NCBI GenBank assembly: GCA_963674825.1
Contig: OY771587.1
Location: forward strand, 1,664,001 to 1,728,000
Origin: Candidatus Cloacimonadales bacterium
GTDB lineage: Bacteria; Cloacimonadota; Cloacimonadia; Cloacimonadales; JAIOQZ01
Reading direction: 5' to 3'
DNA length: 64,000 nucleotides
Shown here: positions 1 through 64,000 of the stretch, piece by piece
Layout of the letters: each line of letters opens with the position of its first letter
Numbering within the stretch: the first letter of the stretch is position 1
Made by a program: the position numbers and the translations under genes
The notes under the pieces: generated by a model
Databases searched by the model: none
What the model was told of the DNA's origin: nothing
What the model saw: only the letters and a program-made list of their open reading frames with translations

Positions 1-2082
1 GGAGTTCCGAAGTCGTGCCGTAATCTCAAAGCGGAGATACAGATACGCACGCTGCTGCAACACACCTGGGCGGATATAATCCATGACCTGATTTACAAGA
101 CACCGATTCAGGTTCCTTCCCAATTTATCCGAGAGTCCGCGCGGTTGGCAGCGATTCTGGAAAAGGCTGATGAGTCCTTCGAGAACTTCATGAACACCCT
201 CTTGGAATACAAAAACAGTGCGCCCGAGATGTTCACGCAAAAACAGTTCGAAACCGAGAAACAAACGCTTGATTTGATTCAGTCAAGCGAGCCGGATCCG
301 AAGAAGAAAGAAGAAATTGCTATCAGGCAAGCGCGGCTTTATCGATCCACCGATCAATTTCATGAAGTAGCGACGATTCTCCGAAATCATATCGATTTCA
401 GCAAAAAACCACCGGATGAAGCGCTCTACTATCTTGCAGAAGCCCTGTTGATGCTCAAAGAGGATTCTCAATATTCTGAAGGACAATCCCAATTGAGAAG
501 GATCATCGAAGAACATCCGCTTACATCCGAAAATATTGATAATCTGCGTCTGATGAACCCTGATGATTTCAGGATTCTGACAAAAGCATGTCATCTCTTT
601 GGAATTTCATATATTGGAAAGGATCGGGATGAAGCTCTACCGTTGTTGAGAGAAGCATTCCATCTCGCTCCGGATAATCCCCGCTATGTTGTCGATTACA
701 TTGAATGCTGTCTGCTCCTTGGCGATTCGGATTGTTGTGAACTGCTCAAGCCAATGATCCTAAATGCGATTGAGCACTGTACAACCAATCTGGATATACA
801 TAAAGCCCGGATCGAGTTATATCTGTTGAAAGGTCGGTTGCTGCTCTATCTGAATCAGAAAGAAAACGCGATGGCATCGTATATGAAAGCCATTGATGTC
901 ATCCGTAAACAGAAAACATCCAAAGCGATAAGGCTGTTGATGAAGGAGAAAAAGTCACTCGAAGTCCTGCAGAAACAAACGAATGATATTCGATGGAAGT
1001 GGGCTGTCGATCTGCTGAATCTGGCATACATGATAATCCATCGAAACAAGACTGCCAGCACAAGAACTTATATCATTGCAGGGAAATCCGATTTTCTGGA
1101 AGACGAGACCAGAAAAATGCTTGTTGATTCGTTTTACCGTGGCTTTCGATGGGGAAATCCGAAAATTATCAGCGGTGGTACCAACACCGGTATTCCCGGA
1201 TGTATCGGGGATGCTGTTCTGAAAATCAAAGAGGGTAGTCGCAAATTGATCAGGTTACATGGATATATCCACGCCAATATGCCGGATCAACTCAAGCATG
1301 AGGGCTACGATGAATGGATTGTTACGGACGACGACAAATTTTCCTTCGGGGAGGTGCTGGCATATTGGAATGATCTGTTACCATACGGTGATATCAAATT
1401 GATCGGCTATGGCGGTGGGGCGATCTCTGGTTTGGAATACCGCCTGGCGTTAGCTATGGGGGCGAAAGTAGCGTTGGTTCGAGGTTCGTACGGTGCTGCC
1501 GAGGAAGTGTATCACAGCCCGGAATGGGAAAAGCACGAAGGCTTGATTGTGTTGCCTGAAGATGCGGATACAATCATAGCATTTATCAATGATCGATACG
1601 ATAATCCAATGGAAGAAAACGATTTTGAAGGCATCGCTCGTGAAATACACAATCATTATCTCGAAGAAGAAATCAAAAATGGGAAGACAGCATCGGACTC
1701 GATGGCTCCTTGGGAACTATTACCGGAAACATATAAGGCTTCCAACCGTAATCAAGCATCATTCTGGATGTTCAATCTACTATCAAACGGCTTCCAACTT
1801 CGCGGTGGGCAGCCTTCGGAAATTGTCCCGATTACCTTCACTAGGGATGAGGTCGAGCGGCTATCGAAGCTGGAGCATGGGCGATGGACGTTGAATCGAT
1901 TAAATGATGGCTGGACGTATTCACGCGAGAAGGATCCACGAAAGAAGAGAACACCCTGGTTGGCAGGCTGGAACGAATTGCCCGAAGAGATCAGGGAATA
2001 CGACAGAGAAGCGGTTCGCCGCATACCGGTGCTGCTTGCCAGCCTTGGATTTGAAATTATCAGATTAGGAGATGAAACATGA
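1..2082 (+). CDS. 5'-truncated multidomain protein: RelA/SpoT-type nucleotidyltransferase (alarmone synthetase) C-terminal part + TPR-like helices + SLOG (LSDAT/TRPM-like) + RyR-repeat domain
   Basis: Frame 1 is open from base 1 and reads ...KAEIQIRTLLQHTWADIIHDLIYK..., the RelA/SpoT EIQIRT-x2-QH-x-WA-x3-H-x3-YK motif, so the ORF-track start at 145 is internal. Later motifs: ISGGTNTG, GGGAISGLE and GSYGAAE (SLOG); REIHNHY..PWELLPE..SNR..EHGRW..GW.Y..KD..P.L..W.ELPE..REYD (RyR domain). Confidence 0.85.
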   Translation, partial: GVPKSCRNLKAEIQIRTLLQHTWADIIHDLIYKTPIQVPSQFIRESARLAAILEKADESFENFMNTLLEYKNSAPEMFTQKQFETEKQTLDLIQSSEPDPKKKEEIAIRQARLYRSTDQFHEVATILRNHIDFSKKPPDEALYYLAEALLMLKEDSQYSEGQSQLRRIIEEHPLTSENIDNLRLMNPDDFRILTKACHLFGISYIGKDRDEALPLLREAFHLAPDNPRYVVDYIECCLLLGDSDCCELLKPMILNAIEHCTTNLDIHKARIELYLLKGRLLLYLNQKENAMASYMKAIDVIRKQKTSKAIRLLMKEKKSLEVLQKQTNDIRWKWAVDLLNLAYMIIHRNKTASTRTYIIAGKSDFLEDETRKMLVDSFYRGFRWGNPKIISGGTNTGIPGCIGDAVLKIKEGSRKLIRLHGYIHANMPDQLKHEGYDEWIVTDDDKFSFGEVLAYWNDLLPYGDIKLIGYGGGAISGLEYRLALAMGAKVALVRGSYGAAEEVYHSPEWEKHEGLIVLPEDADTIIAFINDRYDNPMEENDFEGIAREIHNHYLEEEIKNGKTASDSMAPWELLPETYKASNRNQASFWMFNLLSNGFQLRGGQPSEIVPITFTRDEVERLSKLEHGRWTLNRLNDGWTYSREKDPRKKRTPWLAGWNELPEEIREYDREAVRRIPVLLASLGFEIIRLGDET

Positions 2083-2498
2083 ATAACAGACCAATCGTAG
2101 CGGTTCGGGTAATCCTGCGTAATGAAGACAACTCGATTCTCCTGCTGAAACGTGCTCAAACAAGCTATAGCGAAGGTGCGTGGTGTCTGCCGGGCGGAAA
2201 AGTTGATTACGGACAAACGCTCGAAGAAGCATGCGCCAACGAACTGAAGGAAGAAACCGGCCTGGACATCGGCGAGATCGAGTTGGTTGCCTGTCAGGAC
2301 AGTTTACCCGAGAAGGATGGGGATCCACACTTTTTGAACCTCTATTTCGAAGCGGAATACACAGGCACGATCACCTTGAACAACGAATCCTCGGCATATC
2401 AATGGGTTTCCAGCAACGAACTCGACAATTATCAAATCGTATTCGGAAACCGCGACATCATTGAGCAGATGTTCGAACAAGATACATCGGGAGATTAG
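2079..2498 (+). CDS. Nudix hydrolase family protein with a degenerate Nudix box
   Basis: WCLPGGKVDYGQTLEEACANELKEETGL; ATGA overlap with the upstream gene; AGGAGA RBS at 2067-2072. Confidence 0.9.
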   Translation: MNNRPIVAVRVILRNEDNSILLLKRAQTSYSEGAWCLPGGKVDYGQTLEEACANELKEETGLDIGEIELVACQDSLPEKDGDPHFLNLYFEAEYTGTITLNNESSAYQWVSSNELDNYQIVFGNRDIIEQMFEQDTSGD

Positions 2499-2499
2499 C

Positions 2500-5400
2500 A
2501 TGGCGGAGAATAATCGAGAAATGCGAGTTTTTATCTCATCAACATTCCGGGATATGATCAATGAGCGTGATCATCTGGTCAAGCAAGCGTTTCCGAAGCT
2601 TCGGCAACAATGCGAGGCACGAGGCGTTATCTGGGGTGAGGTTGACCTCCGCTGGGGAATAACCAGCGAGCAGCAGGCCGAAGGGAAGGTGTTGCCGATC
2701 TGCCTGGAAGAAGTCGAACGCTGCCGACCATTCTTTATTGGAATCCTGGGTGAACGCTATGGATGGGTGCCATTGGAAATCGATGAAGATTTGATCCGAA
2801 AAGAGACTTGGCTTGCGGAGCACAGAGAACGCTCGGTTACAGAACTCGAGATCCTCCACGGCGTGCTGAACCACAAGGAGATGCAGGGCAAGGCGTTCTT
2901 CTATTTTCGCGATTCTGCCTGGCTGGATTCGATCTCTGATGAAGAAAGGTATAAATACCTCGAAGGTCCTACGGATCACGAGATTGAAACTCTTGGTATA
3001 GATCGAGCGGAACAACGGGCACAGGAAAGACGGATCAAGCTTCAGGAGCTGAAGAAGAAGCTGGAGGATTCTCCCGGTACGGTTACGCGCATATTTACAT
3101 CGCCTGACGAGTTAGTGGAAATGGTCACGGAGGACATGAGTCGGATCATCGACGAGCTTTTCCCGAAAGATCAGACTGTAAATCCATTCGAGATGGAGCG
3201 TATCGCTCATCACGCGGTGTCTGTGCAGAAATCAACTGTATATGTCAAGCGTCCCCTCTATTTCGAGCAAATGTATCGATTCATTGATGGAGATGAATCC
3301 TGCCTTCTGATATCAGGAGCTTCCGGTACCGGAAAGACTTCGATGGTTGCAAACTGGACCGAAGAATATCGTCAAACCTATCCCGACGATAACGTGTTTA
3401 TCCATTTTATCGGTTCCACCCCGCTCTCGAGCGATATTGAGAATCTTCTGTGGCGATTATTGGGAGATTTGAAAGACTGGTATAACATTCCCGAAGGTAT
3501 TCCACAGAATCCTGCAGAATACGCGCAGACGCTCGCAAAATGGCTAAAGCAGATATCAGATCAACAAAGGTGCGTCATTATTCTGGATTCGCTGAATCAA
3601 CAGGAAGACAAACCCGGCGTATCGAGCCTGACATGGCTACCGGTAGAGTTTCCTTCCAACGTGCGGCTGATCGTTACGAGCCTGGAAGGACCAGCATTCA
3701 CCGAACTGCTGAAGCGGAATGCACAGCAAATGGAGATCATGCCCTTCAAAGCGGATAGCAAGAAGCTGCTGATCGATAGTTACCTGCGCTGGTGTCACAA
3801 GAGTCTGGATTCCGAATCGGTTCAGCGGCTGATTGAATCAGATCATACAGACAACCCACTATATCTAAAACTTCTGTTGGAGGAATTGCGACTCGAAGGT
3901 AAGTTCGAGTCCCTCACCGAGCAGCTTACAGAATTCCTCAAAACGGAATCGATACCCCAATTGATGCTGCTTATTCTCGATCGACTGGAGCGTGATTACA
4001 TTGGCACAGACCACAACCTGGTACGCGATGCGTTTAGCTATCTTTGGGCATCCCGAACAGGGCTTTCGGAAGTGGAGCTACTCGATCTTCTCGGAAAAGA
4101 TGGACAACCGCTTGCATCGGGTATCTGGTCGCCTCTATCCTATGCCTCACGTCATCTGATCTCGATGAACTCCGGTAGACTTGTTATAACGCACAACTAT
4201 TTCAGGCAGGCAATCGAAGAGAAATATCTGACCGATTTCGAGGAACAGCGTCGGTATCGTCTCTTGCTGGCAGACTATTTCGGCAAGACGACGGTTACCA
4301 GATGGATGATGGAAACTCCCTGGCAATACGCCAAAGCCGGAGAGTGGATGATGCTGCGCGACCTACTCCTTCAAGACAACTTCCTATTCAAGGCGTGTAA
4401 ACAGATCGAATTCGAGTACTATGCCTATTGGGTGCAGATTGAGAAAAACACCAACATAACATTTCTCGAGTCGCTTGAAAAGTACATCGAAACACCGGAG
4501 CAGTTCGAAGCTCAAACCCTCTGGCAGATCGCTGGAATCCTTCACTATAAGATGGAAACAAAGAAGAGCATTAAGCTTTGGGCTTATCTATACCATTCGA
4601 TGAAAGACAGTCCAGACCGATTCAGGTATCTAGAAACGATCTTGAATTACTCATCAACGCTGAGCAGTGGAAATTCGGAGCAAATCAAGTTCTCATTAGA
4701 ACTCATGGATGAAGGCATGGCCCTTGCGAAAGAGCTTGGATTGGAAAATCGATATTATAGCTTGCTCATGAATAAATCGCTCGTGTTTGATCGATTGGGA
4801 CGTATCGATGAAAGCATTGAAATGAAACACGAATGTGAGAAGTATTTCAGGCAAAGTGGTCACAAAGAAGGTCTGCAAGCAACTCTGGCGAATATCATGA
4901 GCGTATATTTCTGGCGGGGGGATTATGATAAGGCTATCATATACGGCAAAGAATCACGGAAACTCAGTATCGAAACAGGAAACAAGTGGGCGGTCGTGAA
5001 TCTTGATAATTCTCTTGGTACGATCATGATTTATGCTAACAAACTGGAAGAAGCCGAAGCCACTCTCAATGAAGCGCTTGAGACTGCTCGAGAAATTGGG
5101 GACGATTATCATATTCAGATGATCCAGCAAACACGTTCCATGTTATTCTGTAATCTTGAAAGGCTGGAAGAAGCGCTCGAAGCAAACCGGGAATCGAAAG
5201 AGGTATGTGAGCGGATCCAGTTTTTGCAAGGTCTTATGAGCGCGTACTGCAACGAAGGCTCAATATTATTGTCATGTGAGAGGTTTGAAGAATCTCTTCA
5301 ATCAAGCTTCAAAGCGATAGAGTATTCAGATATTGCCGATCCGGATGGCTGCCGTTGTGTGTCATTCGGAAATATCGCCGCAGCCTTCATTCGAAAGGGG

Positions 5401-5640
5401 GATCTCGACCAAGGAGAAGAAGCTCTCGCCAGGTTCAGACAACTTGCAATCGAATCACAAAAACCGGACAGTCTTGCCTGGGCGTATATGCATCTGGCAG
5501 AACTACACTTTGCCAGAAAACAGTATCAGGAAGCACTAGAGGCAATCGAAGAGGGTGTAGAACATTGTAGTCGGTATGGACTTGAATTGATCATTGATCA
5601 GAGCGAGATATTGAAGGATCAAATCATTGAAGAAATGTAA
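2500..5640 (+). CDS. DUF4062 + NACHT/AAA_16-like STAND NTPase + TPR repeats (NPHP3/TEP1-like architecture)
   Basis: N-terminal RVFISSTFRDM..VDLRWG..FIGILGERYG..SVTELEI (DUF4062); Walker A GASGTGKT; Walker B VIILDSLNQ; helical TPR-like repeats at the C-terminus. ATG at 2500 follows GGGAGA, 1 nt after the Nudix stop. Confidence 0.88.
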   Translation: MAENNREMRVFISSTFRDMINERDHLVKQAFPKLRQQCEARGVIWGEVDLRWGITSEQQAEGKVLPICLEEVERCRPFFIGILGERYGWVPLEIDEDLIRKETWLAEHRERSVTELEILHGVLNHKEMQGKAFFYFRDSAWLDSISDEERYKYLEGPTDHEIETLGIDRAEQRAQERRIKLQELKKKLEDSPGTVTRIFTSPDELVEMVTEDMSRIIDELFPKDQTVNPFEMERIAHHAVSVQKSTVYVKRPLYFEQMYRFIDGDESCLLISGASGTGKTSMVANWTEEYRQTYPDDNVFIHFIGSTPLSSDIENLLWRLLGDLKDWYNIPEGIPQNPAEYAQTLAKWLKQISDQQRCVIILDSLNQQEDKPGVSSLTWLPVEFPSNVRLIVTSLEGPAFTELLKRNAQQMEIMPFKADSKKLLIDSYLRWCHKSLDSESVQRLIESDHTDNPLYLKLLLEELRLEGKFESLTEQLTEFLKTESIPQLMLLILDRLERDYIGTDHNLVRDAFSYLWASRTGLSEVELLDLLGKDGQPLASGIWSPLSYASRHLISMNSGRLVITHNYFRQAIEEKYLTDFEEQRRYRLLLADYFGKTTVTRWMMETPWQYAKAGEWMMLRDLLLQDNFLFKACKQIEFEYYAYWVQIEKNTNITFLESLEKYIETPEQFEAQTLWQIAGILHYKMETKKSIKLWAYLYHSMKDSPDRFRYLETILNYSSTLSSGNSEQIKFSLELMDEGMALAKELGLENRYYSLLMNKSLVFDRLGRIDESIEMKHECEKYFRQSGHKEGLQATLANIMSVYFWRGDYDKAIIYGKESRKLSIETGNKWAVVNLDNSLGTIMIYANKLEEAEATLNEALETAREIGDDYHIQMIQQTRSMLFCNLERLEEALEANRESKEVCERIQFLQGLMSAYCNEGSILLSCERFEESLQSSFKAIEYSDIADPDGCRCVSFGNIAAAFIRKGDLDQGEEALARFRQLAIESQKPDSLAWAYMHLAELHFARKQYQEALEAIEEGVEHCSRYGLELIIDQSEILKDQIIEEM

Positions 5641-6024
5641 ATACAATCTACCGTGCTTGTATAGCAATTCGACATGTCAAGACAGAGACTACTGAATTGA
5701 ACCGATATGCGCAACCAGTTCCTAAGCTAAACAGATAGAGCATATTACAGAAGAGGTGAGAGCCGCCCGTCAAACAAACACCTGTGAGATCGCTAAATCG
5801 TTTTTGCAGGATGGAAAGAAGGGTGTCAACTTACAACTTCAACGCGTCGTCGTGATCCTTGAATGTTCGCTCCGGCCCCAACTCATGCTTCAGAATCCCG
5901 ATGATTCTTGCTTCGACTTTTTATTCGGAGGCTCGTATTTTCCGGGTGTAGATTGGCTACTCAAGCAAAAAAGGTGTGTTTTCCCACTCCGTTATCGTTT
6001 AAAATTCTAATTGCATCTTCATAT

Positions 6025-8025
6025 TTATTCTCCAACATGCACTTTCTTGAAATACTCACACTCCTTCAAGCCCTGAAAGATTTTATCTTCGCTGGTACTC
6101 AATTGATTTTGATAACCTTCGAGTTTATTCAGCTCAGCAATATCTTCCTGGGTTGCCTGACCCATACTCAAGCCAATCTTTCTCATTTTTTCGATGAGAT
6201 TCCTGATTCCTGAAATTGCGATCATCATGTTTCGGAATTCCTGTGCGATGTATTGACAGCCACCGATCTTCTCGATGATGAGAGATGCCTGAAACAGTTG
6301 TTCGTGTGCGATATCGAGCTCGTTGAAGCACTCCTGGGCGTAGTAGTTCAGTTCTTCCCAATTGGCGTCGTATTTATCACCTAGTCCGTCCTCTTGTATT
6401 CTGATCAGATATTTCGTCGCGGTATCTTTGTCCAGGTTGAAAAGATTCATCTGATCAATGGCACTACTGATATGGACATAAAGGGGATCGTAGGAGTTTT
6501 CATTATCTATAAGAATCGTTGGCTGGATGCCATTATTCAGCATTTTTCCATCCAGTATGGTATAAATTGCATTTGTGCCTTCATAGGCGTATATATTTCC
6601 AGAATAAGGTAAAGCGGATATCATTGTGCCCGAGAACCAGTATCCATCCACCCACTGGTATTGTATTTGTCCGAGGTTAACCGGGCCGGTTGATACTACC
6701 TCGTAAGCCTCGGAAACCTCGATTTCTTTCGGATGCAGGGGCTTGAACTCCAGACTCTTGATTGTGGATGTATCCGAATTGTAGTTCATCTCGATTATCA
6801 TGTGGTGCTTCTTATCGGTTACTCCCTCCGGCATCGAGACGCAAGTGTATTTGGTAGTCGATCGAACGTATTCGGGACCGAATTTCTTTTCGATTTCATC
6901 GTAGCTCATTTGTTTATCCAACCCGTACATGGTTAATTCGGATTCCCGATCGATCCTTAACAGGATCGAACAGATGACTCTGTCGTAGTCGGTCGTCTGG
7001 ATAACAATTTTACTCCCGGGCGCTACTGCGAACACGCCGTCTTTTTTGAAGCCGTATTTCTCCCGAAGTACCGTCCAATCCTCGTTCGAGTAGTCCTTTT
7101 TTCCAAACATCTCGATCATGTTCTTTGTTTTGTTTTCAGATAAATATTGCTCCCAGATATCGGGATGGGACTCTGCTGGCTCAGGGTTGTCGATGTATTT
7201 CACACTGCGGAGTTCGGTTTCAATGTCCTGATTCGAAGTTTTAGCTATGTGCTCATACGGATCAACGTATGTCTCCCCGGTCGTGCTCTGTTCAGCGGCA
7301 ACGAGGTTCATGATCGATTGACGTTCTTCGCTGGGCAACATCTGCAGGAAATCCTCTGCATCCTCCTGCCAGATGTTAGGCGGTGATTTGATGTAATCAC
7401 CCACGATCGTCACTTCGTCCACGATGAAATCACCCGATAAACTGTAACTGTATCGCAAGCTTACAGTTGCATCCCGTCTGTTGCCCTTTGGATAATAGAC
7501 GATTTTTGCTCCGTTTGGGTTTCCTTCCGACGCAGTGTCCTCGATATCCCATACGGTATTAGCTACAAAATGATTTCCTTCCTGAATCGCTTTTCCATAA
7601 GCATCCCAATCGAAGTTCTCCCAATCGATGTTTTTATCGTCCATACCATGATCGCTCGCTGAATCGTTATAGCCAGCCGTTGCGAGGAAATCCTTGTACC
7701 TGATCGGCAGACCGTAGAAAGCCAGCAATTCGCCGAATAAATTCTCGGATTCTTCGTCCTTTTTGCAGGTGAAAATAATCTCCTGGAGTCCTCTTGCCAG
7801 CGACATCGTAACACTGATTTCGATGTTATCATAGTATTTGTGGATGGTCGTATCCCCATTGAGTTCTTCGTATTGAACGCCCAATCTGAGGGCATAGTAG
7901 ATCACGAGCGGGTCATCGGCGGGTTTTCCGATGACGAGGTGAATAAGGGGTGAAGACGGGATGAAACCGAGCGCCGGGATAGATAACGAGAGAAATGCGA
8001 TGGCTGCTGTCAGAATGTATCTCAT
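6025..8025 (-). CDS. Hypothetical secreted protein (666 aa)
   Basis: Long ORF with signal peptide MRYILTAAIAFLSLSIPALG and a GAGGA RBS; no recognisable domain. Confidence 0.75.
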   Translation of the reverse strand: MRYILTAAIAFLSLSIPALGFIPSSPLIHLVIGKPADDPLVIYYALRLGVQYEELNGDTTIHKYYDNIEISVTMSLARGLQEIIFTCKKDEESENLFGELLAFYGLPIRYKDFLATAGYNDSASDHGMDDKNIDWENFDWDAYGKAIQEGNHFVANTVWDIEDTASEGNPNGAKIVYYPKGNRRDATVSLRYSYSLSGDFIVDEVTIVGDYIKSPPNIWQEDAEDFLQMLPSEERQSIMNLVAAEQSTTGETYVDPYEHIAKTSNQDIETELRSVKYIDNPEPAESHPDIWEQYLSENKTKNMIEMFGKKDYSNEDWTVLREKYGFKKDGVFAVAPGSKIVIQTTDYDRVICSILLRIDRESELTMYGLDKQMSYDEIEKKFGPEYVRSTTKYTCVSMPEGVTDKKHHMIIEMNYNSDTSTIKSLEFKPLHPKEIEVSEAYEVVSTGPVNLGQIQYQWVDGYWFSGTMISALPYSGNIYAYEGTNAIYTILDGKMLNNGIQPTILIDNENSYDPLYVHISSAIDQMNLFNLDKDTATKYLIRIQEDGLGDKYDANWEELNYYAQECFNELDIAHEQLFQASLIIEKIGGCQYIAQEFRNMMIAISGIRNLIEKMRKIGLSMGQATQEDIAELNKLEGYQNQLSTSEDKIFQGLKECEYFKKVHVGE

Positions 8026-8303
8026 AAACGATCCTCGAAATTTTTTTGAAGTTTGCTGACGGGAAAGATATCGTCAATATAAAAAGAGTATTCTGTGTGG
8101 GTTGAAACAACGATGTTGATACCCTGGAAATGTCGTAACATTTTCCTTATCACACTTGCGAATCGAATGTTTTCTATGCAAGAAAAAGAGAGGAGGATCC
8201 CTTGCACAATCCGTTTAACGAACGCGCTGCGCCGGAGATAAAAGACGAAACGATGGTGGCACTTCTACTACTTCTGAATACAAGAAGAGGCAGTAGTGGG
8301 CGA

Positions 8304-9791
8304 TTATCCATTTTGAGAATACTGATGCATCATCTTACGAAAATGGTAACCGTAGATAGTATAGGTAATAATCTTACGGAACGAATGTGGTTTTCGGAAA
8401 ATACTCCAGCAGAGAAGTTTCCAGTACTGGAATCGATCTTTGCCAATAACACCTAAGATTATAAATGTTTTCAACAACGCGATGATTTCATAGAAATGGA
8501 CCGATTCATGAGGGGGCTTTCGCTTATCGATTGACAGGAAGGTTCTCACTCGGTTGTAGAAAACCTTTGAAGAGTATAACTTATTCATTAAACGCTTGTA
8601 ACCGGGGATAAGGGTTTCTATTCTCATCGCTGGAATAAAATTCATCGATATATCAGTGTTATCGCCGGTCATTTTTCCGATTAGTCTTCCTTCCTCGTCC
8701 ATGCGTTTATATAGGGTAGTGTTGACCGGCGCATTGAGTAAGCCGACCATGGCGGTAACGATACCGCTATCCTGAATGAATTCAAACATTTTATCGAAAA
8801 TTGTAGGTTTATCATTGTCGAAACCGATGATAAACCCTCCCATGACCTCAAACCCGAAGGTCTGGATCTTTCGCACGGAAGCAATGATATCTCTCCGGCA
8901 ATTGGCAACCTTTCCACATTCAACGAGGCTGTTTTCGTCCACCGTTTCAATCCCTATGAAGACCGTGTCAAACCCGGCAGCCGACATCATTCGCATCAAA
9001 GGTTCATCGTCTGCCATATTGATCGAGCATTCGGTATAGAGAGAAAATGGATAGCGATGCTCCTGCATCCAGGAAATAATTCCAGGAAGAATATCACTTT
9101 TCAGCTTCTTGATATTGCCGATAAAATTGTCATCAACTAAAAATACTGCGCCGCGCCACCCATGGGAATACAGTGAAGTCATTTCAGCCAGAATTTGCTC
9201 GCGATTCTTCGTTCTTGGCACATTTCCAAACAAAACGGAAATATCGCAAAAACTGCAATGGAAGGGACATCCCCTTGAGTACTGAATGTCAATCGAAGCA
9301 TACTTTCTGAAATCGATCAAATCCCAACGAGGTAACGGAGTTGTTGTTATATCGGCCCATGTTGCGGCTCGATAGATTTTTTTCAGTTTTCCAATGGATA
9401 GATCGGTAAGGAATTCTGGTAGAATAACTTCCGCTTCACCAAGAAGTAGATGATCGACCATTGGAAAAGCATCTGGTTGTGATGTGAACAGCGGTCCGCC
9501 TGCCACAACCTTTCGTCCAAGATTATGGCATCGGTCGATGACATTCAATACGGATTTTTTTTGGATCGACATTGCACTTAAAAAGACCAAATCGGCCTGA
9601 AGAATATCCTGCTTCTGTAATTTAGACACATTCATGTCGATCAACTTGATCTGCCAATCACTGGGAAGCATGGCTGCCACAGTTAAAAGACCAAGTGGAG
9701 GATCGCTTGCCTTTTTTGAAATGAAATGCAAGGCGTAACGAAAACTCCAGAACGAGTCTGGACAAAATGGGTATATCAATAAAGCCTTCAT
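8304..9791 (-). CDS. B12-binding radical SAM protein with C-terminal DUF4070 (HpnP-like class B family)
   Basis: PPLGLLTVAAMLP cobalamin-binding N-terminus; SRGCPFHCSFC (CxxxCxxC); VDDNFIGN; GFIIGFDND; L.KR...EGRL. Confidence 0.9.
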   Translation of the reverse strand: MKALLIYPFCPDSFWSFRYALHFISKKASDPPLGLLTVAAMLPSDWQIKLIDMNVSKLQKQDILQADLVFLSAMSIQKKSVLNVIDRCHNLGRKVVAGGPLFTSQPDAFPMVDHLLLGEAEVILPEFLTDLSIGKLKKIYRAATWADITTTPLPRWDLIDFRKYASIDIQYSRGCPFHCSFCDISVLFGNVPRTKNREQILAEMTSLYSHGWRGAVFLVDDNFIGNIKKLKSDILPGIISWMQEHRYPFSLYTECSINMADDEPLMRMMSAAGFDTVFIGIETVDENSLVECGKVANCRRDIIASVRKIQTFGFEVMGGFIIGFDNDKPTIFDKMFEFIQDSGIVTAMVGLLNAPVNTTLYKRMDEEGRLIGKMTGDNTDISMNFIPAMRIETLIPGYKRLMNKLYSSKVFYNRVRTFLSIDKRKPPHESVHFYEIIALLKTFIILGVIGKDRFQYWKLLCWSIFRKPHSFRKIITYTIYGYHFRKMMHQYSQNG

Positions 9792-10268
9792 AGGAATAAA
9801 CCTTTAGAATCAAGACAGTTGACATCAGTATTGCTTCGGAGCTTCATTTTGTCACATTTAAGATTAGGCCAGCCACATGCTCTTTTTGCAGTAAACGACA
9901 GGGGTGATTCTTCTGGCGCAATCCATCTCACAGTTATTTTTAGAAACACACACACTTATCTATAAGATAGTCTAATACCGTCCTTGCACGAAGTCAATTA
10001 AAATTACAGTGTCAACCTCAACTAGCTGAATACCAGTAAAGGCGACATGTCTCTTCTGCCGATAACAGCAGTCTGGTGACGAACGGCCCATGGAGAAGCT
10101 TGGGAAGATGAGCGACAACAGCGCGAATGCTCCCATCATGCTCAAGAAAATGCAGTACGACCCAGTCAAGAAGCAGGTATTGCTCAAGCCGTTAGAAAGC
10201 TGTTGAGACAACGAATTTCAAGTAGGCATTCGTGCTATCTCCATTATTATATAGAAGTTGGAGGAAAC

Positions 10269-10793
10269 ATGATGATCATACTTAGTATTGTAAGCATCGC
10301 ATTGTTGCTTACTGGTTGTGCTACAACCGCAGATTTGCCAGATCGCCCTACTGTACAAGAAGTGGAAATCGATCGCTATATTGGTAAATGGTATGAAATC
10401 GCACGTATAGACAACCGCTTTGAGCGGGATCTTGTTGGAGTGACAGCCGAATACACATTGCGTTCCGATGGTCGAATCAATGTTCTGAATTCCGGTTATA
10501 AAAACACGCTGGAAGGCAAAAGGAAAACAGCCAGCGGTGTTGCTAGAATTCCTGATCCTTCACAACCAGGGCGACTGCAGGTAACATTCTTCTTGTGGTT
10601 TTGGAGTGATTACCTCATTTTAGATCTGGACACGAAGGATTATCAATATGCGTTGGTAGGTAGTTACAGCAACGATTACTTATGGTTATTGTCTCGAACT
10701 CCATCAATGGATGAATCAATCTATCAAATGCTTCTGAATAGAGCCAGTGCTTTGGGATATGATACATCTAAGTTGATACTTGTAGCGCAGTAA
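10269..10793 (+). CDS. blc: Bacterial lipocalin (Blc) lipoprotein
   Basis: Lipobox LLLTGC; RYIGKWYEIAR; DYQYALVG; YLWLLSRTP; GGAGGA RBS before ATG 10269. Confidence 0.92.
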   Translation: MMIILSIVSIALLLTGCATTADLPDRPTVQEVEIDRYIGKWYEIARIDNRFERDLVGVTAEYTLRSDGRINVLNSGYKNTLEGKRKTASGVARIPDPSQPGRLQVTFFLWFWSDYLILDLDTKDYQYALVGSYSNDYLWLLSRTPSMDESIYQMLLNRASALGYDTSKLILVAQ

Positions 10794-11148
10794 GCTAAAT
10801 GAATCTTGTTGTTTCGTCTCTGCGGATCCATGCTTTGTTGGTAATGCAAAGCAAGCAGCGTCAAATCATTAATGATCAGAAGATAGAAACGCTTTTTACA
10901 GAGTTGAAAGTTCACATAAGTCCGCAAGCAGAAGCGACAGTAAACATCCTTGTTTAGCGTCCTCTCTATCATATAATAACAATCCCTCTTCCAAGTTGAT
11001 AATGACGGTCGTTTCCCATGATTCTATTCTGATTATACGGCAAATACTTACACATCCCAAATTAGTCTGAGTTCTACATGGATTCTTGATCATATCGGAA
11101 CGAAATATGCATATTTTGGTAGGTAACTACTTCATAAGGGGTTCTGCG

Positions 11149-14100
11149 ATGAAAAAGTCCATGTTGTCAGTGTTTCTGTTATTTATATTTCTTACATTCC
11201 TTGAAGCAGCTCCTGTTCTACAGAGCGACGCAGATATCGTTGCGGAGAACTGGAGCAAGCACTGGAGCGAATTGCGCAACAGTGAAATAAACGTTCGATC
11301 TTCAGAAACTATTGGGACACAACTATATCTGTATCACTTGGATCCAGCCGGATTCCTTTTGATTTCAGCTGATGATAACCTTGAGCCGATTCTGGCTTAC
11401 GATTTTACAACCACTGCCTCTGAGACAAAGCCAGACAACTTTTTAAGCTGGCTGGATGTGTATCAGGAAGAGTGCGACTATGTTCGAAGCCATGAAATCG
11501 ATGACACGCGTTGTAATCAACTCTGGTCTGAACTGTTGACAGACGACCTCTCCCGCTACCAGAACACTCGCAATGTATCCCCGATGATTTGGTCGCAATG
11601 GGGCGAAGGCGACGATTGGAATGATGCCTGTCCCGATGATCCGGATGGCCCTGGCGGAAATGCTTATGCCGGTAGCCATGCTGTCGCCATGGCAATGTTA
11701 ATGAAATACTGGAATCATCCTGCGCAGGGTGAAGGACAAAATAGCTATTATCTTCCTGAATACGGTGCTGTCGAAGCAGTATTTGATACGACCCACTACG
11801 GCTGGACGCATATGCCGAACTCATTTAGCACCAACTGGACAGAAAACTTGATCTTCCACTGCGGTGTTGCGACATTTATGGACTACAGTCCAACATCTTC
11901 AACCACATCGATTAACGCGGTAGCTCAGGCGATGGTCGATCACTTCCGTTACAGCTCAGAAATGGATCTCCTGGCCAGGTCGGACTACGACGAAACAGTT
12001 TGGGAAGGAATGGTGCGAACCGAGCTGGAAAATGGAAGACCGCTGCTCTACCAGGGCGAAGGCACAGCCTTGCACGCCCACTTGCTGGATGGCTATCAGA
12101 ATACCGATTTCTTCCATTTCAACTGGGGTAACGAAGGGCAGTACAACGGCTACTTCCAGTTGAGCGCTATTACGCCATCTACGGCCAACTATACCTCGAA
12201 TCAGAAAGCCTTGTTCAATGTGCAGCCCAGTCTTGGGCCAGATACAATCGACGAGAGCTTCGAAAATGACTGGAATACATTTAACTGGGAATTCGCCGGG
12301 CAATCGGAATGGCAAATCGCAACAGACGAACACTTTTATGGCATCAAATCAGCTAAATCCGGTGATATCAACCACAACCAGACATCAGAGATTTTCCAAT
12401 CCTGGAATGTATTGGAAGATGGTCCCATCACGTTCTGGTGCAGGGTCTCCAGTGAAGACAACGGTAATAACGATTATGATCGACTGGAATTTTGGATCGA
12501 CGGAGTCGAAGCAGATCGATGGGGCGGCGAGCGTGACTGGGAGCAAATGTCGTACGACATCACTGCCGGCGTACATGAGTTCCGCTGGATATACCGAAAA
12601 GACGGTAGCCTTGTCTCTGGGCAGGACTGCGCGTGGATTGATGCGATCGACTTCCCGGATGGCGCTACGCCGTTGAACGCACCTCAGAACTTCACAGCAA
12701 GCATCGTGAATGATGACTCCGTTCTCATGACGTGGGAAGCACCGCTTATCCGCAACCTTCTCGGCTATCGCATCTTCAGGAATAATGTCGAGATAACGAC
12801 AATCCTGAATCCGAATACCCTTCAATTCATCGACCTCAACCTGCCCAACGGATCGTATTCGTACTACGCCAGAGCAGTTTATGATTCCGGCGTGTCTGAT
12901 CCTACGATCACCCATGTCATCAACATCGAGGTACTCTATCCACCCACAGCTCTCGTGGCATCGGTGTCGAATTTCGACGATGTGCTGCTTGCCTGGAACA
13001 TGCCAGCAACGCAGCAGGCACGGCGAACGCCTATTAATACCCGTAGCCTGATGGGCTATCGCATTTACCGCGACAACACCCTGATTGATTCTGTAAACAG
13101 CCAGACAACTTTACAGTACGCCGATAATGATCTGCCTGAAGGAACACACGAATATCAGGTATCGGCAATCTATTCATCCGGTTATTCAGAGCTGTCCAAC
13201 GTCGCCGTAGCAGCCATCGGCGTTCCCTGGCCACCCTCAGAGCTGACGGCGCAGGTACAGAATTTCAACGAAGTTTTCCTGGATTGGACAGCGCCTCCGC
13301 AGACATCGGAAACGCTTACAGGTTACAAGATTTATCGTGGTCTGGACCTTGTGCATGAAATGACGGACATCACCAGCACCAGCTACACCGAACTCGATCT
13401 GCCTAATGGTACTCATGTGTATCATGTTACTGCAATCTATGGAGAAGTTGAGTCTGGTCCATCGAACACAGCAGTGGCCACGATTGAAGTACCCTATCCT
13501 CCCCAAAACCTTATTGCAGATGTCGCAGAAGACGACGTGACGCTGGATTGGGATGCCCCAGCCACTGGATCGCGCAATCTCACTGCCTATTACGTCTATC
13601 GAAATAACAGCCCGATCGCCACGATCTGGAATACGAATGTGACATCATATTTCGACCCGATGCTGGCGAATGGATTCTACGCATATAAGGTCATAGCCGT
13701 TTACGGTGATGTATATTCGGAACCTTCGAACATCGTGAATATTGAAATGGATATACCATATCCGCCATCCAACCTATCAGCACAGATTGAGAACTTGAAC
13801 GATATCGTCCTGAACTGGGATCAACCGCCTGTTCAGGGGGGATTGCGCTCGTTTCTCGGATATCACGTCGTGCGTAACGGTGAAAATCATGCACTGGTTA
13901 CGGATTTCAACCAGTTGACCTGGACCGACGAGAATGTTGACAACGGTGTCTACGAATACTTCGTTTACGCTGAATATAACGCCGGGAATTCGGAATCCAC
14001 CAACGATGTCGAAGTTACGGTGGAAGTGCTGTACCCGCCGCAGAATCCCTCTTATACAATCGATGATGACGACGTCGTTCTCACCTGGGACTTGCCGGCT

Positions 14101-17100
14101 ACCGGCGGTGGCCTCACTCGTGACCTGCTGGGCTACACCATCTACCGTGATGATATCTTGATCCAGACAATCAACGATCCTGCCGTTCTTACCTGGACGG
14201 ATTTGAATCTTGCCAACGCTACCTACACGTATTACCTGCAAGCAACGTACACCTCCGGTGTCTCAGCTCCAACCGATAACCTTGATGTTATGGTTGAAGT
14301 GTTCTATCCAGCTTCAAACCTTGTTGGAGAGATTATCAATGAGGACGATGTTGCGCTGACATGGTCTCCTGCATTGAACTCCGGCGGTCTTCGCATGTTG
14401 CAGGGCTATCGCGTGTTCCGGAATGATATCGCGATAACCGATGTCACCCCCGCAGACACGACATGGCTTGATTCTACGCTTCCCAATGGCGATTACATCT
14501 ACTACGTGAAAGCACTTTACGAAAATGGGCTTTCAGCTGAAACTAATCACGTACCGATTCACATCGAAGTGATGTATCCAGCACGACAACTCACCGCCTC
14601 TGTAACAGGTGATGATGTCAACCTGGCCTGGCTTGAGCCACTCACATCGGGCGGTCTTTCAAGAGACCTGCTCGGATACAGGATCTACCGGGATTCAGAT
14701 GAGATCGCGGTTATCAACGATCCGGCTCAAGTAGCGTTCATGGATATGAACCTGGACAACGGATCTTACAGTTACACGGTAAGAGCGGAATATGCTGTTG
14801 GCTTGTCTGAACCTTCCAACACAGCGCTCGCATCTATCGAGGTGCTGTATCCGCCCACAAACCTCACTGCTATTGTTACAAACGATACAGTCAGCTTAAA
14901 CTGGAATATACCGGACAATGGTCCCACGCGTAACTTGCTGGGCTACACGATCATCCGGAACGGAAGCGTATTGCTGCAAATAGCAGATCCCGCGACCGTT
15001 GGTTACGAGGATACTGGTCTGGCGAACGGCGAATACTCCTACGAGGTTGTTGCCGATTACTCAACAGGGCAATCTGCGTCTGAGGGGCCTGTAACAGCAA
15101 CTGTTGAGGTTCTGTACGCTCCCAGAAACCTTGGCTGTTCACTCGAAAATTACTACAATGCCGTGCTTACTTGGGATCCTCCGCTCAATCAGGGGGGGCT
15201 GACTAGAGTGATGAATGGCTACCAAGTGTTCAGGGATAGTGTCCTCATCGCCGATGTAACGGATGTGAACTATACCGATAACGCCCTGCCTGACGGCTCG
15301 TATGATTATACGGTGAAAGCCGTTTACACATCAGGCGTGTCGCAGGCCTCCAATACCGTCAATGCTATCATCGAATACCCCTACGCTCCAAGCGGATTGA
15401 GTGCGGCGGTCAGTCAGGACACTGTTTCCCTGGTCTGGACAGCGCCCAGCAGCAATACAGTCTTGGGGTACACCATTTACCGTGATGGAGTTTCAATTGC
15501 CGATATCAACGACTCGGCTATCCTGAATTTCAATGACACAGGCCTTGCTAATGGTAGTTATTCCTACTACGTGATTGCCCGGTACAACGTTGATGATTCA
15601 GTTCCCTCAAACACAGTCACCGCTACGGTCGAGGTGCTTTATCCGCCGCAGAATCTTGAAGCATCCGTCATGCAGGACGAAGTGACACTTTCGTGGGAGC
15701 TTCCTGCCGTGCAGGGTGGACTGACCCGTGATCTGCTGGGCTACAAGGTCTATCGCGATGGTAATCTGATAGAGGAAATAACCGGATCCCTGACATACAC
15801 GGATATTGATCTCGCAAACGGCGCTTATGACTACGAAGTGAGTGCTGTTTATACAACCGGTGAATCGCAGATGTCTAACCTCGTTACCGCTACGGTTGAG
15901 GTGCTTTATCCACCGCAGAATCTTACATATGCGGTCACTCAGGATGAAGTAACACTCACATGGCAGCTTCCGGCCGTGCAGGGCGGCTTGACCCGCGATC
16001 TGCTGGGCTACAAGGTCTATCGTGACGGTGTTCTGATTGAAGAGGTAAGCGGATCCCTGACATACACGGATATCGACCTCGCAAACGGCGCATACGACTA
16101 CGAAGTGAGTGCTGTTTATACAACCGGCGAATCGCAGATGTCCAATCTCGTCACCGCTACGGTCGAGGTGCTTTATCCACCGCAGAATCTTGAAGCATCC
16201 GTCATGCAGGACGAAGTAACACTCACATGGCAGCTTCCGGCCGTGCAGGGCGGCTTGACCCGTGATCTGCTGGGTTACAAGGTCTATCGTGACGGTGTTT
16301 TGATTGAGGAGATAACCGGAGTCCTGACGTACACAGACGTTAATCTAGCCAACGGCGCATACGACTACGAAGTGAGTGCTGTTTATACAACCGGTGAATC
16401 GCAGATGTCTAACCTCGTTACCGCTACGGTTGAGGTGCTTTATCCGCCGCAGAATCTTGTTGCAGAAGTTGCTCAAGATGAAGTGACACTCTCATGGCAG
16501 CTTCCTGCTGTGCAGGGTGGACTGACCCGCGATCTGCTGGGTTACAAGGTCTATCGCGATGGTGTGGAAATCACCGAAACCAACGATCTCAACTATCTCG
16601 ATATCGACCTCGCCAACGGCGTATACGACTACGAAGTGAGTGCTGTTTATACAACCGGTGAATCGCAGATGTCCAATCTTGTTACAGCAACCGTTGAAGT
16701 GCTTTATCCGCCGCAGAATCTTGAAGCATCCGTCATGCAAGATGAAGTAACACTCACATGGCAACTTCCTGCTGTGCAGGGTGGATTGACCCGCGATCTG
16801 CTGGGTTACAAGGTCTATCGTGACGGTGTAGAAATCAACGAAACCAACGATCTCAACTATCTAGATATCGATCTCGCCAATGGCGCATATGACTACGAAG
16901 TGAGTGCTGTTTATACAACCGGTGAATCGCAGATGTCCAATCTTGTTACAGCAACCGTTGAAGTGCTTTATCCACCGCAGAATCTTGAAGCATCCGTCAT
17001 GCAAGATGAAGTGACACTAACATGGCAGCTTCCTGCTGTGCAGGGCGGACTGACCCGCGATCTGCTGGGCTACAAGGTCTATCGTGACGGTGTTTTGATT

Positions 17101-20100
17101 GAAGAAATAACCGGATCCCTGACATACACAGATATCGACCTCGCAAACGGCGCTTACGACTACGAAGTGAGTGCTGTTTATACAACCGGTGAATCGCAGA
17201 TGTCCAACCTCGTCACTGCTACGGTCGAGGTGCTTTATCCGCCGCAGAATCTTGTTGCAGAAGTCACACAGGATGAAGTGACACTCTCATGGCAGCTTCC
17301 TGCTGTGCAGGGTGGACTGACCCGTGATCTGCTGGGCTACAAGGTCTATCGTGACGGTGTAGAAATCAACGAAACCAACGATCTCAACTATCTAGATATC
17401 GATCTTGCCAACGGCGCATATGACTACGAAGTGAGTGCGCTCTATACAAACGGTGAATCGCAGATGTCTAACCTCGTTACCGCTACGGTTGAAGTGCTTT
17501 ATCCACCTCAGAATCTTGTTGCAGAAGTCGCTCAAGATGAAGTGACACTTACGTGGCAGCTTCCTGCCGTACAGGGCGGACTGACCCGTGATCTGCTGGG
17601 TTACAAGGTCTATCGTAACGGGATTCTGGTTGAAGAATTAATTGGAGTCCTGACGTACATAGACGTTAATCTAGCCAATGGCGCATACGACTACGAAGTG
17701 AGTGCTGTTTATACAACCGGTGAATCGCAGATGTCCAACCTCGTTACCGCTACGGTTGAGGTGCTTTACCCGCCGCGCAACCTTTCGGCAGTGGTTTCCA
17801 ATGAGGTTAACGCCATCCTGAGTTGGGACGCTCCGCTTACCAGCGGCCGTTCACTCAACGGGTATCTCGTATTCCGCAATGGATCGCTGGTTGCGACAAT
17901 CGGTTCTCCGGCACAGCTGACATGGACAGATTACAGCCTGCAGAATGGCGGATACGATTATTCGATTCAGGCATTCTACACCACTGGGATTTCTCCTGCT
18001 AGCAACATCGCGCATGTGGACATCGACTACAACCCGGTGCTGGATGCGCCATCCAATTTGAACGCGACCGTAGTCAACGGCAACGATGTCGAACTGAGCT
18101 GGACCGGACCAGAATCAACACAGATCGGCTATAAGATCTATCGTGACGGCGCAGAAATAGCGGAATTGACCGATCCAACAACCGTCAGCTTCACCGATAT
18201 CGGACTTCCGAACGGCGTGTATGTATACGCTGTCACAGCGATTTATTCCGAAGGTGAGTCATCGCCATCCAACACGGCAGTCGCGGATATTCTGATAACC
18301 TCACCGCCGCAGGAACTTGTAGCGCAGATCCAGAACGATAACGAAGCTGCCCTTAGCTGGAACCCGCCGGTTAATTCAGGATACACCGGCTATGTGGTTT
18401 ATCGCAACAATGTTGTTATCGCGGTGTTGGAAGCAAATACGGAAAATTACACCGACACCGGGCTTGCCAACGGTGACTACGATTACTACGTGAAAGCGCA
18501 GTTCAATACCAACCTCTCCATCGCCTCCAACACGGCTTCCGTCAATGTGGAGATTCTGTATCCACCTACGGATCTGACGGCAGATGTAGTAAATAGCAAC
18601 GATGTAACGCTTACCTGGGCGGCTCCGGTGACAGGCCGTAGTCTCCTTGGTTACAATATCTATCGTGACGGTGTTCTGATTGACGAAGTGACCGGAGCTC
18701 TGACATACACGGACATCAACCTCGCTAACGGCGCATACGACTACGAAGTGAGTGCGCTTTATACATCCGGCGAATCGCAGATGTCCAACCTCGTTACCGC
18801 TTCAATCGAAGTGCTGTATCCGCCGCAGAATCTTGAAGCATCGGTGATGCAGGACGAAGTGACGCTCACCTGGCAGCTTCCTGCCGTACAGGGTGGACTG
18901 ACCCGTGCTTTCCTGGGCTACAACGTCTACCGCGACGGTGCAGAAATAGCCAATATCAACGATCCGGCAACGCTCACCTATCTCGACATCGATCTTGCCA
19001 ATGGCGCATACGACTACGAAGTGAGTGTGCTTTACACGACTGGCGAATCGCAGATGTCCAACCTCGTTACCGCTACGGTCGAGGTGCTTTATCCACCGCA
19101 GAATCTTACATATGCGGTTATGCAAGACGAAGTAACACTTTCGTGGGAGCTTCCAGCCGTACAGGGCGGGTTGACCCGTGCTTTCCTGGGCTACAAAGTC
19201 TACCGCGACGGTGCAGAAATAGCCAATATCAACGACCCGGCAACGCTCACCTATCTCGACATCGATCTTGCCAATGGCGCATACGACTACGAAGTGAGTG
19301 CGCTCTACACAACCGGCGAATCGCAGATGTCTAATCTTGTTACAGCAACCGTTGAAGTGCTTTATCCGCCGACCGGGCTCACGGCCACTGTGACAATTGA
19401 TGATGTGCTCCTCAACTGGAACATCCCACAGACGCAGCGCAGAAACCGCAGCCTGACCGGCTACCAGCTATACCGAAATGGATCGATGATTGCAACGATA
19501 GACAATCCGGCAATTACGACATATACCGAGACAGACTTGGTGAACGGAAGCTACACATACGAAGTTATGGCGACCTATTCCTCAGGCAATTCTCCGCTGT
19601 CTGAGCCTGCTGTTGCCGTTATCGCCGTCGTGACGCCTCCCGAGAATCCGGCGTTCACGATCTTGAACGGAAATGATGTAGATATAACATGGGAATTGCC
19701 AATCAACCAGACCACGCCAAACTCCTATACGATTTACCGTGATGGCGCGGACGTCCATACCACGGAAAACGGAACCGTACTTACATGGACTGACACAGAC
19801 CTCGAGAATGGCGACTACAACTACTGGCTTACAGCTACGTATGATGCCGGCGAATCGATCGCAACCGAGACAATGCTGGTGCAGATCGCAGTGATGAATC
19901 CTCCCACTGGGCTTTCGGCCGATGTGACGCTGGATATGGTGGAGCTTACGTGGATTGAACCCGCAAACGCTAGCGGATTACTGGGATTCATTGTCTATCG
20001 CGATAGCGTTGAGATTGCCCAGATCAATGCTCCCGATGTCTTCGTTTACGATGACTTCGATCTGGCAGCGGGTGACTACCAGTACTTCGTCACGGCGAAT

Positions 20101-20964
20101 TATACCGTCGGCGAATCGGAACCTTCGAACACGATTGACGCAACGATTCTGCTTCCACCGCCGGGTAACGTCCTGGCTACGCCAGACAGCAGTGATGTTG
20201 TGGTGAGTTGGGATACGCCAGCGATGCGAAGCCTCGTTGGATTCCGCATTTATCGTGACGGAGCTGAGATCGTAACACTCGACAATCCAGCTCTGGTTGA
20301 ATACACTGATGCGAACCTGCCCAACGGCGACTATTCCTACACGGTTCAGTCCTTGTTCACATCTGATGTATCAGATCAAAGCACACCTGCAGAGTGTACG
20401 GTGGAAGTGCTCTGGGCTCCTGAAAATCTCGAGGCGGAACTCGGCGACAATGTATCGGTCAGCCTTACGTGGGATGCACATCCCATGGGTGTTACCATGA
20501 CAGCGTACAAGGTGTACCGTAATGATGTAGAGATAGCCCAGATTGACGACCCGGAAGTAACACACTATGATGATCTCGAGTTGGCTCCCGGGTACTATAC
20601 GTACACCGTAACGGCTCTTTACAACAGCGGAGAATCCGATCCTTCCAATGAAGTCGATATCGAAATCTACGCCACTGGTGACGAGCCTATTCCTCCAATG
20701 ACGACACAGCTCATTGGAAATGCGCCGAACCCGTTCAATCCGAGCACGACCATCATGTTCAGTGTCGCCAGTGATAGCGCTGTGAACTTGAGTGTGTTCA
20801 ACGTACGTGGGCAGAAGGTTGCCACTCTGGTGAACAACGAGGTTCTGTCTGCCGGTGAGCATCGTGTTGTTTGGAACGCCGGCAATGCTGGCAGCGGCGT
20901 GTATTTCGTACGCATGAGTACTCAGAAGAGCCAGTTCATCCACAAGATGTTGCTGGTTAAGTAG
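11149..20964 (+). CDS. Giant secreted protein: C10 (streptopain-like) prodomain + peptidase-like domain, adhesin/MAM-like domain, ~30 FN3-like repeats, C-terminal FlgD-Ig/Por-secretion-type tail
   Basis: Signal peptide MKKSMLSVF..; GFLLISADD..PILAY (C10 prodomain); GSHAVAMA.LMKYW, HAHLLDGY and FHFNWG (C10 core); repeated P-x2-L..W..P..GY.VYR.G..Y.D..L.NG.Y.Y.V.A.Y..GES; NAPNPFNPSTTI..FNVRGQKV..SGVYFVRM tail. Start chosen at ATG 11149 after AAGGGG. Confidence 0.9.
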   Translation: MKKSMLSVFLLFIFLTFLEAAPVLQSDADIVAENWSKHWSELRNSEINVRSSETIGTQLYLYHLDPAGFLLISADDNLEPILAYDFTTTASETKPDNFLSWLDVYQEECDYVRSHEIDDTRCNQLWSELLTDDLSRYQNTRNVSPMIWSQWGEGDDWNDACPDDPDGPGGNAYAGSHAVAMAMLMKYWNHPAQGEGQNSYYLPEYGAVEAVFDTTHYGWTHMPNSFSTNWTENLIFHCGVATFMDYSPTSSTTSINAVAQAMVDHFRYSSEMDLLARSDYDETVWEGMVRTELENGRPLLYQGEGTALHAHLLDGYQNTDFFHFNWGNEGQYNGYFQLSAITPSTANYTSNQKALFNVQPSLGPDTIDESFENDWNTFNWEFAGQSEWQIATDEHFYGIKSAKSGDINHNQTSEIFQSWNVLEDGPITFWCRVSSEDNGNNDYDRLEFWIDGVEADRWGGERDWEQMSYDITAGVHEFRWIYRKDGSLVSGQDCAWIDAIDFPDGATPLNAPQNFTASIVNDDSVLMTWEAPLIRNLLGYRIFRNNVEITTILNPNTLQFIDLNLPNGSYSYYARAVYDSGVSDPTITHVINIEVLYPPTALVASVSNFDDVLLAWNMPATQQARRTPINTRSLMGYRIYRDNTLIDSVNSQTTLQYADNDLPEGTHEYQVSAIYSSGYSELSNVAVAAIGVPWPPSELTAQVQNFNEVFLDWTAPPQTSETLTGYKIYRGLDLVHEMTDITSTSYTELDLPNGTHVYHVTAIYGEVESGPSNTAVATIEVPYPPQNLIADVAEDDVTLDWDAPATGSRNLTAYYVYRNNSPIATIWNTNVTSYFDPMLANGFYAYKVIAVYGDVYSEPSNIVNIEMDIPYPPSNLSAQIENLNDIVLNWDQPPVQGGLRSFLGYHVVRNGENHALVTDFNQLTWTDENVDNGVYEYFVYAEYNAGNSESTNDVEVTVEVLYPPQNPSYTIDDDDVVLTWDLPATGGGLTRDLLGYTIYRDDILIQTINDPAVLTWTDLNLANATYTYYLQATYTSGVSAPTDNLDVMVEVFYPASNLVGEIINEDDVALTWSPALNSGGLRMLQGYRVFRNDIAITDVTPADTTWLDSTLPNGDYIYYVKALYENGLSAETNHVPIHIEVMYPARQLTASVTGDDVNLAWLEPLTSGGLSRDLLGYRIYRDSDEIAVINDPAQVAFMDMNLDNGSYSYTVRAEYAVGLSEPSNTALASIEVLYPPTNLTAIVTNDTVSLNWNIPDNGPTRNLLGYTIIRNGSVLLQIADPATVGYEDTGLANGEYSYEVVADYSTGQSASEGPVTATVEVLYAPRNLGCSLENYYNAVLTWDPPLNQGGLTRVMNGYQVFRDSVLIADVTDVNYTDNALPDGSYDYTVKAVYTSGVSQASNTVNAIIEYPYAPSGLSAAVSQDTVSLVWTAPSSNTVLGYTIYRDGVSIADINDSAILNFNDTGLANGSYSYYVIARYNVDDSVPSNTVTATVEVLYPPQNLEASVMQDEVTLSWELPAVQGGLTRDLLGYKVYRDGNLIEEITGSLTYTDIDLANGAYDYEVSAVYTTGESQMSNLVTATVEVLYPPQNLTYAVTQDEVTLTWQLPAVQGGLTRDLLGYKVYRDGVLIEEVSGSLTYTDIDLANGAYDYEVSAVYTTGESQMSNLVTATVEVLYPPQNLEASVMQDEVTLTWQLPAVQGGLTRDLLGYKVYRDGVLIEEITGVLTYTDVNLANGAYDYEVSAVYTTGESQMSNLVTATVEVLYPPQNLVAEVAQDEVTLSWQLPAVQGGLTRDLLGYKVYRDGVEITETNDLNYLDIDLANGVYDYEVSAVYTTGESQMSNLVTATVEVLYPPQNLEASVMQDEVTLTWQLPAVQGGLTRDLLGYKVYRDGVEINETNDLNYLDIDLANGAYDYEVSAVYTTGESQMSNLVTATVEVLYPPQNLEASVMQDEVTLTWQLPAVQGGLTRDLLGYKVYRDGVLIEEITGSLTYTDIDLANGAYDYEVSAVYTTGESQMSNLVTATVEVLYPPQNLVAEVTQDEVTLSWQLPAVQGGLTRDLLGYKVYRDGVEINETNDLNYLDIDLANGAYDYEVSALYTNGESQMSNLVTATVEVLYPPQNLVAEVAQDEVTLTWQLPAVQGGLTRDLLGYKVYRNGILVEELIGVLTYIDVNLANGAYDYEVSAVYTTGESQMSNLVTATVEVLYPPRNLSAVVSNEVNAILSWDAPLTSGRSLNGYLVFRNGSLVATIGSPAQLTWTDYSLQNGGYDYSIQAFYTTGISPASNIAHVDIDYNPVLDAPSNLNATVVNGNDVELSWTGPESTQIGYKIYRDGAEIAELTDPTTVSFTDIGLPNGVYVYAVTAIYSEGESSPSNTAVADILITSPPQELVAQIQNDNEAALSWNPPVNSGYTGYVVYRNNVVIAVLEANTENYTDTGLANGDYDYYVKAQFNTNLSIASNTASVNVEILYPPTDLTADVVNSNDVTLTWAAPVTGRSLLGYNIYRDGVLIDEVTGALTYTDINLANGAYDYEVSALYTSGESQMSNLVTASIEVLYPPQNLEASVMQDEVTLTWQLPAVQGGLTRAFLGYNVYRDGAEIANINDPATLTYLDIDLANGAYDYEVSVLYTTGESQMSNLVTATVEVLYPPQNLTYAVMQDEVTLSWELPAVQGGLTRAFLGYKVYRDGAEIANINDPATLTYLDIDLANGAYDYEVSALYTTGESQMSNLVTATVEVLYPPTGLTATVTIDDVLLNWNIPQTQRRNRSLTGYQLYRNGSMIATIDNPAITTYTETDLVNGSYTYEVMATYSSGNSPLSEPAVAVIAVVTPPENPAFTILNGNDVDITWELPINQTTPNSYTIYRDGADVHTTENGTVLTWTDTDLENGDYNYWLTATYDAGESIATETMLVQIAVMNPPTGLSADVTLDMVELTWIEPANASGLLGFIVYRDSVEIAQINAPDVFVYDDFDLAAGDYQYFVTANYTVGESEPSNTIDATILLPPPGNVLATPDSSDVVVSWDTPAMRSLVGFRIYRDGAEIVTLDNPALVEYTDANLPNGDYSYTVQSLFTSDVSDQSTPAECTVEVLWAPENLEAELGDNVSVSLTWDAHPMGVTMTAYKVYRNDVEIAQIDDPEVTHYDDLELAPGYYTYTVTALYNSGESDPSNEVDIEIYATGDEPIPPMTTQLIGNAPNPFNPSTTIMFSVASDSAVNLSVFNVRGQKVATLVNNEVLSAGEHRVVWNAGNAGSGVYFVRMSTQKSQFIHKMLLVK
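15634..17760 (+). repeat. Eight near-identical tandem units of 264/267 bp encoding FN3 modules
   Basis: GTGCTTTA unit starts at 15634, 15901, 16168, 16435, 16699, 16963, 17230, 17494 and 17761. Confidence 0.95.
18811..19356 (+). repeat. Two further related 273-bp FN3 units (second sub-array)
   Basis: Unit starts at 18811, 19084 and 19357; they share PAVQGGLTR and GESQMSNLVTAT with the main array. Confidence 0.9.
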
Positions 20965-20986
20965 CCTGTCGAACCTTTTCAATAAT

Positions 20987-21014
20987 GAGGGGAGCTTATG
21001 CTCCCCTTCTTTTT
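20987..21014 (+). terminator. Rho-independent terminator of the giant adhesin gene
   Basis: GGGGAGC-TTAT-GCTCCCC stem followed by TTCTTTTT, about 25 nt after the stop. Confidence 0.85.
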
Positions 21015-21097
21015 ACACTTTCGCGAAGTTTCGATAACAATATTGACAAGTTAAGCCATACCAGAAAGCTTTCGGCAATGTTTCTGGAGGTGCTCAC

Positions 21098-22033
21098 ATG
21101 GTAGAAATCGCACGAAGAATTTCTGTTTACTACTTCATACTGATCATGATGTTTCTGTTTGCCTGCTCCATCTATGCACAATCACAGAATGAATACCGGC
21201 TGTCGAACGGACTTGAGCTCGCTACAAAGGCTACAATCAAAGACACTGGAAGAGGCCACCCGTTTGGGCATAGCTGTATGTATGCAGCGTATCCTATTAA
21301 TGGAGTTAGCGACGACGAAACCTATGGGCGCAGCCTTTCGAATCCCATTCGAGTTAACGAAGGGGTTGACAATGGAGGTTCGAAGCGGGAGCAAGAGTAT
21401 TTTCAGACCCTTGTGGACGATAAGGGCCGCCCTATAGCATTTGAACGACTAGGGGCCATTTATCCTCCTGTCAAGTCGCCACAGTTATTGGATGTGTACG
21501 AGATTACAACAGCCAGCGGAAAAGATACGCTATTCATCGATATGTATACTCTCGAAGCTCCCCAAGCGCCGACAGGATATCGCTATGCCACTTGGGATAA
21601 GGCCGATATCGAGCAGGTTTTGGAATCGACAGATCCACTCTTACGGTATCAGTACGACGCGATCGTTTGGAATATCTGCATGGATGGGATTGCTATGTCG
21701 AACAGTGCGACGAAAGAAGAGTGTCTTGAGGTTGGACAACCGTTGATGCAGTGGATGAGGAAAGATCCGCGCTATTGCCTTAAAATGGGCGATGAGCTTA
21801 GCGGATTCAGCGAAGATATCTCGTTTATTGTGTTTACCAAGTACATAGCGCTGTATCTTGATTATCTGCATCGAGAGTTTCCTAATCGTGTTGACGATGA
21901 AAAAGTCGTCCCGCTACTCGTCGAGCAGATCAGATTGATACCGGAGGGAAAATCCCCATCGCCAATTCCATTGGGTTCGGCGACTATTGAAGGCGAAAGC
22001 CGGTTCAATGAGACTGTTCTTCCTGTGTATTGA
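21098..22033 (+). CDS. Hypothetical exported protein
   Basis: GGAGG RBS, hydrophobic N-terminal segment and TTGACA upstream at ~21043; no confident family. Confidence 0.75.
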   Translation: MVEIARRISVYYFILIMMFLFACSIYAQSQNEYRLSNGLELATKATIKDTGRGHPFGHSCMYAAYPINGVSDDETYGRSLSNPIRVNEGVDNGGSKREQEYFQTLVDDKGRPIAFERLGAIYPPVKSPQLLDVYEITTASGKDTLFIDMYTLEAPQAPTGYRYATWDKADIEQVLESTDPLLRYQYDAIVWNICMDGIAMSNSATKEECLEVGQPLMQWMRKDPRYCLKMGDELSGFSEDISFIVFTKYIALYLDYLHREFPNRVDDEKVVPLLVEQIRLIPEGKSPSPIPLGSATIEGESRFNETVLPVY

Positions 22034-22113
22034 CAACATCAAAACAGATAACTAAGATCTCTCAAAAAAACTGCAAGACTTAGGAGCTGGACGCCTTCTA
22101 CAACTAATGCAAC

Positions 22114-24324
22114 TTACTGCCTGTATTTCATCAGCTTGCGACTCATTGTGCTTTCGGTGATACCTAAAAGCTGTGCCGCTCGTTTTTGTGAGTGTTCAGC
22201 AATTTCGAATGCGCCTAAAACGGCTTCTTTCTCCAATTGGACGAGATTGAGCGTACCGGTAAAATTGCCCGATGTGGTGGCCTTCTCGCATTTCAATTTG
22301 GGTAGCGAATCACCAGTGAGCGTGTTTGACTTCTCGAGGATTACACTACGTGTTATAATATTTTTCAGTTCCCGGACATTTCCGGGGAACGGATAACTCC
22401 TCAGTGCATCGAGATACGATTTATCGATACTCAAATCGCCTCTCTTGAGTGATTTACCCGTTTCACTGATGAAATGTTCGGCCAACAGTTCAAGATCGCC
22501 GTCTCGATCTCGTAGCGGTGGGATATGAATGTGAATGGTGTTGATACGGTGAAGCAGGTCGAGTCTGAAGCGATTTTGCCGTACAAGCAGGTCGAGGTCT
22601 TTATTCGTCGAGGCTACGATCCGTACATCAACGTCGATCTCCTTATCGCTGCCGATAGCCGTAATTTTTCCTGTTTCTATGGCTCGCAGCAGTTTTGCCT
22701 GAATAGCAATGGGCATATCACCGATTTCATCGAGGAATAGTGTTCCGCCGTCAGCCTGCTCGAAATAGCCGGTTTTATCCTTCAAAGCACCGGTAAACGA
22801 TCCGGCGATATGTCCGAAAAACTCGCTCTCTGCCAGAGTCTCGGTGATCGCGCTGCAATTGACTGTAAGCAGACGATTCTCGCGACGGTCGCTATTGTAG
22901 TGGATTAATCTCGCGATGATCTCCTTGCCAGTACCGGATTCTCCGGTGATGACAACATTGACGTTGGGTATGCTCGATGCTTTTTTAGCGATCTTGGTAA
23001 TTTCACGAATACTTGCGCTTTGACCAATTAGGTTATGTTTGACCGTGCTTTGCAGGCTGGGTGAGAGCAAGTTCTGGATGCGCTCTCTGCGATGAATAGA
23101 CTCCTGAAACGTTTCCAGAAAATCGCGGTTCTGATCTCGTAGCTGCTGGTCATAAAATTCCTCTGTCAACAAGGTTGCATCTTTCTGTACCTCGAAAGCC
23201 GTTTTATATTCTTTCTTTTGCAGGTGATATCTAGCGAGGACTTTTTTTGTTTTAATCACCAGTTCATCTTCCTTATTGGCTTCGAAGTATGCCAGGGCTT
23301 CATCGATCTGCTTGCGCATGCCCTTGGAAAACTGGTTGTTCAGCAGTCTGTAGTGAATGATGTTGATAAGGATCGTGTATTTTGGAAGGACACTATCCTG
23401 CTCGCAGGCTATATCGTAGGCTATTTTGAAATGCTTTATAGCCAGGTCGTTCTTTCCTGACTGTCCATATGTAAGCGCGAGATTGTTATGTATTTTGCGG
23501 AAATAGAGCTTATTATTGAGCGATTGCAACATCGTGAGAGCTTGCAGGTAGTATTTCTCGGCCTCTTCGTACTTCTGAAGACGCTGATATGACAGTGCAA
23601 GATTGAAATAAGCCATTCCCTGTCGAACTCCCGAGCCTGTTTTGCCAAAGCTTTCGATGATCTCCTTGAATACTGCGACCGCGTTTTCCTGGTCATAAGT
23701 ATTGAGCAGAAAAAGCCCATAATCGTGCAGCGCGATGTTGAGGTGTTCGGTACGACCCGTTTTCCTGAAAAATGTGATCGCCTCTATCAGGTGTTCACGC
23801 GCGTCGATGTATTGCCCCTGCCTGAGGTAGAGTTGACCGATTGTCATCATTGCGATAGCTACTCGTAGGTCATCATGTTGCTGACTGAACATGCGGAGAC
23901 CGGTCAGAAGTTCTGTTTCCGCTTCCTGATATTTTCGCAGCGACATCTTGGTATAGCCCAACGATTGATGAATACGGGCAACGATGTTCTCCTCTTCCGG
24001 ATCCATCAGGGACAATGCCTGAATCAACAGCTCATGGGCTATCTCATGTCGGCCACACAAGCTGGCTGCATTCCCCTTTTGCATGAACACGAATCCGCGC
24101 AATGAAATGAGATTGAACCTCCCGGCTTGCTCGGCAAGTTCGTCAAATATAGGATCGGCTTCATGATAGCCGCTCTTAATGAGCTTGCCCTTGGCTACAT
24201 ACACATCTGCCATAAATTTTTCGAGCTCAGTCGATGCGATTTCATACAGTTTGTTGAATTCGTCGCTGAAAGCACTGACCTCTCCTATCACCTTTTCAAA
24301 GCGGTTCACAATTTCTTGAATCAT
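22114..24324 (-). CDS. Sigma-54-dependent transcriptional activator (bEBP) with N-terminal TPR sensor and Fis-type HTH
   Basis: GESGTGKE, ESEFFGH..GSFTGA, GGTLFLDEIG, FRLDLLHR, FPGNVREL and AAQLLGI; TPR repeats at the N-terminus. Confidence 0.93.
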   Translation of the reverse strand: MIQEIVNRFEKVIGEVSAFSDEFNKLYEIASTELEKFMADVYVAKGKLIKSGYHEADPIFDELAEQAGRFNLISLRGFVFMQKGNAASLCGRHEIAHELLIQALSLMDPEEENIVARIHQSLGYTKMSLRKYQEAETELLTGLRMFSQQHDDLRVAIAMMTIGQLYLRQGQYIDAREHLIEAITFFRKTGRTEHLNIALHDYGLFLLNTYDQENAVAVFKEIIESFGKTGSGVRQGMAYFNLALSYQRLQKYEEAEKYYLQALTMLQSLNNKLYFRKIHNNLALTYGQSGKNDLAIKHFKIAYDIACEQDSVLPKYTILINIIHYRLLNNQFSKGMRKQIDEALAYFEANKEDELVIKTKKVLARYHLQKKEYKTAFEVQKDATLLTEEFYDQQLRDQNRDFLETFQESIHRRERIQNLLSPSLQSTVKHNLIGQSASIREITKIAKKASSIPNVNVVITGESGTGKEIIARLIHYNSDRRENRLLTVNCSAITETLAESEFFGHIAGSFTGALKDKTGYFEQADGGTLFLDEIGDMPIAIQAKLLRAIETGKITAIGSDKEIDVDVRIVASTNKDLDLLVRQNRFRLDLLHRINTIHIHIPPLRDRDGDLELLAEHFISETGKSLKRGDLSIDKSYLDALRSYPFPGNVRELKNIITRSVILEKSNTLTGDSLPKLKCEKATTSGNFTGTLNLVQLEKEAVLGAFEIAEHSQKRAAQLLGITESTMSRKLMKYRQ

Positions 24325-24373
24325 GCGTCCTCCGATAGAACAAACAAGATGCGAATTAATTGCATTATGTCAA

Positions 24374-24491
24374 TTGCAAAATTGCAAGTGGGCGGTGTTT
24401 GAGGCGATAATAACTACGGTATATAGTTCGGTCTTGTGTTTTCTCTATTGACTATAGGAGGAAATTTTGTTTGACTGATGCAATTTTGCAA
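24374..24491. promoter_or_regulatory. Pair of inverted 13-bp sites (TTGCAAAATTGCA / TGCAATTTTGCAA) in the divergent intergenic region; candidate activator-binding sites
   Basis: 24374-24386 and 24479-24491 are exact reverse complements; the second site lies just after TTGACT at 24471-24476. Confidence 0.45.
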
Positions 24492-24547
24492 GGTTACTGA
24501 CGTGGAATGTGAACAGAGCTAACGATAGGATACCATGAGAGGATACG

Positions 24548-25219
24548 ATGAACGTTGATTACAGTGCCCATGAGCGGCAGTATCGGGAGTTGCGGCAGAA
24601 AGATGATCGCATGGGTTGGGGAACGACGCAGGAGAAACAGGAGCAGATCGAGCAGTTTGAGAAGATTCTTCGCGATGTCGTGTTACCGGAAGGCTCGAAG
24701 ATAGTGGAGTTGGGCTGTGGTGCAGCGGAATTGGCGATACATTTCGCACGGAAGGGCTTCAATCTCAGTGGGATTGATATCTCGCCTACGGCAATTGATT
24801 GGGGACGTCAGAATGCTGTTAAAGAAGGTGTGGCCATCGAGTTGCATTGTGGCGATGTTCGTGAGCTGCCATTCGAAGACAGCTCCATTGATCTCGTGCT
24901 TGACGCATGTCTGTTGCATTGCATCATTGGTGACGACAGGGCAGCAACGATAGGGGAAGTATGGCGTGTGCTGAAGCTGGGAGGATTGTTTGCCGGCATC
25001 ACGATGTGTGGTCCTATAGAAGATATACTGCACGAGCAGTTCGATATCGTCGATAACTGCCTCTGCCGGAATGGTCATGCGCTCCGTTATATAGGTGATA
25101 GCGATGCAATCCTGTCCGAGATAAAATCAGCCGGATTCGAAATTGTTCGCTATGATATACTTGAGGTGGATGCCAACGGTACCATGGTCTATCTGGCAGA
25201 GAAAAGGAATGAAACATGA
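24548..25219 (+). CDS. Class I SAM-dependent methyltransferase
   Basis: VELGCGAA, GIDIS and GDVRELPFEDSSIDLV. Confidence 0.9.
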   Translation: MNVDYSAHERQYRELRQKDDRMGWGTTQEKQEQIEQFEKILRDVVLPEGSKIVELGCGAAELAIHFARKGFNLSGIDISPTAIDWGRQNAVKEGVAIELHCGDVRELPFEDSSIDLVLDACLLHCIIGDDRAATIGEVWRVLKLGGLFAGITMCGPIEDILHEQFDIVDNCLCRNGHALRYIGDSDAILSEIKSAGFEIVRYDILEVDANGTMVYLAEKRNET

Positions 25220-25620
25220 ATTACTACGAAATGGAATTGATTGTTACGCAAGATGATATAGATGAGCAGGGCCACGTCAACAATGTCCGCTATCTGCAAT
25301 GGGTGCAGGATGTCTCGAAGGCTCACTGGTGCGATGTACTGAGCAAAGAACTCTCTCGCGAGTACGGATGGGTCGTCAAGAGTCATCAGATCGATTACAA
25401 GCGTCCTGCTTTTCTTGGCGACAAGCTCAAGGTTGCAACCTGGATCGAGAAATTCGATGGATATCTCAGCTTCCGCACCGTTGAGATACGAAATGCCGGG
25501 ACAGATCGCATATACACTAAATCGATAACAAAATGGTGTCTTTACGACTTCGAGACACAGAAACCCATGCGTATTCCACAGGAGATGATCGACCTGCTTG
25601 CTTCAATCCAGGCTACATAG
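25216..25620 (+). CDS. Acyl-CoA thioesterase (4HBT/YbgC hotdog family)
   Basis: DIDEQGHVNNVRYLQW and IDYKRPAFLGD; ATGA overlap with the upstream gene. Confidence 0.9.
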   Translation: MNYYEMELIVTQDDIDEQGHVNNVRYLQWVQDVSKAHWCDVLSKELSREYGWVVKSHQIDYKRPAFLGDKLKVATWIEKFDGYLSFRTVEIRNAGTDRIYTKSITKWCLYDFETQKPMRIPQEMIDLLASIQAT

Positions 25621-25686
25621 CTGCAATTGAAATTAATATTGCAGAATGAGAATAATCTTTCTCCATTTAACCATTGGAGGTGGATT

Positions 25687-25764
25687 ATGAAACTACGCTA
25701 TGCAGTTCTTCTACTTATTCTTGTTGTCGCCGCAGGTGCCCAGGAGATTGTCTGGAGTTACAGG
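25687..25764 (+). pseudogene. Probable 5' remnant of a secreted-protein gene (signal peptide only)
   Basis: GGAGG RBS then MKLRYAVLLLILVVAAGA/QEIVWSY, which runs straight into the stop of the convergent gene at 25765. Confidence 0.45.
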
Positions 25765-26478
25765 TTATTTTGTTCCGATATAGAAGATCATCGTAGCGGG
25801 AGCGTAACCATGCTCGCTCAGGCGTGATTTCAGTTGCTCTCCCTGTTCTTTGAGCGACGGGTAATCAGGATGTTCTCTGATGCGCTCAACGTACGGATCG
25901 ATCATAGATAGCAGGTGCTCGATCATTTCCGGTTGGTGTGGATCTTCGACTGGAAAGGTGAAGGGATAGGACTCAACATTTCGGAGCGGCAAGGCGTTGA
26001 TGATTTCATCTAGCAGGTCACGCGTGTAGGTTTCGGTGTGGTGAATTCCACGGATCATATCGATCTTGGCCCACCAGTGATGCAGGTCGATGTGATTTTG
26101 CTGGGACGGTGTGGGATCGAGATCGCAAACCATTTCGCGCACGATGAAGTTACCGTCTGGGCGCAATACGCGCATCATTTCGGCCAGCACTCTGTCACGA
26201 TCAGGCAGGTGGTGAAGTGAGTTCGAGATGGCTACGGTATCGAAGGATTCGTCATCATAGGTCAGATTCGATGCGTCCATAGTCTCGAACGACACCGGTT
26301 CTTCGCCGAATGCTTTGGCAGCAGCCTCAAACTGGCGATCCGAGCTGTCGATTCCTACGAACTTGGTGCAATCCTGTAAAAGTCTCATCAGTACCCGGAT
26401 AAATTCACCTCCGCCTGTGGCGACATCAAGTACTTTTCCGCCGGACATAGTTCTCATCTTCTCACATGCTGTGGGCAT
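25765..26478 (-). CDS. Class I SAM-dependent methyltransferase (Methyltransf_31-like)
   Basis: VLDVATGGG, VGIDSS, SFDTVAISNSLHH and RVLRPDG. Confidence 0.9.
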   Translation of the reverse strand: MPTACEKMRTMSGGKVLDVATGGGEFIRVLMRLLQDCTKFVGIDSSDRQFEAAAKAFGEEPVSFETMDASNLTYDDESFDTVAISNSLHHLPDRDRVLAEMMRVLRPDGNFIVREMVCDLDPTPSQQNHIDLHHWWAKIDMIRGIHHTETYTRDLLDEIINALPLRNVESYPFTFPVEDPHQPEMIEHLLSMIDPYVERIREHPDYPSLKEQGEQLKSRLSEHGYAPATMIFYIGTK

Positions 26479-26864
26479 AGCTTCTCCTTCGTTGTAGAAT
26501 AGGTTTGTGATACGTGGTGTTGGATTTAGTTGCTCCTCCTGTGAATTACCTGCAAAAGACAGTTCACAATGGGTATCGTGTCAAGTGATTCGTTACATGA
26601 CGGCTTCTGGGGAATGGAAAAGGGGACGCTCTGGGCTTCCCCATGAAGCAGTGTAATCTATTATCTCGAATCTACCAGTTTGGGACAAAATCGATTGTGA
26701 AGCCGTCGTAGAAGATCGTGGCGGCCAGGTTCATCATGGGGCACATCAGGCATACGGTACTCCTGTTTTGGGGTTTCTGACTCGGTACCGTATCCGTATC
26801 ACGCATGAAATGCTACTTGTGTCGTTTGCCAAGAGACTCCAGAATTAAAATATCGATTTTAGTA

Positions 26865-27437
26865 TCAAGGGATATGCGGTATCGGGAATTCCCAGGCTGG
26901 ATAGAGTTTTGGCTCTTTGTGCGCTTTTTTAGAAGCTATTGCAATCTCCCGGTTGAGTTTCAGGATCATCTCATACCAAGTCTTTCCACCCTTAACTGAT
27001 GATGATTTCTTGAGCAGTTTGAAATTGAGTTTTCTGTAGTAAGGTATCAAGTTTTCGCGGCACATCAGGACAATAGCGAATTTGCGGTTGTGCATCGCGT
27101 ATTTGATGATATGCTTGATCAACAAGGTGCCGTAGCCTTTTCCGTGGCATGTACGTGATACCATCAGTGACAGGATGACCAGGAGCTTGCCGTCTGCATG
27201 GTGTATCTTCATGTTCTTCAGGTCATTGCTTGAAACGAGATCGAGCTCATCCAGGCAGGCAGTAATGATGCTGCCTACGACCTTGCCGTTGTTTTCGACA
27301 ACGAACATACCTTCGGGATACTCAAGGAATCGGTCTCTGATCGTATCGAAAGAATCCTGCACAGCCTCGCTGAACGAATCCATCTCGAGCCTGTAGATAG
27401 CTTCCAAATCTGAGCTGACAGCGTTTCTGATTCGCAT
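26865..27437 (-). CDS. GNAT family N-acetyltransferase
   Basis: IRNAV..DL..I..LE, HGKGYGTLL and LIPYYRKLNF. Confidence 0.88.
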   Translation of the reverse strand: MRIRNAVSSDLEAIYRLEMDSFSEAVQDSFDTIRDRFLEYPEGMFVVENNGKVVGSIITACLDELDLVSSNDLKNMKIHHADGKLLVILSLMVSRTCHGKGYGTLLIKHIIKYAMHNRKFAIVLMCRENLIPYYRKLNFKLLKKSSSVKGGKTWYEMILKLNREIAIASKKAHKEPKLYPAWEFPIPHIP

Positions 27438-27459
27438 GTAATCATTTACCTCATAAATA

Positions 27460-27510
27460 TATGCCCACCCAGCCCTTCTCAGTTTTCACGAGAGGAGTTG
27501 GATGGGCGTA
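27460..27510 (-). terminator. Hairpin downstream of aqpZ (probable terminator or stabiliser)
   Basis: ATGCCCACCCAGC..TTCTC / GAGAG..GTTGGATGGGCGT imperfect inverted repeat. Confidence 0.5.
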
Positions 27511-27520
27511 AATCAATAAT

Positions 27521-28216
27521 CTACTTTTCTTTCCCAATCGCGCGATACAGAAATCCTCCAAGGGCTCCGCCGATAATCGGGAACACCCAGAAGAACCACA
27601 GCTGCTGGATCGCCCAGCCACCTGCGTAAATGGCTACGCCCATGCTGCGAGCGGGGTTAACGGACGTGTTTGTCACGGGAATGCTGATAAGATGGATGAG
27701 GGTAAGTCCGAGACCGATCGCGATGGGGGCAAAACCCGCCGGAGCGCGTTTGTCCGTTGCACCCATGATAATCAGCAGGAACATCATGGTCATCACGACT
27801 TCACAAACAAGGGCTGAAAACATCGTATATCCGCCCGGTGAATGCTCTCCGAAGCCATTGGAGGCGAATCCGCCGTCCAGGCTGAAGCCGGCGCTGCCCG
27901 AGGCGATCAGATAGAGAATACCGCCACCGATCGCGCCGCCAATGACCTGCGCGATGATGTAAGGAAGCACTTCTTTACCCGGAAAACGACCACCGGCCCA
28001 TAGTCCGATCGATACTGCGGGATTGAGGTGACAACCGGAGATATGCCCGATGGCGAAAGCCATGGTCAACACCGTAAGACCGAATGCGAGCGACACACCC
28101 AAAAGCCCGATTCCGACATTGGGGAACGCTGCGGCAAGCACTGCGCTTCCGCAACCGCCGAGGACAAGCCAGAAAGTTCCGAACATTTCCGCACTGAGAC
28201 GCTTGGTTAGTGGCAT
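27521..28216 (-). CDS. aqpZ: Aquaporin Z
   Basis: [33 protein letters not shown] and [11 protein letters not shown] (two NPA motifs). Confidence 0.97.
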
Positions 28217-28287
28217 AGTGTACTCCTTTGATGTGATTTCGGTAGCATTGCATATTGATTACAATCGTCAAGATAAATCGTATTGGG

Positions 28288-28403
28288 AAACTCCCCCCAC
28301 CCCCTCTTTGATGAAAGAGGGGGAGTAGAGAGATCGTAAGCTCTATGCTAATGGCATTTTAAGTCCCTATCTTTTTCCAAAGAGAGGGGTTTGGGGTGAG
28401 TTT
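28288..28403. repeat. Palindromic repeat doublet 1 (REPIN-like)
   Basis: Left arm AAACTCCCCCCACCCCCTCTTTGATGAAAGAGGGGG; right arm AAAGAGAGGGGTTTGGGGTGAGTTT. The arms are inverted relatives and each has an internal hairpin. Confidence 0.85.
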
Positions 28404-28734
28404 AAAATCCTAACTCATCAGTAATTGTTCGCATAACCCGATCAAGATCAAGCTTGATTTCATGATTACCGAATCGCAATATTCTGATATTCATACTGTT
28501 AATCGTCTCTGTCCGTACTTCATCGTATGTCTTTCCTTCAACCGTTTCATGTTGTTTGCCGTCGATCTCAATCACAAGCTTGTGGCTTGGAGCATAGAAA
28601 TCCGCGACATAAAATCCAATACTGAATTGCCGATAGAATTTGATCCCAAAGAACCTGTGATTTCGCAGAGCTTTCCAAATGATATCCTCTTCAGGAGTCT
28701 GATTCTTTCGAAGCAACCTGCGTCGCTCCTTCAT
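28402..28734 (-). CDS. DUF559 (Vsr-like PD-(D/E)XK) endonuclease domain protein
   Basis: RRLLRKNQTPEE..W, FYRQFSIG.YVADFY, LVIEIDGKQH, YDEVRT and ILRFGN. Confidence 0.9.
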   Translation of the reverse strand: MKERRRLLRKNQTPEEDIIWKALRNHRFFGIKFYRQFSIGFYVADFYAPSHKLVIEIDGKQHETVEGKTYDEVRTETINSMNIRILRFGNHEIKLDLDRVMRTITDELGF

Positions 28735-28758
28735 GTCGGTACGGTTGTAAATACGAAT

Positions 28759-28875
28759 AACTCCCCCTAGCCCCCTCTTTGCAATATAGAGGGGGGAAAG
28801 AAAGGTTGGTAGCCGTGCATGGCTGGTCTTTTAAGCCCCACTATTCAGACGAAGAGAGGGGTTTGGGGTGAGTTT
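28759..28875. repeat. Palindromic repeat doublet 2 (REPIN-like)
   Basis: AACTCCCCCTAGCCCCCTCTTTGCAATATAGAGGGGGG ... AAGAGAGGGGTTTGGGGTGAGTTT. Confidence 0.85.
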
Positions 28876-28885
28876 GAAATTCCAT

Positions 28886-29200
28886 TTAACTATTCCCGAA
28901 TACTGGACATAATACAGAACATAGTGGCGGTATGGCCTGAATTAAGAAGCCGACAAAGAGAAGGACTGTTCCCAAATTAATGCGTTTATTACATCTTCTG
29001 GTCGGTTCTCTGAACTTCTCCTCCCAACTTTTTGGAAACCAATATTCGGGTCCAATTTTATCCTAAGTCATATTTTCTTCAATTAGTTTGAATGATTGAA
29101 TTGCAGCCTCTACGAGAGAGGATTCCTTGTTTATTAGAAATACTGCTCCTATGGTGCTGACAATTAGTCCTAATGGGGTAACTAATGACTGATAGATCAT
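28886..29200 (-). pseudogene. Small two-TM membrane protein gene interrupted by one in-frame TAG (absent from the ORF track)
   Basis: GAGGAG RBS (29207-29212), 6 nt, then ATG: MIYQSLVTPLGLIVSTIGAVFLINKE..EENMT*DKIG..RINLGTVLLFVGFLIQAIPP..GNS*. The TAG is codon 46 (29063-29065). TTGACA lies upstream at 29250-29255. Confidence 0.7.
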
Positions 29201-29258
29201 ATTGAACTCCTCAAGATGAATTAACTGATTTAGTTATTGTGTGTCGATGTGTCAAGAG

Positions 29259-29457
29259 AAACTCCCCCTGCCCCCTCTTTGTGAAAAAAGAGGGGGGGCA
29301 GAGAGGATGATGAGCCATGCCGGTCGTGATATAGGATAGAGGAAGAGGGGATTCAGAGAGGATGGTGCTCGGATTTGGGTATTCAGGTGAAAGTTAGGGA
29401 CGTTGCGCAAAAAAAAGCCCCTCTCTTTTTGCAAAGAGAGGGGTATGGGGTGAGTTT
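29259..29457. repeat. Palindromic repeat doublet 3 (REPIN-like, longer spacer)
   Basis: AAACTCCCCCTGCCCCCTCTTTGTGAAAAAAGAGGGGGG ... CCCCTCTCTTTTTGCAAAGAGAGGGGTATGGGGTGAGTTT; ends 3 nt from the aconitase stop at 29461. Confidence 0.85.
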
Positions 29458-29460
29458 CCC

Positions 29461-31230
29461 CTAATTATTCTTGATCCAGTTCACGAGGCCCTTCATTCTG
29501 ATGACGTCCATCAGCTTTTCGGGGAGCGGCGCGAAACTGAGCTGTTTGTCTGCGATGGTGATCGAGCCTTTCTCGAAGTCGATGTCGACTTTGTCGCCGG
29601 GCTTGTAGGCATCCACAGCCTCGGGCAGCACGATGATCGGCAGGCCCTGATTGATCGCCGAGCGGAAGAAGATGCGCGCTACCGATTTCACGATAACCGC
29701 TTTCACACCCGCGTAGGCGAGTCCGACGGACGGATGCTCACGCGATGACCCGCAGCCGAAGTTTTCACCCGCGAGGATGATATCGCCCTGCTGCACGCGT
29801 TCGGCGAAGTTGTCGTCGAAGCCCTTGAAGAGGTGCTGCGCGACCTTGTCCGGTTCGGAGCTGTTGATGTTGTAGGTGAGGTTTCCGGCAAACATCTGGT
29901 CGGTGTTGAGGTTATCGACATCGGTGTAGTTCCAGGCTCCGTCGATGCGACGATTGTCGTCATCGGCAACCACGGTGGTAGCGCTCTGCTGCTGTTTGTA
30001 GGCGTACTGTTCGTCGCCTGCCACAGCGCGCGGATCGGTGATCTTTCCGTTGAGCGCGGAGACTGCCACGGTCACGGGCGAGCCGAGGTAGATACTGGCG
30101 GCTTTGTTTCCCATGCGGCCGAGGAAGTTGCGGTTCGCGGTGGAGATCACGTTGATGCCGTCAGCAGGAATGCCCTGACCGGTGCCCAGGCAGGGACCGC
30201 ATGAGGGCGACAGGATGTTGGCACCTGCATTGATAAGCGTCTCGATGGTACCGTCTTTCATCGCATCCAGGTAGATCGCCTTGGATGCGGGAATGACCAG
30301 CAGTTGGACGCTTGCCGGGATCTTCTTACCCTTGAGCACGGCTGCCGCGGCCTGAAGGTCGTCGAGCCGGCCATTGGTGCAGGTTCCTACCAACGCTTGC
30401 TGGATCGGCGTTCCCGCCACTTCCGCGATACCCTTTACGTTATCCACATGATGTGGGCATGCCAGGACCGGGAAGACCTTCGCCAGATCGATCTCCACTT
30501 CGCGGAAATAATCGGCTTCATCGTCTGCCCAGACGCCTTCCACCTTCTCACCCAGAAACGCCTCGAGTACTTCGTCCGCCGGGAATACGGCGTTCTTGGC
30601 ACCCATTTCGGAGGCGAGATTGGAGAGGGTCATTCGCTCGGAGATGGAGAGGGTCTTGACGCCCTCGCCGTGGTACTCGATGGACATGTAGTCGGCGCCA
30701 CTGGAGCCGTACATACCGATGATCCACAGCGCCAGATCCTTGGCGGTGACGTTTTCGGGAAGCTGGTTGTGCAACGTGATCTTGATCGATTCCGGTACGC
30801 GGAACCAGGTCTCGCCCTGTTTCCAGATACCGGCGGTTTCGGTGCGGTCGATACCGGCTGCCAGCGCGTTGAATGCGCCTGCGGTCGATGTGTGGCTATC
30901 GCTGCCCACGACGATGTTGCCAGGGCGTGCGTAGTAGCTCATGATCTGGTGACATATTCCGTCGCCGACGTCGTGGAAGCGCTTGATTCCCTCTTCGTTG
31001 ACGAAATCGCGGATGCGCTGGTAGTCGTTGGCGAGCTTGCTGTTTGTGGGAGGCGCGTTGTGATCGAGCACGATAAGCGGCTGATTCGGATCTGCCACGT
31101 GCTCACCGCCCATCTTGCGGAAGGTCTTTTCGATACTGGCTGTATTATCGTGGGAAAGCACGATATCCGGTTTCTTGAAGACGATTGCGCCTTTCTTTGC
31201 TCCGAGAACTTTCTCGATGAATGTTGCCAT
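29461..31230 (-). CDS. Aconitase-family dehydratase, fused large+small (LeuC-LeuD) subunits; homoaconitase (Lys4/LysF)-like
   Basis: SHDNT, LDH, GICHQIM, DSHT, GTCTNGR, CGPCLG and STANRNF.GRMG; swivel domain NLNTDQMF..LTY and NFGCGSSREH. Confidence 0.85.
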   Translation of the reverse strand: MATFIEKVLGAKKGAIVFKKPDIVLSHDNTASIEKTFRKMGGEHVADPNQPLIVLDHNAPPTNSKLANDYQRIRDFVNEEGIKRFHDVGDGICHQIMSYYARPGNIVVGSDSHTSTAGAFNALAAGIDRTETAGIWKQGETWFRVPESIKITLHNQLPENVTAKDLALWIIGMYGSSGADYMSIEYHGEGVKTLSISERMTLSNLASEMGAKNAVFPADEVLEAFLGEKVEGVWADDEADYFREVEIDLAKVFPVLACPHHVDNVKGIAEVAGTPIQQALVGTCTNGRLDDLQAAAAVLKGKKIPASVQLLVIPASKAIYLDAMKDGTIETLINAGANILSPSCGPCLGTGQGIPADGINVISTANRNFLGRMGNKAASIYLGSPVTVAVSALNGKITDPRAVAGDEQYAYKQQQSATTVVADDDNRRIDGAWNYTDVDNLNTDQMFAGNLTYNINSSEPDKVAQHLFKGFDDNFAERVQQGDIILAGENFGCGSSREHPSVGLAYAGVKAVIVKSVARIFFRSAINQGLPIIVLPEAVDAYKPGDKVDIDFEKGSITIADKQLSFAPLPEKLMDVIRMKGLVNWIKNN

Positions 31231-31260
31231 GATTTCCCCTTTTTTGTCGGGCGAGGGTCT

Positions 31261-33057
31261 CTAAAGCAGACCGCCCCGCTGATAGATTTCCATCTGAACA
31301 TCGTAGAACGGCGTGATCTGAACAGTTTTGCCATTCTCGAGGTTGGTAAGAATACCGGTTTCGAAATCGACCTTGATCATGTCGCGGTCTTTGAGCCCCA
31401 GCGCTTCGATCGAATCATATGTGAGTACCGGGAACGCGGCGTTGATGGCGTTGCGCTCGTAGATTGCGCCAAAGGAGTTTGCCAGCACGGCCTGCACGCC
31501 CAGCGACTTGAAGCAATCCACAGCCTGCTGACGGGAGCTTCCAGCGCCGAAATTCTTCGCTGTGATCACGATATCGCCCGGTTCGGCTTTCTTCGCGAAA
31601 TCTTCCCAGCCTTCGAGGTTATCGAAGGTGTACTGTCCCATCTGCGCGATGTCGGTGATGGTGAGGTAGCGATTGTGGTAGATCATATCGGTATCGATGT
31701 TGTCATGCATAATCAGCCATACCTTGCCTTCAACCACGGACGGTTTCGCTTCGGATGCTGCTTTCTCGACAACTTCGGTTTCTGCTTTCTCGCGTGCAGA
31801 GAAGAGTGCCGGCTTGTCTGGAATTGCGTCCGGGGTGGTCACGTATCCTGCGACTGCGGAAGCGGCTACCACGGCGGGAGATGCCAGATAGACCTTTCCC
31901 TTACCCTGCTTGCCTGCGAAGTTGCGGTTACCGGTGCTGATGGTCACTTCTCCCGGTCCGTTCTGGCCGATCTGCCCTGCCGCGCAACCAGCGCAACCAG
32001 CGTTTCCGATCAGCGCGCCAGCTTCTTTGAAGGTCTTCAGGAGGCCTTCATAGAGAGCCTGAGTCCAGATGTCGTTTGTGGCCGGGACGATCTTGAGAAC
32101 GACGCCCGGAGCCACTTTGCGGCCCTCGAGGATCTTCGCGGCGATGCGAAGGTCTTCGATACGTCCGTTGGTGCAGCTACCGATAAAGGCGGAATCGATC
32201 TTCTCCTGCTTGGCTTCGGAAACCATCACCGCGTCTTCCGGGTGTCCCGGGCGGGAAGTCATGGGTACAAACTTGGAGATATCGAGTGTCAGCTCATTGT
32301 CATACTTCGCGTCCGCGTCAGCAAAGACGGGCTCGAACGGCGTTTCGGTACGTTCTCTGAAGTAGTCGATGATTTCCTGGCTCGGCGGGAAGAGCACAAT
32401 AATTGCGCCCATCTCAGTGGCCATTGAGCTGATGGTGATACGCTCGTCGAGCGTCAGTTCATCAATTGCCTCGCCGTACAATTCGACGGAGTAACCCAGG
32501 AGGGTGTTTGCGCCGAAGTGAGCGAGCAGGTTGAGGACGATGTCTTTGGCGTCGATATTATCGGGGCGTTCGCCCGTGAAGTTGAGCTTGATCGATGCGG
32601 GAACCTTGAACCACACCTTTCCGTGTGCCCAGGCAGCCGCGATGTCGCGATCACCCATACCCTGGCCGAAAGCGCCGACAGCGCCGAGGATGTTGGCATG
32701 GGAGTCGGTGGAAACGACGGTTGAACCCGGGTAGGCGAGTCCTTTCTCAATCACGAGGTGGGTACCGATACCTGCGTCGATATCATAGACCTTGATATCA
32801 TTATCGCGTGCATAGAGGCGGCAATACTGCTGATTGGCGGCGTATTTCTGATCAGAACCGGTCGGGTTGCAGTCGAAGGTGAAGAAGGTCTTCTTGGGAT
32901 CATCGACGGTGAGGCCGGCGCTTTCCAGATTCTTCACCACGTTAGCGCCACCGAAGTCGCGCGCGGCACGTACGTCGATCAGGATATCGACGATATCATT
33001 CGGCTTAACCACGTCTTTATCGGAGTGGTTTGCGAGAATCTTTTCTATTATGGTCAT
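31261..33057 (-). CDS. Second aconitase-family dehydratase, fused LeuC-LeuD, with altered active-site motifs
   Basis: DSH, GSCTNGR, GCAGC, STGNRNF.GKQG, NIDTDMI and NFGAGSSRQQA. Confidence 0.85.
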   Translation of the reverse strand: MTIIEKILANHSDKDVVKPNDIVDILIDVRAARDFGGANVVKNLESAGLTVDDPKKTFFTFDCNPTGSDQKYAANQQYCRLYARDNDIKVYDIDAGIGTHLVIEKGLAYPGSTVVSTDSHANILGAVGAFGQGMGDRDIAAAWAHGKVWFKVPASIKLNFTGERPDNIDAKDIVLNLLAHFGANTLLGYSVELYGEAIDELTLDERITISSMATEMGAIIVLFPPSQEIIDYFRERTETPFEPVFADADAKYDNELTLDISKFVPMTSRPGHPEDAVMVSEAKQEKIDSAFIGSCTNGRIEDLRIAAKILEGRKVAPGVVLKIVPATNDIWTQALYEGLLKTFKEAGALIGNAGCAGCAAGQIGQNGPGEVTISTGNRNFAGKQGKGKVYLASPAVVAASAVAGYVTTPDAIPDKPALFSAREKAETEVVEKAASEAKPSVVEGKVWLIMHDNIDTDMIYHNRYLTITDIAQMGQYTFDNLEGWEDFAKKAEPGDIVITAKNFGAGSSRQQAVDCFKSLGVQAVLANSFGAIYERNAINAAFPVLTYDSIEALGLKDRDMIKVDFETGILTNLENGKTVQITPFYDVQMEIYQRGGLL

Positions 33058-33082
33058 TGTAACTCCTTATGCAACTTGCGTT

Positions 33083-33154
33083 TCATCCTGAGCGGAGTAA
33101 AAGGATACCGCAAGTTAATTCATCCAGAGTGCCCTTCGACTCCGCTCAGGGTGA
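33083..33154. repeat. REP-like inverted doublet (CCTGAGCGGAGT family)
   Basis: TCATCCTGAGCGGAGTAAAAGG (33083-33104) matches the reverse complement of CCTTCGACTCCGCTCAGGGTGA (33133-33154) at 19 of 22 positions. Confidence 0.75.
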
Positions 33155-33174
33155 CACTCTGAGTACAGACGCAA

Positions 33175-33744
33175 TTATTCTCCGATCAACAGACCTTTGG
33201 TCATCATGACCATGGGGTCGAATGTCGCGAAATCGGCCTGATGGATAAGAACCGTTTCGATGCGTTGCGGACGTCCATCACCTTCCTTGGCGTGATTGGC
33301 GATGATATTGACGATCTCTTCGGGAAGTCCTACGCGGTCAGCGAGGATAGCGCCTGAAATCGGATGACGTGTGCACTTGCCGTTATAGCTCTTGCGATAG
33401 GTGCCATCGACGCATTCGATCTCTTTGAGCTTGCCGACATCGTGCAGCAGTCCGCCAGCGAGCAGGAAATCCATGTTCAGGGTATAGGGCATCTTGCGGT
33501 AGTTCTCTGTAATGGCCTTTGCGAGCCCTACAGCGCCTTCAGTGACCGCCATGGTATGTTCGATAAAGTTGATTCCTTTCGTCTCTGTGAGCAGCGTAAA
33601 CGGGATTTTCTCGATATCTTCGGGTTTCTCCCAGCCGCCTTCCTTCGCTGCGATGACAAAGCACTCAACGGTCTTCTCGCGAATCTCTTCGCTTTCGATC
33701 TTTGAGAGCACTTTGTCGAACACTCTTCTGAAATATTGTTCCAT
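33175..33744 (-). CDS. HD/HDIG-domain metal-dependent phosphohydrolase
   Basis: IEHT..V, GGLLHDVGK, HPISG, IIANH and HQAD; start at ATG 33744 after AAGGAG. Confidence 0.88.
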   Translation of the reverse strand: MEQYFRRVFDKVLSKIESEEIREKTVECFVIAAKEGGWEKPEDIEKIPFTLLTETKGINFIEHTMAVTEGAVGLAKAITENYRKMPYTLNMDFLLAGGLLHDVGKLKEIECVDGTYRKSYNGKCTRHPISGAILADRVGLPEEIVNIIANHAKEGDGRPQRIETVLIHQADFATFDPMVMMTKGLLIGE

Positions 33745-33816
33745 GGTATGTTCTCCTTCTATTGTTCTCACCCCATTGATTTTCAGCAATTGGAAGCTTG
33801 TCTCCATATGCACAGA

Positions 33817-33834
33817 GGGACTCTTCCGAGTCCC
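33817..33834 (-). terminator. Short GC hairpin after the dehydrogenase gene
   Basis: GGGACTC-GGAA-GAGTCCC on the minus strand (GNRA-type loop); no strong U-tract. Confidence 0.4.
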
Positions 33835-33857
33835 CCCTATGTGCTGTTATCAAAGAA

Positions 33858-35048
33858 CTATTTCAGTTTCTCGATGATGGCGTCGGTAACCTGCATGGTC
33901 GATGCGGCGCCGCGCTCTACGACTTCGGGCGTACCCTTCATCTTGAGCATATCGTATGTGCGAACCTTGCCCTCTTCCACTACTGCTGCCACAGCATTGC
34001 GAATGCGGGTGGCTTTTTCGGTTTCGCCGATGTGGTCGAGCATCATACATGCGGAAAGGACCATCGCGATCGGATTGACGATCGGGGTCTTGTATTCAGC
34101 GTATTTAGGAGCAGAACCATGGGTAGGTTCGAAAACCGCCACTTCCTTGCCGATGTTTGCGCTGCAAGCGAAGCCGAGTCCGCCAACCAGACCTGCGAAA
34201 CCGTCGGACACGATGTCGCCGAACATGTTTCCGGCTACGATTACACCGTAATCTTCCGGGTTCTTGGTCAGCCACATCATCTGAGCGTCGATGTTGGTGT
34301 TCCAGAGGGCGATATGCGGATATTCCTTCTGAATTTCTTTGCTGAGCGCGAGCATCATGCCGGATGTTTCACGTATTACATTCGGCTTTTCGCAGAGGGT
34401 AACCGACTTGTAACCAAATTTATCGGCGTGCTCGAAAGCAGCGCGGATGATGCGTTCGGAGTATTTCTTTGTGAAAATACGAGTGGAGACAGCCAGCTCT
34501 TCGCGTGGGCTCCAGCCGAAGTTCTTGCTGAATTTCGGGTGGGTCATCAGTGCGTCATAGACCTGGTCGCCGGGGTTGGTCCATTCTACGCCGCCGTAAA
34601 GGCCTTCGGTGTTCTGGCGGAAGATCGCCACATCTACTTCAGGCTCTTCGATGGTGTCGTTGGCACCCTTGCGGATGAAGTTGAGCGGATTACCCTTGAA
34701 GGTCTTGCACGGACGCAGACAGATATCCAGGTCGAAGTGCTGACGAAGACCGACGATGGGGCTATAATAGACGTAACCCTTATCCTGAAGCTCGGGAGCG
34801 AGTTCCTTTGCTGCATCTGATTTGGGCTTTGACGTGATTGCGCCGAAAAGGCTGATCTTGTGCTCTTTGAGCAGATCGATTGTACGCTGCGGAAGGGGAT
34901 TTCCTTCCTTGCACCAGAATTCCCAGCCGATGTCGGCGTGGACGTACGACGCGCGGAAATCAGCCGCTTCAAGTACGCGGATTGCTTCCGGAAGTACGAT
35001 TTTGCCGATGCCGTCGCCAGGCATCAGTACGATTGTCATATTCGCCAT
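33858..35048 (-). CDS. Isocitrate/isopropylmalate/homoisocitrate dehydrogenase family protein
   Basis: PGDGIG, LFGAITS, SPIVGLRQ, RQNTEGLY, NMFGDIVSD and FEPTHGSAP. The GAxTS and SPIVxLR motifs recall homoisocitrate dehydrogenases. Confidence 0.9.
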   Translation of the reverse strand: MANMTIVLMPGDGIGKIVLPEAIRVLEAADFRASYVHADIGWEFWCKEGNPLPQRTIDLLKEHKISLFGAITSKPKSDAAKELAPELQDKGYVYYSPIVGLRQHFDLDICLRPCKTFKGNPLNFIRKGANDTIEEPEVDVAIFRQNTEGLYGGVEWTNPGDQVYDALMTHPKFSKNFGWSPREELAVSTRIFTKKYSERIIRAAFEHADKFGYKSVTLCEKPNVIRETSGMMLALSKEIQKEYPHIALWNTNIDAQMMWLTKNPEDYGVIVAGNMFGDIVSDGFAGLVGGLGFACSANIGKEVAVFEPTHGSAPKYAEYKTPIVNPIAMVLSACMMLDHIGETEKATRIRNAVAAVVEEGKVRTYDMLKMKGTPEVVERGAASTMQVTDAIIEKLK

Positions 35049-35095
35049 AGTTTCCTCCGAAGATTCTATATTTTTAGTGCTTTGAGTTCATAATC

Positions 35096-35133
35096 ACCCT
35101 CACCCGTATACGGTAGAGGGCCGGGGTGAGGGT
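35096..35133. repeat. REP-like palindrome (CCCTCACCCCGGCCCTCT family)
   Basis: ACCCTCACCC ... AGAGGGCCGGGGTGAGGGT directly after the citF stop; shares the GGGGTGAG core with doublets 1-3. Confidence 0.6.
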
Positions 35134-35135
35134 CC

Positions 35136-36686
35136 CTACTTCACTTCTCTGACAACGTCGATCACGGTTCCATCGACCCACTTGATCGCCGCGACAACCT
35201 TCTGCCCGAGCGTTGGCATTTCGGCCTTACCGCAGATCGCCTCGGCTTCTTCCTTCAGTTCCTCAATGGTCTTGATGGGAAGGCCGGAATCCTTGGTCGC
35301 TTCGATGAGGTCTTTTCGGCGTGGATTGATCGCGATACCGCGTTCGGTAACGATGATATCGATCAGTTCGCCCGGACCGCAGATGGTGGTAACCTCGTCA
35401 CGAATGACGGGGATACGATCGCGGAAAAGCGGGATGGGAAGGATCACGTTCTTGCTGAAGAGGCAGTTCTGCCAACCACCTATACCATGCAGCAGATAGC
35501 CGTCGGAATGGGTCACGACGTTGGCGTTGAAATTAACGTCAACTTCGGTTGCGCCCAGGATGACGATATCCACCATGCTGGCGAAGTTGCCTTTGCCGTG
35601 GTAGTTATAGCTGGTGAATGGGCTTGTCCAGACGTGCGTCGGGTTCTCGCGCATGGAGCGGACGCCTTCGAGATCGAAAGTCTGGCCGTCCAGAATGTGC
35701 GTGATGAGCCCTTCTTCGAGCATCTGAACCAGGTATTTGTTGCTGCCGCCGCGTGCGAATCCACCTTTCATACCTTTCCGCTTGAGGATCTCGGAGAAGT
35801 AGATACCGATAGAAAGGGCGGTTCCACCAGCGCCAGCCTGGAAGCTGAAGCCGTCTTTGATCAGTCCGGCTGCTTCACAGAACTTCGCTGTCAGCTCGGC
35901 GATGTAGAGACGGTCAGGGCTACGGGTGATCTGGGTGGTGCCGGAGACGATCTTCTCCGGGATACCGACCTTGTCCATCTCAACTACGAAATCTACGTAG
36001 TTGCCCTGGATCTGCCACGGTGTGCAGGGGAAGGGAACGAGGTTGTCGGTAACCACTACAACGCGATCCGCATACTGTGAATCGGCCAGTGCGAATCCCA
36101 GCAGACCGCATGCCGAAGGGCCGGTAACAGCGTTTGCGTTACCGAAAAAATCAGCCGTCGGCGCAGCGATAAAAGCGATGTCGATATGAACTTCGCCGTC
36201 CTGAACTGCTTGGTAGCGTCCACCGTGAGAACGAAGAACGCCGGTTCCGCGCATCTTGCCTTGCGAGGTGAACTTACCCAACGGGCCGTTCATGCTGCCT
36301 TCGATGTGGTGAATGGTGCCGTCCTCCAGGTAGGGAAGTAGCTCACTGTGGCAGGGGAACGATGCGGACGGAAACCATACGAGGTCCTTGATGCCCAGTT
36401 CGTGTGCTGCGTGGAAGACCTGATTGGCCACCAGGTCGCCGTTGCGGAAGTGATGATGAGTGGAGATGGTCATGCCGTCTTTGATGCCTGACTTGACCAG
36501 CGCTTCTTTGATATCCTTCACGCGTTTGTCGCCATCTGCGGGGTAGTCCATGCAGGTAGCGATGGGTGGTGCGGCTTTGCGTCCGGTGGGGCGATACTTG
36601 CCTACGCCCATGAAAGGAACAACCGGCTTGCCGTTTATCTCTTCCGGAATCATCCTTCCGACTGCGTTTTTGACTTCTTTACTCAT
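35136..36686 (-). CDS. citF: Citrate lyase alpha subunit / citrate CoA-transferase-like (CitF)
   Basis: DGMTISTHHHFRNGD, RSHGGR, SFQAGAGG, ILDGQTFD, LGATEVD.NFN.NV and TERGIAINP; ATG 36686 overlaps the upstream stop. Confidence 0.9.
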   Translation of the reverse strand: MSKEVKNAVGRMIPEEINGKPVVPFMGVGKYRPTGRKAAPPIATCMDYPADGDKRVKDIKEALVKSGIKDGMTISTHHHFRNGDLVANQVFHAAHELGIKDLVWFPSASFPCHSELLPYLEDGTIHHIEGSMNGPLGKFTSQGKMRGTGVLRSHGGRYQAVQDGEVHIDIAFIAAPTADFFGNANAVTGPSACGLLGFALADSQYADRVVVVTDNLVPFPCTPWQIQGNYVDFVVEMDKVGIPEKIVSGTTQITRSPDRLYIAELTAKFCEAAGLIKDGFSFQAGAGGTALSIGIYFSEILKRKGMKGGFARGGSNKYLVQMLEEGLITHILDGQTFDLEGVRSMRENPTHVWTSPFTSYNYHGKGNFASMVDIVILGATEVDVNFNANVVTHSDGYLLHGIGGWQNCLFSKNVILPIPLFRDRIPVIRDEVTTICGPGELIDIIVTERGIAINPRRKDLIEATKDSGLPIKTIEELKEEAEAICGKAEMPTLGQKVVAAIKWVDGTVIDVVREVK

Positions 36687-37890
36687 GGTCCCTCCAGTCC
36701 TCCGCGAGGAGGCCCGATTTGATCGCCAGCGTGATAGTTTTCTGAGCACGTTTGACGACCGGCGGATCGATCATCTTGGAACCGAGCGCGACAACGCCGA
36801 GTCCCTTCTCTTCCGCTTCGTGGAACGCCTTCACGATTCGTTTTGCTTTCGCGATTTCTTTCTCTTCTGGTGCGTAAGCAGCGTTGATCACCGGGATCTG
36901 GCGCGGATGGATACAGCCCATGCCTTCGAATCCGAGCGACTTGCCCTCGGTAGCGAAGTGGTTCAGGCCATCCATGTTATCGATATCGGAATAGACAGAA
37001 TCGATCGCCTGGATACCGGCTGCCCGGGCTGCGTTGACCAGCATGCAGCGTGCGAAGTAGGTCTCTTTTCCCTCTTCGGTGCGTTGCGTGCCGAGGTCGG
37101 CCGTGTAGTCTTCCAGTCCGATCGCCAGCGCGACCACCTGCGGTGACGCGGATGCGATCTGGTAAGCATTCATCACACCCTTCGCCGATTCGATGATGGG
37201 CATGATCCAGATATTCGATGCTTTTTCTTTATCCTTCTGGACGTCGTGAATCTTCGCGACCACATCATGGATCTGGCTCGCTTCCTCGCATTTGGGAAGC
37301 AGAATCAGGTTCACGCCGTGGGGTACGATGAGCTCGATGTCTTCCAACCCCATGGGAAGCTGGTTGATGCGCACCATACGCTCTGCGCCGTAGAAATCAA
37401 CATTACGCAGCGAATTGCGCACGACGAAACGTGCTTCGTATTTCTTGGGGGGCGCAACTGAATCTTCCAGGTCCAGGATGATGCCATCGGGCTGATGGAT
37501 TCCAGCGTTGATCGCCAGCTTGGGGGTGTTACCCGGAAGATAGAGACGAGCGCGGCGGAATTGATCCCGGCGGGTGAGGTTAGTATTTTGCGGAAGTGCG
37601 TCGAGCAGGAATTCTTCCTTCGTGTCGATGCATTTCTTGATTGCGGCTTCGATACGGGCGCTGATTACGTAATCGAGTGCGCCAGCGTCATCGATTTTGA
37701 GGTAGGCATTTTCGATCTTGTAGAAGTCCAGAATATCTTCTGTGAGCTTCTGGATCGATTTGCCAAAGAGCGCTTTGACCTTGCTTTCGATAACGATTTC
37801 CCGGCCACCGTTGTCTCTGATTTCGAGCGTAACGCGGCAGTCTGAGCGTACATCGTCACCGAAGTTTCCGATAGTGCATTGGCTTTGCAT
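36679..37890 (-). CDS. citE: Fusion of citrate lyase acyl-carrier protein (CitD) and citryl-ACP/CoA lyase beta subunit (CitE)
   Basis: N-terminal ~90 aa: RSDCRV..ESKV..FG..I..DAGALDYVISARIEAA (CitD). Then RRARLYLPGN, DLEDSV, VRINQ, IIESA, GLEDY, GMGCIHPRQI and KMIDPPV (CitE). Confidence 0.9.
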   Translation of the reverse strand: MQSQCTIGNFGDDVRSDCRVTLEIRDNGGREIVIESKVKALFGKSIQKLTEDILDFYKIENAYLKIDDAGALDYVISARIEAAIKKCIDTKEEFLLDALPQNTNLTRRDQFRRARLYLPGNTPKLAINAGIHQPDGIILDLEDSVAPPKKYEARFVVRNSLRNVDFYGAERMVRINQLPMGLEDIELIVPHGVNLILLPKCEEASQIHDVVAKIHDVQKDKEKASNIWIMPIIESAKGVMNAYQIASASPQVVALAIGLEDYTADLGTQRTEEGKETYFARCMLVNAARAAGIQAIDSVYSDIDNMDGLNHFATEGKSLGFEGMGCIHPRQIPVINAAYAPEEKEIAKAKRIVKAFHEAEEKGLGVVALGSKMIDPPVVKRAQKTITLAIKSGLLAEDWRDHE

Positions 37891-37900
37891 GCGGAACTCC

Positions 37901-39196
37901 TTATTTCAGGAACTCGCCGATGTATTTGTATTCGGGTTCCAGTTTACCTTGATGTATGATGATCGATTTTTTTATCGGGTATGGCAGGTCTGATTCCTCG
38001 ATGGGCTTGGACCAATCGTTGTCCAGCATCGCCTTCATGAAAGGAAGCAGTGCTCTCGTGAAGCCATCGGAAGCCTCCATAGAGAATTCGCAGGGAAGGT
38101 TATCTACTGCGCAGATGGTAACACCGTTACCCATGTAGCCGTCTTCGAATTTGTCTTCGACAGCGTTGTACGTGTAGACAGGGTTATCTGGATAAGTGGC
38201 TTTCACGGTTGCTTCGATGGAACCTTCGATGTCGCAGGTGATATCGCCGATCGCGATCATCTTACCGCCACTCTTCTGGAGCTCGGCGATATCGGCCTTG
38301 GTCAGGAACACGGGGTATCCCGGAGCCCAGTAGATGGCGTTCATGTAGATCGAGCAATATGGCAGGTACGGCTTCATCTTCGATTCGTACTGGGGACCGT
38401 TCTTGAAATAGTCCATCAGATCGAATGAGCCGTCATCCTTGCGCTGCACCAAGTGTTTTTCCTTGAACACCGCGAGGTAGATACGGTCATTTTTGTAAGC
38501 TGTATCGAGCATGCCAAGATCATCAGGATCGATCTCTTCGATCGGCATTTCCGAGATGATTTCACGGCAGCCGGAGGCTACATGACCGTAACCGAGTTGG
38601 AAGATAACCAGAGGACCGATCTCTTTGGGAAGCCCGTCGCGCTTGATCTCTTCGCCAAGCTTACGAAGGTGCTCGACGGCATCGGACACACGCTCGTATT
38701 CGAATGCGCGTTTGACTTCAGACAGCGGGGTCTTCAGTCCGTAATGCTCTTCCAGGCGTCTACCGACAGCCCACAGCGTATCGACCATTCCGGCGTTACC
38801 GGCGAACTTGCCAAAGAATACCAGACGACGATTCTGCTCGTCGACGATGCGCTCGTAGTCCAGGATCGAGCATTTTGCGTCCATGAATTCGCGCAGCATG
38901 GGCATGTTGTAGTCCTGTCCCTTAATGGTGTGCGAGAAGAACATATGCGGTTTTCCGGGAACCATATCCGGGATCTTGATCTCTTTCACGCCAATGATCA
39001 GGTCACACAGGGAAAGATCATCGGAGATAGTTGCGCCAACGGCTTGATATTGATTGTCTTTGTAAATACGTAGTTCGGAGGGTTGCACAACGACTTGATA
39101 TCCTTGATCGATCAGCTCTTTGACTGCCTGCGGATTCAGGGGTACTCGTGCTTCCCATTGATTCTTGGTTTCTCTAAGTATTCCAAGTTTTTTCAT
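37901..39196 (-). CDS. Lysine-ketoglutarate reductase / lysine-forming saccharopine dehydrogenase-like (AlaDH/PNT fold)
   Basis: GILRETKNQWEARVPL.P, GVKE, FFSHTIKGQ.YNM, DYERI, FGKFAG.AG, DITCD..GSIE and AVDNLPCE, as in the LKR domain of eukaryotic AASS. Confidence 0.88.
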   Translation of the reverse strand: MKKLGILRETKNQWEARVPLNPQAVKELIDQGYQVVVQPSELRIYKDNQYQAVGATISDDLSLCDLIIGVKEIKIPDMVPGKPHMFFSHTIKGQDYNMPMLREFMDAKCSILDYERIVDEQNRRLVFFGKFAGNAGMVDTLWAVGRRLEEHYGLKTPLSEVKRAFEYERVSDAVEHLRKLGEEIKRDGLPKEIGPLVIFQLGYGHVASGCREIISEMPIEEIDPDDLGMLDTAYKNDRIYLAVFKEKHLVQRKDDGSFDLMDYFKNGPQYESKMKPYLPYCSIYMNAIYWAPGYPVFLTKADIAELQKSGGKMIAIGDITCDIEGSIEATVKATYPDNPVYTYNAVEDKFEDGYMGNGVTICAVDNLPCEFSMEASDGFTRALLPFMKAMLDNDWSKPIEESDLPYPIKKSIIIHQGKLEPEYKYIGEFLK

Positions 39197-39242
39197 GTAC
39201 AGACTCCACTCACTTTGTTACGAATTTCACCCCATGGACAAC

Positions 39243-39275
39243 GTGCATCGCATGGCGAAAAACCACGCGATGCAC
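39243..39275. repeat. Intergenic hairpin between the two saccharopine genes
   Basis: GTGCATCGC-A-TGG ... CCA-C-GCGATGCAC. Confidence 0.6.
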
Positions 39276-39305
39276 CCTGTTCAGAAACTATATTGAGCGA
39301 ATCGA

Positions 39306-40628
39306 TCAATCATAAAATCGTTCGATCACCTTGATATCCAGATTGCCGAGTTCTTCCAGAACTGGAAGGTAGACTTCCGGCATTACGGGCATATGGACGC
39401 CCGGGACGAAGAACTTTCCTTCGAGAATGTAGCGCACCGCGATTGCTGCCGGAAGGGAGACTGTGCGGGACATGGAGCTGTCGCCGTTCTCGATACCGGT
39501 ATCGATCATCGTAGAGGTAATGCGCTGTTCTTTATCGCCAAATGCGGCCACGAATTCGTGGTGGAGCACCAGTAGATCGCGTTCGCCCTTATCGTAAGAC
39601 ATCTTTTCAAGCATCAGCGCGGTGAGAACATCAACCGCCGAGCCTTCTTTAATCGGCATCGGAGTATCGCCGATGATTCCGAGCCATTCGAATTTCTTCA
39701 GGATAACGCTGTTTTCGAGGATACCGTAGCGCTTGACGATTTCTTCTTTGAGGCATGCGTCTTTCGATGCGCCGAGGACTTTCTCGAGCACGAATTCCTG
39801 AACGGTGCCGCTCAGGTTGTTATAATAATCGTCATCGTTGAAGAATCCCATCTGCGAAAGGATGAACCATGTGTCGCAATGACTGACGTTACGCAGGGTA
39901 CCACGGTACATGGTGCGGACGTCTTTGAGACTGTAGAGGTCAATATAAGGAAGGGAATCGCGATTGACATACGCTTCGAACGTGCCGGCTCCCTCGACAT
40001 CGAGGAACCAGTAGTGGCTGAAGAGGTTCTTGCCGGGGACTTCGATAATCTTGCCGTCTTTCATATAACGTGCATTATTACCGGCAGCCTTGAGAACGCC
40101 CTTGGGCGCCCAGCTGAATTTGTATCCCCAGGGATTGGTGTTGTCTTGGTGTGCGGGAAGTCCGCCACAGTAGGACATGAAGGATACGATCTTGCCGCCC
40201 TTTTCTTCCACTTCGTGGAAAATCTTCATCGCGGACATGTGGTCGATGCCGGGATCCACGCCGATTTCGTTCAGGATCATAATGCCGGCTTCTTTTGCAG
40301 CGGCATCCAGTTCGCGCATCTGAGGGCTGATATACGAAGTAGTCACCATATTGGTCTTGAGTTCGATACACTTCTTCGCAACTTCCACGTGCAGTGTGGC
40401 AGGCAGAAGACTCACTACCAGATCACTTTCCTTGATCAGATCTGCCATCTGTTCCATGTCATTCGCAACAAATTGAATTGCAGTAGCCTTCTCGTGTGGT
40501 GCAGCCAGTTTTTCCGCTTTAGAAAGGGTTCTGCTTGCGATCACGACTTCAAAACCGTTTTTCGCGAGGTAATCGACCATAGGCTTTACGACCAGACCCG
40601 CTCCAAAAATGGTTACTTTCTTTGCCAT
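39306..40628 (-). CDS. Saccharopine dehydrogenase (glutamate-forming; Lys9/AASS-SDH-like)
   Basis: FGAGLV, NEIGVDPGIDHMSA, SYCGGLP, NPWGYKFSW.P, RGTLR and MSRTV..PAAI; start at ATG 40628 after GGAGG. Confidence 0.92.
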   Translation of the reverse strand: MAKKVTIFGAGLVVKPMVDYLAKNGFEVVIASRTLSKAEKLAAPHEKATAIQFVANDMEQMADLIKESDLVVSLLPATLHVEVAKKCIELKTNMVTTSYISPQMRELDAAAKEAGIMILNEIGVDPGIDHMSAMKIFHEVEEKGGKIVSFMSYCGGLPAHQDNTNPWGYKFSWAPKGVLKAAGNNARYMKDGKIIEVPGKNLFSHYWFLDVEGAGTFEAYVNRDSLPYIDLYSLKDVRTMYRGTLRNVSHCDTWFILSQMGFFNDDDYYNNLSGTVQEFVLEKVLGASKDACLKEEIVKRYGILENSVILKKFEWLGIIGDTPMPIKEGSAVDVLTALMLEKMSYDKGERDLLVLHHEFVAAFGDKEQRITSTMIDTGIENGDSSMSRTVSLPAAIAVRYILEGKFFVPGVHMPVMPEVYLPVLEELGNLDIKVIERFYD

Positions 40629-40901
40629 CGGTATCCTCCGTTCCGGGTAGATTTTACGATTTGCCGATGAGGAGCATAAGTCCATGCCGCATCGGGAAAT
40701 CGCTTGTCTTCACAATTTCCGGATTTTGGCTTTCAAACACCGCCGGTATTTGAATCCGGTAACTGTTTTGGTTGCACAGTTTGGTGTTCGCTTTTTACGT
40801 GTCAACCATTATCGAAAAAAAGACGGATTTTATCGAAGGTAAAAGTTGGAATTCTTTTGGGTTATGGTTAGGAATAGGGATAATTTATCATCAACACGCG
40901 G

Positions 40902-41951
40902 CTACTGGGCCATTTCCTTTTTGGGTGTCTTCAGCCCCGTCTCGAGCTTGTTTCGCACTTCTCGCTTTACCCGGGCTGCAAGCTTCATATCGTGATCCTT
41001 CAGGAACTTCTCCACAGCAGGGCGATCGTATTTGATCATCTTTCTGAGTACCCACGACAGCGCTTTGACGATCATGTCCTCATGATCCTCGACCATCATC
41101 TTACTGAATCGAAGCATCCGCTTAACATCACCATTGAGGTATATTGTACTCACCAATGCTACACGTCTGCGCCAGAAATCGCTCGACTTCGCCCAAGTCA
41201 GAAGCATCGAATCGGGGATTCGACGGTTCAGCCATGCCGGACCTACGATGTACTGAGCGTAGGTATCTGCAGCAGCCCAGTCGTCTATTCCTTTACCAAG
41301 GCGTTCAACCAGGCCGGGCTCGATTGTCTTCATCGAACTTTTATGATGGTGAATCAGCTCGTAGGCAAAGTTCCGTAGATTGTATTCGAACAGCAAGATG
41401 GCACCAAGGCTCGATAGCTTTTCCGCCGGTACATCCTTCCATATTTTCGTGTAATACTTGCGTATCTCACGTATGCTTTGCATATAACCGTCACTGAGAA
41501 GTTCCAAGTGTCGGGCGATTGTTCCTGCCTGGATTTTAGGTTCAAAGCTAACTTCCAGCTTCTTCAGCTTGAAGCGATCGCGATTTTCCGGGGTATCGTA
41601 GTAGAGATGCCAATGCTTGACTTTATTGCCTTCGACTTCGCAAAACCATATCAGAGATTGCTTGAACTCGCGATCTTCGGGAATACCTGTATGAGAGCCG
41701 GTCGTTCTGCCAATAATGATTACCTGATCACCGTTATGATAGATTTCCGAGACATAAATATGATATGCTGGCCAGTGCTCCATGTAGAATTTCCACCAAC
41801 TGACTAATGTATCATGCCGGTAAATTTCTTCGAGATCGATATCGACGAAGAGATGGTCGTCGGTCATCATTCGAGTAATTGTATCAAGATTATTTTCGTT
41901 GATTGCGGTGATGTAATCGAGAGCCGTTCGTACTGGTTTCGTGACTTTCAT
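40902..41951 (-). CDS. SnoaL/NTF2-like domain fused to AlkD-like DNA alkylation repair domain
   Basis: N-terminal YI.AIN..N..I..MMTDDH.FVD..W..Y..WP.Y.I (SnoaL). C-terminal DDWAAAD, W..S.DFWRRR and D.EDMIVKALSWVLR..REV (AlkD). Confidence 0.8.
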   Translation of the reverse strand: MKVTKPVRTALDYITAINENNLDTITRMMTDDHLFVDIDLEEIYRHDTLVSWWKFYMEHWPAYHIYVSEIYHNGDQVIIIGRTTGSHTGIPEDREFKQSLIWFCEVEGNKVKHWHLYYDTPENRDRFKLKKLEVSFEPKIQAGTIARHLELLSDGYMQSIREIRKYYTKIWKDVPAEKLSSLGAILLFEYNLRNFAYELIHHHKSSMKTIEPGLVERLGKGIDDWAAADTYAQYIVGPAWLNRRIPDSMLLTWAKSSDFWRRRVALVSTIYLNGDVKRMLRFSKMMVEDHEDMIVKALSWVLRKMIKYDRPAVEKFLKDHDMKLAARVKREVRNKLETGLKTPKKEMAQ

Positions 41952-42127
41952 TCAGGTTTCCTTGCTGGAGTTTGTGACTAACACCCTTATCTTAAAGACA
42001 TGATACACTGTTTCTGGAATAAGTCAAGGGAAAGATTATTGTATCTTACGAAAAGAAACGTTGCGGCTATATATAAAGACAGCCGCAAGTTATGCCTTAA
42101 TAATGATTCATGTTCATCGCATCATTG

Positions 42128-43201
42128 TCAGTTATTTGCGCCGATGAAATGGATGTCCCAGAGACCGCCTTCGGTGCCGTAGCTCACCTGATTCCAGTTG
42201 GTACCGCCGTCGGTTGTATGCAGCATGATTCCTGTGCAGGGAGGAAACTGCTCCATGCCGCAGATCCAGGCGTCATTTTCATTGAATGCGCAGATTCGCA
42301 GCATGTAGTATCCCGAAGCATCGGAAACCTGCGACGTCCAGTTCTCGCCGTTATCGGTGGTTTTATTGATGTTGCCGTAATCGGATACGATCCAGACAGT
42401 GTTTTCATCTACTACTACGACGCCGTTTACATCGAAGATCACTTCACCGAATGGGCATTTTCGCTCCCAGGTTGTTCCACCGTCGATGGTCCGAAGAGAT
42501 GTCGCGTGACCAGCGATCCATGCGACATCTGCATTGAGGACGCTCATGGAGATGAGGTAATCTTCACTCACCATCGTCGTGTCGCTTTCGCAGACCCAGC
42601 TTGAACCGCCGTTGGTTGAGTGCAGGATCATGCCGTCGCCACTCGCAGTTGCTCCGCAGATCCAGATGTTGTCGTAATCGACTGCGACGATATCGCTGAG
42701 AATGCACATGCTGTAGTCCGGGTCAGAGCGATCATTCCAGGTCTCGCCGCCATCGTTGGAGACGAGTATGGTGCCTTCACTGCCTGCGACCCAAAGGGTG
42801 CTGTAGTCGAGTGGGCTTACTGCGCTGAGCTCGACATCAGGAAGCGCTCTGGAAGCACCGAGGTTGGTCCAGGAAGTACCGCCGTCAGTTGTCTTGAGGA
42901 TAACGGCGTGGCCATCCGCATTGCCGCCGACGACCCACACGTTCAGGGTGTCGATAGCCCGTACTTGATGTAGCGAGACATTCGGAATGGAGAGAGAATC
43001 CCCCTGACGAATCCATGTATCACCGCCATCGGTGGTGTGGACAATCGTGCCGTAGCCGTCAGTTTGGTCGCCCACGGCCCAGCCGTACAGGGTCGGATCG
43101 AAGTTTTCAGCGCCGTCATCGTTGCCGGTCGAGCTGTCGGAGCAAGATACGATCATTGCGATCAAAGCGAAAAAGAGTAGTGCTGATATGGTTGTTTTCA
43201 T
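42128..43201 (-). CDS. YCF48/BNR-repeat beta-propeller lipoprotein
   Basis: Lipobox IVSC; repeated TTDGG.TW (BNR/Asp-box) motifs. Confidence 0.85.
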   Translation of the reverse strand: MKTTISALLFFALIAMIVSCSDSSTGNDDGAENFDPTLYGWAVGDQTDGYGTIVHTTDGGDTWIRQGDSLSIPNVSLHQVRAIDTLNVWVVGGNADGHAVILKTTDGGTSWTNLGASRALPDVELSAVSPLDYSTLWVAGSEGTILVSNDGGETWNDRSDPDYSMCILSDIVAVDYDNIWICGATASGDGMILHSTNGGSSWVCESDTTMVSEDYLISMSVLNADVAWIAGHATSLRTIDGGTTWERKCPFGEVIFDVNGVVVVDENTVWIVSDYGNINKTTDNGENWTSQVSDASGYYMLRICAFNENDAWICGMEQFPPCTGIMLHTTDGGTNWNQVSYGTEGGLWDIHFIGANN

Positions 43202-43409
43202 AGATATCCCCCTCGTAATCCGGTTTTTTGCACCTGGTTTCAATGGAAATCGATATTCGCGCAGAAGCTATCTCATATAAAAAATATGGTCGAATCATAC
43301 CGAACGGGTAGTGAAAAATTAAACCTTGCCAAGCAATTGCCATTGGATAGTATTTGGCAAAGGGCAACTGTCCTTATACGTAAATAATAGTGTTTTATGG
43401 AGGTAGGTG

Positions 43410-46298
43410 ATGCACAGAAAATTGCTGTTCTTTTTATTCATACTGATTTTCACCGCTACATTGTTCGCACGTCCAGCTTACGATATGAGTATGTATCGCA
43501 GTGTTCTGGATGATATACATTCCCGTGCCGATTCCGCGCACGGATTCGACGTCCTCTCATACGACGTAACAATCGATATCGATCAGCAGGAAGAGTACAT
43601 TGAAGGCATCGTCCTGGCTACGATCGACGCCGAAGAAAACCTTACCCAGATTACTTTCGAGCTGGAAGAGCTTACAGTCGATGAAGTGCTGGTCAACGGC
43701 GAAAGCACGACGTTTACCCATGATAACGGCGAAATCGATATTGCATTGACCGACATCGAGTCCGGCGACGAATTCGTGGTGCAAGTAAGCTATTACGGCT
43801 ATCCGCAGCTCAGTAACGATGTTTATCACATCGGTATGATCTTCAGTGGTTCCTATGTGTTCACGCTGTCCGACCCCAGCGGTTTGCGCTGGTGGATGCC
43901 ATCGTACGATCATCCGTGGGAAAAGGCAGAATACGATTTTCATATCACCATGCGTGATGATTGGCTGGTTGCCTGTAACGGCATTCGTACCAGTATCGAA
44001 GACAACGGTGATGGTACTCGCACCCATAACTGGGACGGCTCCTCACCTATGGCGGGGCATCTGGCTTGCATTACTGCCGCTAATTACCAGGAACTCAATG
44101 ACAACTATGGCGATCTTCCCATCCAGAACTTCGCCACCGCTTCTCTGTACGACGAAGCCGAAGAGGATTTCTCCAACCTGCCTTACATGATCGAGGTTTA
44201 CGAGAGTGTTTACGGAGAATATCCTTTCGAAAAATATGGCAACACCATCGTTCCCATGCAGACTTTCGGCGCTATGGAACATCAGACTATGACTACAATG
44301 GGAAGCAGCTTCATCGACGGAAACCACGGCGGCGAAATCACGATCGCACATGAGCTTTCCCATCAGTGGTTCGGAAACTGCGTCACACCGCTTACCTTCG
44401 ATCACGTGTGGCTCTCCGAAGGTTTTGCAGTCCTCTCGGAAGCGATCTACATGGAACACTGGCAGGGTTTCGACGCGATGGTTAATTATGTGGATACCAG
44501 CATCCATGGATACTATATCAACTGGGCCAATTCCAACGGTGCGCGCACCATCTATGCGCCTCCTTACAACGAAACCTTCTCACCGCCGGTCTATGAAAAG
44601 GCCGCGTCCGTGCTGCATATGCTCAGATTGATCATGGGTGACGACGCCTTCTTCACGGCTGTTCAGACCTATTTCCAGACCTATCACAACGGCTGGGCAG
44701 TCACTGATGAGCTGCGCGCGATAATGGAAAGCGAATCTGGCCTTGATCTTGGTCAATTCTTCGAGCAGTGGATTTACTCCCCAGGACTCCCTTCAACCGA
44801 GTACGCGCTTTTCTTCGCAGGGATCGGCTCCTACAGTCCGCAGATGCTTTCCGTTGTGGAAACGACATCCAATACCGACACCGATTTTCATATACAGATA
44901 CCCATCCATGTGCAGTGGGAAGAGCATTACGACTCGCTGCTGGTCAATGCGAATCCCGGCACACCGGCTATTCAGGTCAGCGACTTGACCGGCATTGGCG
45001 ATTTCGAAGCGCAGATGGACCCGCATCACTGGGTGATCACCCGTAGCAACACCGCACATGAAATGAACCTTATCGACGCCTCCGCCACCGATGGCGAGGT
45101 GATCGTCTTTTGGGAAGCGTTCTGGGAAGATGCGCAGGTCGATGGTTACAACATCTATCGTTCCGATCAACCCGACGAGGGTTTCGTGCTGCTCAATGAC
45201 GAGCCCGTTTCTGGTGTGACTTATGCCGATGATGCCGTAAACAACGGACAGACATACTACTACTACGTAACCGCGGTAAAAGACGGATTCGAGTCGCTTT
45301 CTTCCGATTCGATGGAAGCTACTCCGATCGATTTCCCCATGGATCAGGGTGTACTGGTCGTGGATGAGACACGCAATGGCTCCGGTACTGTTGGGAATCC
45401 TGACGATTACCAGGTCGATTCCTTCTACAACACCGTGATCAACAACAATTTCACCACCCACGATCTCGATTCCGACGGCGATCTCCAGATCATCGAGATA
45501 CGCAATTATTCGACTATCATCTGGCACGACGACGATGTGACTGAGCAGAATATCGGTGATTACGAAGGTGTTCTAACCAGCTATCTACTGGCGGGTGGCA
45601 ATCTTGTAATAAGCGGATGGAAAACGGCTTCCGAGCTTTCGGAATCGTTCTGTGAGACCTTCCTTGGTACGTCGGATATCACGTTTTCATCTACTTCAGA
45701 TTTCTCCAGTGCAGTATCAGGCAATTACCCCGGCTTGAATGTCGATGAAGACAAGGTGCTTTCCGTCTGGAACGGTATGCTGCCATATGTGAGTGTGTTC
45801 GGAAACAATGAAGCTGCGATATACAGCTTCCACAGCGATATCAACAGCAACCAGGAAGGGCTGCCCTGCGCGATCAAGTTGCAACCAAACGGCACCGTCT
45901 ATTTCCTCGGTTTTCCGCTTTATTACATGCTGCAAGAACAGGCCGAACTGCTCTGTAATCAGATACTGACAGAACTAGGCGAGACGGTTAGCATTGAGCC
46001 GGAACTACCGCAGCAGCCGATGATTCAGTTGTCGGTGTTCCCCAATCCTGCTCAGGCGACAGATGGACTCTCCATCAGCTTCTCTCTACCGCAACAGGAA
46101 AAGATCGATGCCGCGATTTACAACATTCGCGGACAGTTGGTTGCGAAAGTATCGTCAGGTGTCTTCACGGAAGGCATCCACAGCCTCTATTGGGATGGTA
46201 TGGACGATCAGCACCGGCTGGTTTCCAGCGGTGTTTATTTCCTGAGACTGGAGACTCCAAGCCAGAGTATGACGCGCAAGGTGTTGATTCTTCGCTAA
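43410..46298 (+). CDS. Secreted M1 family aminopeptidase with FN3 domain and FlgD-Ig/Por-type C-terminal tail
   Basis: GAMEH, HELSHQW..E (HExxH-x18-E), VYEKAA.VLHML and VFPNP..YNIRGQLV..WDG..SSGVYF; GGAGG RBS. Confidence 0.92.
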   Translation: MHRKLLFFLFILIFTATLFARPAYDMSMYRSVLDDIHSRADSAHGFDVLSYDVTIDIDQQEEYIEGIVLATIDAEENLTQITFELEELTVDEVLVNGESTTFTHDNGEIDIALTDIESGDEFVVQVSYYGYPQLSNDVYHIGMIFSGSYVFTLSDPSGLRWWMPSYDHPWEKAEYDFHITMRDDWLVACNGIRTSIEDNGDGTRTHNWDGSSPMAGHLACITAANYQELNDNYGDLPIQNFATASLYDEAEEDFSNLPYMIEVYESVYGEYPFEKYGNTIVPMQTFGAMEHQTMTTMGSSFIDGNHGGEITIAHELSHQWFGNCVTPLTFDHVWLSEGFAVLSEAIYMEHWQGFDAMVNYVDTSIHGYYINWANSNGARTIYAPPYNETFSPPVYEKAASVLHMLRLIMGDDAFFTAVQTYFQTYHNGWAVTDELRAIMESESGLDLGQFFEQWIYSPGLPSTEYALFFAGIGSYSPQMLSVVETTSNTDTDFHIQIPIHVQWEEHYDSLLVNANPGTPAIQVSDLTGIGDFEAQMDPHHWVITRSNTAHEMNLIDASATDGEVIVFWEAFWEDAQVDGYNIYRSDQPDEGFVLLNDEPVSGVTYADDAVNNGQTYYYYVTAVKDGFESLSSDSMEATPIDFPMDQGVLVVDETRNGSGTVGNPDDYQVDSFYNTVINNNFTTHDLDSDGDLQIIEIRNYSTIIWHDDDVTEQNIGDYEGVLTSYLLAGGNLVISGWKTASELSESFCETFLGTSDITFSSTSDFSSAVSGNYPGLNVDEDKVLSVWNGMLPYVSVFGNNEAAIYSFHSDINSNQEGLPCAIKLQPNGTVYFLGFPLYYMLQEQAELLCNQILTELGETVSIEPELPQQPMIQLSVFPNPAQATDGLSISFSLPQQEKIDAAIYNIRGQLVAKVSSGVFTEGIHSLYWDGMDDQHRLVSSGVYFLRLETPSQSMTRKVLILR

Positions 46299-46301
46299 TC
46301 G

Positions 46302-46979
46302 ATGCGCAAACTCATCTTTCTGGGCTTCCTGGTACTCACAGTCGCGCTCAACAGCGCTGATCTGGTCGGGTTCGAGATGCTCAAGCTGGAAAAGCACGGG
46401 CTACAGGATCACTATTCGGCGCCTGAAGATATTTCATGGCAATACATTACACTTATAACAGATTTGAGTGATTTATACCGCGAGGATGTCGAGAATCCGC
46501 GCCACGCTTTTTTCAATCGATTCTGTGAAGTGCTTAAACCCCGCTACGCCACTGGCCGTCGAGCAGATTTGCTATCGCGTGATCTGGTGGATGGTCAGTA
46601 CGATTGCAGTACGCTTTCGACCATGTTTCTCGACGCGCTTTTCATGGCTTCGGGTAAGTTGCTGGAATTTGCGGTTACCGAGCACCATGTGCTGCTCACC
46701 GATGGCGAATACGATTACGACCCGATGAGGCGTAAGATAACACCGGTTTCCGGGCGAACGGAAGAGGTTCAGGTGGGTGTCGATCCATTGAGCCTTACCT
46801 GCCGCACGATTGCACTGTTGTACATCGAACTGGCCGGGATGCCATCGAACGCGTCCCATCGCGGTGCGTTTCTTACAGTCGCGCAGAGCTGGTTTGAAGC
46901 AGGTTTGAACTACGATACGCCGGATTTTATGATCCAGCGCGAATACGATGATTTTCTGGCCGAACAGGCAAAGGAGTGA
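46302..46979 (+). CDS. Hypothetical exported protein, possibly transglutaminase-like fold
   Basis: Signal peptide; the spacing of GQYDCSTLS..F..TEHHV...YD.D suggests a Cys-His-Asp triad. Confidence 0.55.
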   Translation: MRKLIFLGFLVLTVALNSADLVGFEMLKLEKHGLQDHYSAPEDISWQYITLITDLSDLYREDVENPRHAFFNRFCEVLKPRYATGRRADLLSRDLVDGQYDCSTLSTMFLDALFMASGKLLEFAVTEHHVLLTDGEYDYDPMRRKITPVSGRTEEVQVGVDPLSLTCRTIALLYIELAGMPSNASHRGAFLTVAQSWFEAGLNYDTPDFMIQREYDDFLAEQAKE

Positions 46980-46981
46980 CC

Positions 46982-47923
46982 ATGCGAAGACTTTCCATAC
47001 TTGTTCTCATACTTGCACTTTTCATATGCGCAGCGGAACACAAAGAGTACAAGCTTGGCACCGGTAGCGAGACCGGTGTATATTTTCAGCTTGGCAAGGG
47101 GCTTGCTGGCCTGTCGTCGAATGTGGTGATCAAACCGGTCATCTCTGAGGGTTCCGTGGAAAATATCAACATGGTGCTCAAGGGTGAGTTCGGATTCGGG
47201 ATTGCCCAGTCGGATCGGCAATATCAGGCATACTACGGGTTTGAGGATTGGCAGGAAGCCGGAGAACAGAAATCACTGCGATCCATTTGCTCCTTCTATC
47301 CGGAGACAGTCACGCTGATGGCATCGGAAGCAAGTGGAATTGTATCGGTCTATGACCTCAAGGACAAACGCATCAGCCTTGGCGAAAAAGGTTCAGGCCA
47401 GCATCAAAACGCGCTCGATGTGCTGAGCATCATCGGTTGCGACCTCTCGGATATCCAGCCGCGATTCCTCAGTCCGCAGGAAGCGAGTAAAGCGCTTGAG
47501 GATGGGAAGATTGACGCATTTTTTTATACCATTGGCCACCCGAATAACCTTGTGCAGCAGATAACTGAAAGCAAGACGAAGATGCGGTTTATCCCCATCG
47601 TGGGTTACGACGCCGAAAAGCTGCTGATGGATTATCCTTATTACTCGGAAGCGGATATTCCCGCCGGTTTGTATCCTGAAGCGCTCAATAAAGAAAGCGT
47701 GCAAAGCATTGGTGTTCGTGCTACGCTGGTGACTTCGGCGGATGTTCCGAATGAGGTTGTGAAGCAGTTTACCAAAAGCATTTTCGAGAACTTCGATCAG
47801 CTCAAGAAAATCCACCCGGCACTGCAAGATCTTACGAAAGAGGAGATGTTTCAAGCGCTTTCAGCACCGATGCACGATGGAGCGATGGAGTATTATCGCG
47901 AAGTTGATCTCAAACTGGAATAG
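46982..47923 (+). CDS. TAXI family TRAP transporter solute-binding protein
   Basis: LGTGSETGVYF, SEGSVENI, GIAQSD, FYPE, LKDKRISLG..GSG and PMHDGA..YY.E; AAGGAG RBS. Confidence 0.92.
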   Translation: MRRLSILVLILALFICAAEHKEYKLGTGSETGVYFQLGKGLAGLSSNVVIKPVISEGSVENINMVLKGEFGFGIAQSDRQYQAYYGFEDWQEAGEQKSLRSICSFYPETVTLMASEASGIVSVYDLKDKRISLGEKGSGQHQNALDVLSIIGCDLSDIQPRFLSPQEASKALEDGKIDAFFYTIGHPNNLVQQITESKTKMRFIPIVGYDAEKLLMDYPYYSEADIPAGLYPEALNKESVQSIGVRATLVTSADVPNEVVKQFTKSIFENFDQLKKIHPALQDLTKEEMFQALSAPMHDGAMEYYREVDLKLE

Positions 47924-47924
47924 A

Positions 47925-50900
47925 CTATAACTTCTTTTCGATCAGGTAATTCAATACAGACGAGATTGCCTTGGACATCTCGGCAGACAGCCCATCCATT
48001 TCCTTCAGGATCGCTTTGCACTTCTTGATATCGGCAAGATTCAGTGTCAACGGGTCCAGCGAATACTGATTCACGAAGAACAGGAGGAAGTAGCGCGCAC
48101 GTTCGAAATCGATGAGACGTATCAGGATCGGCAGGCAACTGCTGCAACGCTTGTGGAACATTGAGTAGATCATCAGATCGACGAGATTGCGGTAATCGGT
48201 TGTGGCAACGATCTGCTCAAATATCTTCAGCCATTTTGGATCGTTCGACTTGACTGATGCGAACACGATAGCGCGAATGATGTCCTCATCCTTGGACTTC
48301 AATGCCTGCTCAAGGATATCCCAATCGCTTTGAGTCATGTTGTCTTCGGTGCATTTCAGAATCGATTCGATAAGCTTTTCGCGTGAGACGAGCCTGTCTT
48401 TTTTTGCCTGCGTTTCGCCCTTGGCTTCCATGATCTTCTCAACATCCATGCTACCTATCAGCTTTTCGGAGAGCTGCATATCCAGATCGTTTCGCTTGTC
48501 TTCCAGTTCATCCTCGTTCATGATGATCTTTTCGGAGAAATCACGCAATGGAATGGTTTCAAAGCGTTCGTATGGATCAGCAAAGTGATGCAGGGTCTTT
48601 TTATACCAGTTTTCGGAGAGACGCCAGTCCGTGGTTTCAAAGAGCGATCTGAACAACTCATAAGAATCGACAGGTTGAAGCTCAATGCCCTTATTAACCT
48701 TCTGAAGCGCGATGTCGGCAGAGACTCGTACGTATTCATCGCCATCTTTGGAGATTACCTGAAGCATGCGCAGCGATTCGTCGGAGTATATGTCGCCGAG
48801 TGCCTTGGAGAGGGCAATCTTGGTTTTGGATGAGGAGCTCATAACATATTTCTGGAGGATGGGAATGCTTTCACGGAGTTGCATGGTCCCAATCGCCTTG
48901 ATTACTTCCGATTGGATCGATTCGTTCGGATTCGCGAGTTGCTTCTCCAGCATCTTCAGCGCTTTTGTGCTTTTTACACGTGCGATTGCCTGAATGGGCG
49001 CTTTCATGGCGTGGGCTTTCGTCTCTTCCATCAGTTCGGCGAACATATCCCAGCCCGATTCGTCACCCTGCATGATCAGTGCATAGGCAAATTCTGACTT
49101 GATCTCAGGTGTGAGTGTAGCTTTGTTGCGATGAATGAATTCGATGATCCGGGCATGGCGAAGCTTGCCCAATACTCTTGCGATCGGGACTTTGGAGACC
49201 CAGTCCGCTTTGCGCCAGAGCATATTGATAAGCTGTAATGCCCGTTCGATGCTGTAATCAGAGAGCAGGCTCAAGAGGTCGTCCAGGATATCCAGGTCCT
49301 GTAAAAGAGCGATTTTACGGACAACGGCGAGACCAAGTTCGCTGGGATATACTTTGAGCGCATCAATAATTCTTTTATGGGCATATTGATCGAGGTTGAG
49401 TATCTCGCTTTCGATTTTCTGCAGGAAATTCATCCTTCCATTTTGAGCGAAGACCAGCGCTGCGATGGTTTTGCAGGCATAATCGTCACTCTTGTATAGC
49501 TCGTTCATGTATTTAGTGATGTTGCTGGATGGGATATGAGCAAGCAACTGCGCGAGCATGAATTTCATCTCGGCGTTACCGGTCTTGAGTAAGCGCTCGA
49601 CCGTTTCCCAGCCTTCATCTTCGCTGTACTGGAGGAGCTTTCCGGTAGCCAGTGTGGCGATAATCGGTGTTTGATCGAAACTAAATTCCCGCAGAACGGA
49701 GAGGTTTTCGCCTGTGCTAAGCTGCAGGAAACATAAGCGTGCATAATCACGGACGTTGTTCTGGCTGAAATCGGTGTAGAACTCGAGGGTCTGCCAGCCG
49801 TTAGGATCTCCCATAAGGATCATGGATTTTGCAGATTCCACTTCGAGGATAGGTCTCCGTTCGGTGTTGAGGCTTTTCAGGAACGAAAGCGATAGTGGAT
49901 GATAAATACTTGGTAATGCACGAATCACAGCGAAATATTCTTCGGAACCGCCTTCGCGGAGCAGTTCGGCGAGTAGCGGGAGTACTTTTACTGTGTGCAA
50001 TTGGCTGAGGGCCTGAGCGATATAGGGGCGATTCTTGTAATAGGCTGCCGGGATCAGGCGCGCAAGATAGTCCACCGCGGTATCCAGCGGAAGCAGGGTG
50101 ATGGTCTTGATGGCTTCCTGGCATACTTCGAGGTTTTCGTCCTGTGCGAGCTTCATGATCAGGTCTTCATCGACATTCTCGGACATGATCTTGAGCGAGG
50201 TCGCGATCTGCTTACGAACCATATAATTGGATGACTGTGCGAGGTCGTTCAATAGTTTTCCGACCGTCTCATTTTCAAGATTCTTCAATGCGATCGCAGC
50301 GTTCACGGCGATGTTGTAGTCATCATCTTTCACGAATTCGAGCAGCATGTTCTCATACTGCTGAAGCTTGAGCATACCGATGAAGCGGCAGAGGCGAACT
50401 TTGCCGTTCATGGTCGCTACGGAACTGTATTTCTCCAGATTGGGCAGGTTTCTCAGGATAGCGTCATGGACGTCGGGATGCAGTTCGGTGCTGGAAGTTA
50501 GAGTCTCGAAATACATGTTGGATATGATGTTGAATTTATCATCCGAGATCAAGCCTTCTTTCTCGGCCATCTCGTTCTTGACGAGCTCTTCCATCTCCTT
50601 CTGCGTGTTGATTCGTCTCTTCAATTCGAGGTAGTTCTGCTCAATATCGAGTATTGTACGCTGTGGGTCGTTGACAACCCGGCGATTCATAAGCTTAGCG
50701 AAGAAGGCGAAGTTCTCCTCTCCGCCTACCAGCAGGAGTGGTTTGAGTAAATTGGAGATTGGGAACGAATCAAGATGCAGATTATCCAGGATTTCTTTCT
50801 GGATGGGCTTGCAACTTTCGATAAGCTTCTGCCGTATATTTTCCTGCGGGATAATTTCGTTGAGTCTGTAACCGTATTTCGATGTGAGGTAGTAGGAAAC

Positions 50901-51845
50901 ATTGATGCTGTTGAGGCTTGTTTTTTGTATGATTCCGATCGTGTTCAGGTAGCTTTCAAGCCACTGGAACTGGTCGTAATACTGATACAGGTATATCAGG
51001 TCGATAACAAAGTGGGTTTGCAGGAATGTCTTGATCCATTCGCTGATCGTGGTCATGGAGAAGAAAGATTTAAACGTCTCGAACGGAATTTCGTAGGAAT
51101 CGGTGATGAGCTGGAAGTTCTCTGGATAAAGCAGCTCATCTTTGTTGATGTCCTTGATCAGCTTGAGTTTGTCCTGAGAACTGAGTCGAGAGAGATTGAT
51201 CAGCGACAGAACAAAGGAGAGGTTGAAGCGCTTCTGGCTGGACCAGAATAGCATTTCCTGCTTGATGAGCTGATACTCTTCGATAGGTGTGATCGTTTTG
51301 CGGATACTGAGATAGTGCTTGAGTCGGTCCATTTCCGAGTACTGTTGTTCGATGGAAGATTCTTCACCACTTTCTTCAACGATCTGATCGACGTCCGCTT
51401 CTTCGAGGAGCATGCGGAGTTTGAGGTAATCCTCGCGGACTTTCTTAGGTGCATTGGGATTATCAGGATCGATACCAAGGCGTTTGAGGAGGTTGCGGCG
51501 GACGATGCGGTCGATCTTCGGCTTTTTAGCCAGCTTGATCAGGTCTTTTTCTTTGAAGTTGCGTACAAGATAGGGAATGATGGTTTTCTGGGCAAAGCTC
51601 AGGTTGACGAATGACATGATGTCCTGAAAATCTGTAAGCTCCAGCGCTGTTTTCTCCAGAAGGCTTTCAATGATCATGGCGCGATTTCCGGGATCTTTTT
51701 GAGCGAGCTTCAGCAGTACTTTGAATTCTTCCAGCTCGAACAGACGCTCGATGATCTGTTCCCGTAAGGGCTTGGAGGCAATATAGAGCTCTTCAAGTTT
51801 GGCGGGATCGTTTTTCGCCATCATCCATCGAAGATTGTTCAGCAT
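47925..51845 (-). CDS. Large HEAT-repeat protein (~1300 aa)
   Basis: Many D..VR..A..ALG-type helical repeats; GGGAG RBS before ATG 51845. Confidence 0.8.
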   Translation of the reverse strand: MLNNLRWMMAKNDPAKLEELYIASKPLREQIIERLFELEEFKVLLKLAQKDPGNRAMIIESLLEKTALELTDFQDIMSFVNLSFAQKTIIPYLVRNFKEKDLIKLAKKPKIDRIVRRNLLKRLGIDPDNPNAPKKVREDYLKLRMLLEEADVDQIVEESGEESSIEQQYSEMDRLKHYLSIRKTITPIEEYQLIKQEMLFWSSQKRFNLSFVLSLINLSRLSSQDKLKLIKDINKDELLYPENFQLITDSYEIPFETFKSFFSMTTISEWIKTFLQTHFVIDLIYLYQYYDQFQWLESYLNTIGIIQKTSLNSINVSYYLTSKYGYRLNEIIPQENIRQKLIESCKPIQKEILDNLHLDSFPISNLLKPLLLVGGEENFAFFAKLMNRRVVNDPQRTILDIEQNYLELKRRINTQKEMEELVKNEMAEKEGLISDDKFNIISNMYFETLTSSTELHPDVHDAILRNLPNLEKYSSVATMNGKVRLCRFIGMLKLQQYENMLLEFVKDDDYNIAVNAAIALKNLENETVGKLLNDLAQSSNYMVRKQIATSLKIMSENVDEDLIMKLAQDENLEVCQEAIKTITLLPLDTAVDYLARLIPAAYYKNRPYIAQALSQLHTVKVLPLLAELLREGGSEEYFAVIRALPSIYHPLSLSFLKSLNTERRPILEVESAKSMILMGDPNGWQTLEFYTDFSQNNVRDYARLCFLQLSTGENLSVLREFSFDQTPIIATLATGKLLQYSEDEGWETVERLLKTGNAEMKFMLAQLLAHIPSSNITKYMNELYKSDDYACKTIAALVFAQNGRMNFLQKIESEILNLDQYAHKRIIDALKVYPSELGLAVVRKIALLQDLDILDDLLSLLSDYSIERALQLINMLWRKADWVSKVPIARVLGKLRHARIIEFIHRNKATLTPEIKSEFAYALIMQGDESGWDMFAELMEETKAHAMKAPIQAIARVKSTKALKMLEKQLANPNESIQSEVIKAIGTMQLRESIPILQKYVMSSSSKTKIALSKALGDIYSDESLRMLQVISKDGDEYVRVSADIALQKVNKGIELQPVDSYELFRSLFETTDWRLSENWYKKTLHHFADPYERFETIPLRDFSEKIIMNEDELEDKRNDLDMQLSEKLIGSMDVEKIMEAKGETQAKKDRLVSREKLIESILKCTEDNMTQSDWDILEQALKSKDEDIIRAIVFASVKSNDPKWLKIFEQIVATTDYRNLVDLMIYSMFHKRCSSCLPILIRLIDFERARYFLLFFVNQYSLDPLTLNLADIKKCKAILKEMDGLSAEMSKAISSVLNYLIEKKL

Positions 51846-51926
51846 CGTATAGACTCCCAATTCTAAGGATTCATGTCATTTTCGACAGATAGCCATCAAT
51901 ATGTAAATAAATTATTTCCGTCAGGA

Positions 51927-52544
51927 TCAAAGGACAAGTTTTTCAATCCAGCCGATAATCTGATCGACTCCCTTCTTCTTCAGAGATGAAACGGCAGTAA
52001 AGGATTTGCGATCGATACCAAACTGCTTGGATAATACGTCTAGATAGCTTCCGGCCTTTGTGACCGGAACTTTATCCGATTTTGTGGCTGCAACCAGATA
52101 CCGGATATTGAATTCCTCCAGCATCTGGGCCATCATGATGTCTTTTTCGTCAGCCTTATGTCGGATATCGACCAGCAGGATAACGCCACGTAGCTGTACG
52201 CGTTCGCTGAAGTAGCTGCGCATCATCTTTTTCCACGATTCTCTTTCGCCTTTACTGACCTTTGCGTAGCCGTAACCGGGAAGGTCAACGAAGTTGATGA
52301 AGCCTTCCAACTCATCATTTTCGGTGTGCTTGAACCGAACGAGGAAGAAATTGACCAGGCGCGTTTTGCCTGGTTTTCCGCTGGTTTTGGCGATCGATTT
52401 ACGGCCAAGGATGCTGTTCAGGAGCGATGATTTCCCAACGTTTGAGCGGCCAACAAATGCGACGTCAGCAAATTCAGATGAGGGGTAGTCCTTCGGATTA
52501 ACTGCGCTGGTGAGGAAATTACTCTCAACGATTCGAATGCCCAT
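51927..52544 (-). CDS. engB: Ribosome biogenesis GTPase EngB/YsxC/YihA
   Basis: GRSNVGKSS, PGKT, DLPGYGY and TKSDK. Confidence 0.95.
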   Translation of the reverse strand: MGIRIVESNFLTSAVNPKDYPSSEFADVAFVGRSNVGKSSLLNSILGRKSIAKTSGKPGKTRLVNFFLVRFKHTENDELEGFINFVDLPGYGYAKVSKGERESWKKMMRSYFSERVQLRGVILLVDIRHKADEKDIMMAQMLEEFNIRYLVAATKSDKVPVTKAGSYLDVLSKQFGIDRKSFTAVSSLKKKGVDQIIGWIEKLVL

Positions 52545-52551
52545 GCCGTTC

Positions 52552-52932
52552 CTATTCCCAATAAACAACTGAACTTGTGTCGGATTCCCAGACCTCTATA
52601 TCTGCGATCCGGCAATGATCGTGTTTGAGCTCTTCTTTAAGGCGATCGTAAAAATATTTTGCGATGTTCTCGGATGTCGGGTTACACTCCTTGAAAGCGG
52701 GGTGCTCGTTGAGCATGGTGTGGTCAAGCTCGCCGAGGATCGCGTTCAAGTGAAGCTTGATATCTTTAAAATCGATAGCAAGTCCGATCTCATCTGTTCG
52801 GTCGCATTCGATTCCAACTCGGATTTTCCAGTTATGTCCATGCAGCCGCTTGCAAGCTCCGTCGTATCCCTTCAGAAGATGCGCTCCGCTGAAATGAGAC
52901 GTCACATTTAATTTGTACATATTGTTCTCCAT
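52552..52932 (-). CDS. queD: 6-carboxy-5,6,7,8-tetrahydropterin synthase QueD
   Basis: FSGAH.L..Y.G.C..LHGHNW, IDF, LDH..LNE, NPTSENIA and VWES. Confidence 0.95.
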   Translation of the reverse strand: MENNMYKLNVTSHFSGAHLLKGYDGACKRLHGHNWKIRVGIECDRTDEIGLAIDFKDIKLHLNAILGELDHTMLNEHPAFKECNPTSENIAKYFYDRLKEELKHDHCRIADIEVWESDTSSVVYWE

Positions 52933-52980
52933 CTTGTTGATTTTATCTTAGATACACAGCTACACGATCCATACTTTCCC

Positions 52981-53264
52981 GTCAAACATATTTCCCACAT
53001 GATTTCGGGGAGCTCCGTTTCTCCCTCGTCCCGAATGGCGATCAAACTGTTGTCCGAAGTTACCCGAAGAGTGCCGGGGCGGCGTAGGAAGCTATTTCGT
53101 AGCACTGCAATGCTACGAAATGGCTTCCTGGGCAGTTCTGAATTCGAACTGCCCGTGTGCGAAGCACACACGCCGCCCCGACACGTGAGCAAGGTGAAGT
53201 CGTCGGTGGTCATTGTGGGATTCGGGACGAGGAATCGAGTGTGCGTGGCGTGAAAATGTTTGAC
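52981..53264. other. Nested palindromic element with a perfect four-way junction (unknown ncRNA or miniature mobile element)
   Basis: Stems 52981-89/53256-64, 53024-36/53220-32 and 53075-85/53170-80 enclose hairpins 53086-53129, 53130-53154 and 53155-53169. Confidence 0.7.
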
Positions 53265-53344
53265 AATATACCCGAGGTTTATGATTGACTACGCGAATGT
53301 AACCATATCGATCTTGAAGCGTTGAGGTTACAGTGGAGAAACTC

Positions 53345-54085
53345 ATGAAATGTAAGAATTGCTCTTCGTCGCTCGAACAAAACGCGATCTTCTGTCCCAG
53401 TTGTGGCTGGCAGACAGAATTCATCCGCGAGAACCTTTCGGCCAAGCTGGTTTTGAAAGGAGCCTGGCAGGACTATAAAGGTGTTCGGGGTAAGAATTAC
53501 CCATTTGCGATCTTCTTCGTACTGTTGATCATGGTTCCGGTTGGGCTCGCGGCCTTCTTCACACGAGACAATTACTGGATCAACAACCTCGCGATGCTGC
53601 TTTTAGCTCCGCTGGCGATGGTTCCGCTTACGTTCGAGGGTAGCCAGTACTCGGTGAAGCAATACTTTACGCAGCTGAAAAACTATCCTAAGCTCCTGGG
53701 AATCTCCTTCTTTACGGTGCTATTCTTCTTCGTTATCAACGTAATCTGCACCGGAAATCCGTTGTTCTACTATGCAACAGACCCGATTCTTCACCCGGTT
53801 CGATTTGTGTTGGTGCTTTACTGGCTGGCGATTATCGTTCCGTCGTTTTATATCCTCACAGAGCTGAAACTTCCGCCCTGCAAGTCAATCTACTGGGCCT
53901 ATAAATGGGGACGAGAAACGCGCTGGCAGCAATTCTTTCTGATCGTCGTGCTTGCTTTTTTAAATGTGATCGCTGTGATACCGGTTGGCCTTGGTCTGCT
54001 TGTAAGTGTACCGTTTACAGCTTTTGCCGTTCGTCGATTCTCCCGTCAGTTGCATCAGCATGGAATTTTTGAGCGGAAAGGTTGA
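53345..54085 (+). CDS. Membrane protein with N-terminal zinc ribbon
   Basis: MKCKNC...FCPSCG followed by about six hydrophobic segments; GGAG RBS. Confidence 0.82.
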   Translation: MKCKNCSSSLEQNAIFCPSCGWQTEFIRENLSAKLVLKGAWQDYKGVRGKNYPFAIFFVLLIMVPVGLAAFFTRDNYWINNLAMLLLAPLAMVPLTFEGSQYSVKQYFTQLKNYPKLLGISFFTVLFFFVINVICTGNPLFYYATDPILHPVRFVLVLYWLAIIVPSFYILTELKLPPCKSIYWAYKWGRETRWQQFFLIVVLAFLNVIAVIPVGLGLLVSVPFTAFAVRRFSRQLHQHGIFERKG

Positions 54086-54177
54086 TAAAAGATAAAAATA
54101 GTCTGCGTACTTGACAATCTGAAGCCCTGCTGTAATTCACACCCATTCATAATATAGGATTCATGAAAGGAAATGGG

Positions 54178-55920
54178 ATGAATACGTTCCGATATGTTAT
54201 ACCGATTCTGAAGAAGAATATCAAGCGTATTGCGCTGGGTATCGGCATTTTGATATTTGTCGATTCTCTTCAGCTCATCATCCCAAAAATTATCCAGCAC
54301 GCCATTAATAATCTGGAAAAACCCGGTTTCACGCATGTAAATCTCCTCTACAGCGCTCTTTTCATACTGCTGTTGGCGGTCCTGACTACGATCTTCAAAT
54401 ACGTCTGGCGAATCCTGCTGATCGGTAACGCATGGCAGTTCCAGAGAAGTCTCAGGCAAAGCTATTATAATCACCTGATGAAGCTATCTCAGACTTTCTA
54501 TAACAAGCAGAAGACCGGTGAGCTGATGGCGAGAGCCACAAACGATATTCAGGCCGTCCGCATGATGTTCGGCTTTGGGTTCGTAATGGCTTCGGACACC
54601 CTTTTCCTCTCCGTCGCTTCGTTCCTGCTCATGATCCAGATCAATCCGAAACTTACCTTGCTCTCTATCCTGCCGCTTCCCATTATGACCGTTTTCATTA
54701 TCTTTATGGGCAAGCGCATCCACGTCGCGTTCAAGCGCGTTCAAACCTCGTTTGCAGACCTCTCCGGCATGGTTCAGGAAAATATATCTGGTATCCGAGT
54801 TGTGAAGGCATTCGTGCAGGAAGAGAGCGAAGTGGATAAAATGGCCGATTACGCCGGCGACTACGTGAAGAAAAACCTCAAGCTGGTCAGTCTGCAAGCG
54901 GCTTTCCACCCCTTTATGGGTATGATCATCAGCATCAGTATGGGCATGGTGCTTGTATTCGGTGGCGCGGCAACCATCAAAGGCGATATGAACATCGGCG
55001 AATACGTGGCTTTCTACTCCTACCTGGGAACCCTCGTATGGCCCATGATCGCCATCGGCTGGATCGTTAACCTCTACCAGAACGGTACTGCGTCGCTCAA
55101 GCGACTCAACGAGATCCTCGATGTCGAGCCGGATATCACCGACGAAAAGGCAGATCCGGAACTGAAGAGCATTGAAGGCGAGATCGAAATTAAAAATCTC
55201 GTTTTCCGCTACCGCGATGATCTGCCAAATGTCTTCGACGATATCTCCATACAGCTCAAGAAAGGCGATACTCTCGCAATCGTGGGCAGGACAGGCTGTG
55301 GTAAATCCACACTGGTCAACCAGTTACTGCGCGTATATAATCCCCCGGAAGGCGCATTCTTCATCGATGGCAAAGAGCTTTACAGGTATCCACTCGAAGT
55401 ACTGCGAAACAATATCGCGATCGTACCGCAGGAGATTTTCCTCTTCTCCGATACAATCGCGAACAATATCGCGTTCGGGAGGCCAGGCGCTACCCGAGCA
55501 GATATCGAGCGTGTTGCAAAGCTTGCCAGCGTCCATGATGACATCGTTGGCTTCAAAGAAGGCTACGAGACTACCGTCGGCGAACGTGGTGTAACCCTCT
55601 CCGGAGGCCAGAAACAGCGCATCGCCATGGCGAGAGCTTTCCTATGCGATCCCGCCGTGCTGATCCTCGACGACTCTCTTTCAGCTGTTGATACGCGCAC
55701 TGAGAAGGAAATACTCGAGCAGATCATTGAACTCCGTAAAGAACGTACCACGATCATTATCGCGCATCGTATCTCATCGATACAGCACGCAGAGCAGACG
55801 GTTGTGCTTGAAAATGGCAAAATCGCCGAGCGCGGCAACCACGAAGAGCTGATGAAACTCGGCGGTATCTACGCCGAACTGTATGAGAAACAGCAGATCG
55901 AAGAGAAGCTGAAGGGATAA
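54178..55920 (+). CDS. Multidrug-type ABC exporter, fused permease/ATPase, subunit A (MdlA/YheI-like)
   Basis: TGELMARATND, GRTGCGKS, LSGGQKQR and degenerate Walker B ILDDSLSAVD; the alternative start is 54163. Confidence 0.93.
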   Translation: MNTFRYVIPILKKNIKRIALGIGILIFVDSLQLIIPKIIQHAINNLEKPGFTHVNLLYSALFILLLAVLTTIFKYVWRILLIGNAWQFQRSLRQSYYNHLMKLSQTFYNKQKTGELMARATNDIQAVRMMFGFGFVMASDTLFLSVASFLLMIQINPKLTLLSILPLPIMTVFIIFMGKRIHVAFKRVQTSFADLSGMVQENISGIRVVKAFVQEESEVDKMADYAGDYVKKNLKLVSLQAAFHPFMGMIISISMGMVLVFGGAATIKGDMNIGEYVAFYSYLGTLVWPMIAIGWIVNLYQNGTASLKRLNEILDVEPDITDEKADPELKSIEGEIEIKNLVFRYRDDLPNVFDDISIQLKKGDTLAIVGRTGCGKSTLVNQLLRVYNPPEGAFFIDGKELYRYPLEVLRNNIAIVPQEIFLFSDTIANNIAFGRPGATRADIERVAKLASVHDDIVGFKEGYETTVGERGVTLSGGQKQRIAMARAFLCDPAVLILDDSLSAVDTRTEKEILEQIIELRKERTTIIIAHRISSIQHAEQTVVLENGKIAERGNHEELMKLGGIYAELYEKQQIEEKLKG

Positions 55921-55922
55921 CC

Positions 55923-58052
55923 ATGAAAGGTCAAATCTACACGGACGATATCGGCGGAAAGATCTACGACGGCAAGATGCTGGCCAAGCTGGTTCGCTAT
56001 CTCAAGCCCTATATGGGCCACGTCGCCGTGTCTATGGTTTTTCTGCTATTGTTAACCGCGATTCAGCTCTACATGCCGATTCTGACCATGATCGCCGTCG
56101 ATCGCTATATTGTCTCCGATATCAACCTCATCTCGTTTAACCAACAGAGTGACTATGACGCTTTTGCCGATAAATATGCTCGCTTGAAGCTCGAATCATA
56201 CGAACACGATGGAAGATTGTATGTGTTGCTACCGGTTAAAAAGCTGAACCGCATCTTCAAGGACGACATTAAAAAACTCGAGGAACAGAATCGTTACCAC
56301 AGAGGTCAGTATGTGCTCTGCAAGGTAAATGATAAAACAACTGCGATTCTGCAGAAACTCGAAGACCCTACTCTTTACACACAGATTTCCGATAGCAAGT
56401 ACGCGGTCCAGCAGAAAGTCTTCGCATTGGTGGGAAAAGAAAAATACCTGACCAGGGATGAGATCATCGACATGCGTAGCGATGCTCTTCACAGCCTCGT
56501 ATTAATCGGTATCGTATATCTGGTGCTGGTGATATTCCGCTTCATCTTCCAATACTTGCAGGTCTATTTCATCAACTACGCGGCGCAGTATGCAATGCTC
56601 GATCTACGCAAGGAAGCCTTCGCCTACCTGCAAAAGCTTCCGCTTCCCTTCTTCGACCGCAATCCCGTCGGAAGGCTTGTTACACGCGTTACGAACGATA
56701 TCCGAGCCCTCGACGAAATGCTGAGTGCTGGTCTGATCGATCTTATACAGAACGTTCTGATGCTGATCGGTATCATGATCGCGATGCTGATTCTGGATCT
56801 GAAATTCGCATTGGTTACACTCACGATCCTGCCGTTTGTGGTGCTTCATCTCAAGCTGTTCAAGGATCGAGTGCGCGTAGCCTTCCGCGTTGTTCGCAAG
56901 AAGCTCGCAGCATTGAACGCCACCCTCTCCGAGGATATGTCCGGATTCAGGATCATTCAGCTTTTCAATCAGTATTCACGTAAAGTGAACTACTTTGCCG
57001 GTATCAATCAGGAGTATTACGACGCCGGCTTCAGCCAGACGAAGATTTTTGCCGTATTCCGTCCCCTTATCTTCACGATGCGATTTGTGGTAGTAGCCGT
57101 GGTATTGTGGTACGGTGGAAGCCTCATTCTGAAGCATGCCATTACGGTAGGACTTCTGATCGCTTTCCTCCAGTATATGGAACGCTTCTTCGATCCATTG
57201 CAGCACATCAGCGAGAAATTCAACGTCCTTCAAGCTGCGATGTCTGGAGCAGAACGTGTGTTTGCGTTAATGGAAGAGCCAGCGAAAGACTATCGCCAAG
57301 AGCAGGATGAGAAGGTGCTTGTATCGGGTGAAATCGAGTTCCGAGATGTGTGGCTCAGCTATCTTAAAAACGACGAATACGCGCTCAAGGGTATCAGCTT
57401 CAAGGTAGAGCCGGGCGAGAGCGTTGCGCTCGTTGGTCACACCGGGTCAGGCAAGACTTCGATCGTCAATCTGCTGACTGATATGTACGAGTACCAGCAG
57501 GGCGATATTTTGCTTGATGGAACGAGTTTGAACGAATTCAGACTGGAGGATATCCGGCGCAACATCGGTATCGTTCAACAGGACGTATTTCTTTTCTCCG
57601 GCAATATTCGCGACAATATCGTTCTGAACGACACATCCATCGACGATGAGACACTGGAGAAGGTCGCACGGTATGTGAATGTGGATGCCTTTATCGATAG
57701 TCTTCCCATGAAATACGAGGAAGAGGTGACCGAACGTGGCTCCACTTTCTCCGTCGGCCAGCGACAGCTTATCGCGTTTGCGCGCGTACTGGCATACGAT
57801 CCGGCCATATTTATCCTTGACGAAGCGACTTCCAACATCGACACCGAAACCGAGACCATGATTCAGGAAGCGATCAAGGTGGTCATGAAGGGCCGAACCT
57901 CCATCATCATCGCGCATCGCCTCTCGACCATCAAGCACGTAGATCGTATCATCGTGCTGCACAAGGGTAAGATCGTCGAACAGGGGAGTCACGACCAACT
58001 AATAGCCAATCGCGGCGTATATTATGACCTATACCGTCTTCAATTCGAATAG
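55923..58052 (+). CDS. Multidrug-type ABC exporter subunit B (MdlB/YheH-like)
   Basis: PVGRLVTRVTND, GHTGSGKT, FSVGQRQL and ILDEATSNID; heterodimer partner of the upstream gene. Confidence 0.93.
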   Translation: MKGQIYTDDIGGKIYDGKMLAKLVRYLKPYMGHVAVSMVFLLLLTAIQLYMPILTMIAVDRYIVSDINLISFNQQSDYDAFADKYARLKLESYEHDGRLYVLLPVKKLNRIFKDDIKKLEEQNRYHRGQYVLCKVNDKTTAILQKLEDPTLYTQISDSKYAVQQKVFALVGKEKYLTRDEIIDMRSDALHSLVLIGIVYLVLVIFRFIFQYLQVYFINYAAQYAMLDLRKEAFAYLQKLPLPFFDRNPVGRLVTRVTNDIRALDEMLSAGLIDLIQNVLMLIGIMIAMLILDLKFALVTLTILPFVVLHLKLFKDRVRVAFRVVRKKLAALNATLSEDMSGFRIIQLFNQYSRKVNYFAGINQEYYDAGFSQTKIFAVFRPLIFTMRFVVVAVVLWYGGSLILKHAITVGLLIAFLQYMERFFDPLQHISEKFNVLQAAMSGAERVFALMEEPAKDYRQEQDEKVLVSGEIEFRDVWLSYLKNDEYALKGISFKVEPGESVALVGHTGSGKTSIVNLLTDMYEYQQGDILLDGTSLNEFRLEDIRRNIGIVQQDVFLFSGNIRDNIVLNDTSIDDETLEKVARYVNVDAFIDSLPMKYEEEVTERGSTFSVGQRQLIAFARVLAYDPAIFILDEATSNIDTETETMIQEAIKVVMKGRTSIIIAHRLSTIKHVDRIIVLHKGKIVEQGSHDQLIANRGVYYDLYRLQFE

Positions 58053-59400
58053 AATTCTTGTTCTGTTTGCCCTTTTTATAGCGCTGATCTCCTGCCAGGT
58101 GGAACGTGCCCCTGCCGGAGACGCGATCGACTCCACAGCGACCGATACGACCGTTTTCGTCGAAATCAATCAGAAGCCAATGATTATCGACGAGCCGGAT
58201 GTCACATCAGATTCACTTCCGGCAGTCAAACAGCGTACCTGGAGCGATCCTTCGTTTGTCGAGGGAATCTATCTCAACGCTTACACCGTTTTCAATTCAC
58301 GCTTCGATACGATCCTGGCTGCCGCGGAAGAGGCAGGTATCAACGCTGTGGTATTCGACGTAAAGAATATGGAAGGAAAGATATTTACACCGCTTCCGGA
58401 TGACCGCTATTTCCTTCCCTACAAATACGTTTCCGATATCAATATTCGTGGCGTGGTTAAAAAACTGCACGATCATGGCATGTACGCCATAGCTCGTGTT
58501 GTGATGTTCCACGACCAGAATCTTGCCCGGCGAGACAGTACACTCCGACCGCAACGTGAGCCAGGTGTTCCCTGGACCGAAAACAATCGTAACGGGCCAT
58601 CATGGCTTGATTCCTCCAATCCATACGTTCAGCGAAGCCTCTTCAACTTTATCGACGTGGTCGCATTGCAAGGTGTGGACGAGATACAGATGGATTATAT
58701 CCGTTTCCCCACGCAGGGCAGAGCCGATTCAGCGCTATTTGCATTCCAGATAGAAGATATGGAGAAGTTGCAGCAGGATTCGACCTACGTAATGCGCGAG
58801 AAGGAAGATGTGATCGAAGACGTGGTGTCAAATTGCCGCAAGGTGTGTGAACGGCACGGTGTCAAGCTGAGCGCGGATGTTTTCGCAATTGTCGCATGGC
58901 AGGGAAGCGTGGATATCGCCAATACCGGACAACGCTTCACCCGAATGACCAAGCATCTGAATAAAATCCATCCGATGCTTTATTCCTCGCACTTCTACTC
59001 GGGTTTCAATTTCCGTAAAAACGTGGAAAACGAGCCATATCAAATTATGTTCCAGGGTACGGAAAAGGCGGTGGCGTTTTCCGATCGAAGTTGCCGTGTG
59101 ATTCCGTATATTCAGGCGAATGCCTGGAAGGTAAACTACACACCGGAATACGTTCGCTCGCAGATCGTGGGTGCACGTGATGCCGGAGCGGACGGATACA
59201 TGCTGTGGCACGCGTCCAATCACTACTATACGACGCTGGCATGGATCAAGGATTTTCGCAAGCAACATCCCGAGATGTTTGAGAAGAAAAAGTTGGATCT
59301 ACCTGCAAAATCACAGGTTTCACGTGAAACGGTGGTGGAAGAGGCTGTTGAACCAGCTGATTCGTTACAAAAAAACGATCAGACATCCGAAGAAATCTGA
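58024..59400 (+). CDS. Putative glycoside hydrolase (DUF4015-like) lipoprotein
   Basis: Lipobox LISC; GIYL, NAVVFDVK, IARVV.F.D, WLD, DEIQ.DYIRFP, PMLYSSHF and PYIQ. Confidence 0.8.
   Translation: MTYTVFNSNRILVLFALFIALISCQVERAPAGDAIDSTATDTTVFVEINQKPMIIDEPDVTSDSLPAVKQRTWSDPSFVEGIYLNAYTVFNSRFDTILAAAEEAGINAVVFDVKNMEGKIFTPLPDDRYFLPYKYVSDINIRGVVKKLHDHGMYAIARVVMFHDQNLARRDSTLRPQREPGVPWTENNRNGPSWLDSSNPYVQRSLFNFIDVVALQGVDEIQMDYIRFPTQGRADSALFAFQIEDMEKLQQDSTYVMREKEDVIEDVVSNCRKVCERHGVKLSADVFAIVAWQGSVDIANTGQRFTRMTKHLNKIHPMLYSSHFYSGFNFRKNVENEPYQIMFQGTEKAVAFSDRSCRVIPYIQANAWKVNYTPEYVRSQIVGARDAGADGYMLWHASNHYYTTLAWIKDFRKQHPEMFEKKKLDLPAKSQVSRETVVEEAVEPADSLQKNDQTSEEI
59316..59331. promoter_or_regulatory. parS-like site (ParB binding)
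   Basis: GGTTTCACGTGAAACG against consensus TGTTTCACGTGAAACA: perfect 14-bp palindromic core, read as VSRET in a low-complexity protein tail. Confidence 0.7.
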
Positions 59401-59428
59401 TCGTCAAACTGAGTGAAATAGTAAACGA

Positions 59429-59881
59429 TTACCCTTCCGCGAGTTCCTTCTTGAAATCGATCATCTTCTGCTTGTAGCTGTCATCGCTGAGTGCGAGCAT
59501 CTGAAGAGCCAGAATTGCGGCATTCTTGCCACCATCAATGGCAACCGTCGCAACCGGCACACCCGTCGGCATCTGTACGACAGAATGAAGCGCGTCCTCG
59601 CCGGAGAGTGCGGCACCTTTAAGTGGTACACCGATAACCGGCAGGATTGTGTGTGAGGCTACCACGCCCGGAAGGTGCGCAGCCATACCGGCAGCGGCGA
59701 TAATGATCTTCACACCGTCTGATTCCGCGTTTTTTGCAAGAAGTGCTGTTTCATCCGGTTTACGGTGCGCGGATGAATAATAGAAGTCGTATTCAATCCC
59801 GAATTTCTCGAGATATTCCTTGATTTTGTCGCCCTGTACCTTGTCCGATTTACTACCCAGAATTACTCTGACCTGTGGCAC
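59429..59881 (-). CDS. purE: N5-carboxyaminoimidazole ribonucleotide mutase PurE
   Basis: ILGSKSD, SAHR.P, AGMAAHLPG, PVIGVP and VQMP.GVPVATV; GTG start after GGAGG. Confidence 0.96.
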   Translation of the reverse strand: MPQVRVILGSKSDKVQGDKIKEYLEKFGIEYDFYYSSAHRKPDETALLAKNAESDGVKIIIAAAGMAAHLPGVVASHTILPVIGVPLKGAALSGEDALHSVVQMPTGVPVATVAIDGGKNAAILALQMLALSDDSYKQKMIDFKKELAEG

Positions 59882-59974
59882 GTTTCCTCCCAGAATTTAC
59901 GGATGTTCGTTATCGATTATTTGACGGGGTGTAATAGTTTGATAAAATAAGATGCAGCTACACCCATAATGAGC

Positions 59975-60640
59975 TTATTTCTTTGCGTTCATCGTCAGAA
60001 CTTCGTAGATTTCTTCCTTCGTTTTGGCTTGTGTGAGCTTCTCGATATTTTCATCCTGCAACATGAACCGTGAGAGGTATGAGAGGCTGAAAAGGTGCTG
60101 CTTGTCATTGTGCAGCAGAAGCATAAAGCAGATGTCCACCGGTTTATTATCCGGTGCATCGAACTCCACACCTTCTTTGGGCCGGCCAACCAGTATACAA
60201 GGTTTCTTGATCTTGGTAGGATGCATATGCCGCGGATGAAGGAATGCTACTCCCTTACCCATCGCGGTGGAGACGAGTTCTTCGCGAGCTACGACGACTT
60301 CGTAGAGCCAGCGGTGATCGCGGACGATTTTAAGTTCACGTGCGAATTTCGACATCTCGGCAATTGCTTCATATTTATTTTCTGCCTCAAAATCGAGAAA
60401 GATGTATTCAGAATTAAAATAATCGATGAAACGGCACACAGTGCGCTTCAGGGCGAGATGCTCTTCCTCACTTTCGGTAAGGTTGGCAAGCCACTCTTCT
60501 ATCTCGAGTTTATCAATCTTATTTGTCTTTCCTGATTTTACCAGGTTAAACGTGCCTGACTTTGCCATTTCGAGGACAACGTCTTCAGAAATTTTTAAAA
60601 ATTTTGCCGCGTCACTCATGGTGATCAGCTTTGTTGCCAT
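59975..60640 (-). CDS. PTS EIIA (PtsN/fructose-type) domain with N-terminal excisionase-like HTH
   Basis: LIT..DAA.FLKIS (HTH_17-like); REELVSTAMGKGVAFLHPR, F.APD.KPV and HL..LS.L. Confidence 0.85.
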   Translation of the reverse strand: MATKLITMSDAAKFLKISEDVVLEMAKSGTFNLVKSGKTNKIDKLEIEEWLANLTESEEEHLALKRTVCRFIDYFNSEYIFLDFEAENKYEAIAEMSKFARELKIVRDHRWLYEVVVAREELVSTAMGKGVAFLHPRHMHPTKIKKPCILVGRPKEGVEFDAPDNKPVDICFMLLLHNDKQHLFSLSYLSRFMLQDENIEKLTQAKTKEEIYEVLTMNAKK

Positions 60641-60760
60641 GGATCCTCCTGATATATGCTAATATGCACACTTTCGCACTAATTTGGCAAAAGCAATCAA
60701 AATCTGTCAAGCAGAACAGTAATTTCTTGACACCGGCATCTGATCATTTATACGGACTGC

Positions 60761-61267
60761 ATGAGAAATATAATGATGATAATGGTTGTAGTAGTTATTA
60801 TAACTTCATGCAGCTACTCAGTTTATCAAACAGCATATCCCTATCTGAAGTCCATCAGGATCGAGACTTTCGAGAATAGAACGGTGGAATATACGATAGA
60901 ACAAGAATTGCTTGATCAACTGACAAAATCGTTCCAAAGCGACGGACAGCTTAACATCGTCGAGATATCTCCGCACTGCCAGCTCGAGGGAGTCATACTA
61001 GATTACCAGAACGACGTTTACAGCTACGATGCGAGTGGCAATGTGAAGGAATATATGGTAAAAATTCTCTTTAGCGTTAAGCTTACAGACTTCGTGAAAA
61101 ACCAGGTATTATGGGAGAACGAAGCGCTCTTGCTAAAGGAACCGTACCTGACACAGGAGAACTCGACATCATCAGGTTCTGAAGCATTAACAGAGGAAGG
61201 TGCGCGCGTAGAAATATACAAAGACTTATACGACGCTGTACTCGAGAACACTTTCCAGGCATGGTAA
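60761..61267 (+). CDS. lptE: LptE-family LPS assembly lipoprotein
   Basis: Lipobox ITSC-SYS; KSI.I..FEN.T..Y.IE..L, LEG.I..Y and LWE. Confidence 0.75.
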   Translation: MRNIMMIMVVVVIITSCSYSVYQTAYPYLKSIRIETFENRTVEYTIEQELLDQLTKSFQSDGQLNIVEISPHCQLEGVILDYQNDVYSYDASGNVKEYMVKILFSVKLTDFVKNQVLWENEALLLKEPYLTQENSTSSGSEALTEEGARVEIYKDLYDAVLENTFQAW

Positions 61268-61307
61268 GCAATCGGAATGAAAATAAACACAACGGAATGG
61301 AAATACT

Positions 61308-62042
61308 ATGAGAATAAATAAATATCTATCGCAGAGCGGTTTCGGATCGCGGCGAAAAGTCGAAGAACTCATCACGCAGGGTATGGTGTCAGTGAACGGC
61401 ACGATTTGCATGGATCTCGCTACAGATATCGATGTGGAGAAAGACCAGGTAACCGTTCGAGGAAAGAAAGCTGTTGTGGAGAATGATTACTTCTACATCC
61501 TTCTGAACAAACCCAAACACTACCTTGTGACGGCCGATGATCCCTTCGATCGCCGTACTGTCTTTGACTTGCTTCCCGAATTCAAGGGTCGCCTCTTCCC
61601 CGTGGGAAGGCTCGACTACGATTCCGAGGGCTTACTTCTTCTAACCAACGACGGAGAATTCTCTCAGATGATCCTGCATCCCTCGAAGAAGATCCCTAAA
61701 ACGTATCACGTAAAAATCAAGGGAAGGCTTGAAGAAAAGCAGATCTTGCGTCTGCGTAAGGGACTCGAACTCGAAGACGGGATGACCATGCCGGCGAAGG
61801 TGTTTGTACGTGAAACAAACGATGGCAGTATGACACTCAAAATGGTCATCGTGGAAGGGCGTAATCGCCAGATCAGAAGGATGATCGAGGCTGTCGGTGG
61901 TGAAGTAACCGGACTGAAAAGAACACAGATTGGAAATGTAAAGCTCGGAAAGATACCAAAGGGAATGTGGCGCTTCCTTGAACCGAATGAGATACGCTCC
62001 CTTCGCTTCCAGGCTCGAGCCAATGAAAGGAAGAAATCATGA
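61308..62042 (+). CDS. rluB: RsuA/RluB family rRNA pseudouridine synthase
   Basis: S4 domain MRINKYLS.SG..SRR; LNKP, PVGRLDYDSEGLLLLTNDG and EGRNRQIRRM. Confidence 0.9.
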   Translation: MRINKYLSQSGFGSRRKVEELITQGMVSVNGTICMDLATDIDVEKDQVTVRGKKAVVENDYFYILLNKPKHYLVTADDPFDRRTVFDLLPEFKGRLFPVGRLDYDSEGLLLLTNDGEFSQMILHPSKKIPKTYHVKIKGRLEEKQILRLRKGLELEDGMTMPAKVFVRETNDGSMTLKMVIVEGRNRQIRRMIEAVGGEVTGLKRTQIGNVKLGKIPKGMWRFLEPNEIRSLRFQARANERKKS

Positions 62043-63118
62043 TACTCGGATTGATCGGACTAACGAACTCTGGAAAAACTACTCTCTTCAACGCACTCAC
62101 CGGCGCTGAGATTGAGGTCACGCCCTACGCATCCATGAAGTCGGAACCACACATCGGAGTGGTGAACGTCATGGATCCACGGGTGGATATTCTGGTTAAT
62201 ATGTACAATCCCAAGAAGACCGTTTACGCGCAGATCGAATACATGGATTTCGCGGGAATGTCGGAAGGCGGAGCGAAGCAAGGCACCTTTAGTGCGAACA
62301 CGATGGCGGAGATTAAAACCGCCGACGCGTTGGCACTCGTACTGAGAAATTTCCAGGACGAAGGCGTCGATGATGCTCAAGATGAGCCTAATCCGCTCAG
62401 AGACTACGAAACGATACAGGCAGAACTTGTGATATCAGACCTGATTACAATCGAGAACCGTCTGGAGCGTATCGAGCTCAGTTTCAAACGCGGCATCAAG
62501 ACTCCTGTATTACAACAAGAACAGAAGATTCTGCTGTTATTCAAAGAGAAGCTTGAAGCTGATATTCCCTTACGCGAAGTCGAGCTCGAGCCTGAAGATA
62601 TCAAGCTCATTCGCGGATTCCAGTTCCTCAGCCGTAAGCCGCTGATGATCATCCTAAATTCAGATGAAGATCGATTCGGAAAATCGCAGGATGTAATCGA
62701 CAAGCTTTCAAAGCACGTAATGACAATCGAAGCTTGTGGAAAGTTCGAGATGGAACTCGCAACCCTTTCCGACGAGGATGCTGAGTTGTTCATGCAAGAT
62801 TTTGGTATCGATGAATCAGTTTGCAATCGTCTCACCAAGTATTCATACGATCTACTGGGATACATAAGCTTCTTCACTGTTGGGTCACCAGAGGTGCACG
62901 CATGGACGATCACGCGTGGAATGCGTGCTCAGGAAGCTGCCGGTAAGATCCATAGTGATCTCGAACGTGGATTCATTCGTGCTGAGTGTTTCACGTACGA
63001 CGATCTCATCGAACTCGGTTCCGAGAAGGCAATAAAAGAAAAAGGGCTTTTCCGCCTTGAGGGTAAAGAATATATTGTGCAGGATGGAGACATCTTGATG
63101 ATCCGCTTCAACGTGTAA
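62039..63118 (+). CDS. ychF: YchF/Obg-like ATPase with C-terminal TGS (DUF933)
   Basis: G..NSGKTTLFNALT, D.AG, SFFTVG, AGKIHSD.ERGFIRAE and EGKEYIVQDGD. Confidence 0.9.
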   Translation: MILGLIGLTNSGKTTLFNALTGAEIEVTPYASMKSEPHIGVVNVMDPRVDILVNMYNPKKTVYAQIEYMDFAGMSEGGAKQGTFSANTMAEIKTADALALVLRNFQDEGVDDAQDEPNPLRDYETIQAELVISDLITIENRLERIELSFKRGIKTPVLQQEQKILLLFKEKLEADIPLREVELEPEDIKLIRGFQFLSRKPLMIILNSDEDRFGKSQDVIDKLSKHVMTIEACGKFEMELATLSDEDAELFMQDFGIDESVCNRLTKYSYDLLGYISFFTVGSPEVHAWTITRGMRAQEAAGKIHSDLERGFIRAECFTYDDLIELGSEKAIKEKGLFRLEGKEYIVQDGDILMIRFNV

Positions 63119-63132
63119 TTCAAGGAGCAAGA

Positions 63133-64000
63133 ATGCCCCGAAACAACAAGCCTGACTTTCATCCGACGACTTGGGGAATTGTCATAGCCGCAGTATTAAT
63201 GATCATAAGTACATTGGTCGTGCTAGCTTCCGCAGGAAGCCAGGAAACCCTGATGAACGATGTGAGAATTCTGCAACAGCATGGCTTGACGTTCATGAAT
63301 ATCATAAAACTCAATCTGCCGGCTGTAAGTAACCCTATCGGGGCTTTCGGTGTGCTCATGGGCTATGTATTTGTGTCGTCGCTTGGGAAATGGGTGACAA
63401 TCGCGCTTTTTCTATCGGTGTTTATATTCTGCATCAACTACCTCTTCCTTCGTGAAAACCGCAATTACATCAACCAGCGCGTAATCGGGTTATTCATTCT
63501 TTTCTCCTTCATTAATATCATTTTGCTTAGATACCCAGAGTATTACGCGTCCAACGCAAACTCAATACCCGTTTTCATATTCAGAGTTATGAAACGTGTT
63601 TTCAAAGATACTGGTACGTTGGTAATCGCGATATTTGGATCATTCTTCTCTTTGTTGCTTATTACGGGGTTGGATTTCTTCAAGCAGATCATTGTTGGAA
63701 TTTTCAAAGGAATCGTGACAATGATTAGAAGCTTTTTGGGACTTTTCAAGCGAACCGGTGAAAGAAAACCCAAGGTTAAGCCTGTAAAGGAAAAGAAAAT
63801 AAAAGAGATTCCTGAAAAGAAGAAGATAGATACTAAATTGATCGAAGAACAAGGATATAAAAAAGCTTTCGAAGACGAAGAAGATTTACAGATTTTCGAC
63901 CATGCTTATACGCCAGAACCTGAAGAGGAATACAGTCCTGAAACAGGCGTAAAGCCCAAGAAAAAAGTCAAAAAGCCGAATTTGGATATCGAGCCGGAAT
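63133..64000 (+). CDS. 3'-truncated membrane protein, probably the N-terminal TM region and linker of FtsK/SpoIIIE DNA translocase (missing from the ORF track)
   Basis: AAGGAG RBS and ATG 63133; open to the window end; several TM segments with NPIGAFG, then a Lys/Glu/Pro-rich linker. No ATPase motif lies within the window. Confidence 0.6.
   Translation, partial: MPRNNKPDFHPTTWGIVIAAVLMIISTLVVLASAGSQETLMNDVRILQQHGLTFMNIIKLNLPAVSNPIGAFGVLMGYVFVSSLGKWVTIALFLSVFIFCINYLFLRENRNYINQRVIGLFILFSFINIILLRYPEYYASNANSIPVFIFRVMKRVFKDTGTLVIAIFGSFFSLLLITGLDFFKQIIVGIFKGIVTMIRSFLGLFKRTGERKPKVKPVKEKKIKEIPEKKKIDTKLIEEQGYKKAFEDEEDLQIFDHAYTPEPEEEYSPETGVKPKKKVKKPNLDIEPE

Follow-up and report, generated by a model that had tools for sequence, protein, structure and literature searches.

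A compact unit of three genes at the start of the 64,000-nucleotide stretch of Candidatus Cloacimonadales DNA analyzed here (the window) suggests an undescribed signal-relay system for defense or stress. The reading we prefer, with a probability of about 0.45, is a mobile Thoeris-like relay in which an NADase makes a signal, a SLOG/RyR receptor reads it, an alarmone synthetase is the effector and a Nudix hydrolase resets the system; defense against phages or other invaders is its most likely role. Within the synthetase protein, the tandem RyR repeat is the strongest receptor candidate, and it is this repeat that connects DUF4062-NACHT proteins with effectors of several kinds. Somewhat more tentatively, tandem RyR repeats may be host-side receptors for ADP-ribose-type messengers made by NIR or TIR domains, within a widespread bacterial and archaeal network whose effectors (alarmone synthetase, RCK-gated ion channel or P-loop protein) are swappable. 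Literature searches turned up no account of a synthetase-SLOG-RyR family, although Burroughs et al. 2015 (SLOG/LSDAT) or the supplements of other papers may list the architecture.

The three-gene unit described in an earlier note on this DNA is real. Its reading frames lie on the plus strand: an open frame at 1-2082, a gene for a 139-residue MutT-like Nudix hydrolase at 2079-2498, and a third gene whose ATG opens 2500-5640. The coordinates agree with the tight coupling claimed there, with genes 1 and 2 overlapping by an ATGA (2079-2082) and a single nucleotide between the TAG of gene 2 (2496-2498) and gene 3. The domain calls for all three proteins are likewise borne out by Pfam and, for SLOG, by an AF2 fold match. 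The annotated start of gene 1 is wrong, as had been suspected, but the true ATG lies outside the window at -416 (G000:C1:1663584; L001:11584). The product has 832 residues, and positions 1-2082 (+) encode residues 140-832 of a synthetase-TPR-SLOG-RyR-RyR protein, as judged from the frame, Pfam, AF2 and fold matches. The intact frame and motifs rule out a broken or partial gene, and a separate 746-aa frame carries the match to housekeeping Rel, which gene 1 therefore is not. In their own genome gene 1 is the sole RyR match, gene 3 the sole DUF4062 match and gene 2 one of only four Nudix matches, so the grouping is more than chance. A promoter scan 5' of the unit found 3 candidates against a shuffled mean of 1.2, which is near chance.

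The unit is mobile and moves horizontally. It is bracketed by Mu-like phage ends: the left end begins with TGT at -853 (L001:11147), 61 nt 3' of the second of two tRNA-Val genes, and its inverted counterpart at 5696-5835 ends in ...ACA at 5835. The flanks of the element revealed no target-site duplication. The unit was not found in two of three genomes of the same genus, and full-length gene 1 has a patchy distribution in the phylum (4 of 232 genomes), with the synthetase family spread over many phyla and archaea. Searches of phage, plasmid and IMG/VR collections found no full-length gene 1. The loci do not sit in classical defense islands, a setting that the earlier note proposed to test for: among 214 of 290 other neighbors scanned with PADLOC at 1e-8, 26 match, nearly all through generic domains, and none is a restriction-modification gene, CBASS cyclase or similar core gene.

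Gene 1 opens with a RelA_SpoT domain (PF04607; residues 48-173, E = 4e-16), whose C-terminal part (residues 140-209) lies at 1-210 (+) and includes H167/Y171/K172. The synthetase motif previously noticed in bases 1-144 is in frame, as EIQIRT (34-51) within EIQIRT...IYK (34-99), and extension in the 5' direction recovers all of the remaining upstream motifs. R49/K51, D76-x-x-G79-x-R81, G121-Y122-x-x-x-H126 and E151-x-Q153-x-R155-T156 are kept, and E151, Q153, H160, Y171 and K172 are invariant in 78/78 homologues aligned at about 30-40% identity. With complete SYNTH catalytic motifs and no N-terminal HD domain, the protein has the makeup of a RelP/RelQ-like small alarmone synthetase. Its AF2 model (pLDDT 91.8) was compared with known folds by VIA structure search, and the synthetase domain is nearer to RelQ (5DEC, Z = 17.4) and RelP (16.9) than to CapRel (12.9) or Tas1 (12.8). 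This match favors (p)ppGpp, the alarmone option of the earlier note, and makes its other option, tRNA pyrophosphorylation, less likely. The invariant G-loop residue Y122 is compatible with (p)ppGpp synthesis. A TPR superhelix follows (about residues 213-487; 220-1044, +), as indicated by Pfam, the AF2 model and the structure search.

The next domain, at residues 490-672 (1051-1599, +), is a SLOG domain of TRPM type, assigned by structure search and alignment. Pfam reports no SLOG on gene 1 itself, and a phmmer search of this region against the PDB gave no match; many homologues carry PF18171 (LSDAT_prok). The fold assignment comes from VIA with the AF2 model, which matches TM1055 (Z = 18.9), TRPM2 (16.8), SeThsA (7UXT, 14.0) and BcThsA-3'cADPR (7UXS, 13.4). 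Conserved positions include SGGT..G.PG, GxxGG..S..EY and E618 (77/78).

A tandem pair of Repeat12-like RyR repeats ends the protein (1615-2064, +; Pfam, phmmer and alignment), with a Pfam match at residues 757-825 (E = 1.5e-13) and a phmmer match to RyR3 Repeat12 (E = 9e-16). The first repeat has H689, Y692, W710 and N721, and the second has H765 (78/78), W768 (72/78, otherwise F or Y), T790 and D807 (76/78). By spacing and RyR-repeat alignment, H765/W768/D807 share the +3/+42 arrangement of H75/W78/D117 in the phage protein RyDEP, as numbered in its 2026 preprint (PMC13232231); the phosphate-binding second His given there (H100) is T790 in gene 1 and His in 12/78 homologues. Two further kinds of protein at the loci surveyed carry repeats of this H/W/D type: RCK channel proteins keep the H in 17/17 and the D in 13/17, and P-loop proteins keep both in 12/12. 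Animal RyR Repeat12 binds adenine nucleotides (PMC12627627), and phage RyR domains are described as binding or cleaving cADPR (PMC13232231). The earlier note had the signal read by SLOG and gave the RyR pair no role; the SLOG fold is present and may still be a receptor, but the RyR pair is the better candidate.

Gene 3 (2500-5640, +) encodes a STAND protein of 1046 residues with DUF4062 (NIR; residues 9-118, E = 3e-14), NACHT (NPHP3/TEP1-like) and TPR_12 regions according to Pfam and alignment. An N-terminal DUF4062 with its Glu, a STAND NTPase with Walker A and B motifs and C-terminal repeats together give it the layout of an Avs-like NIR-NLR protein. The putative catalytic E117 (2848-2850), the Walker A motif (residues 273-280; 3316-3339), represented by K279, and the Walker B residue D363 are conserved, all three residues being invariant in 11/11 sequences. 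An S-x-T-x-x-E motif is also present where expected in 25/28 neighboring DUF4062 reading frames. A single-sequence AF2 model of the DUF4062 region, made without an alignment, has a pLDDT of 35.5. DUF4062 domains of other proteins make ADP-ribose (2026 preprints), and gene 3 probably splits NAD+ into ADP-ribose. A metagenome scan with gene 3 as a single protein gave no match; a scan with the alignment did.

Gene 2 (2079-2498, +; NUDIX E = 1e-24, and alignment) is MutT/RppH-like, not NUDT9-like, and has a slightly degenerate Nudix box with Q for the first E and NE for RE but with the ELKEE glutamates retained. At 79 synthetase-family loci, a Nudix gene is adjacent to or fused with the synthetase at 33 and an HD alarmone hydrolase is adjacent at 9; at 38 no hydrolase gene adjoins the synthetase. 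None of these loci has both a Nudix (40 loci) and an HD hydrolase (11 loci), although the p-value overstates this exclusivity, since most of the HD clade belongs to a single lineage. In FastTree trees, the HD hydrolase takes the place of Nudix in one main clade of the family, and one HD protein put to structure search matched MESH1 and SAH. This swap points to removal of an alarmone rather than ADP-ribose. The Nudix may still reset the system, as proposed before; its likelier target is the alarmone, not the ADP-ribose signal.

Across the same 79 loci the three genes form one arrangement of a modular network and not a fixed operon. A DUF4062 or TIR gene lies within about 8 kb at 47/79 (35/49 among loci whose flanks both reach 5 kb or more), and none of 80 synthetase-only viral control loci has Nudix, HD hydrolase, DUF4062 or TIR (0/80), although the HMMs for TIR, DUF4062 and partners derive from the 79 loci, which favors detection there. 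Neither TIR nor DUF4062 is seen at 32/79 (14/49 among the long-flank loci), and at 12/79 a same-strand DUF4062 lies no more than 1 kb from the synthetase. With DUF4062-NACHT as the sole query of a reverse survey, RyR appears at 29 of 78 loci and a full synthetase at 4; the RyR belongs to a synthetase in some cases and otherwise to an RCK channel, to a P-loop protein or to the STAND protein itself. The 49 DUF4062-NACHT loci with no RyR include many short contigs. In L184, L198 and L255 the three genes directly follow one another, as they do in L259, where the synthetase part was not found. Across the phylum, 7/11 genomes with a gene 3-type STAND protein have an RyR match, compared with 3/221 without one. 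The genes do co-localize elsewhere, and neither of the two sequence-level outcomes that the earlier note named as refuting, absent co-localization and missing synthetase motifs, was borne out. The full trio that had been read as a unit occurs at just 6/79 loci, among which is one from a near relative.

In the proposed relay, the STAND protein would first bind a trigger through its TPR region and its NACHT domain would oligomerize, by analogy with Avs and NLR biology. DUF4062/NIR, which keeps its putative catalytic Glu, could then cleave NAD+, yielding ADP-ribose or a similar product, as it does in other proteins. This product may bind the RyR pair, SLOG or both, since each fold takes ADPR-type ligands in other proteins and gene 1 retains the key residues. 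Autoinhibition by the TPR would be lifted, much as the characterized SAS-TPR protein, Tde-SAS, has a demonstrated TPR brake on its synthetase, and the RelP/RelQ-like domain would make (p)ppGpp or (p)ppApp and stall growth. Nudix would clear basal alarmone and reset the system. Relative to the earlier interpretation, the domains, the intact synthetase and the co-occurrence stand, but the fixed operon, SLOG as chief receptor candidate, the Nudix substrate and the tRNA option are revised. Counting against the relay are the rarity of the full trio, the loci that show no DUF4062, TIR or RyR partner, the missing Nudix in the relative G118, the Thr in place of the RyDEP phosphate-binding His, the lack of full-length copies in phage and plasmid collections and the setting outside classical defense islands.

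A possible but unlikely alternative is that two independent modules cluster here, an Avs/NLR-like NIR NADase that kills by depleting NAD+ and a synthetase-hydrolase pair that senses another nucleotide. Published NIR systems deplete NAD+ with no downstream effector and the NIR-STAND-TPR protein Avs2 is sufficient for defense, so gene 3 could act alone; each part is also often found without the other, and the synthetase-Nudix link (33/79) is tighter than the synthetase-STAND link (12/79). The RyR-DUF4062 link is nevertheless specific, other defense genes not being enriched, and in L207 a tandem RyR is fused to a STAND protein 35% identical to gene 3 over residues 6-1036. In the relative G118, moreover, synthetase and STAND adjoin without a Nudix.

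It is rather improbable that gene 1 serves to damp the response or aid recovery from it. In this view, RyR would work as a glycosidase or sponge in the manner of RyDEP, Nudix would clear the NADase product by acting as an ADPR pyrophosphatase, and a mild (p)ppGpp pulse would lead to dormancy or general stress tolerance that need not be phage-related. The RyDEP catalytic pair is kept by spacing (H765/D807), Tde-SAS is non-toxic in E. coli (PMC10434055) and the loci lie outside defense islands. However, most RyDEP homologues tested bind without cleaving (PMC13232231), the small MutT/RppH-like Nudix is swapped for an alarmone-type HD hydrolase, and the presence of such an RyR pair in ion channels is consistent with gating. 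More doubtful still is a role of RyR pairs as homotypic adaptors, comparable to the effector-associated domains (EADs) described by Kaur et al., with effectors brought together on the STAND protein through contact and no diffusible signal. Two or more genes with RyR are often present at one locus, which would suit it, and EAD coupling is described for conflict systems of large genomes (PMC7159879), but this genome has a single RyR match and the invariant residues are those of the ligand pocket.

If the relay reading is correct, TIR-type immune signaling would acquire the RyR pair as a new receptor and alarmone synthetases as a new class of effector, and NAD+-derived immune signaling would be linked directly to alarmone synthesis. 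NPHP3/TEP1-like prokaryotic NLRs would also be offered testable functions. Type I Thoeris (ThsB TIR and ThsA SIR2-SLOG), one of the closest known systems, resembles the proposed relay in setting a TIR-like NADase beside a SLOG effector and in its relay logic. Here, however, an NLR-like DUF4062-NACHT-TPR protein would make the signal, an alarmone synthetase replaces SIR2 as effector, and the locus adds the RyR pair and a hydrolase. Thoeris membership is ruled out, despite the SLOG effector, because a SIR2 NADase effector with a ThsB TIR is lacking: neither SIR2 nor ThsB was found in the three proteins, nor TIR_2 in the genome. The view that this is not a named system held up in PADLOC, which gave the three proteins no Thoeris match and only weak mad8 and TPR matches (E up to 0.01), ruling out Avs1-5. 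CapRel is ruled out by the TPR-SLOG-RyR C-terminal region of gene 1; CapRel has a fused pseudo-zinc-finger antitoxin domain. Like CapRel and the toxSAS-antitoxin pairs, gene 1 is a mobile accessory synthetase with a hydrolase, Nudix or SAH, as its neighbor, but its structural match to CapRel and Tas1 is lower than to RelQ and RelP and that antitoxin domain is absent.

DUF4062 with a conserved Glu also lies N-terminal to STAND-TPR in PsAvs2, Swarozyc, Vulcan, Vesta and Evangelion and in human TEP1, NWD1/2 and NPHP3, although accounts of the bacterial systems cast NIR as the executioner; a term search of the three NIR preprints found no RyR, SLOG or Nudix. Tde-SAS (DsRel, SAS-TPR) resembles gene 1 in its SYNTH-TPR order, and a partner hydrolase is present at many gene 1-type loci, but DsRel has two domains and about 410 residues (PMC10434055), unlike the 832-residue, mobile, NADase-linked protein with SLOG and RyR. 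RyDEP and animal Repeat12 share PF02026 with HxxW and D pocket residues; RyDEP is a stand-alone phage gene, whereas here tandem repeats with Thr for the second His are fused to a host enzyme. The part of PMC13232231 covered describes no host-side RyR receptor role, and the relay would give such a context to the cADPR-binding domain known from phages, where it serves as a sponge or glycosidase. TRPM2, gated by ADPR (PMC13143021), likewise combines a TRPM-type SLOG with Nudix but differs in its TRP channel and NUDT9-like Nudix. The relay would be a prokaryotic precedent for nucleotide gating through Repeat12 and TRPM2-type SLOG, and gene 1 would offer a small soluble model for whether animal RyR Repeat12 senses ADPR-type nucleotides.

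The operon of synthetase, Nudix and STAND genes is a real, intact and mobile system, and it is apparently an undescribed variant of NADase second-messenger signaling. In the 3.89-Mb source genome, a single contig, gene 1 is cut by the window start; its ATG lies at window position -416, giving a protein of 832 aa. The tight coupling described in the earlier note is borne out, with an ATGA overlap between gene 1 and the 139-aa Nudix gene (gene 2), followed by a 1-base gap and a 1046-aa gene (gene 3). Pfam domains are RelA_SpoT, TPR and RyR in gene 1, NUDIX in gene 2, and DUF4062, NACHT/NPHP3-like and TPR in gene 3. Against PADLOC defense profiles, the three proteins give only partial single-domain matches (PDC-S33, PDC-S07, mad8 and TPR).

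An AF2 model of gene 1 built from 78 sequences (pLDDT 91.8) has four parts: synthetase, TPR, SLOG and an RyR pair. In this model the synthetase most resembles RelQ and RelP (VIA Z = 17.4 and 16.9), then CapRel (12.9) and Tas1 (12.8), and the SLOG domain (aa 490-672) resembles TM1055 (18.9), TRPM2 (16.8) and ThsA (14.0). The RyR pair matches the animal repeat Repeat12. In an alignment of 78 of 121 sequences (the query and 120 listed matches), the synthetase residues R49, K51, K59, D76, R81, Y122, H126, E151 and Q153 are invariant. SLOG E618 (77/78) and RyR residues H689 (77/78), H765 (78/78), W768 (72/78) and D807 (76/78) are also conserved. The Nudix box of gene 2 has Q for its first Glu and N for its Arg and retains ELKEE, and E117, K279 and D363 of gene 3 are present in 11 of 11 sequences.

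Several published sources describe related activities. The phage protein RyDEP cleaves 2'/3'cADPR using H75 and D117 and binds it through W78 and H100, and 6 of 8 homologs bind without cleavage (PMC13232231). DUF4062 (NIR) domains, including that of an Avs2 protein, hydrolyze NAD+ to ADPR (10.64898/2026.05.01.722283; 10.64898/2026.09.04.749371), the synthetase Tde-SAS is braked by its own TPR domain (PMC10434055), and Thermus has a ppGpp-degrading Nudix (PMC3153485). Further sources concern NIR/DUF4062 (10.64898/2026.06.25.731849), nucleotide binding by Repeat12 (PMC12627627), TRPM2 gating (PMC13143021) and EAD coupling (PMC7159879), and include PMC9503650. No account of the synthetase-SLOG-RyR family was found in the literature searched.

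A protein search with gene 1 returned 158 matches; RelA_SpoT and RyR occur together in 120 of the 120 listed, four of which are fused to Nudix. At least 574 of 600 pattern stretches in GTDB genomes encode a relative; some may be synthetase-only. The 80 top-ranking loci come from a wide range of bacterial phyla and from several archaea. One locus (L073) was dropped because it has no intact synthetase ORF, leaving 79, among them a near relative that is not independent (L002, 83% identical, from a Cloacimonadales genome). Using HMMs made from Pfam-verified neighbors, we find an adjoining or fused Nudix in 33 of the 79 (14 upstream, 16 downstream, 3 fused) and an adjoining HD hydrolase in nine; any Nudix occurs in 40, any HD in 11 and both in none. 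The Nudix partners form several groups by position. Most HD partners fall in one Bacteroidota-rich clade, so the Nudix/HD swap may represent few events; a search with a single HD partner found 7P1Y (E = 4e-36) as well as MESH1 and SAH structures.

DUF4062 is encoded in 25/79 loci (DUF4062-NACHT in 18), TIR in 30, and either TIR or DUF4062 in 47, or 45 when the loci are limited to 6 kb. RCK channel genes occur in 22 and P-loop protein genes in 17. None of these partners, Nudix and HD hydrolase included, occurs in 80 synthetase-only control loci, which are viral, unmatched to the test loci, and average 9.7 kb versus 15 kb. A ClpB-like double-AAA gene lies near the synthetase in L045, L051, L052, L057, L062, L073 and L076 (Actinomycetota, Gemmatimonadota), four times with a YbjN-like gene, and genes adjoining the synthetase at L011:6141-7790 and L027:5833-6972 have weak SLATT_1 matches.

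The most economical reading of the operon, with a probability of roughly 45%, is a Thoeris-like relay whose biochemical steps we infer throughout. The NLR-like gene 3, through its NIR NADase, would make an ADPR-type messenger; RyR/SLOG of gene 1 would receive it, the alarmone synthetase would act as effector, and the Nudix would clear the alarmone. The strongest support lies in how the domains combine. One RyR pair with a conserved pocket sits on three unrelated proteins as well as on the STAND, and it does so again and again close to TIR-like NADases. The same pair might instead be a protein adaptor, which we consider very doubtful. Genes 1-3 could also be independent modules, merely clustered, which seems unlikely, and a damper or stress role appears less probable still. 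The co-occurrence that the earlier note looked to is found: the full trio is present in 6 of the 79 synthetase loci. Against the relay, many loci have no NADase or hydrolase gene.

The RCK proteins (L029:2668-4464, L047:2588-4396 and others) combine a hydrophobic channel-like N-terminus with TrkA_N/RCK and mostly end in an RyR pair with conserved H/W/D. They are candidate nucleotide-gated ion channels. The P-loop proteins (L003:3752-6337, L037:10578-13166 and others; ~860 aa) carry an N-terminal domain, presumably PfkB-like at its start, then a P-loop ATPase and an RyR pair, which retains the RyDEP-type second His in 9 of 12.

A reverse search used an alignment of DUF4062-NACHT regions alone, whose 11 rows come from gene 3 and from STAND proteins encoded close to a synthetase or RyR gene and are hence biased toward such neighborhoods. 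It gave 78 metagenome loci. RyR occurs in 29 of them (19/40 of those ≥10 kb), a P-loop protein in 11, RCK in seven and a full synthetase in four. The trio is contiguous in the same order in L198 and with Nudix first in L184 and L255, and also in L259, where the synthetase part was not found; gene 1 identity in contiguous trios is ~29-32%. At L207:4467-8462, a tandem RyR pair is fused to a DUF4062-NACHT-TPR STAND 35% identical to gene 3. An RCK-RyR gene faces this fusion. Among 232 genomes of the phylum, 11 have a gene 3-type STAND, 10 have RyR and seven, three of them kin, have both; the two lie near each other on one contig in six. One 74-kb contig (G184:C38; L095, L096) carries six DUF4062 matches, TIR proteins, a P-loop-RyR gene and a synthetase gene.

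Full-length gene 1 occurs in 4 of the 232 genomes. As a further point against the relay, no full-length copy was found in the phages and plasmids searched. All three genes are present in G117, and genes 1 and 3 adjoin without the Nudix at another site in G118. In G115, G116 and G119 (98% complete), gene 1 has no match and gene 3 only TPR-level matches. Two tRNA-Val genes lie upstream of the unit, whose inverted ends (TGT at window -853, ACA at 5835) bracket the operon. Its GC content is 46.0% versus 49.6% for the genome. The sequence just past the final ACA differs between the source genome and G117, and no target duplication was found around the unit. At the same tRNA site, G115 holds a ~35-kb prophage bounded by the same ends, with matches to a Mu-type transposase, CI repressor, portal and terminase; in G116 these ends stand head to tail.

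Such Mu-like TGT...ACA ends (also at L100:13879, L101:8027-8066, L098:4881 and 15379, L099:6663, and source contig positions 3314848 and 1837672) recur at a tRNA-Val site and are also seen nested in their own end sequences and head to tail. They enclose cargo without phage genes, namely the operon here and, in G116, host-type genes spanning ~10 kb, which suggests site-preferring mini-elements. A macro-TIR fusion (L098:3035-4036) adjoins a Mu-like prophage repressor in G116, and the 70 bp immediately beyond the right end (window 5836-5905) are present in eight copies in G115 at 84% identity.

The loci are not classical defense islands, the setting that the earlier note asked about, which also counts against the relay. 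The 214 of 290 other neighbors scanned with PADLOC gave 26 matches, nearly all to generic domains; the 26 include PDC-S01 twice at full length and PglZ once in part. Beyond the unit, a minus-strand 666-aa ORF (window 6025-8025) with a signal-peptide-like start has no match in Pfam, NCBIfam or PADLOC and a 94% DNA match on another contig in G117. A plus-strand 3292-aa protein (window 11086-20964) has a peptidase-like N-terminus, presumably C10-like; numerous FN3-like repeats, almost identical to one another, follow, and the C-terminus carries a sorting-type domain.

Follow-up and report, generated by a model that had tools for sequence, protein, structure and literature searches.

A candidate operon for oxygen-independent lysine breakdown through homocitrate in a Cloacimonadales bacterium

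The window analysed here, a stretch of 64,000 nucleotides from a Candidatus Cloacimonadales bacterium, carries eight co-directional open reading frames on the minus strand at 29461..40628, all of which are intact upon inspection. The first-pass annotation had placed these genes at the same positions and in the same families, and the reading frames and domain matches bear it out. The first gene (39306..40628, minus strand) encodes a 440-aa saccharopine dehydrogenase (SDH) of the glutamate-forming, Lys9/AASS-SDH type (PF03435 and PF16653; yeast 2axq, E 3e-91); its start at 40628, which is also the end coordinate of the earlier annotation, is preceded by a GGAGGA ribosome site. Next comes a lysine-ketoglutarate reductase (LKR) of 431 aa (37901..39196, minus strand), which had been described as LKR/Lys1-like. 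Only the first half of this label holds, since the protein matches the LKR domain of human AASS over residues 4-427 (E 6e-78) and yeast Lys1 only over residues 8-138 (E 1e-14). The third gene (36679..37890, minus strand; PF06857 and PF03328) encodes a 403-aa CitD-CitE fusion, in which a carrier-like domain precedes an acyl-CoA C-C lyase that may act as a homocitryl-CoA lyase, and the fourth (35136..36686, minus strand; PF04223, TIGR01584) a 516-aa CitF-like CoA-transferase subunit, the putative acetyl-CoA:homocitrate CoA-transferase. These are followed by a 396-aa beta-decarboxylating dehydrogenase of the Iso_dh family (33858..35048, minus strand; PF00180), predicted to be a homoisocitrate dehydrogenase acting as a 2-oxoadipate reductive carboxylase, and by a 189-aa HD-domain protein (33175..33744, minus strand; PF01966). 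The operon ends with two aconitase-family proteins, each with fused large and small parts: protein 1 (598 aa; 31261..33057, minus strand; hacA_fam 395.9 vs a cut-off of 385.7), a candidate for the homocitrate/homoaconitate step, and protein 2 (589 aa; 29461..31230, minus strand; hacA_fam 468 vs 385.7), a candidate for the homoaconitate/homoisocitrate step. The gaps from SDH to aconitase 2 are 109, 10, -8, 87, 113, 117, and 30 bases. An intrinsic-terminator-like hairpin (29443-29418; 11 pairs, 6 of them G-C) and T-run close the operon 17 bases past the last stop (29408..29443, minus strand); in a scan of the region as a whole, terminator-like and promoter-like sequences are about as frequent as expected by chance. 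The host genome is 99.57% complete and in one contig; the host is an oxygen-avoiding bacterium.

CitE and CitF are a textbook pair, and the operon proteins are 38% (CitF), 40% (CitE), and 36% (CitD) identical to the E. coli subunits. Like classical citrate lyase (CitDEF with CitC, CitG, and CitX, as in E. coli and Klebsiella), the operon has a CitF-type transferase, a CitE-type lyase, and a CitD-like domain. CitF exceeds the cut-off of the model for the alpha subunit of citrate lyase (TIGR01584, 506.6 vs 501.45), which counts against homocitrate as its substrate; the CitE part lies below the citE cut-off (TIGR01588, 287 bits vs 443). Unlike in the classical enzyme, CitD is fused to CitE, the genes are linked to homoaconitase-type, HICDH-type, and saccharopine genes, and the cofactor serine has become an arginine: in a gap-free alignment E. 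coli Ser14 falls on Arg15, the first residue of an R-S-D-C motif (residues 15-18 of the fusion; 37837..37848, minus strand). None of the 37 distinct fusions has serine at this position (Arg in 34, Lys in 2, Gln in 1), whereas all 5 canonical CitD proteins in the alignment do. HMM searches of the host genome did not find citC or citG, and tblastn with the E. coli protein only did not find citX. In a quick tree, in which E. coli CitF is flagged as a long branch, the module CitF proteins form one clade separate from citG-linked CitF (SH-aLRT 99). Taken together, the loss of the carrier serine, the failure to find citC, citG, or citX, and the separate CitF clade indicate, as far as sequences can tell, that the operon enzyme is not a classical citrate lyase.

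The remaining enzymes suggest what its substrate might be. The top NCBIfam models of the dehydrogenase are HICDH models (AksF, 277 bits; AksF2, 276 bits), with all 16 models under cut-off, and its top PDB match is a putative NAD-IDH. S96-P-I-V and R102 are invariant in 210 of 210 relatives; compared with the Ser-x-Asn that precedes the first catalytic Arg in E. coli-type IDH, the Ser is retained and the Asn is Ile in all 210. In IDH this Asn binds isocitrate; the specificity motif of the window protein presumably matches that of fungal HICDH. The two aconitase-family proteins are 31% identical to each other; protein 1 has three Fe-S cysteines, and the small-subunit part of protein 2 is nearest to methanogen homoaconitase 2pkp (E 1e-32). 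Both score within the broad IPMI/homoaconitase subfamily; the only models passed for these steps are at subfamily level, and none of the proteins in the window reaches the cut-off of an equivalog specific for a homo-acid. As to leucine biosynthesis by LeuABCD, LeuA was not found, and the operon proteins fall under the leuB (181 vs 353) and leuC (185-212 vs 560) equivalog cut-offs. In related clusters the slot of aconitase 2 is occupied by a fungal-type homoaconitase, and all 7 single-chain aconitases tested from clusters with a PrpD-like gene score above the cut-off of TIGR00139, the homoaconitase equivalog (842-882 vs 530 bits). The PrpD-like partner gene is present in 8 loci and never shares a locus with aconitase-family protein 1. 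Fungal homoaconitase handles homoaconitate and homoisocitrate only and requires a second enzyme (PMC3556520). Thus, the fungal-type homoaconitase in related clusters, the missing isocitrate-binding Asn, and the retention of two hydratase slots point to C7 "homo" acids as the probable substrates. The operon holds the only aconitase- and Iso_dh-family genes of the host genome, so a side activity on citrate is possible.

The same eight-gene order recurs at loci of other genera (L158, L160-L163), which argues that the clustering is not due to chance. The operon is conserved in Cloacimonadota, and its core (CitD-E, CitF, dehydrogenase, HD protein, and two hydratases) is also found in several other phyla. 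Within a sample of 121 genomes of the phylum, the dehydrogenase and CitF are each present in an identical set of 33, of which 32 have LKR. The linkage of the saccharopine genes to the cit and aconitase genes was checked in other genomes: in 15 of the 20 other module genomes of Cloacimonadota families f1 and f4, LKR and the dehydrogenase are no more than about 8 kb apart. Counting against a general linkage, LKR is within 10 kb of the dehydrogenase in just 5 of 80 loci overall, only one of them outside Cloacimonadota, and in family f13 the module genes are scattered. In 57 of the 80 loci the HD protein is encoded no more than 10 kb from the dehydrogenase; Foldseek with its AlphaFold model shows nothing beyond an HD fold like that of YhaM (best E 1.3e-4, TM 0.53), and several of its relatives do not have the His of the HD motif. 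The idea that a CitDEF-like complex acts on homocitrate and is tied to the saccharopine genes had been put forward from the window alone. It gains indirect support from the gene linkage, co-occurrence, and homoaconitase-type partners; the serine loss and the failure to find citC, citG, and citX were not part of it.

The direction in which the module runs is suggested by genes elsewhere. Outside the window, the host encodes an ALDH7 (NF050084, 792.7 vs 730; PDB ALDH7 matches with E about 1e-168), and ALDH7 is found within the cluster at one Carboxylicivirga and one Anaerolineales locus. (An apparent ALDH7 fusion at one related locus was dropped, since its frame runs across unknown bases into a different gene.) In the phylum sample, ALDH7 is over cut-off in 18 of 121 genomes, all of which bear the module. 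It is missing from 15 of the 33 module genomes, 13 of them from family f4, which counts against an ALDH7 step there. Models of lysine degradation without oxygen usually assume the clostridial kam route. Its marker kamD (the model being validated by 82 positive genomes) occurs in 82 of the 121 genomes and overlaps with the 33 module genomes in one; over all genomes, module and kamD meet in three (G141, G025, and G026). Because this exclusion follows families, it represents a few events rather than 121. Among cultured bacteria, Labilibaculum euxinus A4 and Labilibaculum sp. K2S have the dehydrogenase and the module-type CitF together with kamD. Finally, two CitF-less genomes have an ATP-citrate-lyase-like pair directly after the hydratases, in place of CitDEF. 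The near-exclusion with kamD, the restriction of the oxidising ALDH7 to module genomes, and this replacement pair point to a probable catabolic direction, and thus favour the lysine-degrading of the two directions considered in the first-pass annotation.

The operon therefore probably serves an oxygen-independent, redox-neutral catabolism of lysine via a homocitrate lyase that uses free CoA. LKR would join lysine and 2-oxoglutarate with NAD(P)H to give saccharopine, SDH would split this into aminoadipate semialdehyde and glutamate, ALDH7 would oxidise the semialdehyde to 2-aminoadipate, and a transaminase, which we infer, would yield 2-oxoadipate and glutamate. (The host genome has class I/II transaminase candidates; no model assigns 2-aminoadipate as their substrate.) The dehydrogenase would then reductively carboxylate 2-oxoadipate to homoisocitrate, a reaction that is uphill with NAD(P)H and as such counts against the model, and the two hydratases would convert homoisocitrate via homoaconitate to homocitrate. 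CitF would move CoA from acetyl-CoA onto homocitrate, releasing acetate, and CitE would cleave homocitryl-CoA to 2-oxoglutarate and acetyl-CoA; since free acetyl-CoA would cycle between CitF and CitE, no covalent cofactor would be needed. The net reaction would be lysine + 2-oxoglutarate + CO2 + H2O = 2 glutamate + acetate, in which NAD(P)H consumption and production would cancel (the elements balance by computation), and energy would be gained from the later fermentation of glutamate.

Each part of this scheme resembles a known system and departs from it. LKR, SDH, and ALDH7 are all present and nearest to the enzymes of saccharopine catabolism (AASS LKR/SDH, ALDH7, and aminoadipate transaminase in animals, plants, and some bacteria). 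The known route goes on via 2-oxoadipate dehydrogenase and glutaryl-CoA dehydrogenase and releases CO2, whereas the proposed exit would take it up. A search for sucA/sucB-type and acyl-CoA dehydrogenase genes found neither of these enzymes in the host genome: sucA and sucB have no match there, and its lone acyl-CoA dehydrogenase scores 304 vs a glutaryl-CoA dehydrogenase cut-off of 470. Citrate synthase, LeuA, and homocitrate synthase were not found there either; the lack of another detected outlet or entry favours the model. The upper alpha-aminoadipate pathway (fungal Lys20/21, Aco2, Lys4, and Lys12; Thermus Hcs, LysTU, and Hicdh) shares two hydratases, a beta-decarboxylating dehydrogenase, and the fungal-type homoaconitase of related clusters, but there a homocitrate synthase stands in place of the lyase, the favoured direction is the opposite, and a Lys2-type activation step, not found here, is used. 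With the citrate-cleaving arm of the reverse TCA cycle (IDH, aconitase, and citrate lyase or ATP-citrate lyase) the module would share reductive carboxylation, isomerisation, and retro-Claisen cleavage, and both lyase types are found with it; the module would, however, be one carbon longer, fed by lysine, and outside any carbon-fixing cycle. Clostridial-type lysine fermentation (kamA, kamDE) shares only the probable role, anaerobic lysine use: it has no enzymes in common with the module, which has no radical SAM or B12 step.

It is unlikely that the operon instead makes lysine in the fungal manner, as had also been suggested. In such a pathway CitD-E and CitF would condense an acetyl unit with 2-oxoglutarate instead of homocitrate synthase, SDH and then LKR would make lysine, and an aldehyde:ferredoxin oxidoreductase could reduce aminoadipate. 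SDH is nearest to fungal Lys9, an AOR-type gene cluster is present in the host genome, and homocitrate synthase was not found there (the one HMGL-like match lies in a carboxylase-type frame of 654 aa, next to a gene resembling carboxyltransferases). The host has no detected LysA and hence a biosynthetic need for lysine, which counts against catabolism, and LysA is over cut-off in 0 of the 33 module genomes. However, it is also missing from 81 of the 82 kamD genomes, so its absence is phylum-wide (a sub-threshold decarboxylase common in kamD genomes, examined at five loci, belongs to an ATP-grasp/urea-transporter cluster, has 24% identity to a LysA, and was rejected), and LysA is present in 17 of the 51 genomes that carry the dehydrogenase. 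Moreover, neither a Lys2-type reductase nor LysX is over cut-off in any of five family genomes, host included, a homologue of argB or argC was not found in the host, ALDH7 acts in the opposite direction, and a lyase/transferase pair would have to condense without thioester hydrolysis as the drive. In Caldithrix abyssi, whose dehydrogenase is 84% identical to that of the window, a locus has LysW plus homocitrate synthase (PMC5317091), so the subfamily may run forwards there.

Similarly improbable is a broad 2-oxoacid chain-shortening module, run either way depending on the host, which would take 2-oxoadipate from lysine, pipecolate, or tryptophan, or else further 2-oxoacids, for example 2-oxobutyrate by way of methylmalate and citramalate. 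Such breadth would fit the subfamily-level scores of the hydratases, the PrpD-like partner, the tandem pairs of module-type CitF in some genomes, and the failure to detect ALDH7 in 28 of 50 genomes. LKR is present in 41 of the 51 dehydrogenase genomes and was not found in 10, including two single-chromosome records, which counts against a lysine-specific role; yet both of these carry ALDH7, and thus still point to 2-oxoadipate, and the host module is a single operon with LKR and SDH. Very unlikely is ordinary C6 chemistry, in which 2-oxoglutarate would pass via isocitrate and citrate to acetate and oxaloacetate (reverse-TCA-like or in glutamate fermentation) with a free-CoA citrate lyase and with LKR and SDH merely supplying glutamate: the CitF score, the NAD-IDH match, the want of another aconitase or IDH, the succinyl-CoA synthetase and fumarase homologues of the host, and the listing of module genes, separately, as citrate lyase by Williams et al. 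agree with it, but four genomes retain the module CitF alongside a canonical citDEF-G-C cluster, the homoaconitase in the slot and the replaced Asn speak against it, the second hydratase would be redundant, and the kamD exclusion and ALDH7 nesting would be left unexplained. (The reverse-TCA cluster of Williams et al. is not this module; theirs comprises ATP citrate lyase and AcnA.)

The lysine-degrading route through homocitrate appears to be undescribed; a description was not found in the literature searched, in which coverage of subscription journals was limited. A bolder version, which could equally hold or fail, is that this is a widespread anaerobic fermentation of lysine in which CO2 is fixed into glutamate by means of a carrier-less homocitrate lyase. 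The CitD domain of this new enzyme would be vestigial and would hold free CoA via the Arg. The intermediate would be (S)-homocitrate, the mirror image of the form made in biosynthesis, and this would account for a dedicated second hydratase or PrpD-like enzyme. About one in four of the sampled Cloacimonadota, and many sediment Bacteroidota, Chloroflexota, and Aminicenantes, would then have it as their chief route for lysine.

The genes are now read singly, as citrate lyase, isocitrate or isopropylmalate dehydrogenase, and LeuCD, and these annotations, which the proposed pathway would correct, can give the false impression that citrate is used, leucine made, or reverse-TCA steps run. If the model is true, a homocitrate lyase without a covalent carrier would be a new enzyme activity, and 2-oxoacid elongation chemistry would be seen to run backwards beyond the reverse TCA cycle. 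For bacteria that ferment peptides in sediments and anoxic waters, it would mean a second anaerobic route for lysine, without radical or B12 chemistry, that takes up CO2 and yields glutamate and acetate.

The operon consists of eight intact ORFs running on the minus strand from 40628 to 29461, which bears out the eight co-directional genes, and their families, of the first-pass annotation. Family profile matches give the order SDH, LKR, CitD-CitE fusion, CitF, DH (a beta-decarboxylating dehydrogenase of the Iso_dh family), HD protein, Acn1, and Acn2 (both fused aconitase-family proteins). Intergenic gaps are small, clear ribosome sites precede most starts, and beyond the last gene lies a strong hairpin with a T-run. 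(Several similar C-rich/G-rich inverted repeats of the CCCCTCT...AGAGGGG type lie 3' of the operon at window positions 28700-29460; one of them is this terminator-like hairpin, and they may be a small repeat family.) The enzyme previously called LKR/Lys1-like is LKR-like, matching the catabolic human AASS domain at E 6e-78; its likeness to yeast Lys1 is far weaker (E 1e-14); the nearest relatives of SDH are yeast and Magnaporthe-type Lys9 enzymes, with AASS next. The source genome is a single contig of 3.89 Mb with a completeness of 99.57%; the closest named loci that share its gene order suggest Cloacimonadota. Elsewhere in the window, positions 11086-20964 (+) encode a 3292-aa secreted protein with a Spi inhibitor domain, a C10 peptidase domain, many fibronectin III repeats, and a C-terminal sorting domain.

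DH belongs to a tight subfamily: its best 120 matches are 78-96% identical to it and are spread over Calditrichota, Chloroflexota, Aminicenantes, Acidobacteriota, and others. A GTDB contig scan with DH gives at least 598 relatives, of which 80 loci were taken for neighbourhood counts. Within 10 kb of DH, contig ends permitting, these 80 listed loci contain HD in 57 cases, CitF in 23, CitD-E in 22, LKR in 5, and SDH in 4; at the level of whole genomes (50 of the DH-locus genomes plus the source genome), a CitF match is present in 45/51 and LKR in 41/51. By both sets of counts, the core genes are widely linked, or at least found in the same genome. Close LKR/SDH linkage is mostly a Cloacimonadota trait: the linkage seen in the window recurs in that phylum and at one Bacteroidota locus (L056), where the aminoadipate semialdehyde dehydrogenase ALDH7 is also in the cluster. 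In four genomes (L010, L129, L130, L158) the module-type CitF is duplicated in tandem, the copies coming from different subclades. An ornithine aminotransferase gene adjoins LKR-SDH at L148, L150, L153, L118, and L131 (Cloacimonadota family f13 and two other genomes).

The module falls outside classical citrate lyase. Neither citC nor citG (HMM search) nor citX (tblastn) has a match in the source genome. Exactly 4/51 genomes have citG, and these keep the module CitF beside a second CitF, ~40% identical, in a canonical citD-E-F-G-C cluster. The cluster treated by Aklujkar et al. 2010 (PMC2996986) is a canonical one. Module CitF forms a single clade (58 rows, SH-aLRT 99 in a quick tree), separate from five canonical CitF. 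(Lone CitF homologues at L116:6658-8268 and L117:6904-8508, 34-36% identical to E. coli CitF, form their own clade and have no citD or citE in the vicinity.) At the E. coli Ser14 column, aligned gap-free between a conserved Gly and Asp, 34 of the 37 distinct full-length fusions carry Arg, 2 carry Lys, and 1 carries Gln, and no fusion has Ser (38 rows, the window protein being present twice and counted once); the cofactor Ser is kept in 5/5 canonical CitD. A neighbouring Ser gives no clear sign of being a relocated attachment site, because four canonical CitDs share it. A Cys three residues past the lost serine (window 37837-37839) is present in 36/37 fusions, at a position occupied by Val or Ile in canonical CitD; it may have a thiol role. 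Isolated CitE and CitF accept CoA esters, and we infer that CitD-E/CitF works with free acetyl-CoA. In two Krumholzibacteriota-like genomes without a CitF match, an ATP-citrate-lyase-like pair stands in CitDEF's place (L071:15460-19004, L075:15454-18980): after DH-HD-Acn1-HacAB come a succinyl-CoA-synthetase-beta-like gene and an alpha-like/citryl-CoA-lyase fusion, arranged as in ATP-citrate lyase. Enzymes of this type are known to act in cleavage. Immediately upstream of DH, both genomes have a 2-oxoacid:ferredoxin oxidoreductase pair.

Of the biosynthetic and reverse readings first offered, the reverse one is favoured with reasonable confidence, the predicted catabolic route being lysine + 2-oxoglutarate + CO2 + H2O -> 2 glutamate + acetate. 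This equation balances in elements as computed, and its four redox steps would cancel out. The source genome has homologues of acetate kinase and succinyl-CoA synthetase and of two glutamate dehydrogenases; the customary outlet for 2-oxoadipate was looked for there without success. The module would work like the citrate-cleaving arm of the reverse TCA cycle, on acids longer by one carbon. The name of the CitE family marks it as S-specific, and an analogous lyase would act on (S)-homocitrate; the product of homocitrate synthase is (R)-homocitrate. The S form would fit the syn-acting PrpD, and the anti-acting Acn1 would need an extra isomerisation. Lysine biosynthesis by the same genes is quite unlikely: no Lys2 or LysX is over cut-off in five genomes of the family. 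The module falls outside aminoadipate biosynthesis. The LysW + Hcs locus of Caldithrix abyssi, reported by Kublanov et al. 2017 (PMC5317091), is a caveat on direction in that host.

Within the phylum, 121 evenly drawn genomes were sampled, with DH counted at >=54% identity and six genomes with distant DH only (37-40%) left out of the module count. DH and CitF occur in an identical set of 33/121, 32 of which have LKR. The clostridial-type lysine fermentation marker kamD is in 82/121; one genome (G141) has both kamD and module, and 7 have neither, counts that include kin, so that genomes are not independent. The relation to the kam route is one of near-exclusion in this sample, with an overlap of 1/121; since family f4 has both states, the switch was not a single event. 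Of the 50 genomes that are related or come from other phyla, 2 carry kamD. ALDH7 is over cut-off in the source genome and in 18/121 phylum genomes, every one with the module, and is missing from 15 module genomes. At C1:2625808-2633460 of the source genome (L132, L135), ALDH7 has a split aldehyde:ferredoxin oxidoreductase one gene away. The C-terminal half of this enzyme follows a NuoG/hydrogenase-like Fe-S domain in a fusion, and a NuoF-like gene separates the halves; the enzyme may be an electron-bifurcating aldehyde oxidoreductase and is a candidate at the semialdehyde step. As to the diaminopimelate pathway, LysA is over cut-off in 8/121 genomes, none with the module and one with kamD, so its absence is general in the phylum; the source genome keeps DapB with an adjoining DapF-like gene, consistent with cell-wall diaminopimelate only. 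The sole phylum genome with LKR and SDH lacking the module (G104; L182:1644-9885) carries 3' of them a 535-aa protein, a two-subunit CoA-transferase, a class III aminotransferase, and a thiolase, possibly a different downstream route. Another cluster (L176:6062-10675, also L177-L180), conserved in Cloacimonadota and Carboxylicivirga, encodes an ATP-grasp protein, a fold-type III PLP decarboxylase-like protein, and a urea-transporter/M23-peptidase fusion.

The case for a C7 substrate is indirect, because no window protein passes a substrate-specific homo-acid model. A broad or two-way 2-oxoacid module is quite unlikely. Two hydratase slots are retained across clusters, the first holding Acn1 or a PrpD-like protein, never together, and the second Acn2, split HacAB, or a single-chain enzyme; 7/7 single-chain enzymes tested exceed the 530-bit cut-off of the fungal homoaconitase model, with scores of 842-882 bits. 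According to Fazius et al. (PMC3556520), the only reaction of fungal homoaconitases is between homoaconitate and homoisocitrate, the homocitrate step needs a second enzyme, and PrpD carries out a syn-elimination beyond the capacity of aconitases. The best NCBIfam models for DH are HICDHs, with scores under cut-off, and its top PDB match is a putative NAD-IDH, ahead of Thermus HICDH. All 210/210 DH relatives have the motif S-P-I-V-x-[LM]-R, where E. coli IDH has S-L-N-V-A-L-R, with an Asn that binds isocitrate, and Thermus HICDH replaces the Val of S-P-I-V with an Arg that confers isocitrate activity; fungal HICDHs presumably share the residues of DH. A further point on the substrate is that the source genome as searched lacks citrate synthase, LeuA, monomeric IDH, and homocitrate synthase. 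Plain citrate chemistry, to which the NAD-IDH match would point, is very unlikely.

Williams et al. 2021 (PMC8542988) assign CitF, CitD+CitE, LKR, SDH, and fused LeuC+LeuD of Antarctic Cloacimonadota to separate pathways; in Ca. Stygibacter the locus tags are near-consecutive, and the row for LeuA is empty. Because the genes are listed separately there, the fusion is on record but the pathway is not. No description of the route was found in a literature search that reached few subscription journals. Taken together, the module is real and conserved, and probably constitutes an anaerobic pathway of lysine catabolism not described before, in which known enzyme families are predicted to act on shifted substrates.

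Follow-up and report, generated by a model that had tools for sequence, protein, structure and literature searches.

An intergenic four-way-junction repeat of Candidatus Cloacimonadales and its dispersed relatives in a sister species

The systems with which the repeat described here was compared are the REPIN/BIME elements with their RAYT (TnpA-REP) enzymes, the MITEs, the bcr1 repeats of the Bacillus cereus group, integron attC sites, 6S RNA and the GCGNAGC mini-hairpins. TnpA-REP carries out cleavage and strand transfer. Integron attC sites contain R and L boxes and are used by the IntI integrase. 6S RNA binds the sigma-70 holoenzyme and templates pRNA.

As far as PMC13037366 describes the loops of mini-hairpins, only GNA among the 64 triloops yields the DNA mini-hairpin, with melting temperatures in the order A>G>C>T. 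The loops GAAT, GAAC and GATA are also given there as stable (67-71°C), and r(GCGAAAGC) is listed with 39°C compared to 76.5°C for its DNA counterpart. A search of the literature outside subscription papers and supplements revealed neither a three-arm junction repeat nor any repeats of Cloacimonadota. The repeat analysed here appears to be a new, branched variant of REP-like single-stranded DNA repeats, and an RNA gene is unsupported on present evidence.

The copy between queD and the zinc-ribbon gene

The window, i.e., the whole stretch of 64,000 nucleotides that was analysed, belongs to a genome of 3.89 Mb (G000). It was compared with a sister species (G001), two further genomes of the same genus (G002 and G003) and two genomes of another genus (G004 and G007). 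A nested palindrome is located in the window between two divergent neighbouring genes. One is queD (52552..52932, minus strand; TIGR03367 over the cut-off), which lies outside the element, and the other encodes a zinc-ribbon membrane protein (53345..54085, plus strand; Pfam zinc-ribbon matches below the cut-off, without an NCBIfam match).

The initial annotation had treated 285 bp as a single nested element with an outer inverted repeat, an inner inverted repeat (13/13) and an 11/11 stem closing hairpins of 19, 9 and 6 bp without an unpaired junction base. All of these repeats were recovered at the positions claimed, and a fold parse verified the closed junction, with no unpaired base between the closing stem and the three hairpins. 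The family unit was found to comprise only the core of 114 bp (53071..53184), and the outer repeats are separate. The plus strand of the core was defined as the strand with the GNA loop, and all its parts are given on this strand. The closing stem P1 is formed by 53071..53085 (5' strand) and 53170..53184 (3' strand), is perfect over 11 bp from 53075 (53075-53085/53170-53180), and has seven inner columns that are near-invariant in the family. Arm 1 (53086..53129) is a hairpin of 19 pairs including one G-T, with the conserved base GGAAGC/GCTTCC. Arm 2 (53130..53154) is a hairpin of 9 pairs with copy-specific sequence, shortened relative to the usual ~20 bp of the family. Arm 3 (53155..53169) has a 6-bp stem and a GAA loop, in agreement with the GCGAAGC mini-hairpin noticed before; it represents a GCGNAGC DNA mini-hairpin and is the best-conserved arm. 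The adjacent positions 53185..53192 agree with a weak consensus (TGAGC/AGCAA words) that family copies share in their 3' flanks and that likely reflects a target preference outside the copied unit. With 44 nt, arm 1 of the window copy is longer than the short form of the family (16-32 nt) and shorter than the long one (64-100 nt); arms 1 and 2 (44 and 25 nt) compare to 100 and 61 nt in the G003 orthologue.

A sequence-blind search for four-way junctions in the whole 3.89 Mb of G000 resulted in one match, the window copy. A relaxed search gave 49 matches, among which the window copy stood out with -0.75 kcal/mol per base; the remaining 48 all had values of -0.48 or higher. The window copy is the sole genuine four-way junction of G000, and no second copy was detected in this genome by blastn/nhmmer, patterns or the covariance model described below. 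One contig in each of the runs X1 and X2 covers the stretch without change, both from one sample that is maybe the source of the assembly, i.e., not independent; in run X3 the element had no coverage.

The outer inverted repeat has 9 bp (52981-52989/53256-53264). Its left half contains a host -35-like TTGACG upstream of queD (52980..52989, minus strand; hexamer 52980-52985), and its right half a host -35-like TTGACA upstream of the zinc-ribbon gene (53256..53265, plus strand; hexamer 53260-53265). Both outward-facing boxes had thus been read correctly. The proposal that the element supplies divergent promoters is not supported. The orthologous gap of G001 is empty of the element and has both hexamers, 7 bp apart; the gap of G002 has kept the 9-bp outer repeat around ~110 bp of other sequence without the core, and TTGACG is likewise present there. 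Furthermore, outward-facing TTGAC pairs were counted in 105 of the 250 divergent gaps of G000, and an extension by four more paired bases occurred in one of these 105. The hexamers are therefore regarded as parts of host promoters, which leaves the short extension as the one special feature. A sigma-70 scan of 52800-53500 yielded no full promoter.

Two further features were observed near this locus. Directly 5' of the ribosome-binding site of the zinc-ribbon gene, the inverted repeat TGTAACC/GGTTACA (53298-53332) is kept in G003, partly in G002 and with its left half in G001, and may be a leader hairpin or an operator. On the minus strand, downstream of yihA and queD, a gene for a HEAT-repeat protein of 1311 amino acids extends over 47925-51860.

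The junction family and its insertion sites

A pattern made from arm 3 and the closing stem gave 49, 1, 1, 0 and 0 matches in G001, G002, G003, G004 and G007, respectively; the reversed pattern used as a control gave none. A covariance model was built from 24 short-form copies. It matched the window core at an E-value of 1.1e-10, a copy that is itself in the training set, as the one match in G000, and had 71 matches in G001 among 82 candidates scored. After removal of three opposite-strand duplicates, at least 68 distinct loci of G001 remained. With up to 82 candidates scored per genome, the model had no match in 38 of 41 genomes, among them G003, the long copy of which was missed. The union of methods placed 53 copies in 2.4 Mb of G001 (63% of the genome), and in the same 2.4 Mb all 38 matches of the sequence-blind junction search belonged to the family. 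The blastn check for further copies suggested in the initial annotation was negative in G000; the family is dispersed in G001 (~70 copies) and present singly in G002 and G003.

The pattern was present in 4 of 232 genomes of the phylum, all from the same genus, and in none of the other 228. In the genome collection, 36 of 38 pattern matches were in Candidatus Cloacimonadales records, and the other two were unlike the family. There were no pattern matches in viral contigs or phages, two in the plasmid collection, both due to chance, and 52 in metagenomes, of which eight had a chance stem of 7-9 bp and none had the family fold. By these sequence-based tests, which look-alikes of other sequence would escape, the family is restricted to the genus.

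Each of the 67 copies that were parsed is predicted to fold into three arms, no more and no fewer, enclosed by a GC-rich stem, with 0-4 bases left unpaired at the junction; an earlier parse had found the three-arm fold in 49 of 50 copies, two copies without a 5' half in range being left out. P1 mostly measures 14-16 bp. The base of arm 1 is conserved, and the arm occurs in two length classes of 16-32 nt or 64-100 nt (mostly 84-91); about one third of the long inserts are unstructured, and their length is nonetheless kept. Arm 2 usually has ~20 bp, with a pairwise identity of 0.32 compared to 0.26 after shuffling (43 copies). The covariation check proposed at the outset was positive, with two-sided changes at 19 of 32 consensus pairs in the 24 short-form copies. 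The idea that the arms hold captured spacers or guides was rejected: arm inserts matched genomes no better than shuffled sequences, and flanks were unlike the copies' own arms. At ~100,965 of contig C2 of G001, an armless copy was noticed in which the closing stem and family-type flanks are left and the three arms are gone.

Of the 49 pattern copies in G001, 45 were placed in called intergenic gaps. The limits of the unit were examined by comparing cores with flanks. Cores of 82-92% identity occur in unrelated flanks, once across species. In the eight closest pairs, the 28-nt flanks were 39-68% identical (mean 52%), compared to 49-50% for all pairs and 46% for shuffled flanks. The flanks share only a weak consensus, and similarity of flanks was weakly correlated with that of cores (r 0.13; 0 of 2000 permutations). 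Between the G002 core and one of the G001 cores, identity is 91% over precisely the stretch bounded by P1. The genes beside the G002 copy match G000 and G003 but find no DNA counterpart in G001, and this suggests that the core was transferred between species on its own. Orthologous sites with the element in one species and without it in another occurred in both directions. The check for empty sites was thereby answered positively, the window site in G001 and G002 being without core. The check for target duplications was negative: direct repeats of 5-9 nt between the flanks of 66 copies were no commoner than in permuted flanks (7-mers 7/66 compared to 12.4). A scan of G000 for empty-target motifs showed no excess at any spacing. 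Very young copies were not seen; the only two copies of near identity stem from the duplication of a segment that adjoins an ISL3 element. No clean empty/filled pair of high identity occurred among the sites compared, and the exact ends of the element are therefore inferred.

Other features of G001 were recorded along the way. Gene order of contig C2 is strongly shuffled relative to G000: about half of the gaps >60 bp keep both neighbours, at a median protein identity of 75%. A second intergenic repeat family, rod-shaped and with fixed ends, has 45-46 copies in positions 1-2.4 Mb of this contig and 11 by pattern in G000, and is biased with respect to replication (34/45 in G001). A circle-junction link between the two families was rejected: end A of the rod repeat weakly resembles the 3' flanks of the junction repeats (p 1e-5), and end B is absent from the 5' flanks (p 0.67). 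A non-coding tandem array with a period of ~61 bp (G001:C2:2317641-2318594) could be a CRISPR array.

Candidate mode of movement and rival explanations

The core is probably a non-autonomous element which is recognised as folded single-stranded DNA and moved in trans, as judged from the comparisons of cores, flanks and loops. The single strand would fold into the four-way junction, and an enzyme would recognise the shape and copy it to new intergenic sites. The strand with the GNA loop would serve as the working strand while the DNA is transiently single-stranded. P1, the base of arm 1 and arm 3 may be the contact surfaces, and arms 1 and 2 would need only length and pairing. The enzyme would act in trans and would most plausibly be an HUH/Y1 nuclease of the RAYT-like type, possibly lost since. 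Template switching of a polymerase between arms would flip loops, copy changes across stems and sometimes write extra outer stems such as the 13-bp inner repeat. Loop inversions are visible directly within close copy pairs, an outcome that the account of template switching in PMC5941160 would predict for inverted arms. At the window locus, the copy would have entered between two existing promoters before the split of G000 and G003 and would have lost arm length later. It probably only spaces the promoters apart, and its effect at the locus itself is likely small.

The nature of the folded strand was assessed from loops and mismatches. In 66 copies, three mis-parsed loops being reassigned by hand, the arm-3 loop was GNA in 47 (GAA 22, GGA 17, GCA 5, GTA 3); the others were the reverse complement TNC (4), four-base loops (GAAT, GAAC, GATA and GGTA, 4) and other sequences (11). 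The order A>G>C>T of these frequencies is the published order of DNA mini-hairpin stability. Triloops of arms 1 and 2 had no polarity (GNA 9, TNC 8, other 16), so the strand polarity is specific to arm 3. Among interior mismatches there was no G-T excess, with G-T:A-C ratios of 3:7 in arm 2, 2:2 in arm 1 and 7:5 in P1. Two signs were contrary. Of 25 G-T cases, three are isolated and interior, and the other 22 lie at the base of arm 2, where G-T is frequent, or are not isolated. In addition, when RNA pairing rules are applied, the plus strand has a slight advantage in the pairing of the outer flanks (42/66). Taken together, loop and mismatch patterns point to single-stranded DNA and not to RNA. 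Of the suggestion of a MITE or an ssDNA-folding element, the folding mobile element is supported in substance for the 114-bp core only; the strict MITE label is not supported.

Candidate enzymes were searched for in G001, without a match to Y1, IS110 or TnpB. A separate search recovered tyrosine recombinases. Searches for IS91-type enzymes and single-subunit (T7-like) polymerases were blank, as were their controls. Among 38 G001 proteins or pieces that were scanned, 36 of which came from 97 without a fast-blast match in G000 (63% of G001), there was no candidate enzyme. The missing enzyme weighs against the mobile-element reading, as do the lack of very young copies, the lack of a clean empty/filled pair and the weak correlation of flanks with cores. 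The three Y1 genes of G000 are flanked by other repeats, and no such junction was found at the Y1 loci L095-L124. G001, although devoid of Y1 matches, still contains four GTAG REP words of the type seen in G000, and loss of a RAYT-like gene is therefore possible. The ends of two multi-copy IS (63% of G001) and of seven long repeats (G000) were unlike P1. Two candidates were rejected. The sole reverse transcriptase (RT) region of G001 is interrupted by a stop and has no junction copy beside it. The RAYT-like gene beside a xer-like recombinase gene carries its own GTAG repeats. With respect to the former, the RT frame at L225:1141-2700 is broken by one TGA, is followed by a gene for 217 amino acids and has a defence-type look. 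The latter, a Y1 gene with GTAG REP hairpins downstream of the xer-like gene (G000:C1:316400-317100; L101, L227), is also found in G003; this site lacks it in G002, and in G001 a junction copy takes its place. For the question of what moves structure-conserved intergenic repeats without a partner transposase, this family offers an unusually sharp handle. Its defined unit, proposed working strand and invariant surfaces (inner P1, base of arm 1, arm 3) allow the design of a pull-down bait, and its four congeneric genomes range from 1 to ~70 copies. If this reading is true, a shape-reading transposition or recombination activity on single-stranded DNA would be new biology and possibly a tool.

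A bolder proposal is unlikely but worth stating. The family could be an undescribed class of mobile DNA, a Holliday-junction mimic made of a single strand that closes into a perfect four-way junction and bears one GNA mini-hairpin, which is read by its shape and moved between sites and species without target duplication or known transposase, possibly by junction-processing or recombination enzymes of the host; copies would then become joints for genome rearrangement.

Quite unlikely is the explanation that copies spread once and have since been retained by the host for a role as structural signals, e.g., as cruciform or RNA scaffolds for HU or junction-binding proteins, or as transcript-stabilising hairpins in convergent gaps. 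In the eight closest pairs, stems were 90% and loops 63% identical. The window copy and its G003 orthologue differ by about six compensated pairs, three of them in arm 2, with none broken in the shared stems. The better conservation of stems and the long-paired copy of G000 and G003 also fit selection for a host function, and this weakens the reading as a mobile element. Template switching, however, can create compensated pairs without selection, as far as PMC5941160 treats it. Convergent gaps were favoured by the copies of G001 (19/45 compared to 99/611 control gaps, p 7e-5); orientation to neighbouring genes, on the other hand, was mixed. A REP-derived RNA is reported to arrange the nucleoid of E. 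coli (PMC4550694). Against a host signal stands the distribution, with a copy number of 1 in three species, ~70 in one and zero in the 228 other genomes of the phylum.

A non-coding RNA gene, i.e., a branched 6S-like rod transcribed over the whole 285 nt, is improbable. The fold itself is very stable: for the stretch of 296 nt, none of 200 shuffles reached the RNA fold of the plus strand (z -8.81) or of the minus strand (z -10.69), and none reached the DNA fold (z -10.12 / -9.42 for the two strands). The Rfam check, with 6S first, gave no match, the best being tfoR with 32 bits at a cut-off of 70; 6S is located elsewhere in G000, where it exceeds the Rfam cut-off (56.8 bits). The 6S-like RNA suggested initially is also at odds with a multi-copy, mobile family with DNA-like loops and mismatches, with the missing core at the window site in G001 and G002, and with the absence of a G-U bias and of an inward promoter or terminator. 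The outer parts speak for both sides. The inner inverted repeat, a copy-specific outer stem of 13/13 bp on the plus strand (53024-53036, partner 53220-53232), is replaced in G003 by an unrelated stem of 15 bp at the same place, so that G003 also has a long rod of different sequence at the window site. Outer stems of at least 12 bp occurred in 5 of 67 family copies compared to 0 of 300 non-cognate pairs; yet across the family, a flank showed no preference for pairing with its own partner (942 of 2000 permutations were as good). The 13-bp repeat is likely a secondary growth beside a strong hairpin; alternatively, an RNA rod at the window locus would be under selection. If the mobile single-stranded DNA element is the right explanation, a striking candidate for a non-coding RNA is instead a selfish folded-DNA repeat, and the locus is a warning for covariation-based RNA discovery, since strong two-sided covariation accompanies DNA-type loops here.

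Just as improbable is a function of the folded strand as an attC-like recombination site, with copies acting as joints that shuffle gene blocks. Synteny with G000 was kept in 9 of 35 element-bearing gaps of G001 compared to 45-54% of control gaps (p 0.001-0.03), but p rose to 0.05-0.17 once gaps were stratified by gene orientation. The G002 copy lies between genes that are far apart in G000 and G003, whereas the window copy occupies a fully syntenic site. Shape is kept and sequence is free, as in attC sites; however, cassette arrays are absent, the genes next to the copies are unrelated host genes, and recombination between copies would carry flanks along, which was not seen. It is hardly credible that the repeat is a signal for priming (a primase site) or a single-strand promoter (an N4-type hairpin) that serves replication restart or mobile DNA. 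GNA mini-hairpins do occur in the G4 origin, RSF1010 ssiA and N4 promoters (within the account of PMC13037366), but G001 copies lacked the replication-strand bias (27/53) that the rod-shaped family has in the same DNA, and matches in viral, phage and plasmid collections were absent or due to chance.

Comparison with known systems

Like 6S RNA (RF00013), the window copy, and only this copy, forms a long rod with internal bubbles; different from 6S RNA, it has no model match, canonical 6S lies elsewhere, and the rod is conserved neither across the family nor across the genus. Integron attC sites differ in that they occur as one site per cassette in same-strand arrays, whereas junction copies are dispersed in mixed orientation with host genes on both sides. 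Arm 3 has the motif of the mini-hairpins of the G4 origin, RSF1010 ssiA and the N4 promoters; the middle base of its loop is free, and its loop frequencies follow the stabilities reported in PMC13037366. The junction family is chromosomal and dispersed instead, and is absent from the phage and plasmid collections searched. The ssi/pas signals have a fixed strand relative to replication and reside on plasmids and phages, neither of which applies to the junction family.

The bcr1 repeats resemble the family in size (~110-190 bp), in a branched or cruciform fold with compensatory changes and in non-conserved genomic positions. They have two inner stem-loops, 5-bp direct repeats and transcription, as far as PMC3184786 characterises them, whereas the junction family has three arms, a DNA-type loop, no direct repeats, and ends unlike the resident IS ends examined. 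MITEs have terminal inverted repeats around a non-coding core, comparable to P1 with 14-16 bp in most copies; in the strict sense, by the description in PMC3184786, they differ from the junction family, which has no target-site duplication.

The REPIN/BIME and RAYT system is alike in being extragenic, multi-copy and lineage-restricted, without target duplication and with a predicted single-stranded DNA fold (as outlined in PMC3116915 and PMC6006769). REPINs also have conserved inverted ends, and length and pairing of their spacer matter more than its sequence, with compensatory changes, in the account of PMC3116915. The REP or REPIN unit is a hairpin of 21-65 nt or an inverted doublet forming one hairpin in these descriptions, whereas the interior of the junction family was branched into three arms in 67 of 67 copies. 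The GT[AG]G tetranucleotide that PMC6006769 places 5' of the hairpin foot of REPs is not conserved: GTAG or GTGG stood at the junction of P1 and arm 1 in 14 of 52 copies by hand count, base-paired and co-varying, and none was conserved outside P1. No RAYT gene is flanked by the junction repeat, and none was found in the high-copy genome G001. The junction family works like REPIN, but belongs neither to the REPs nor to the MITEs.
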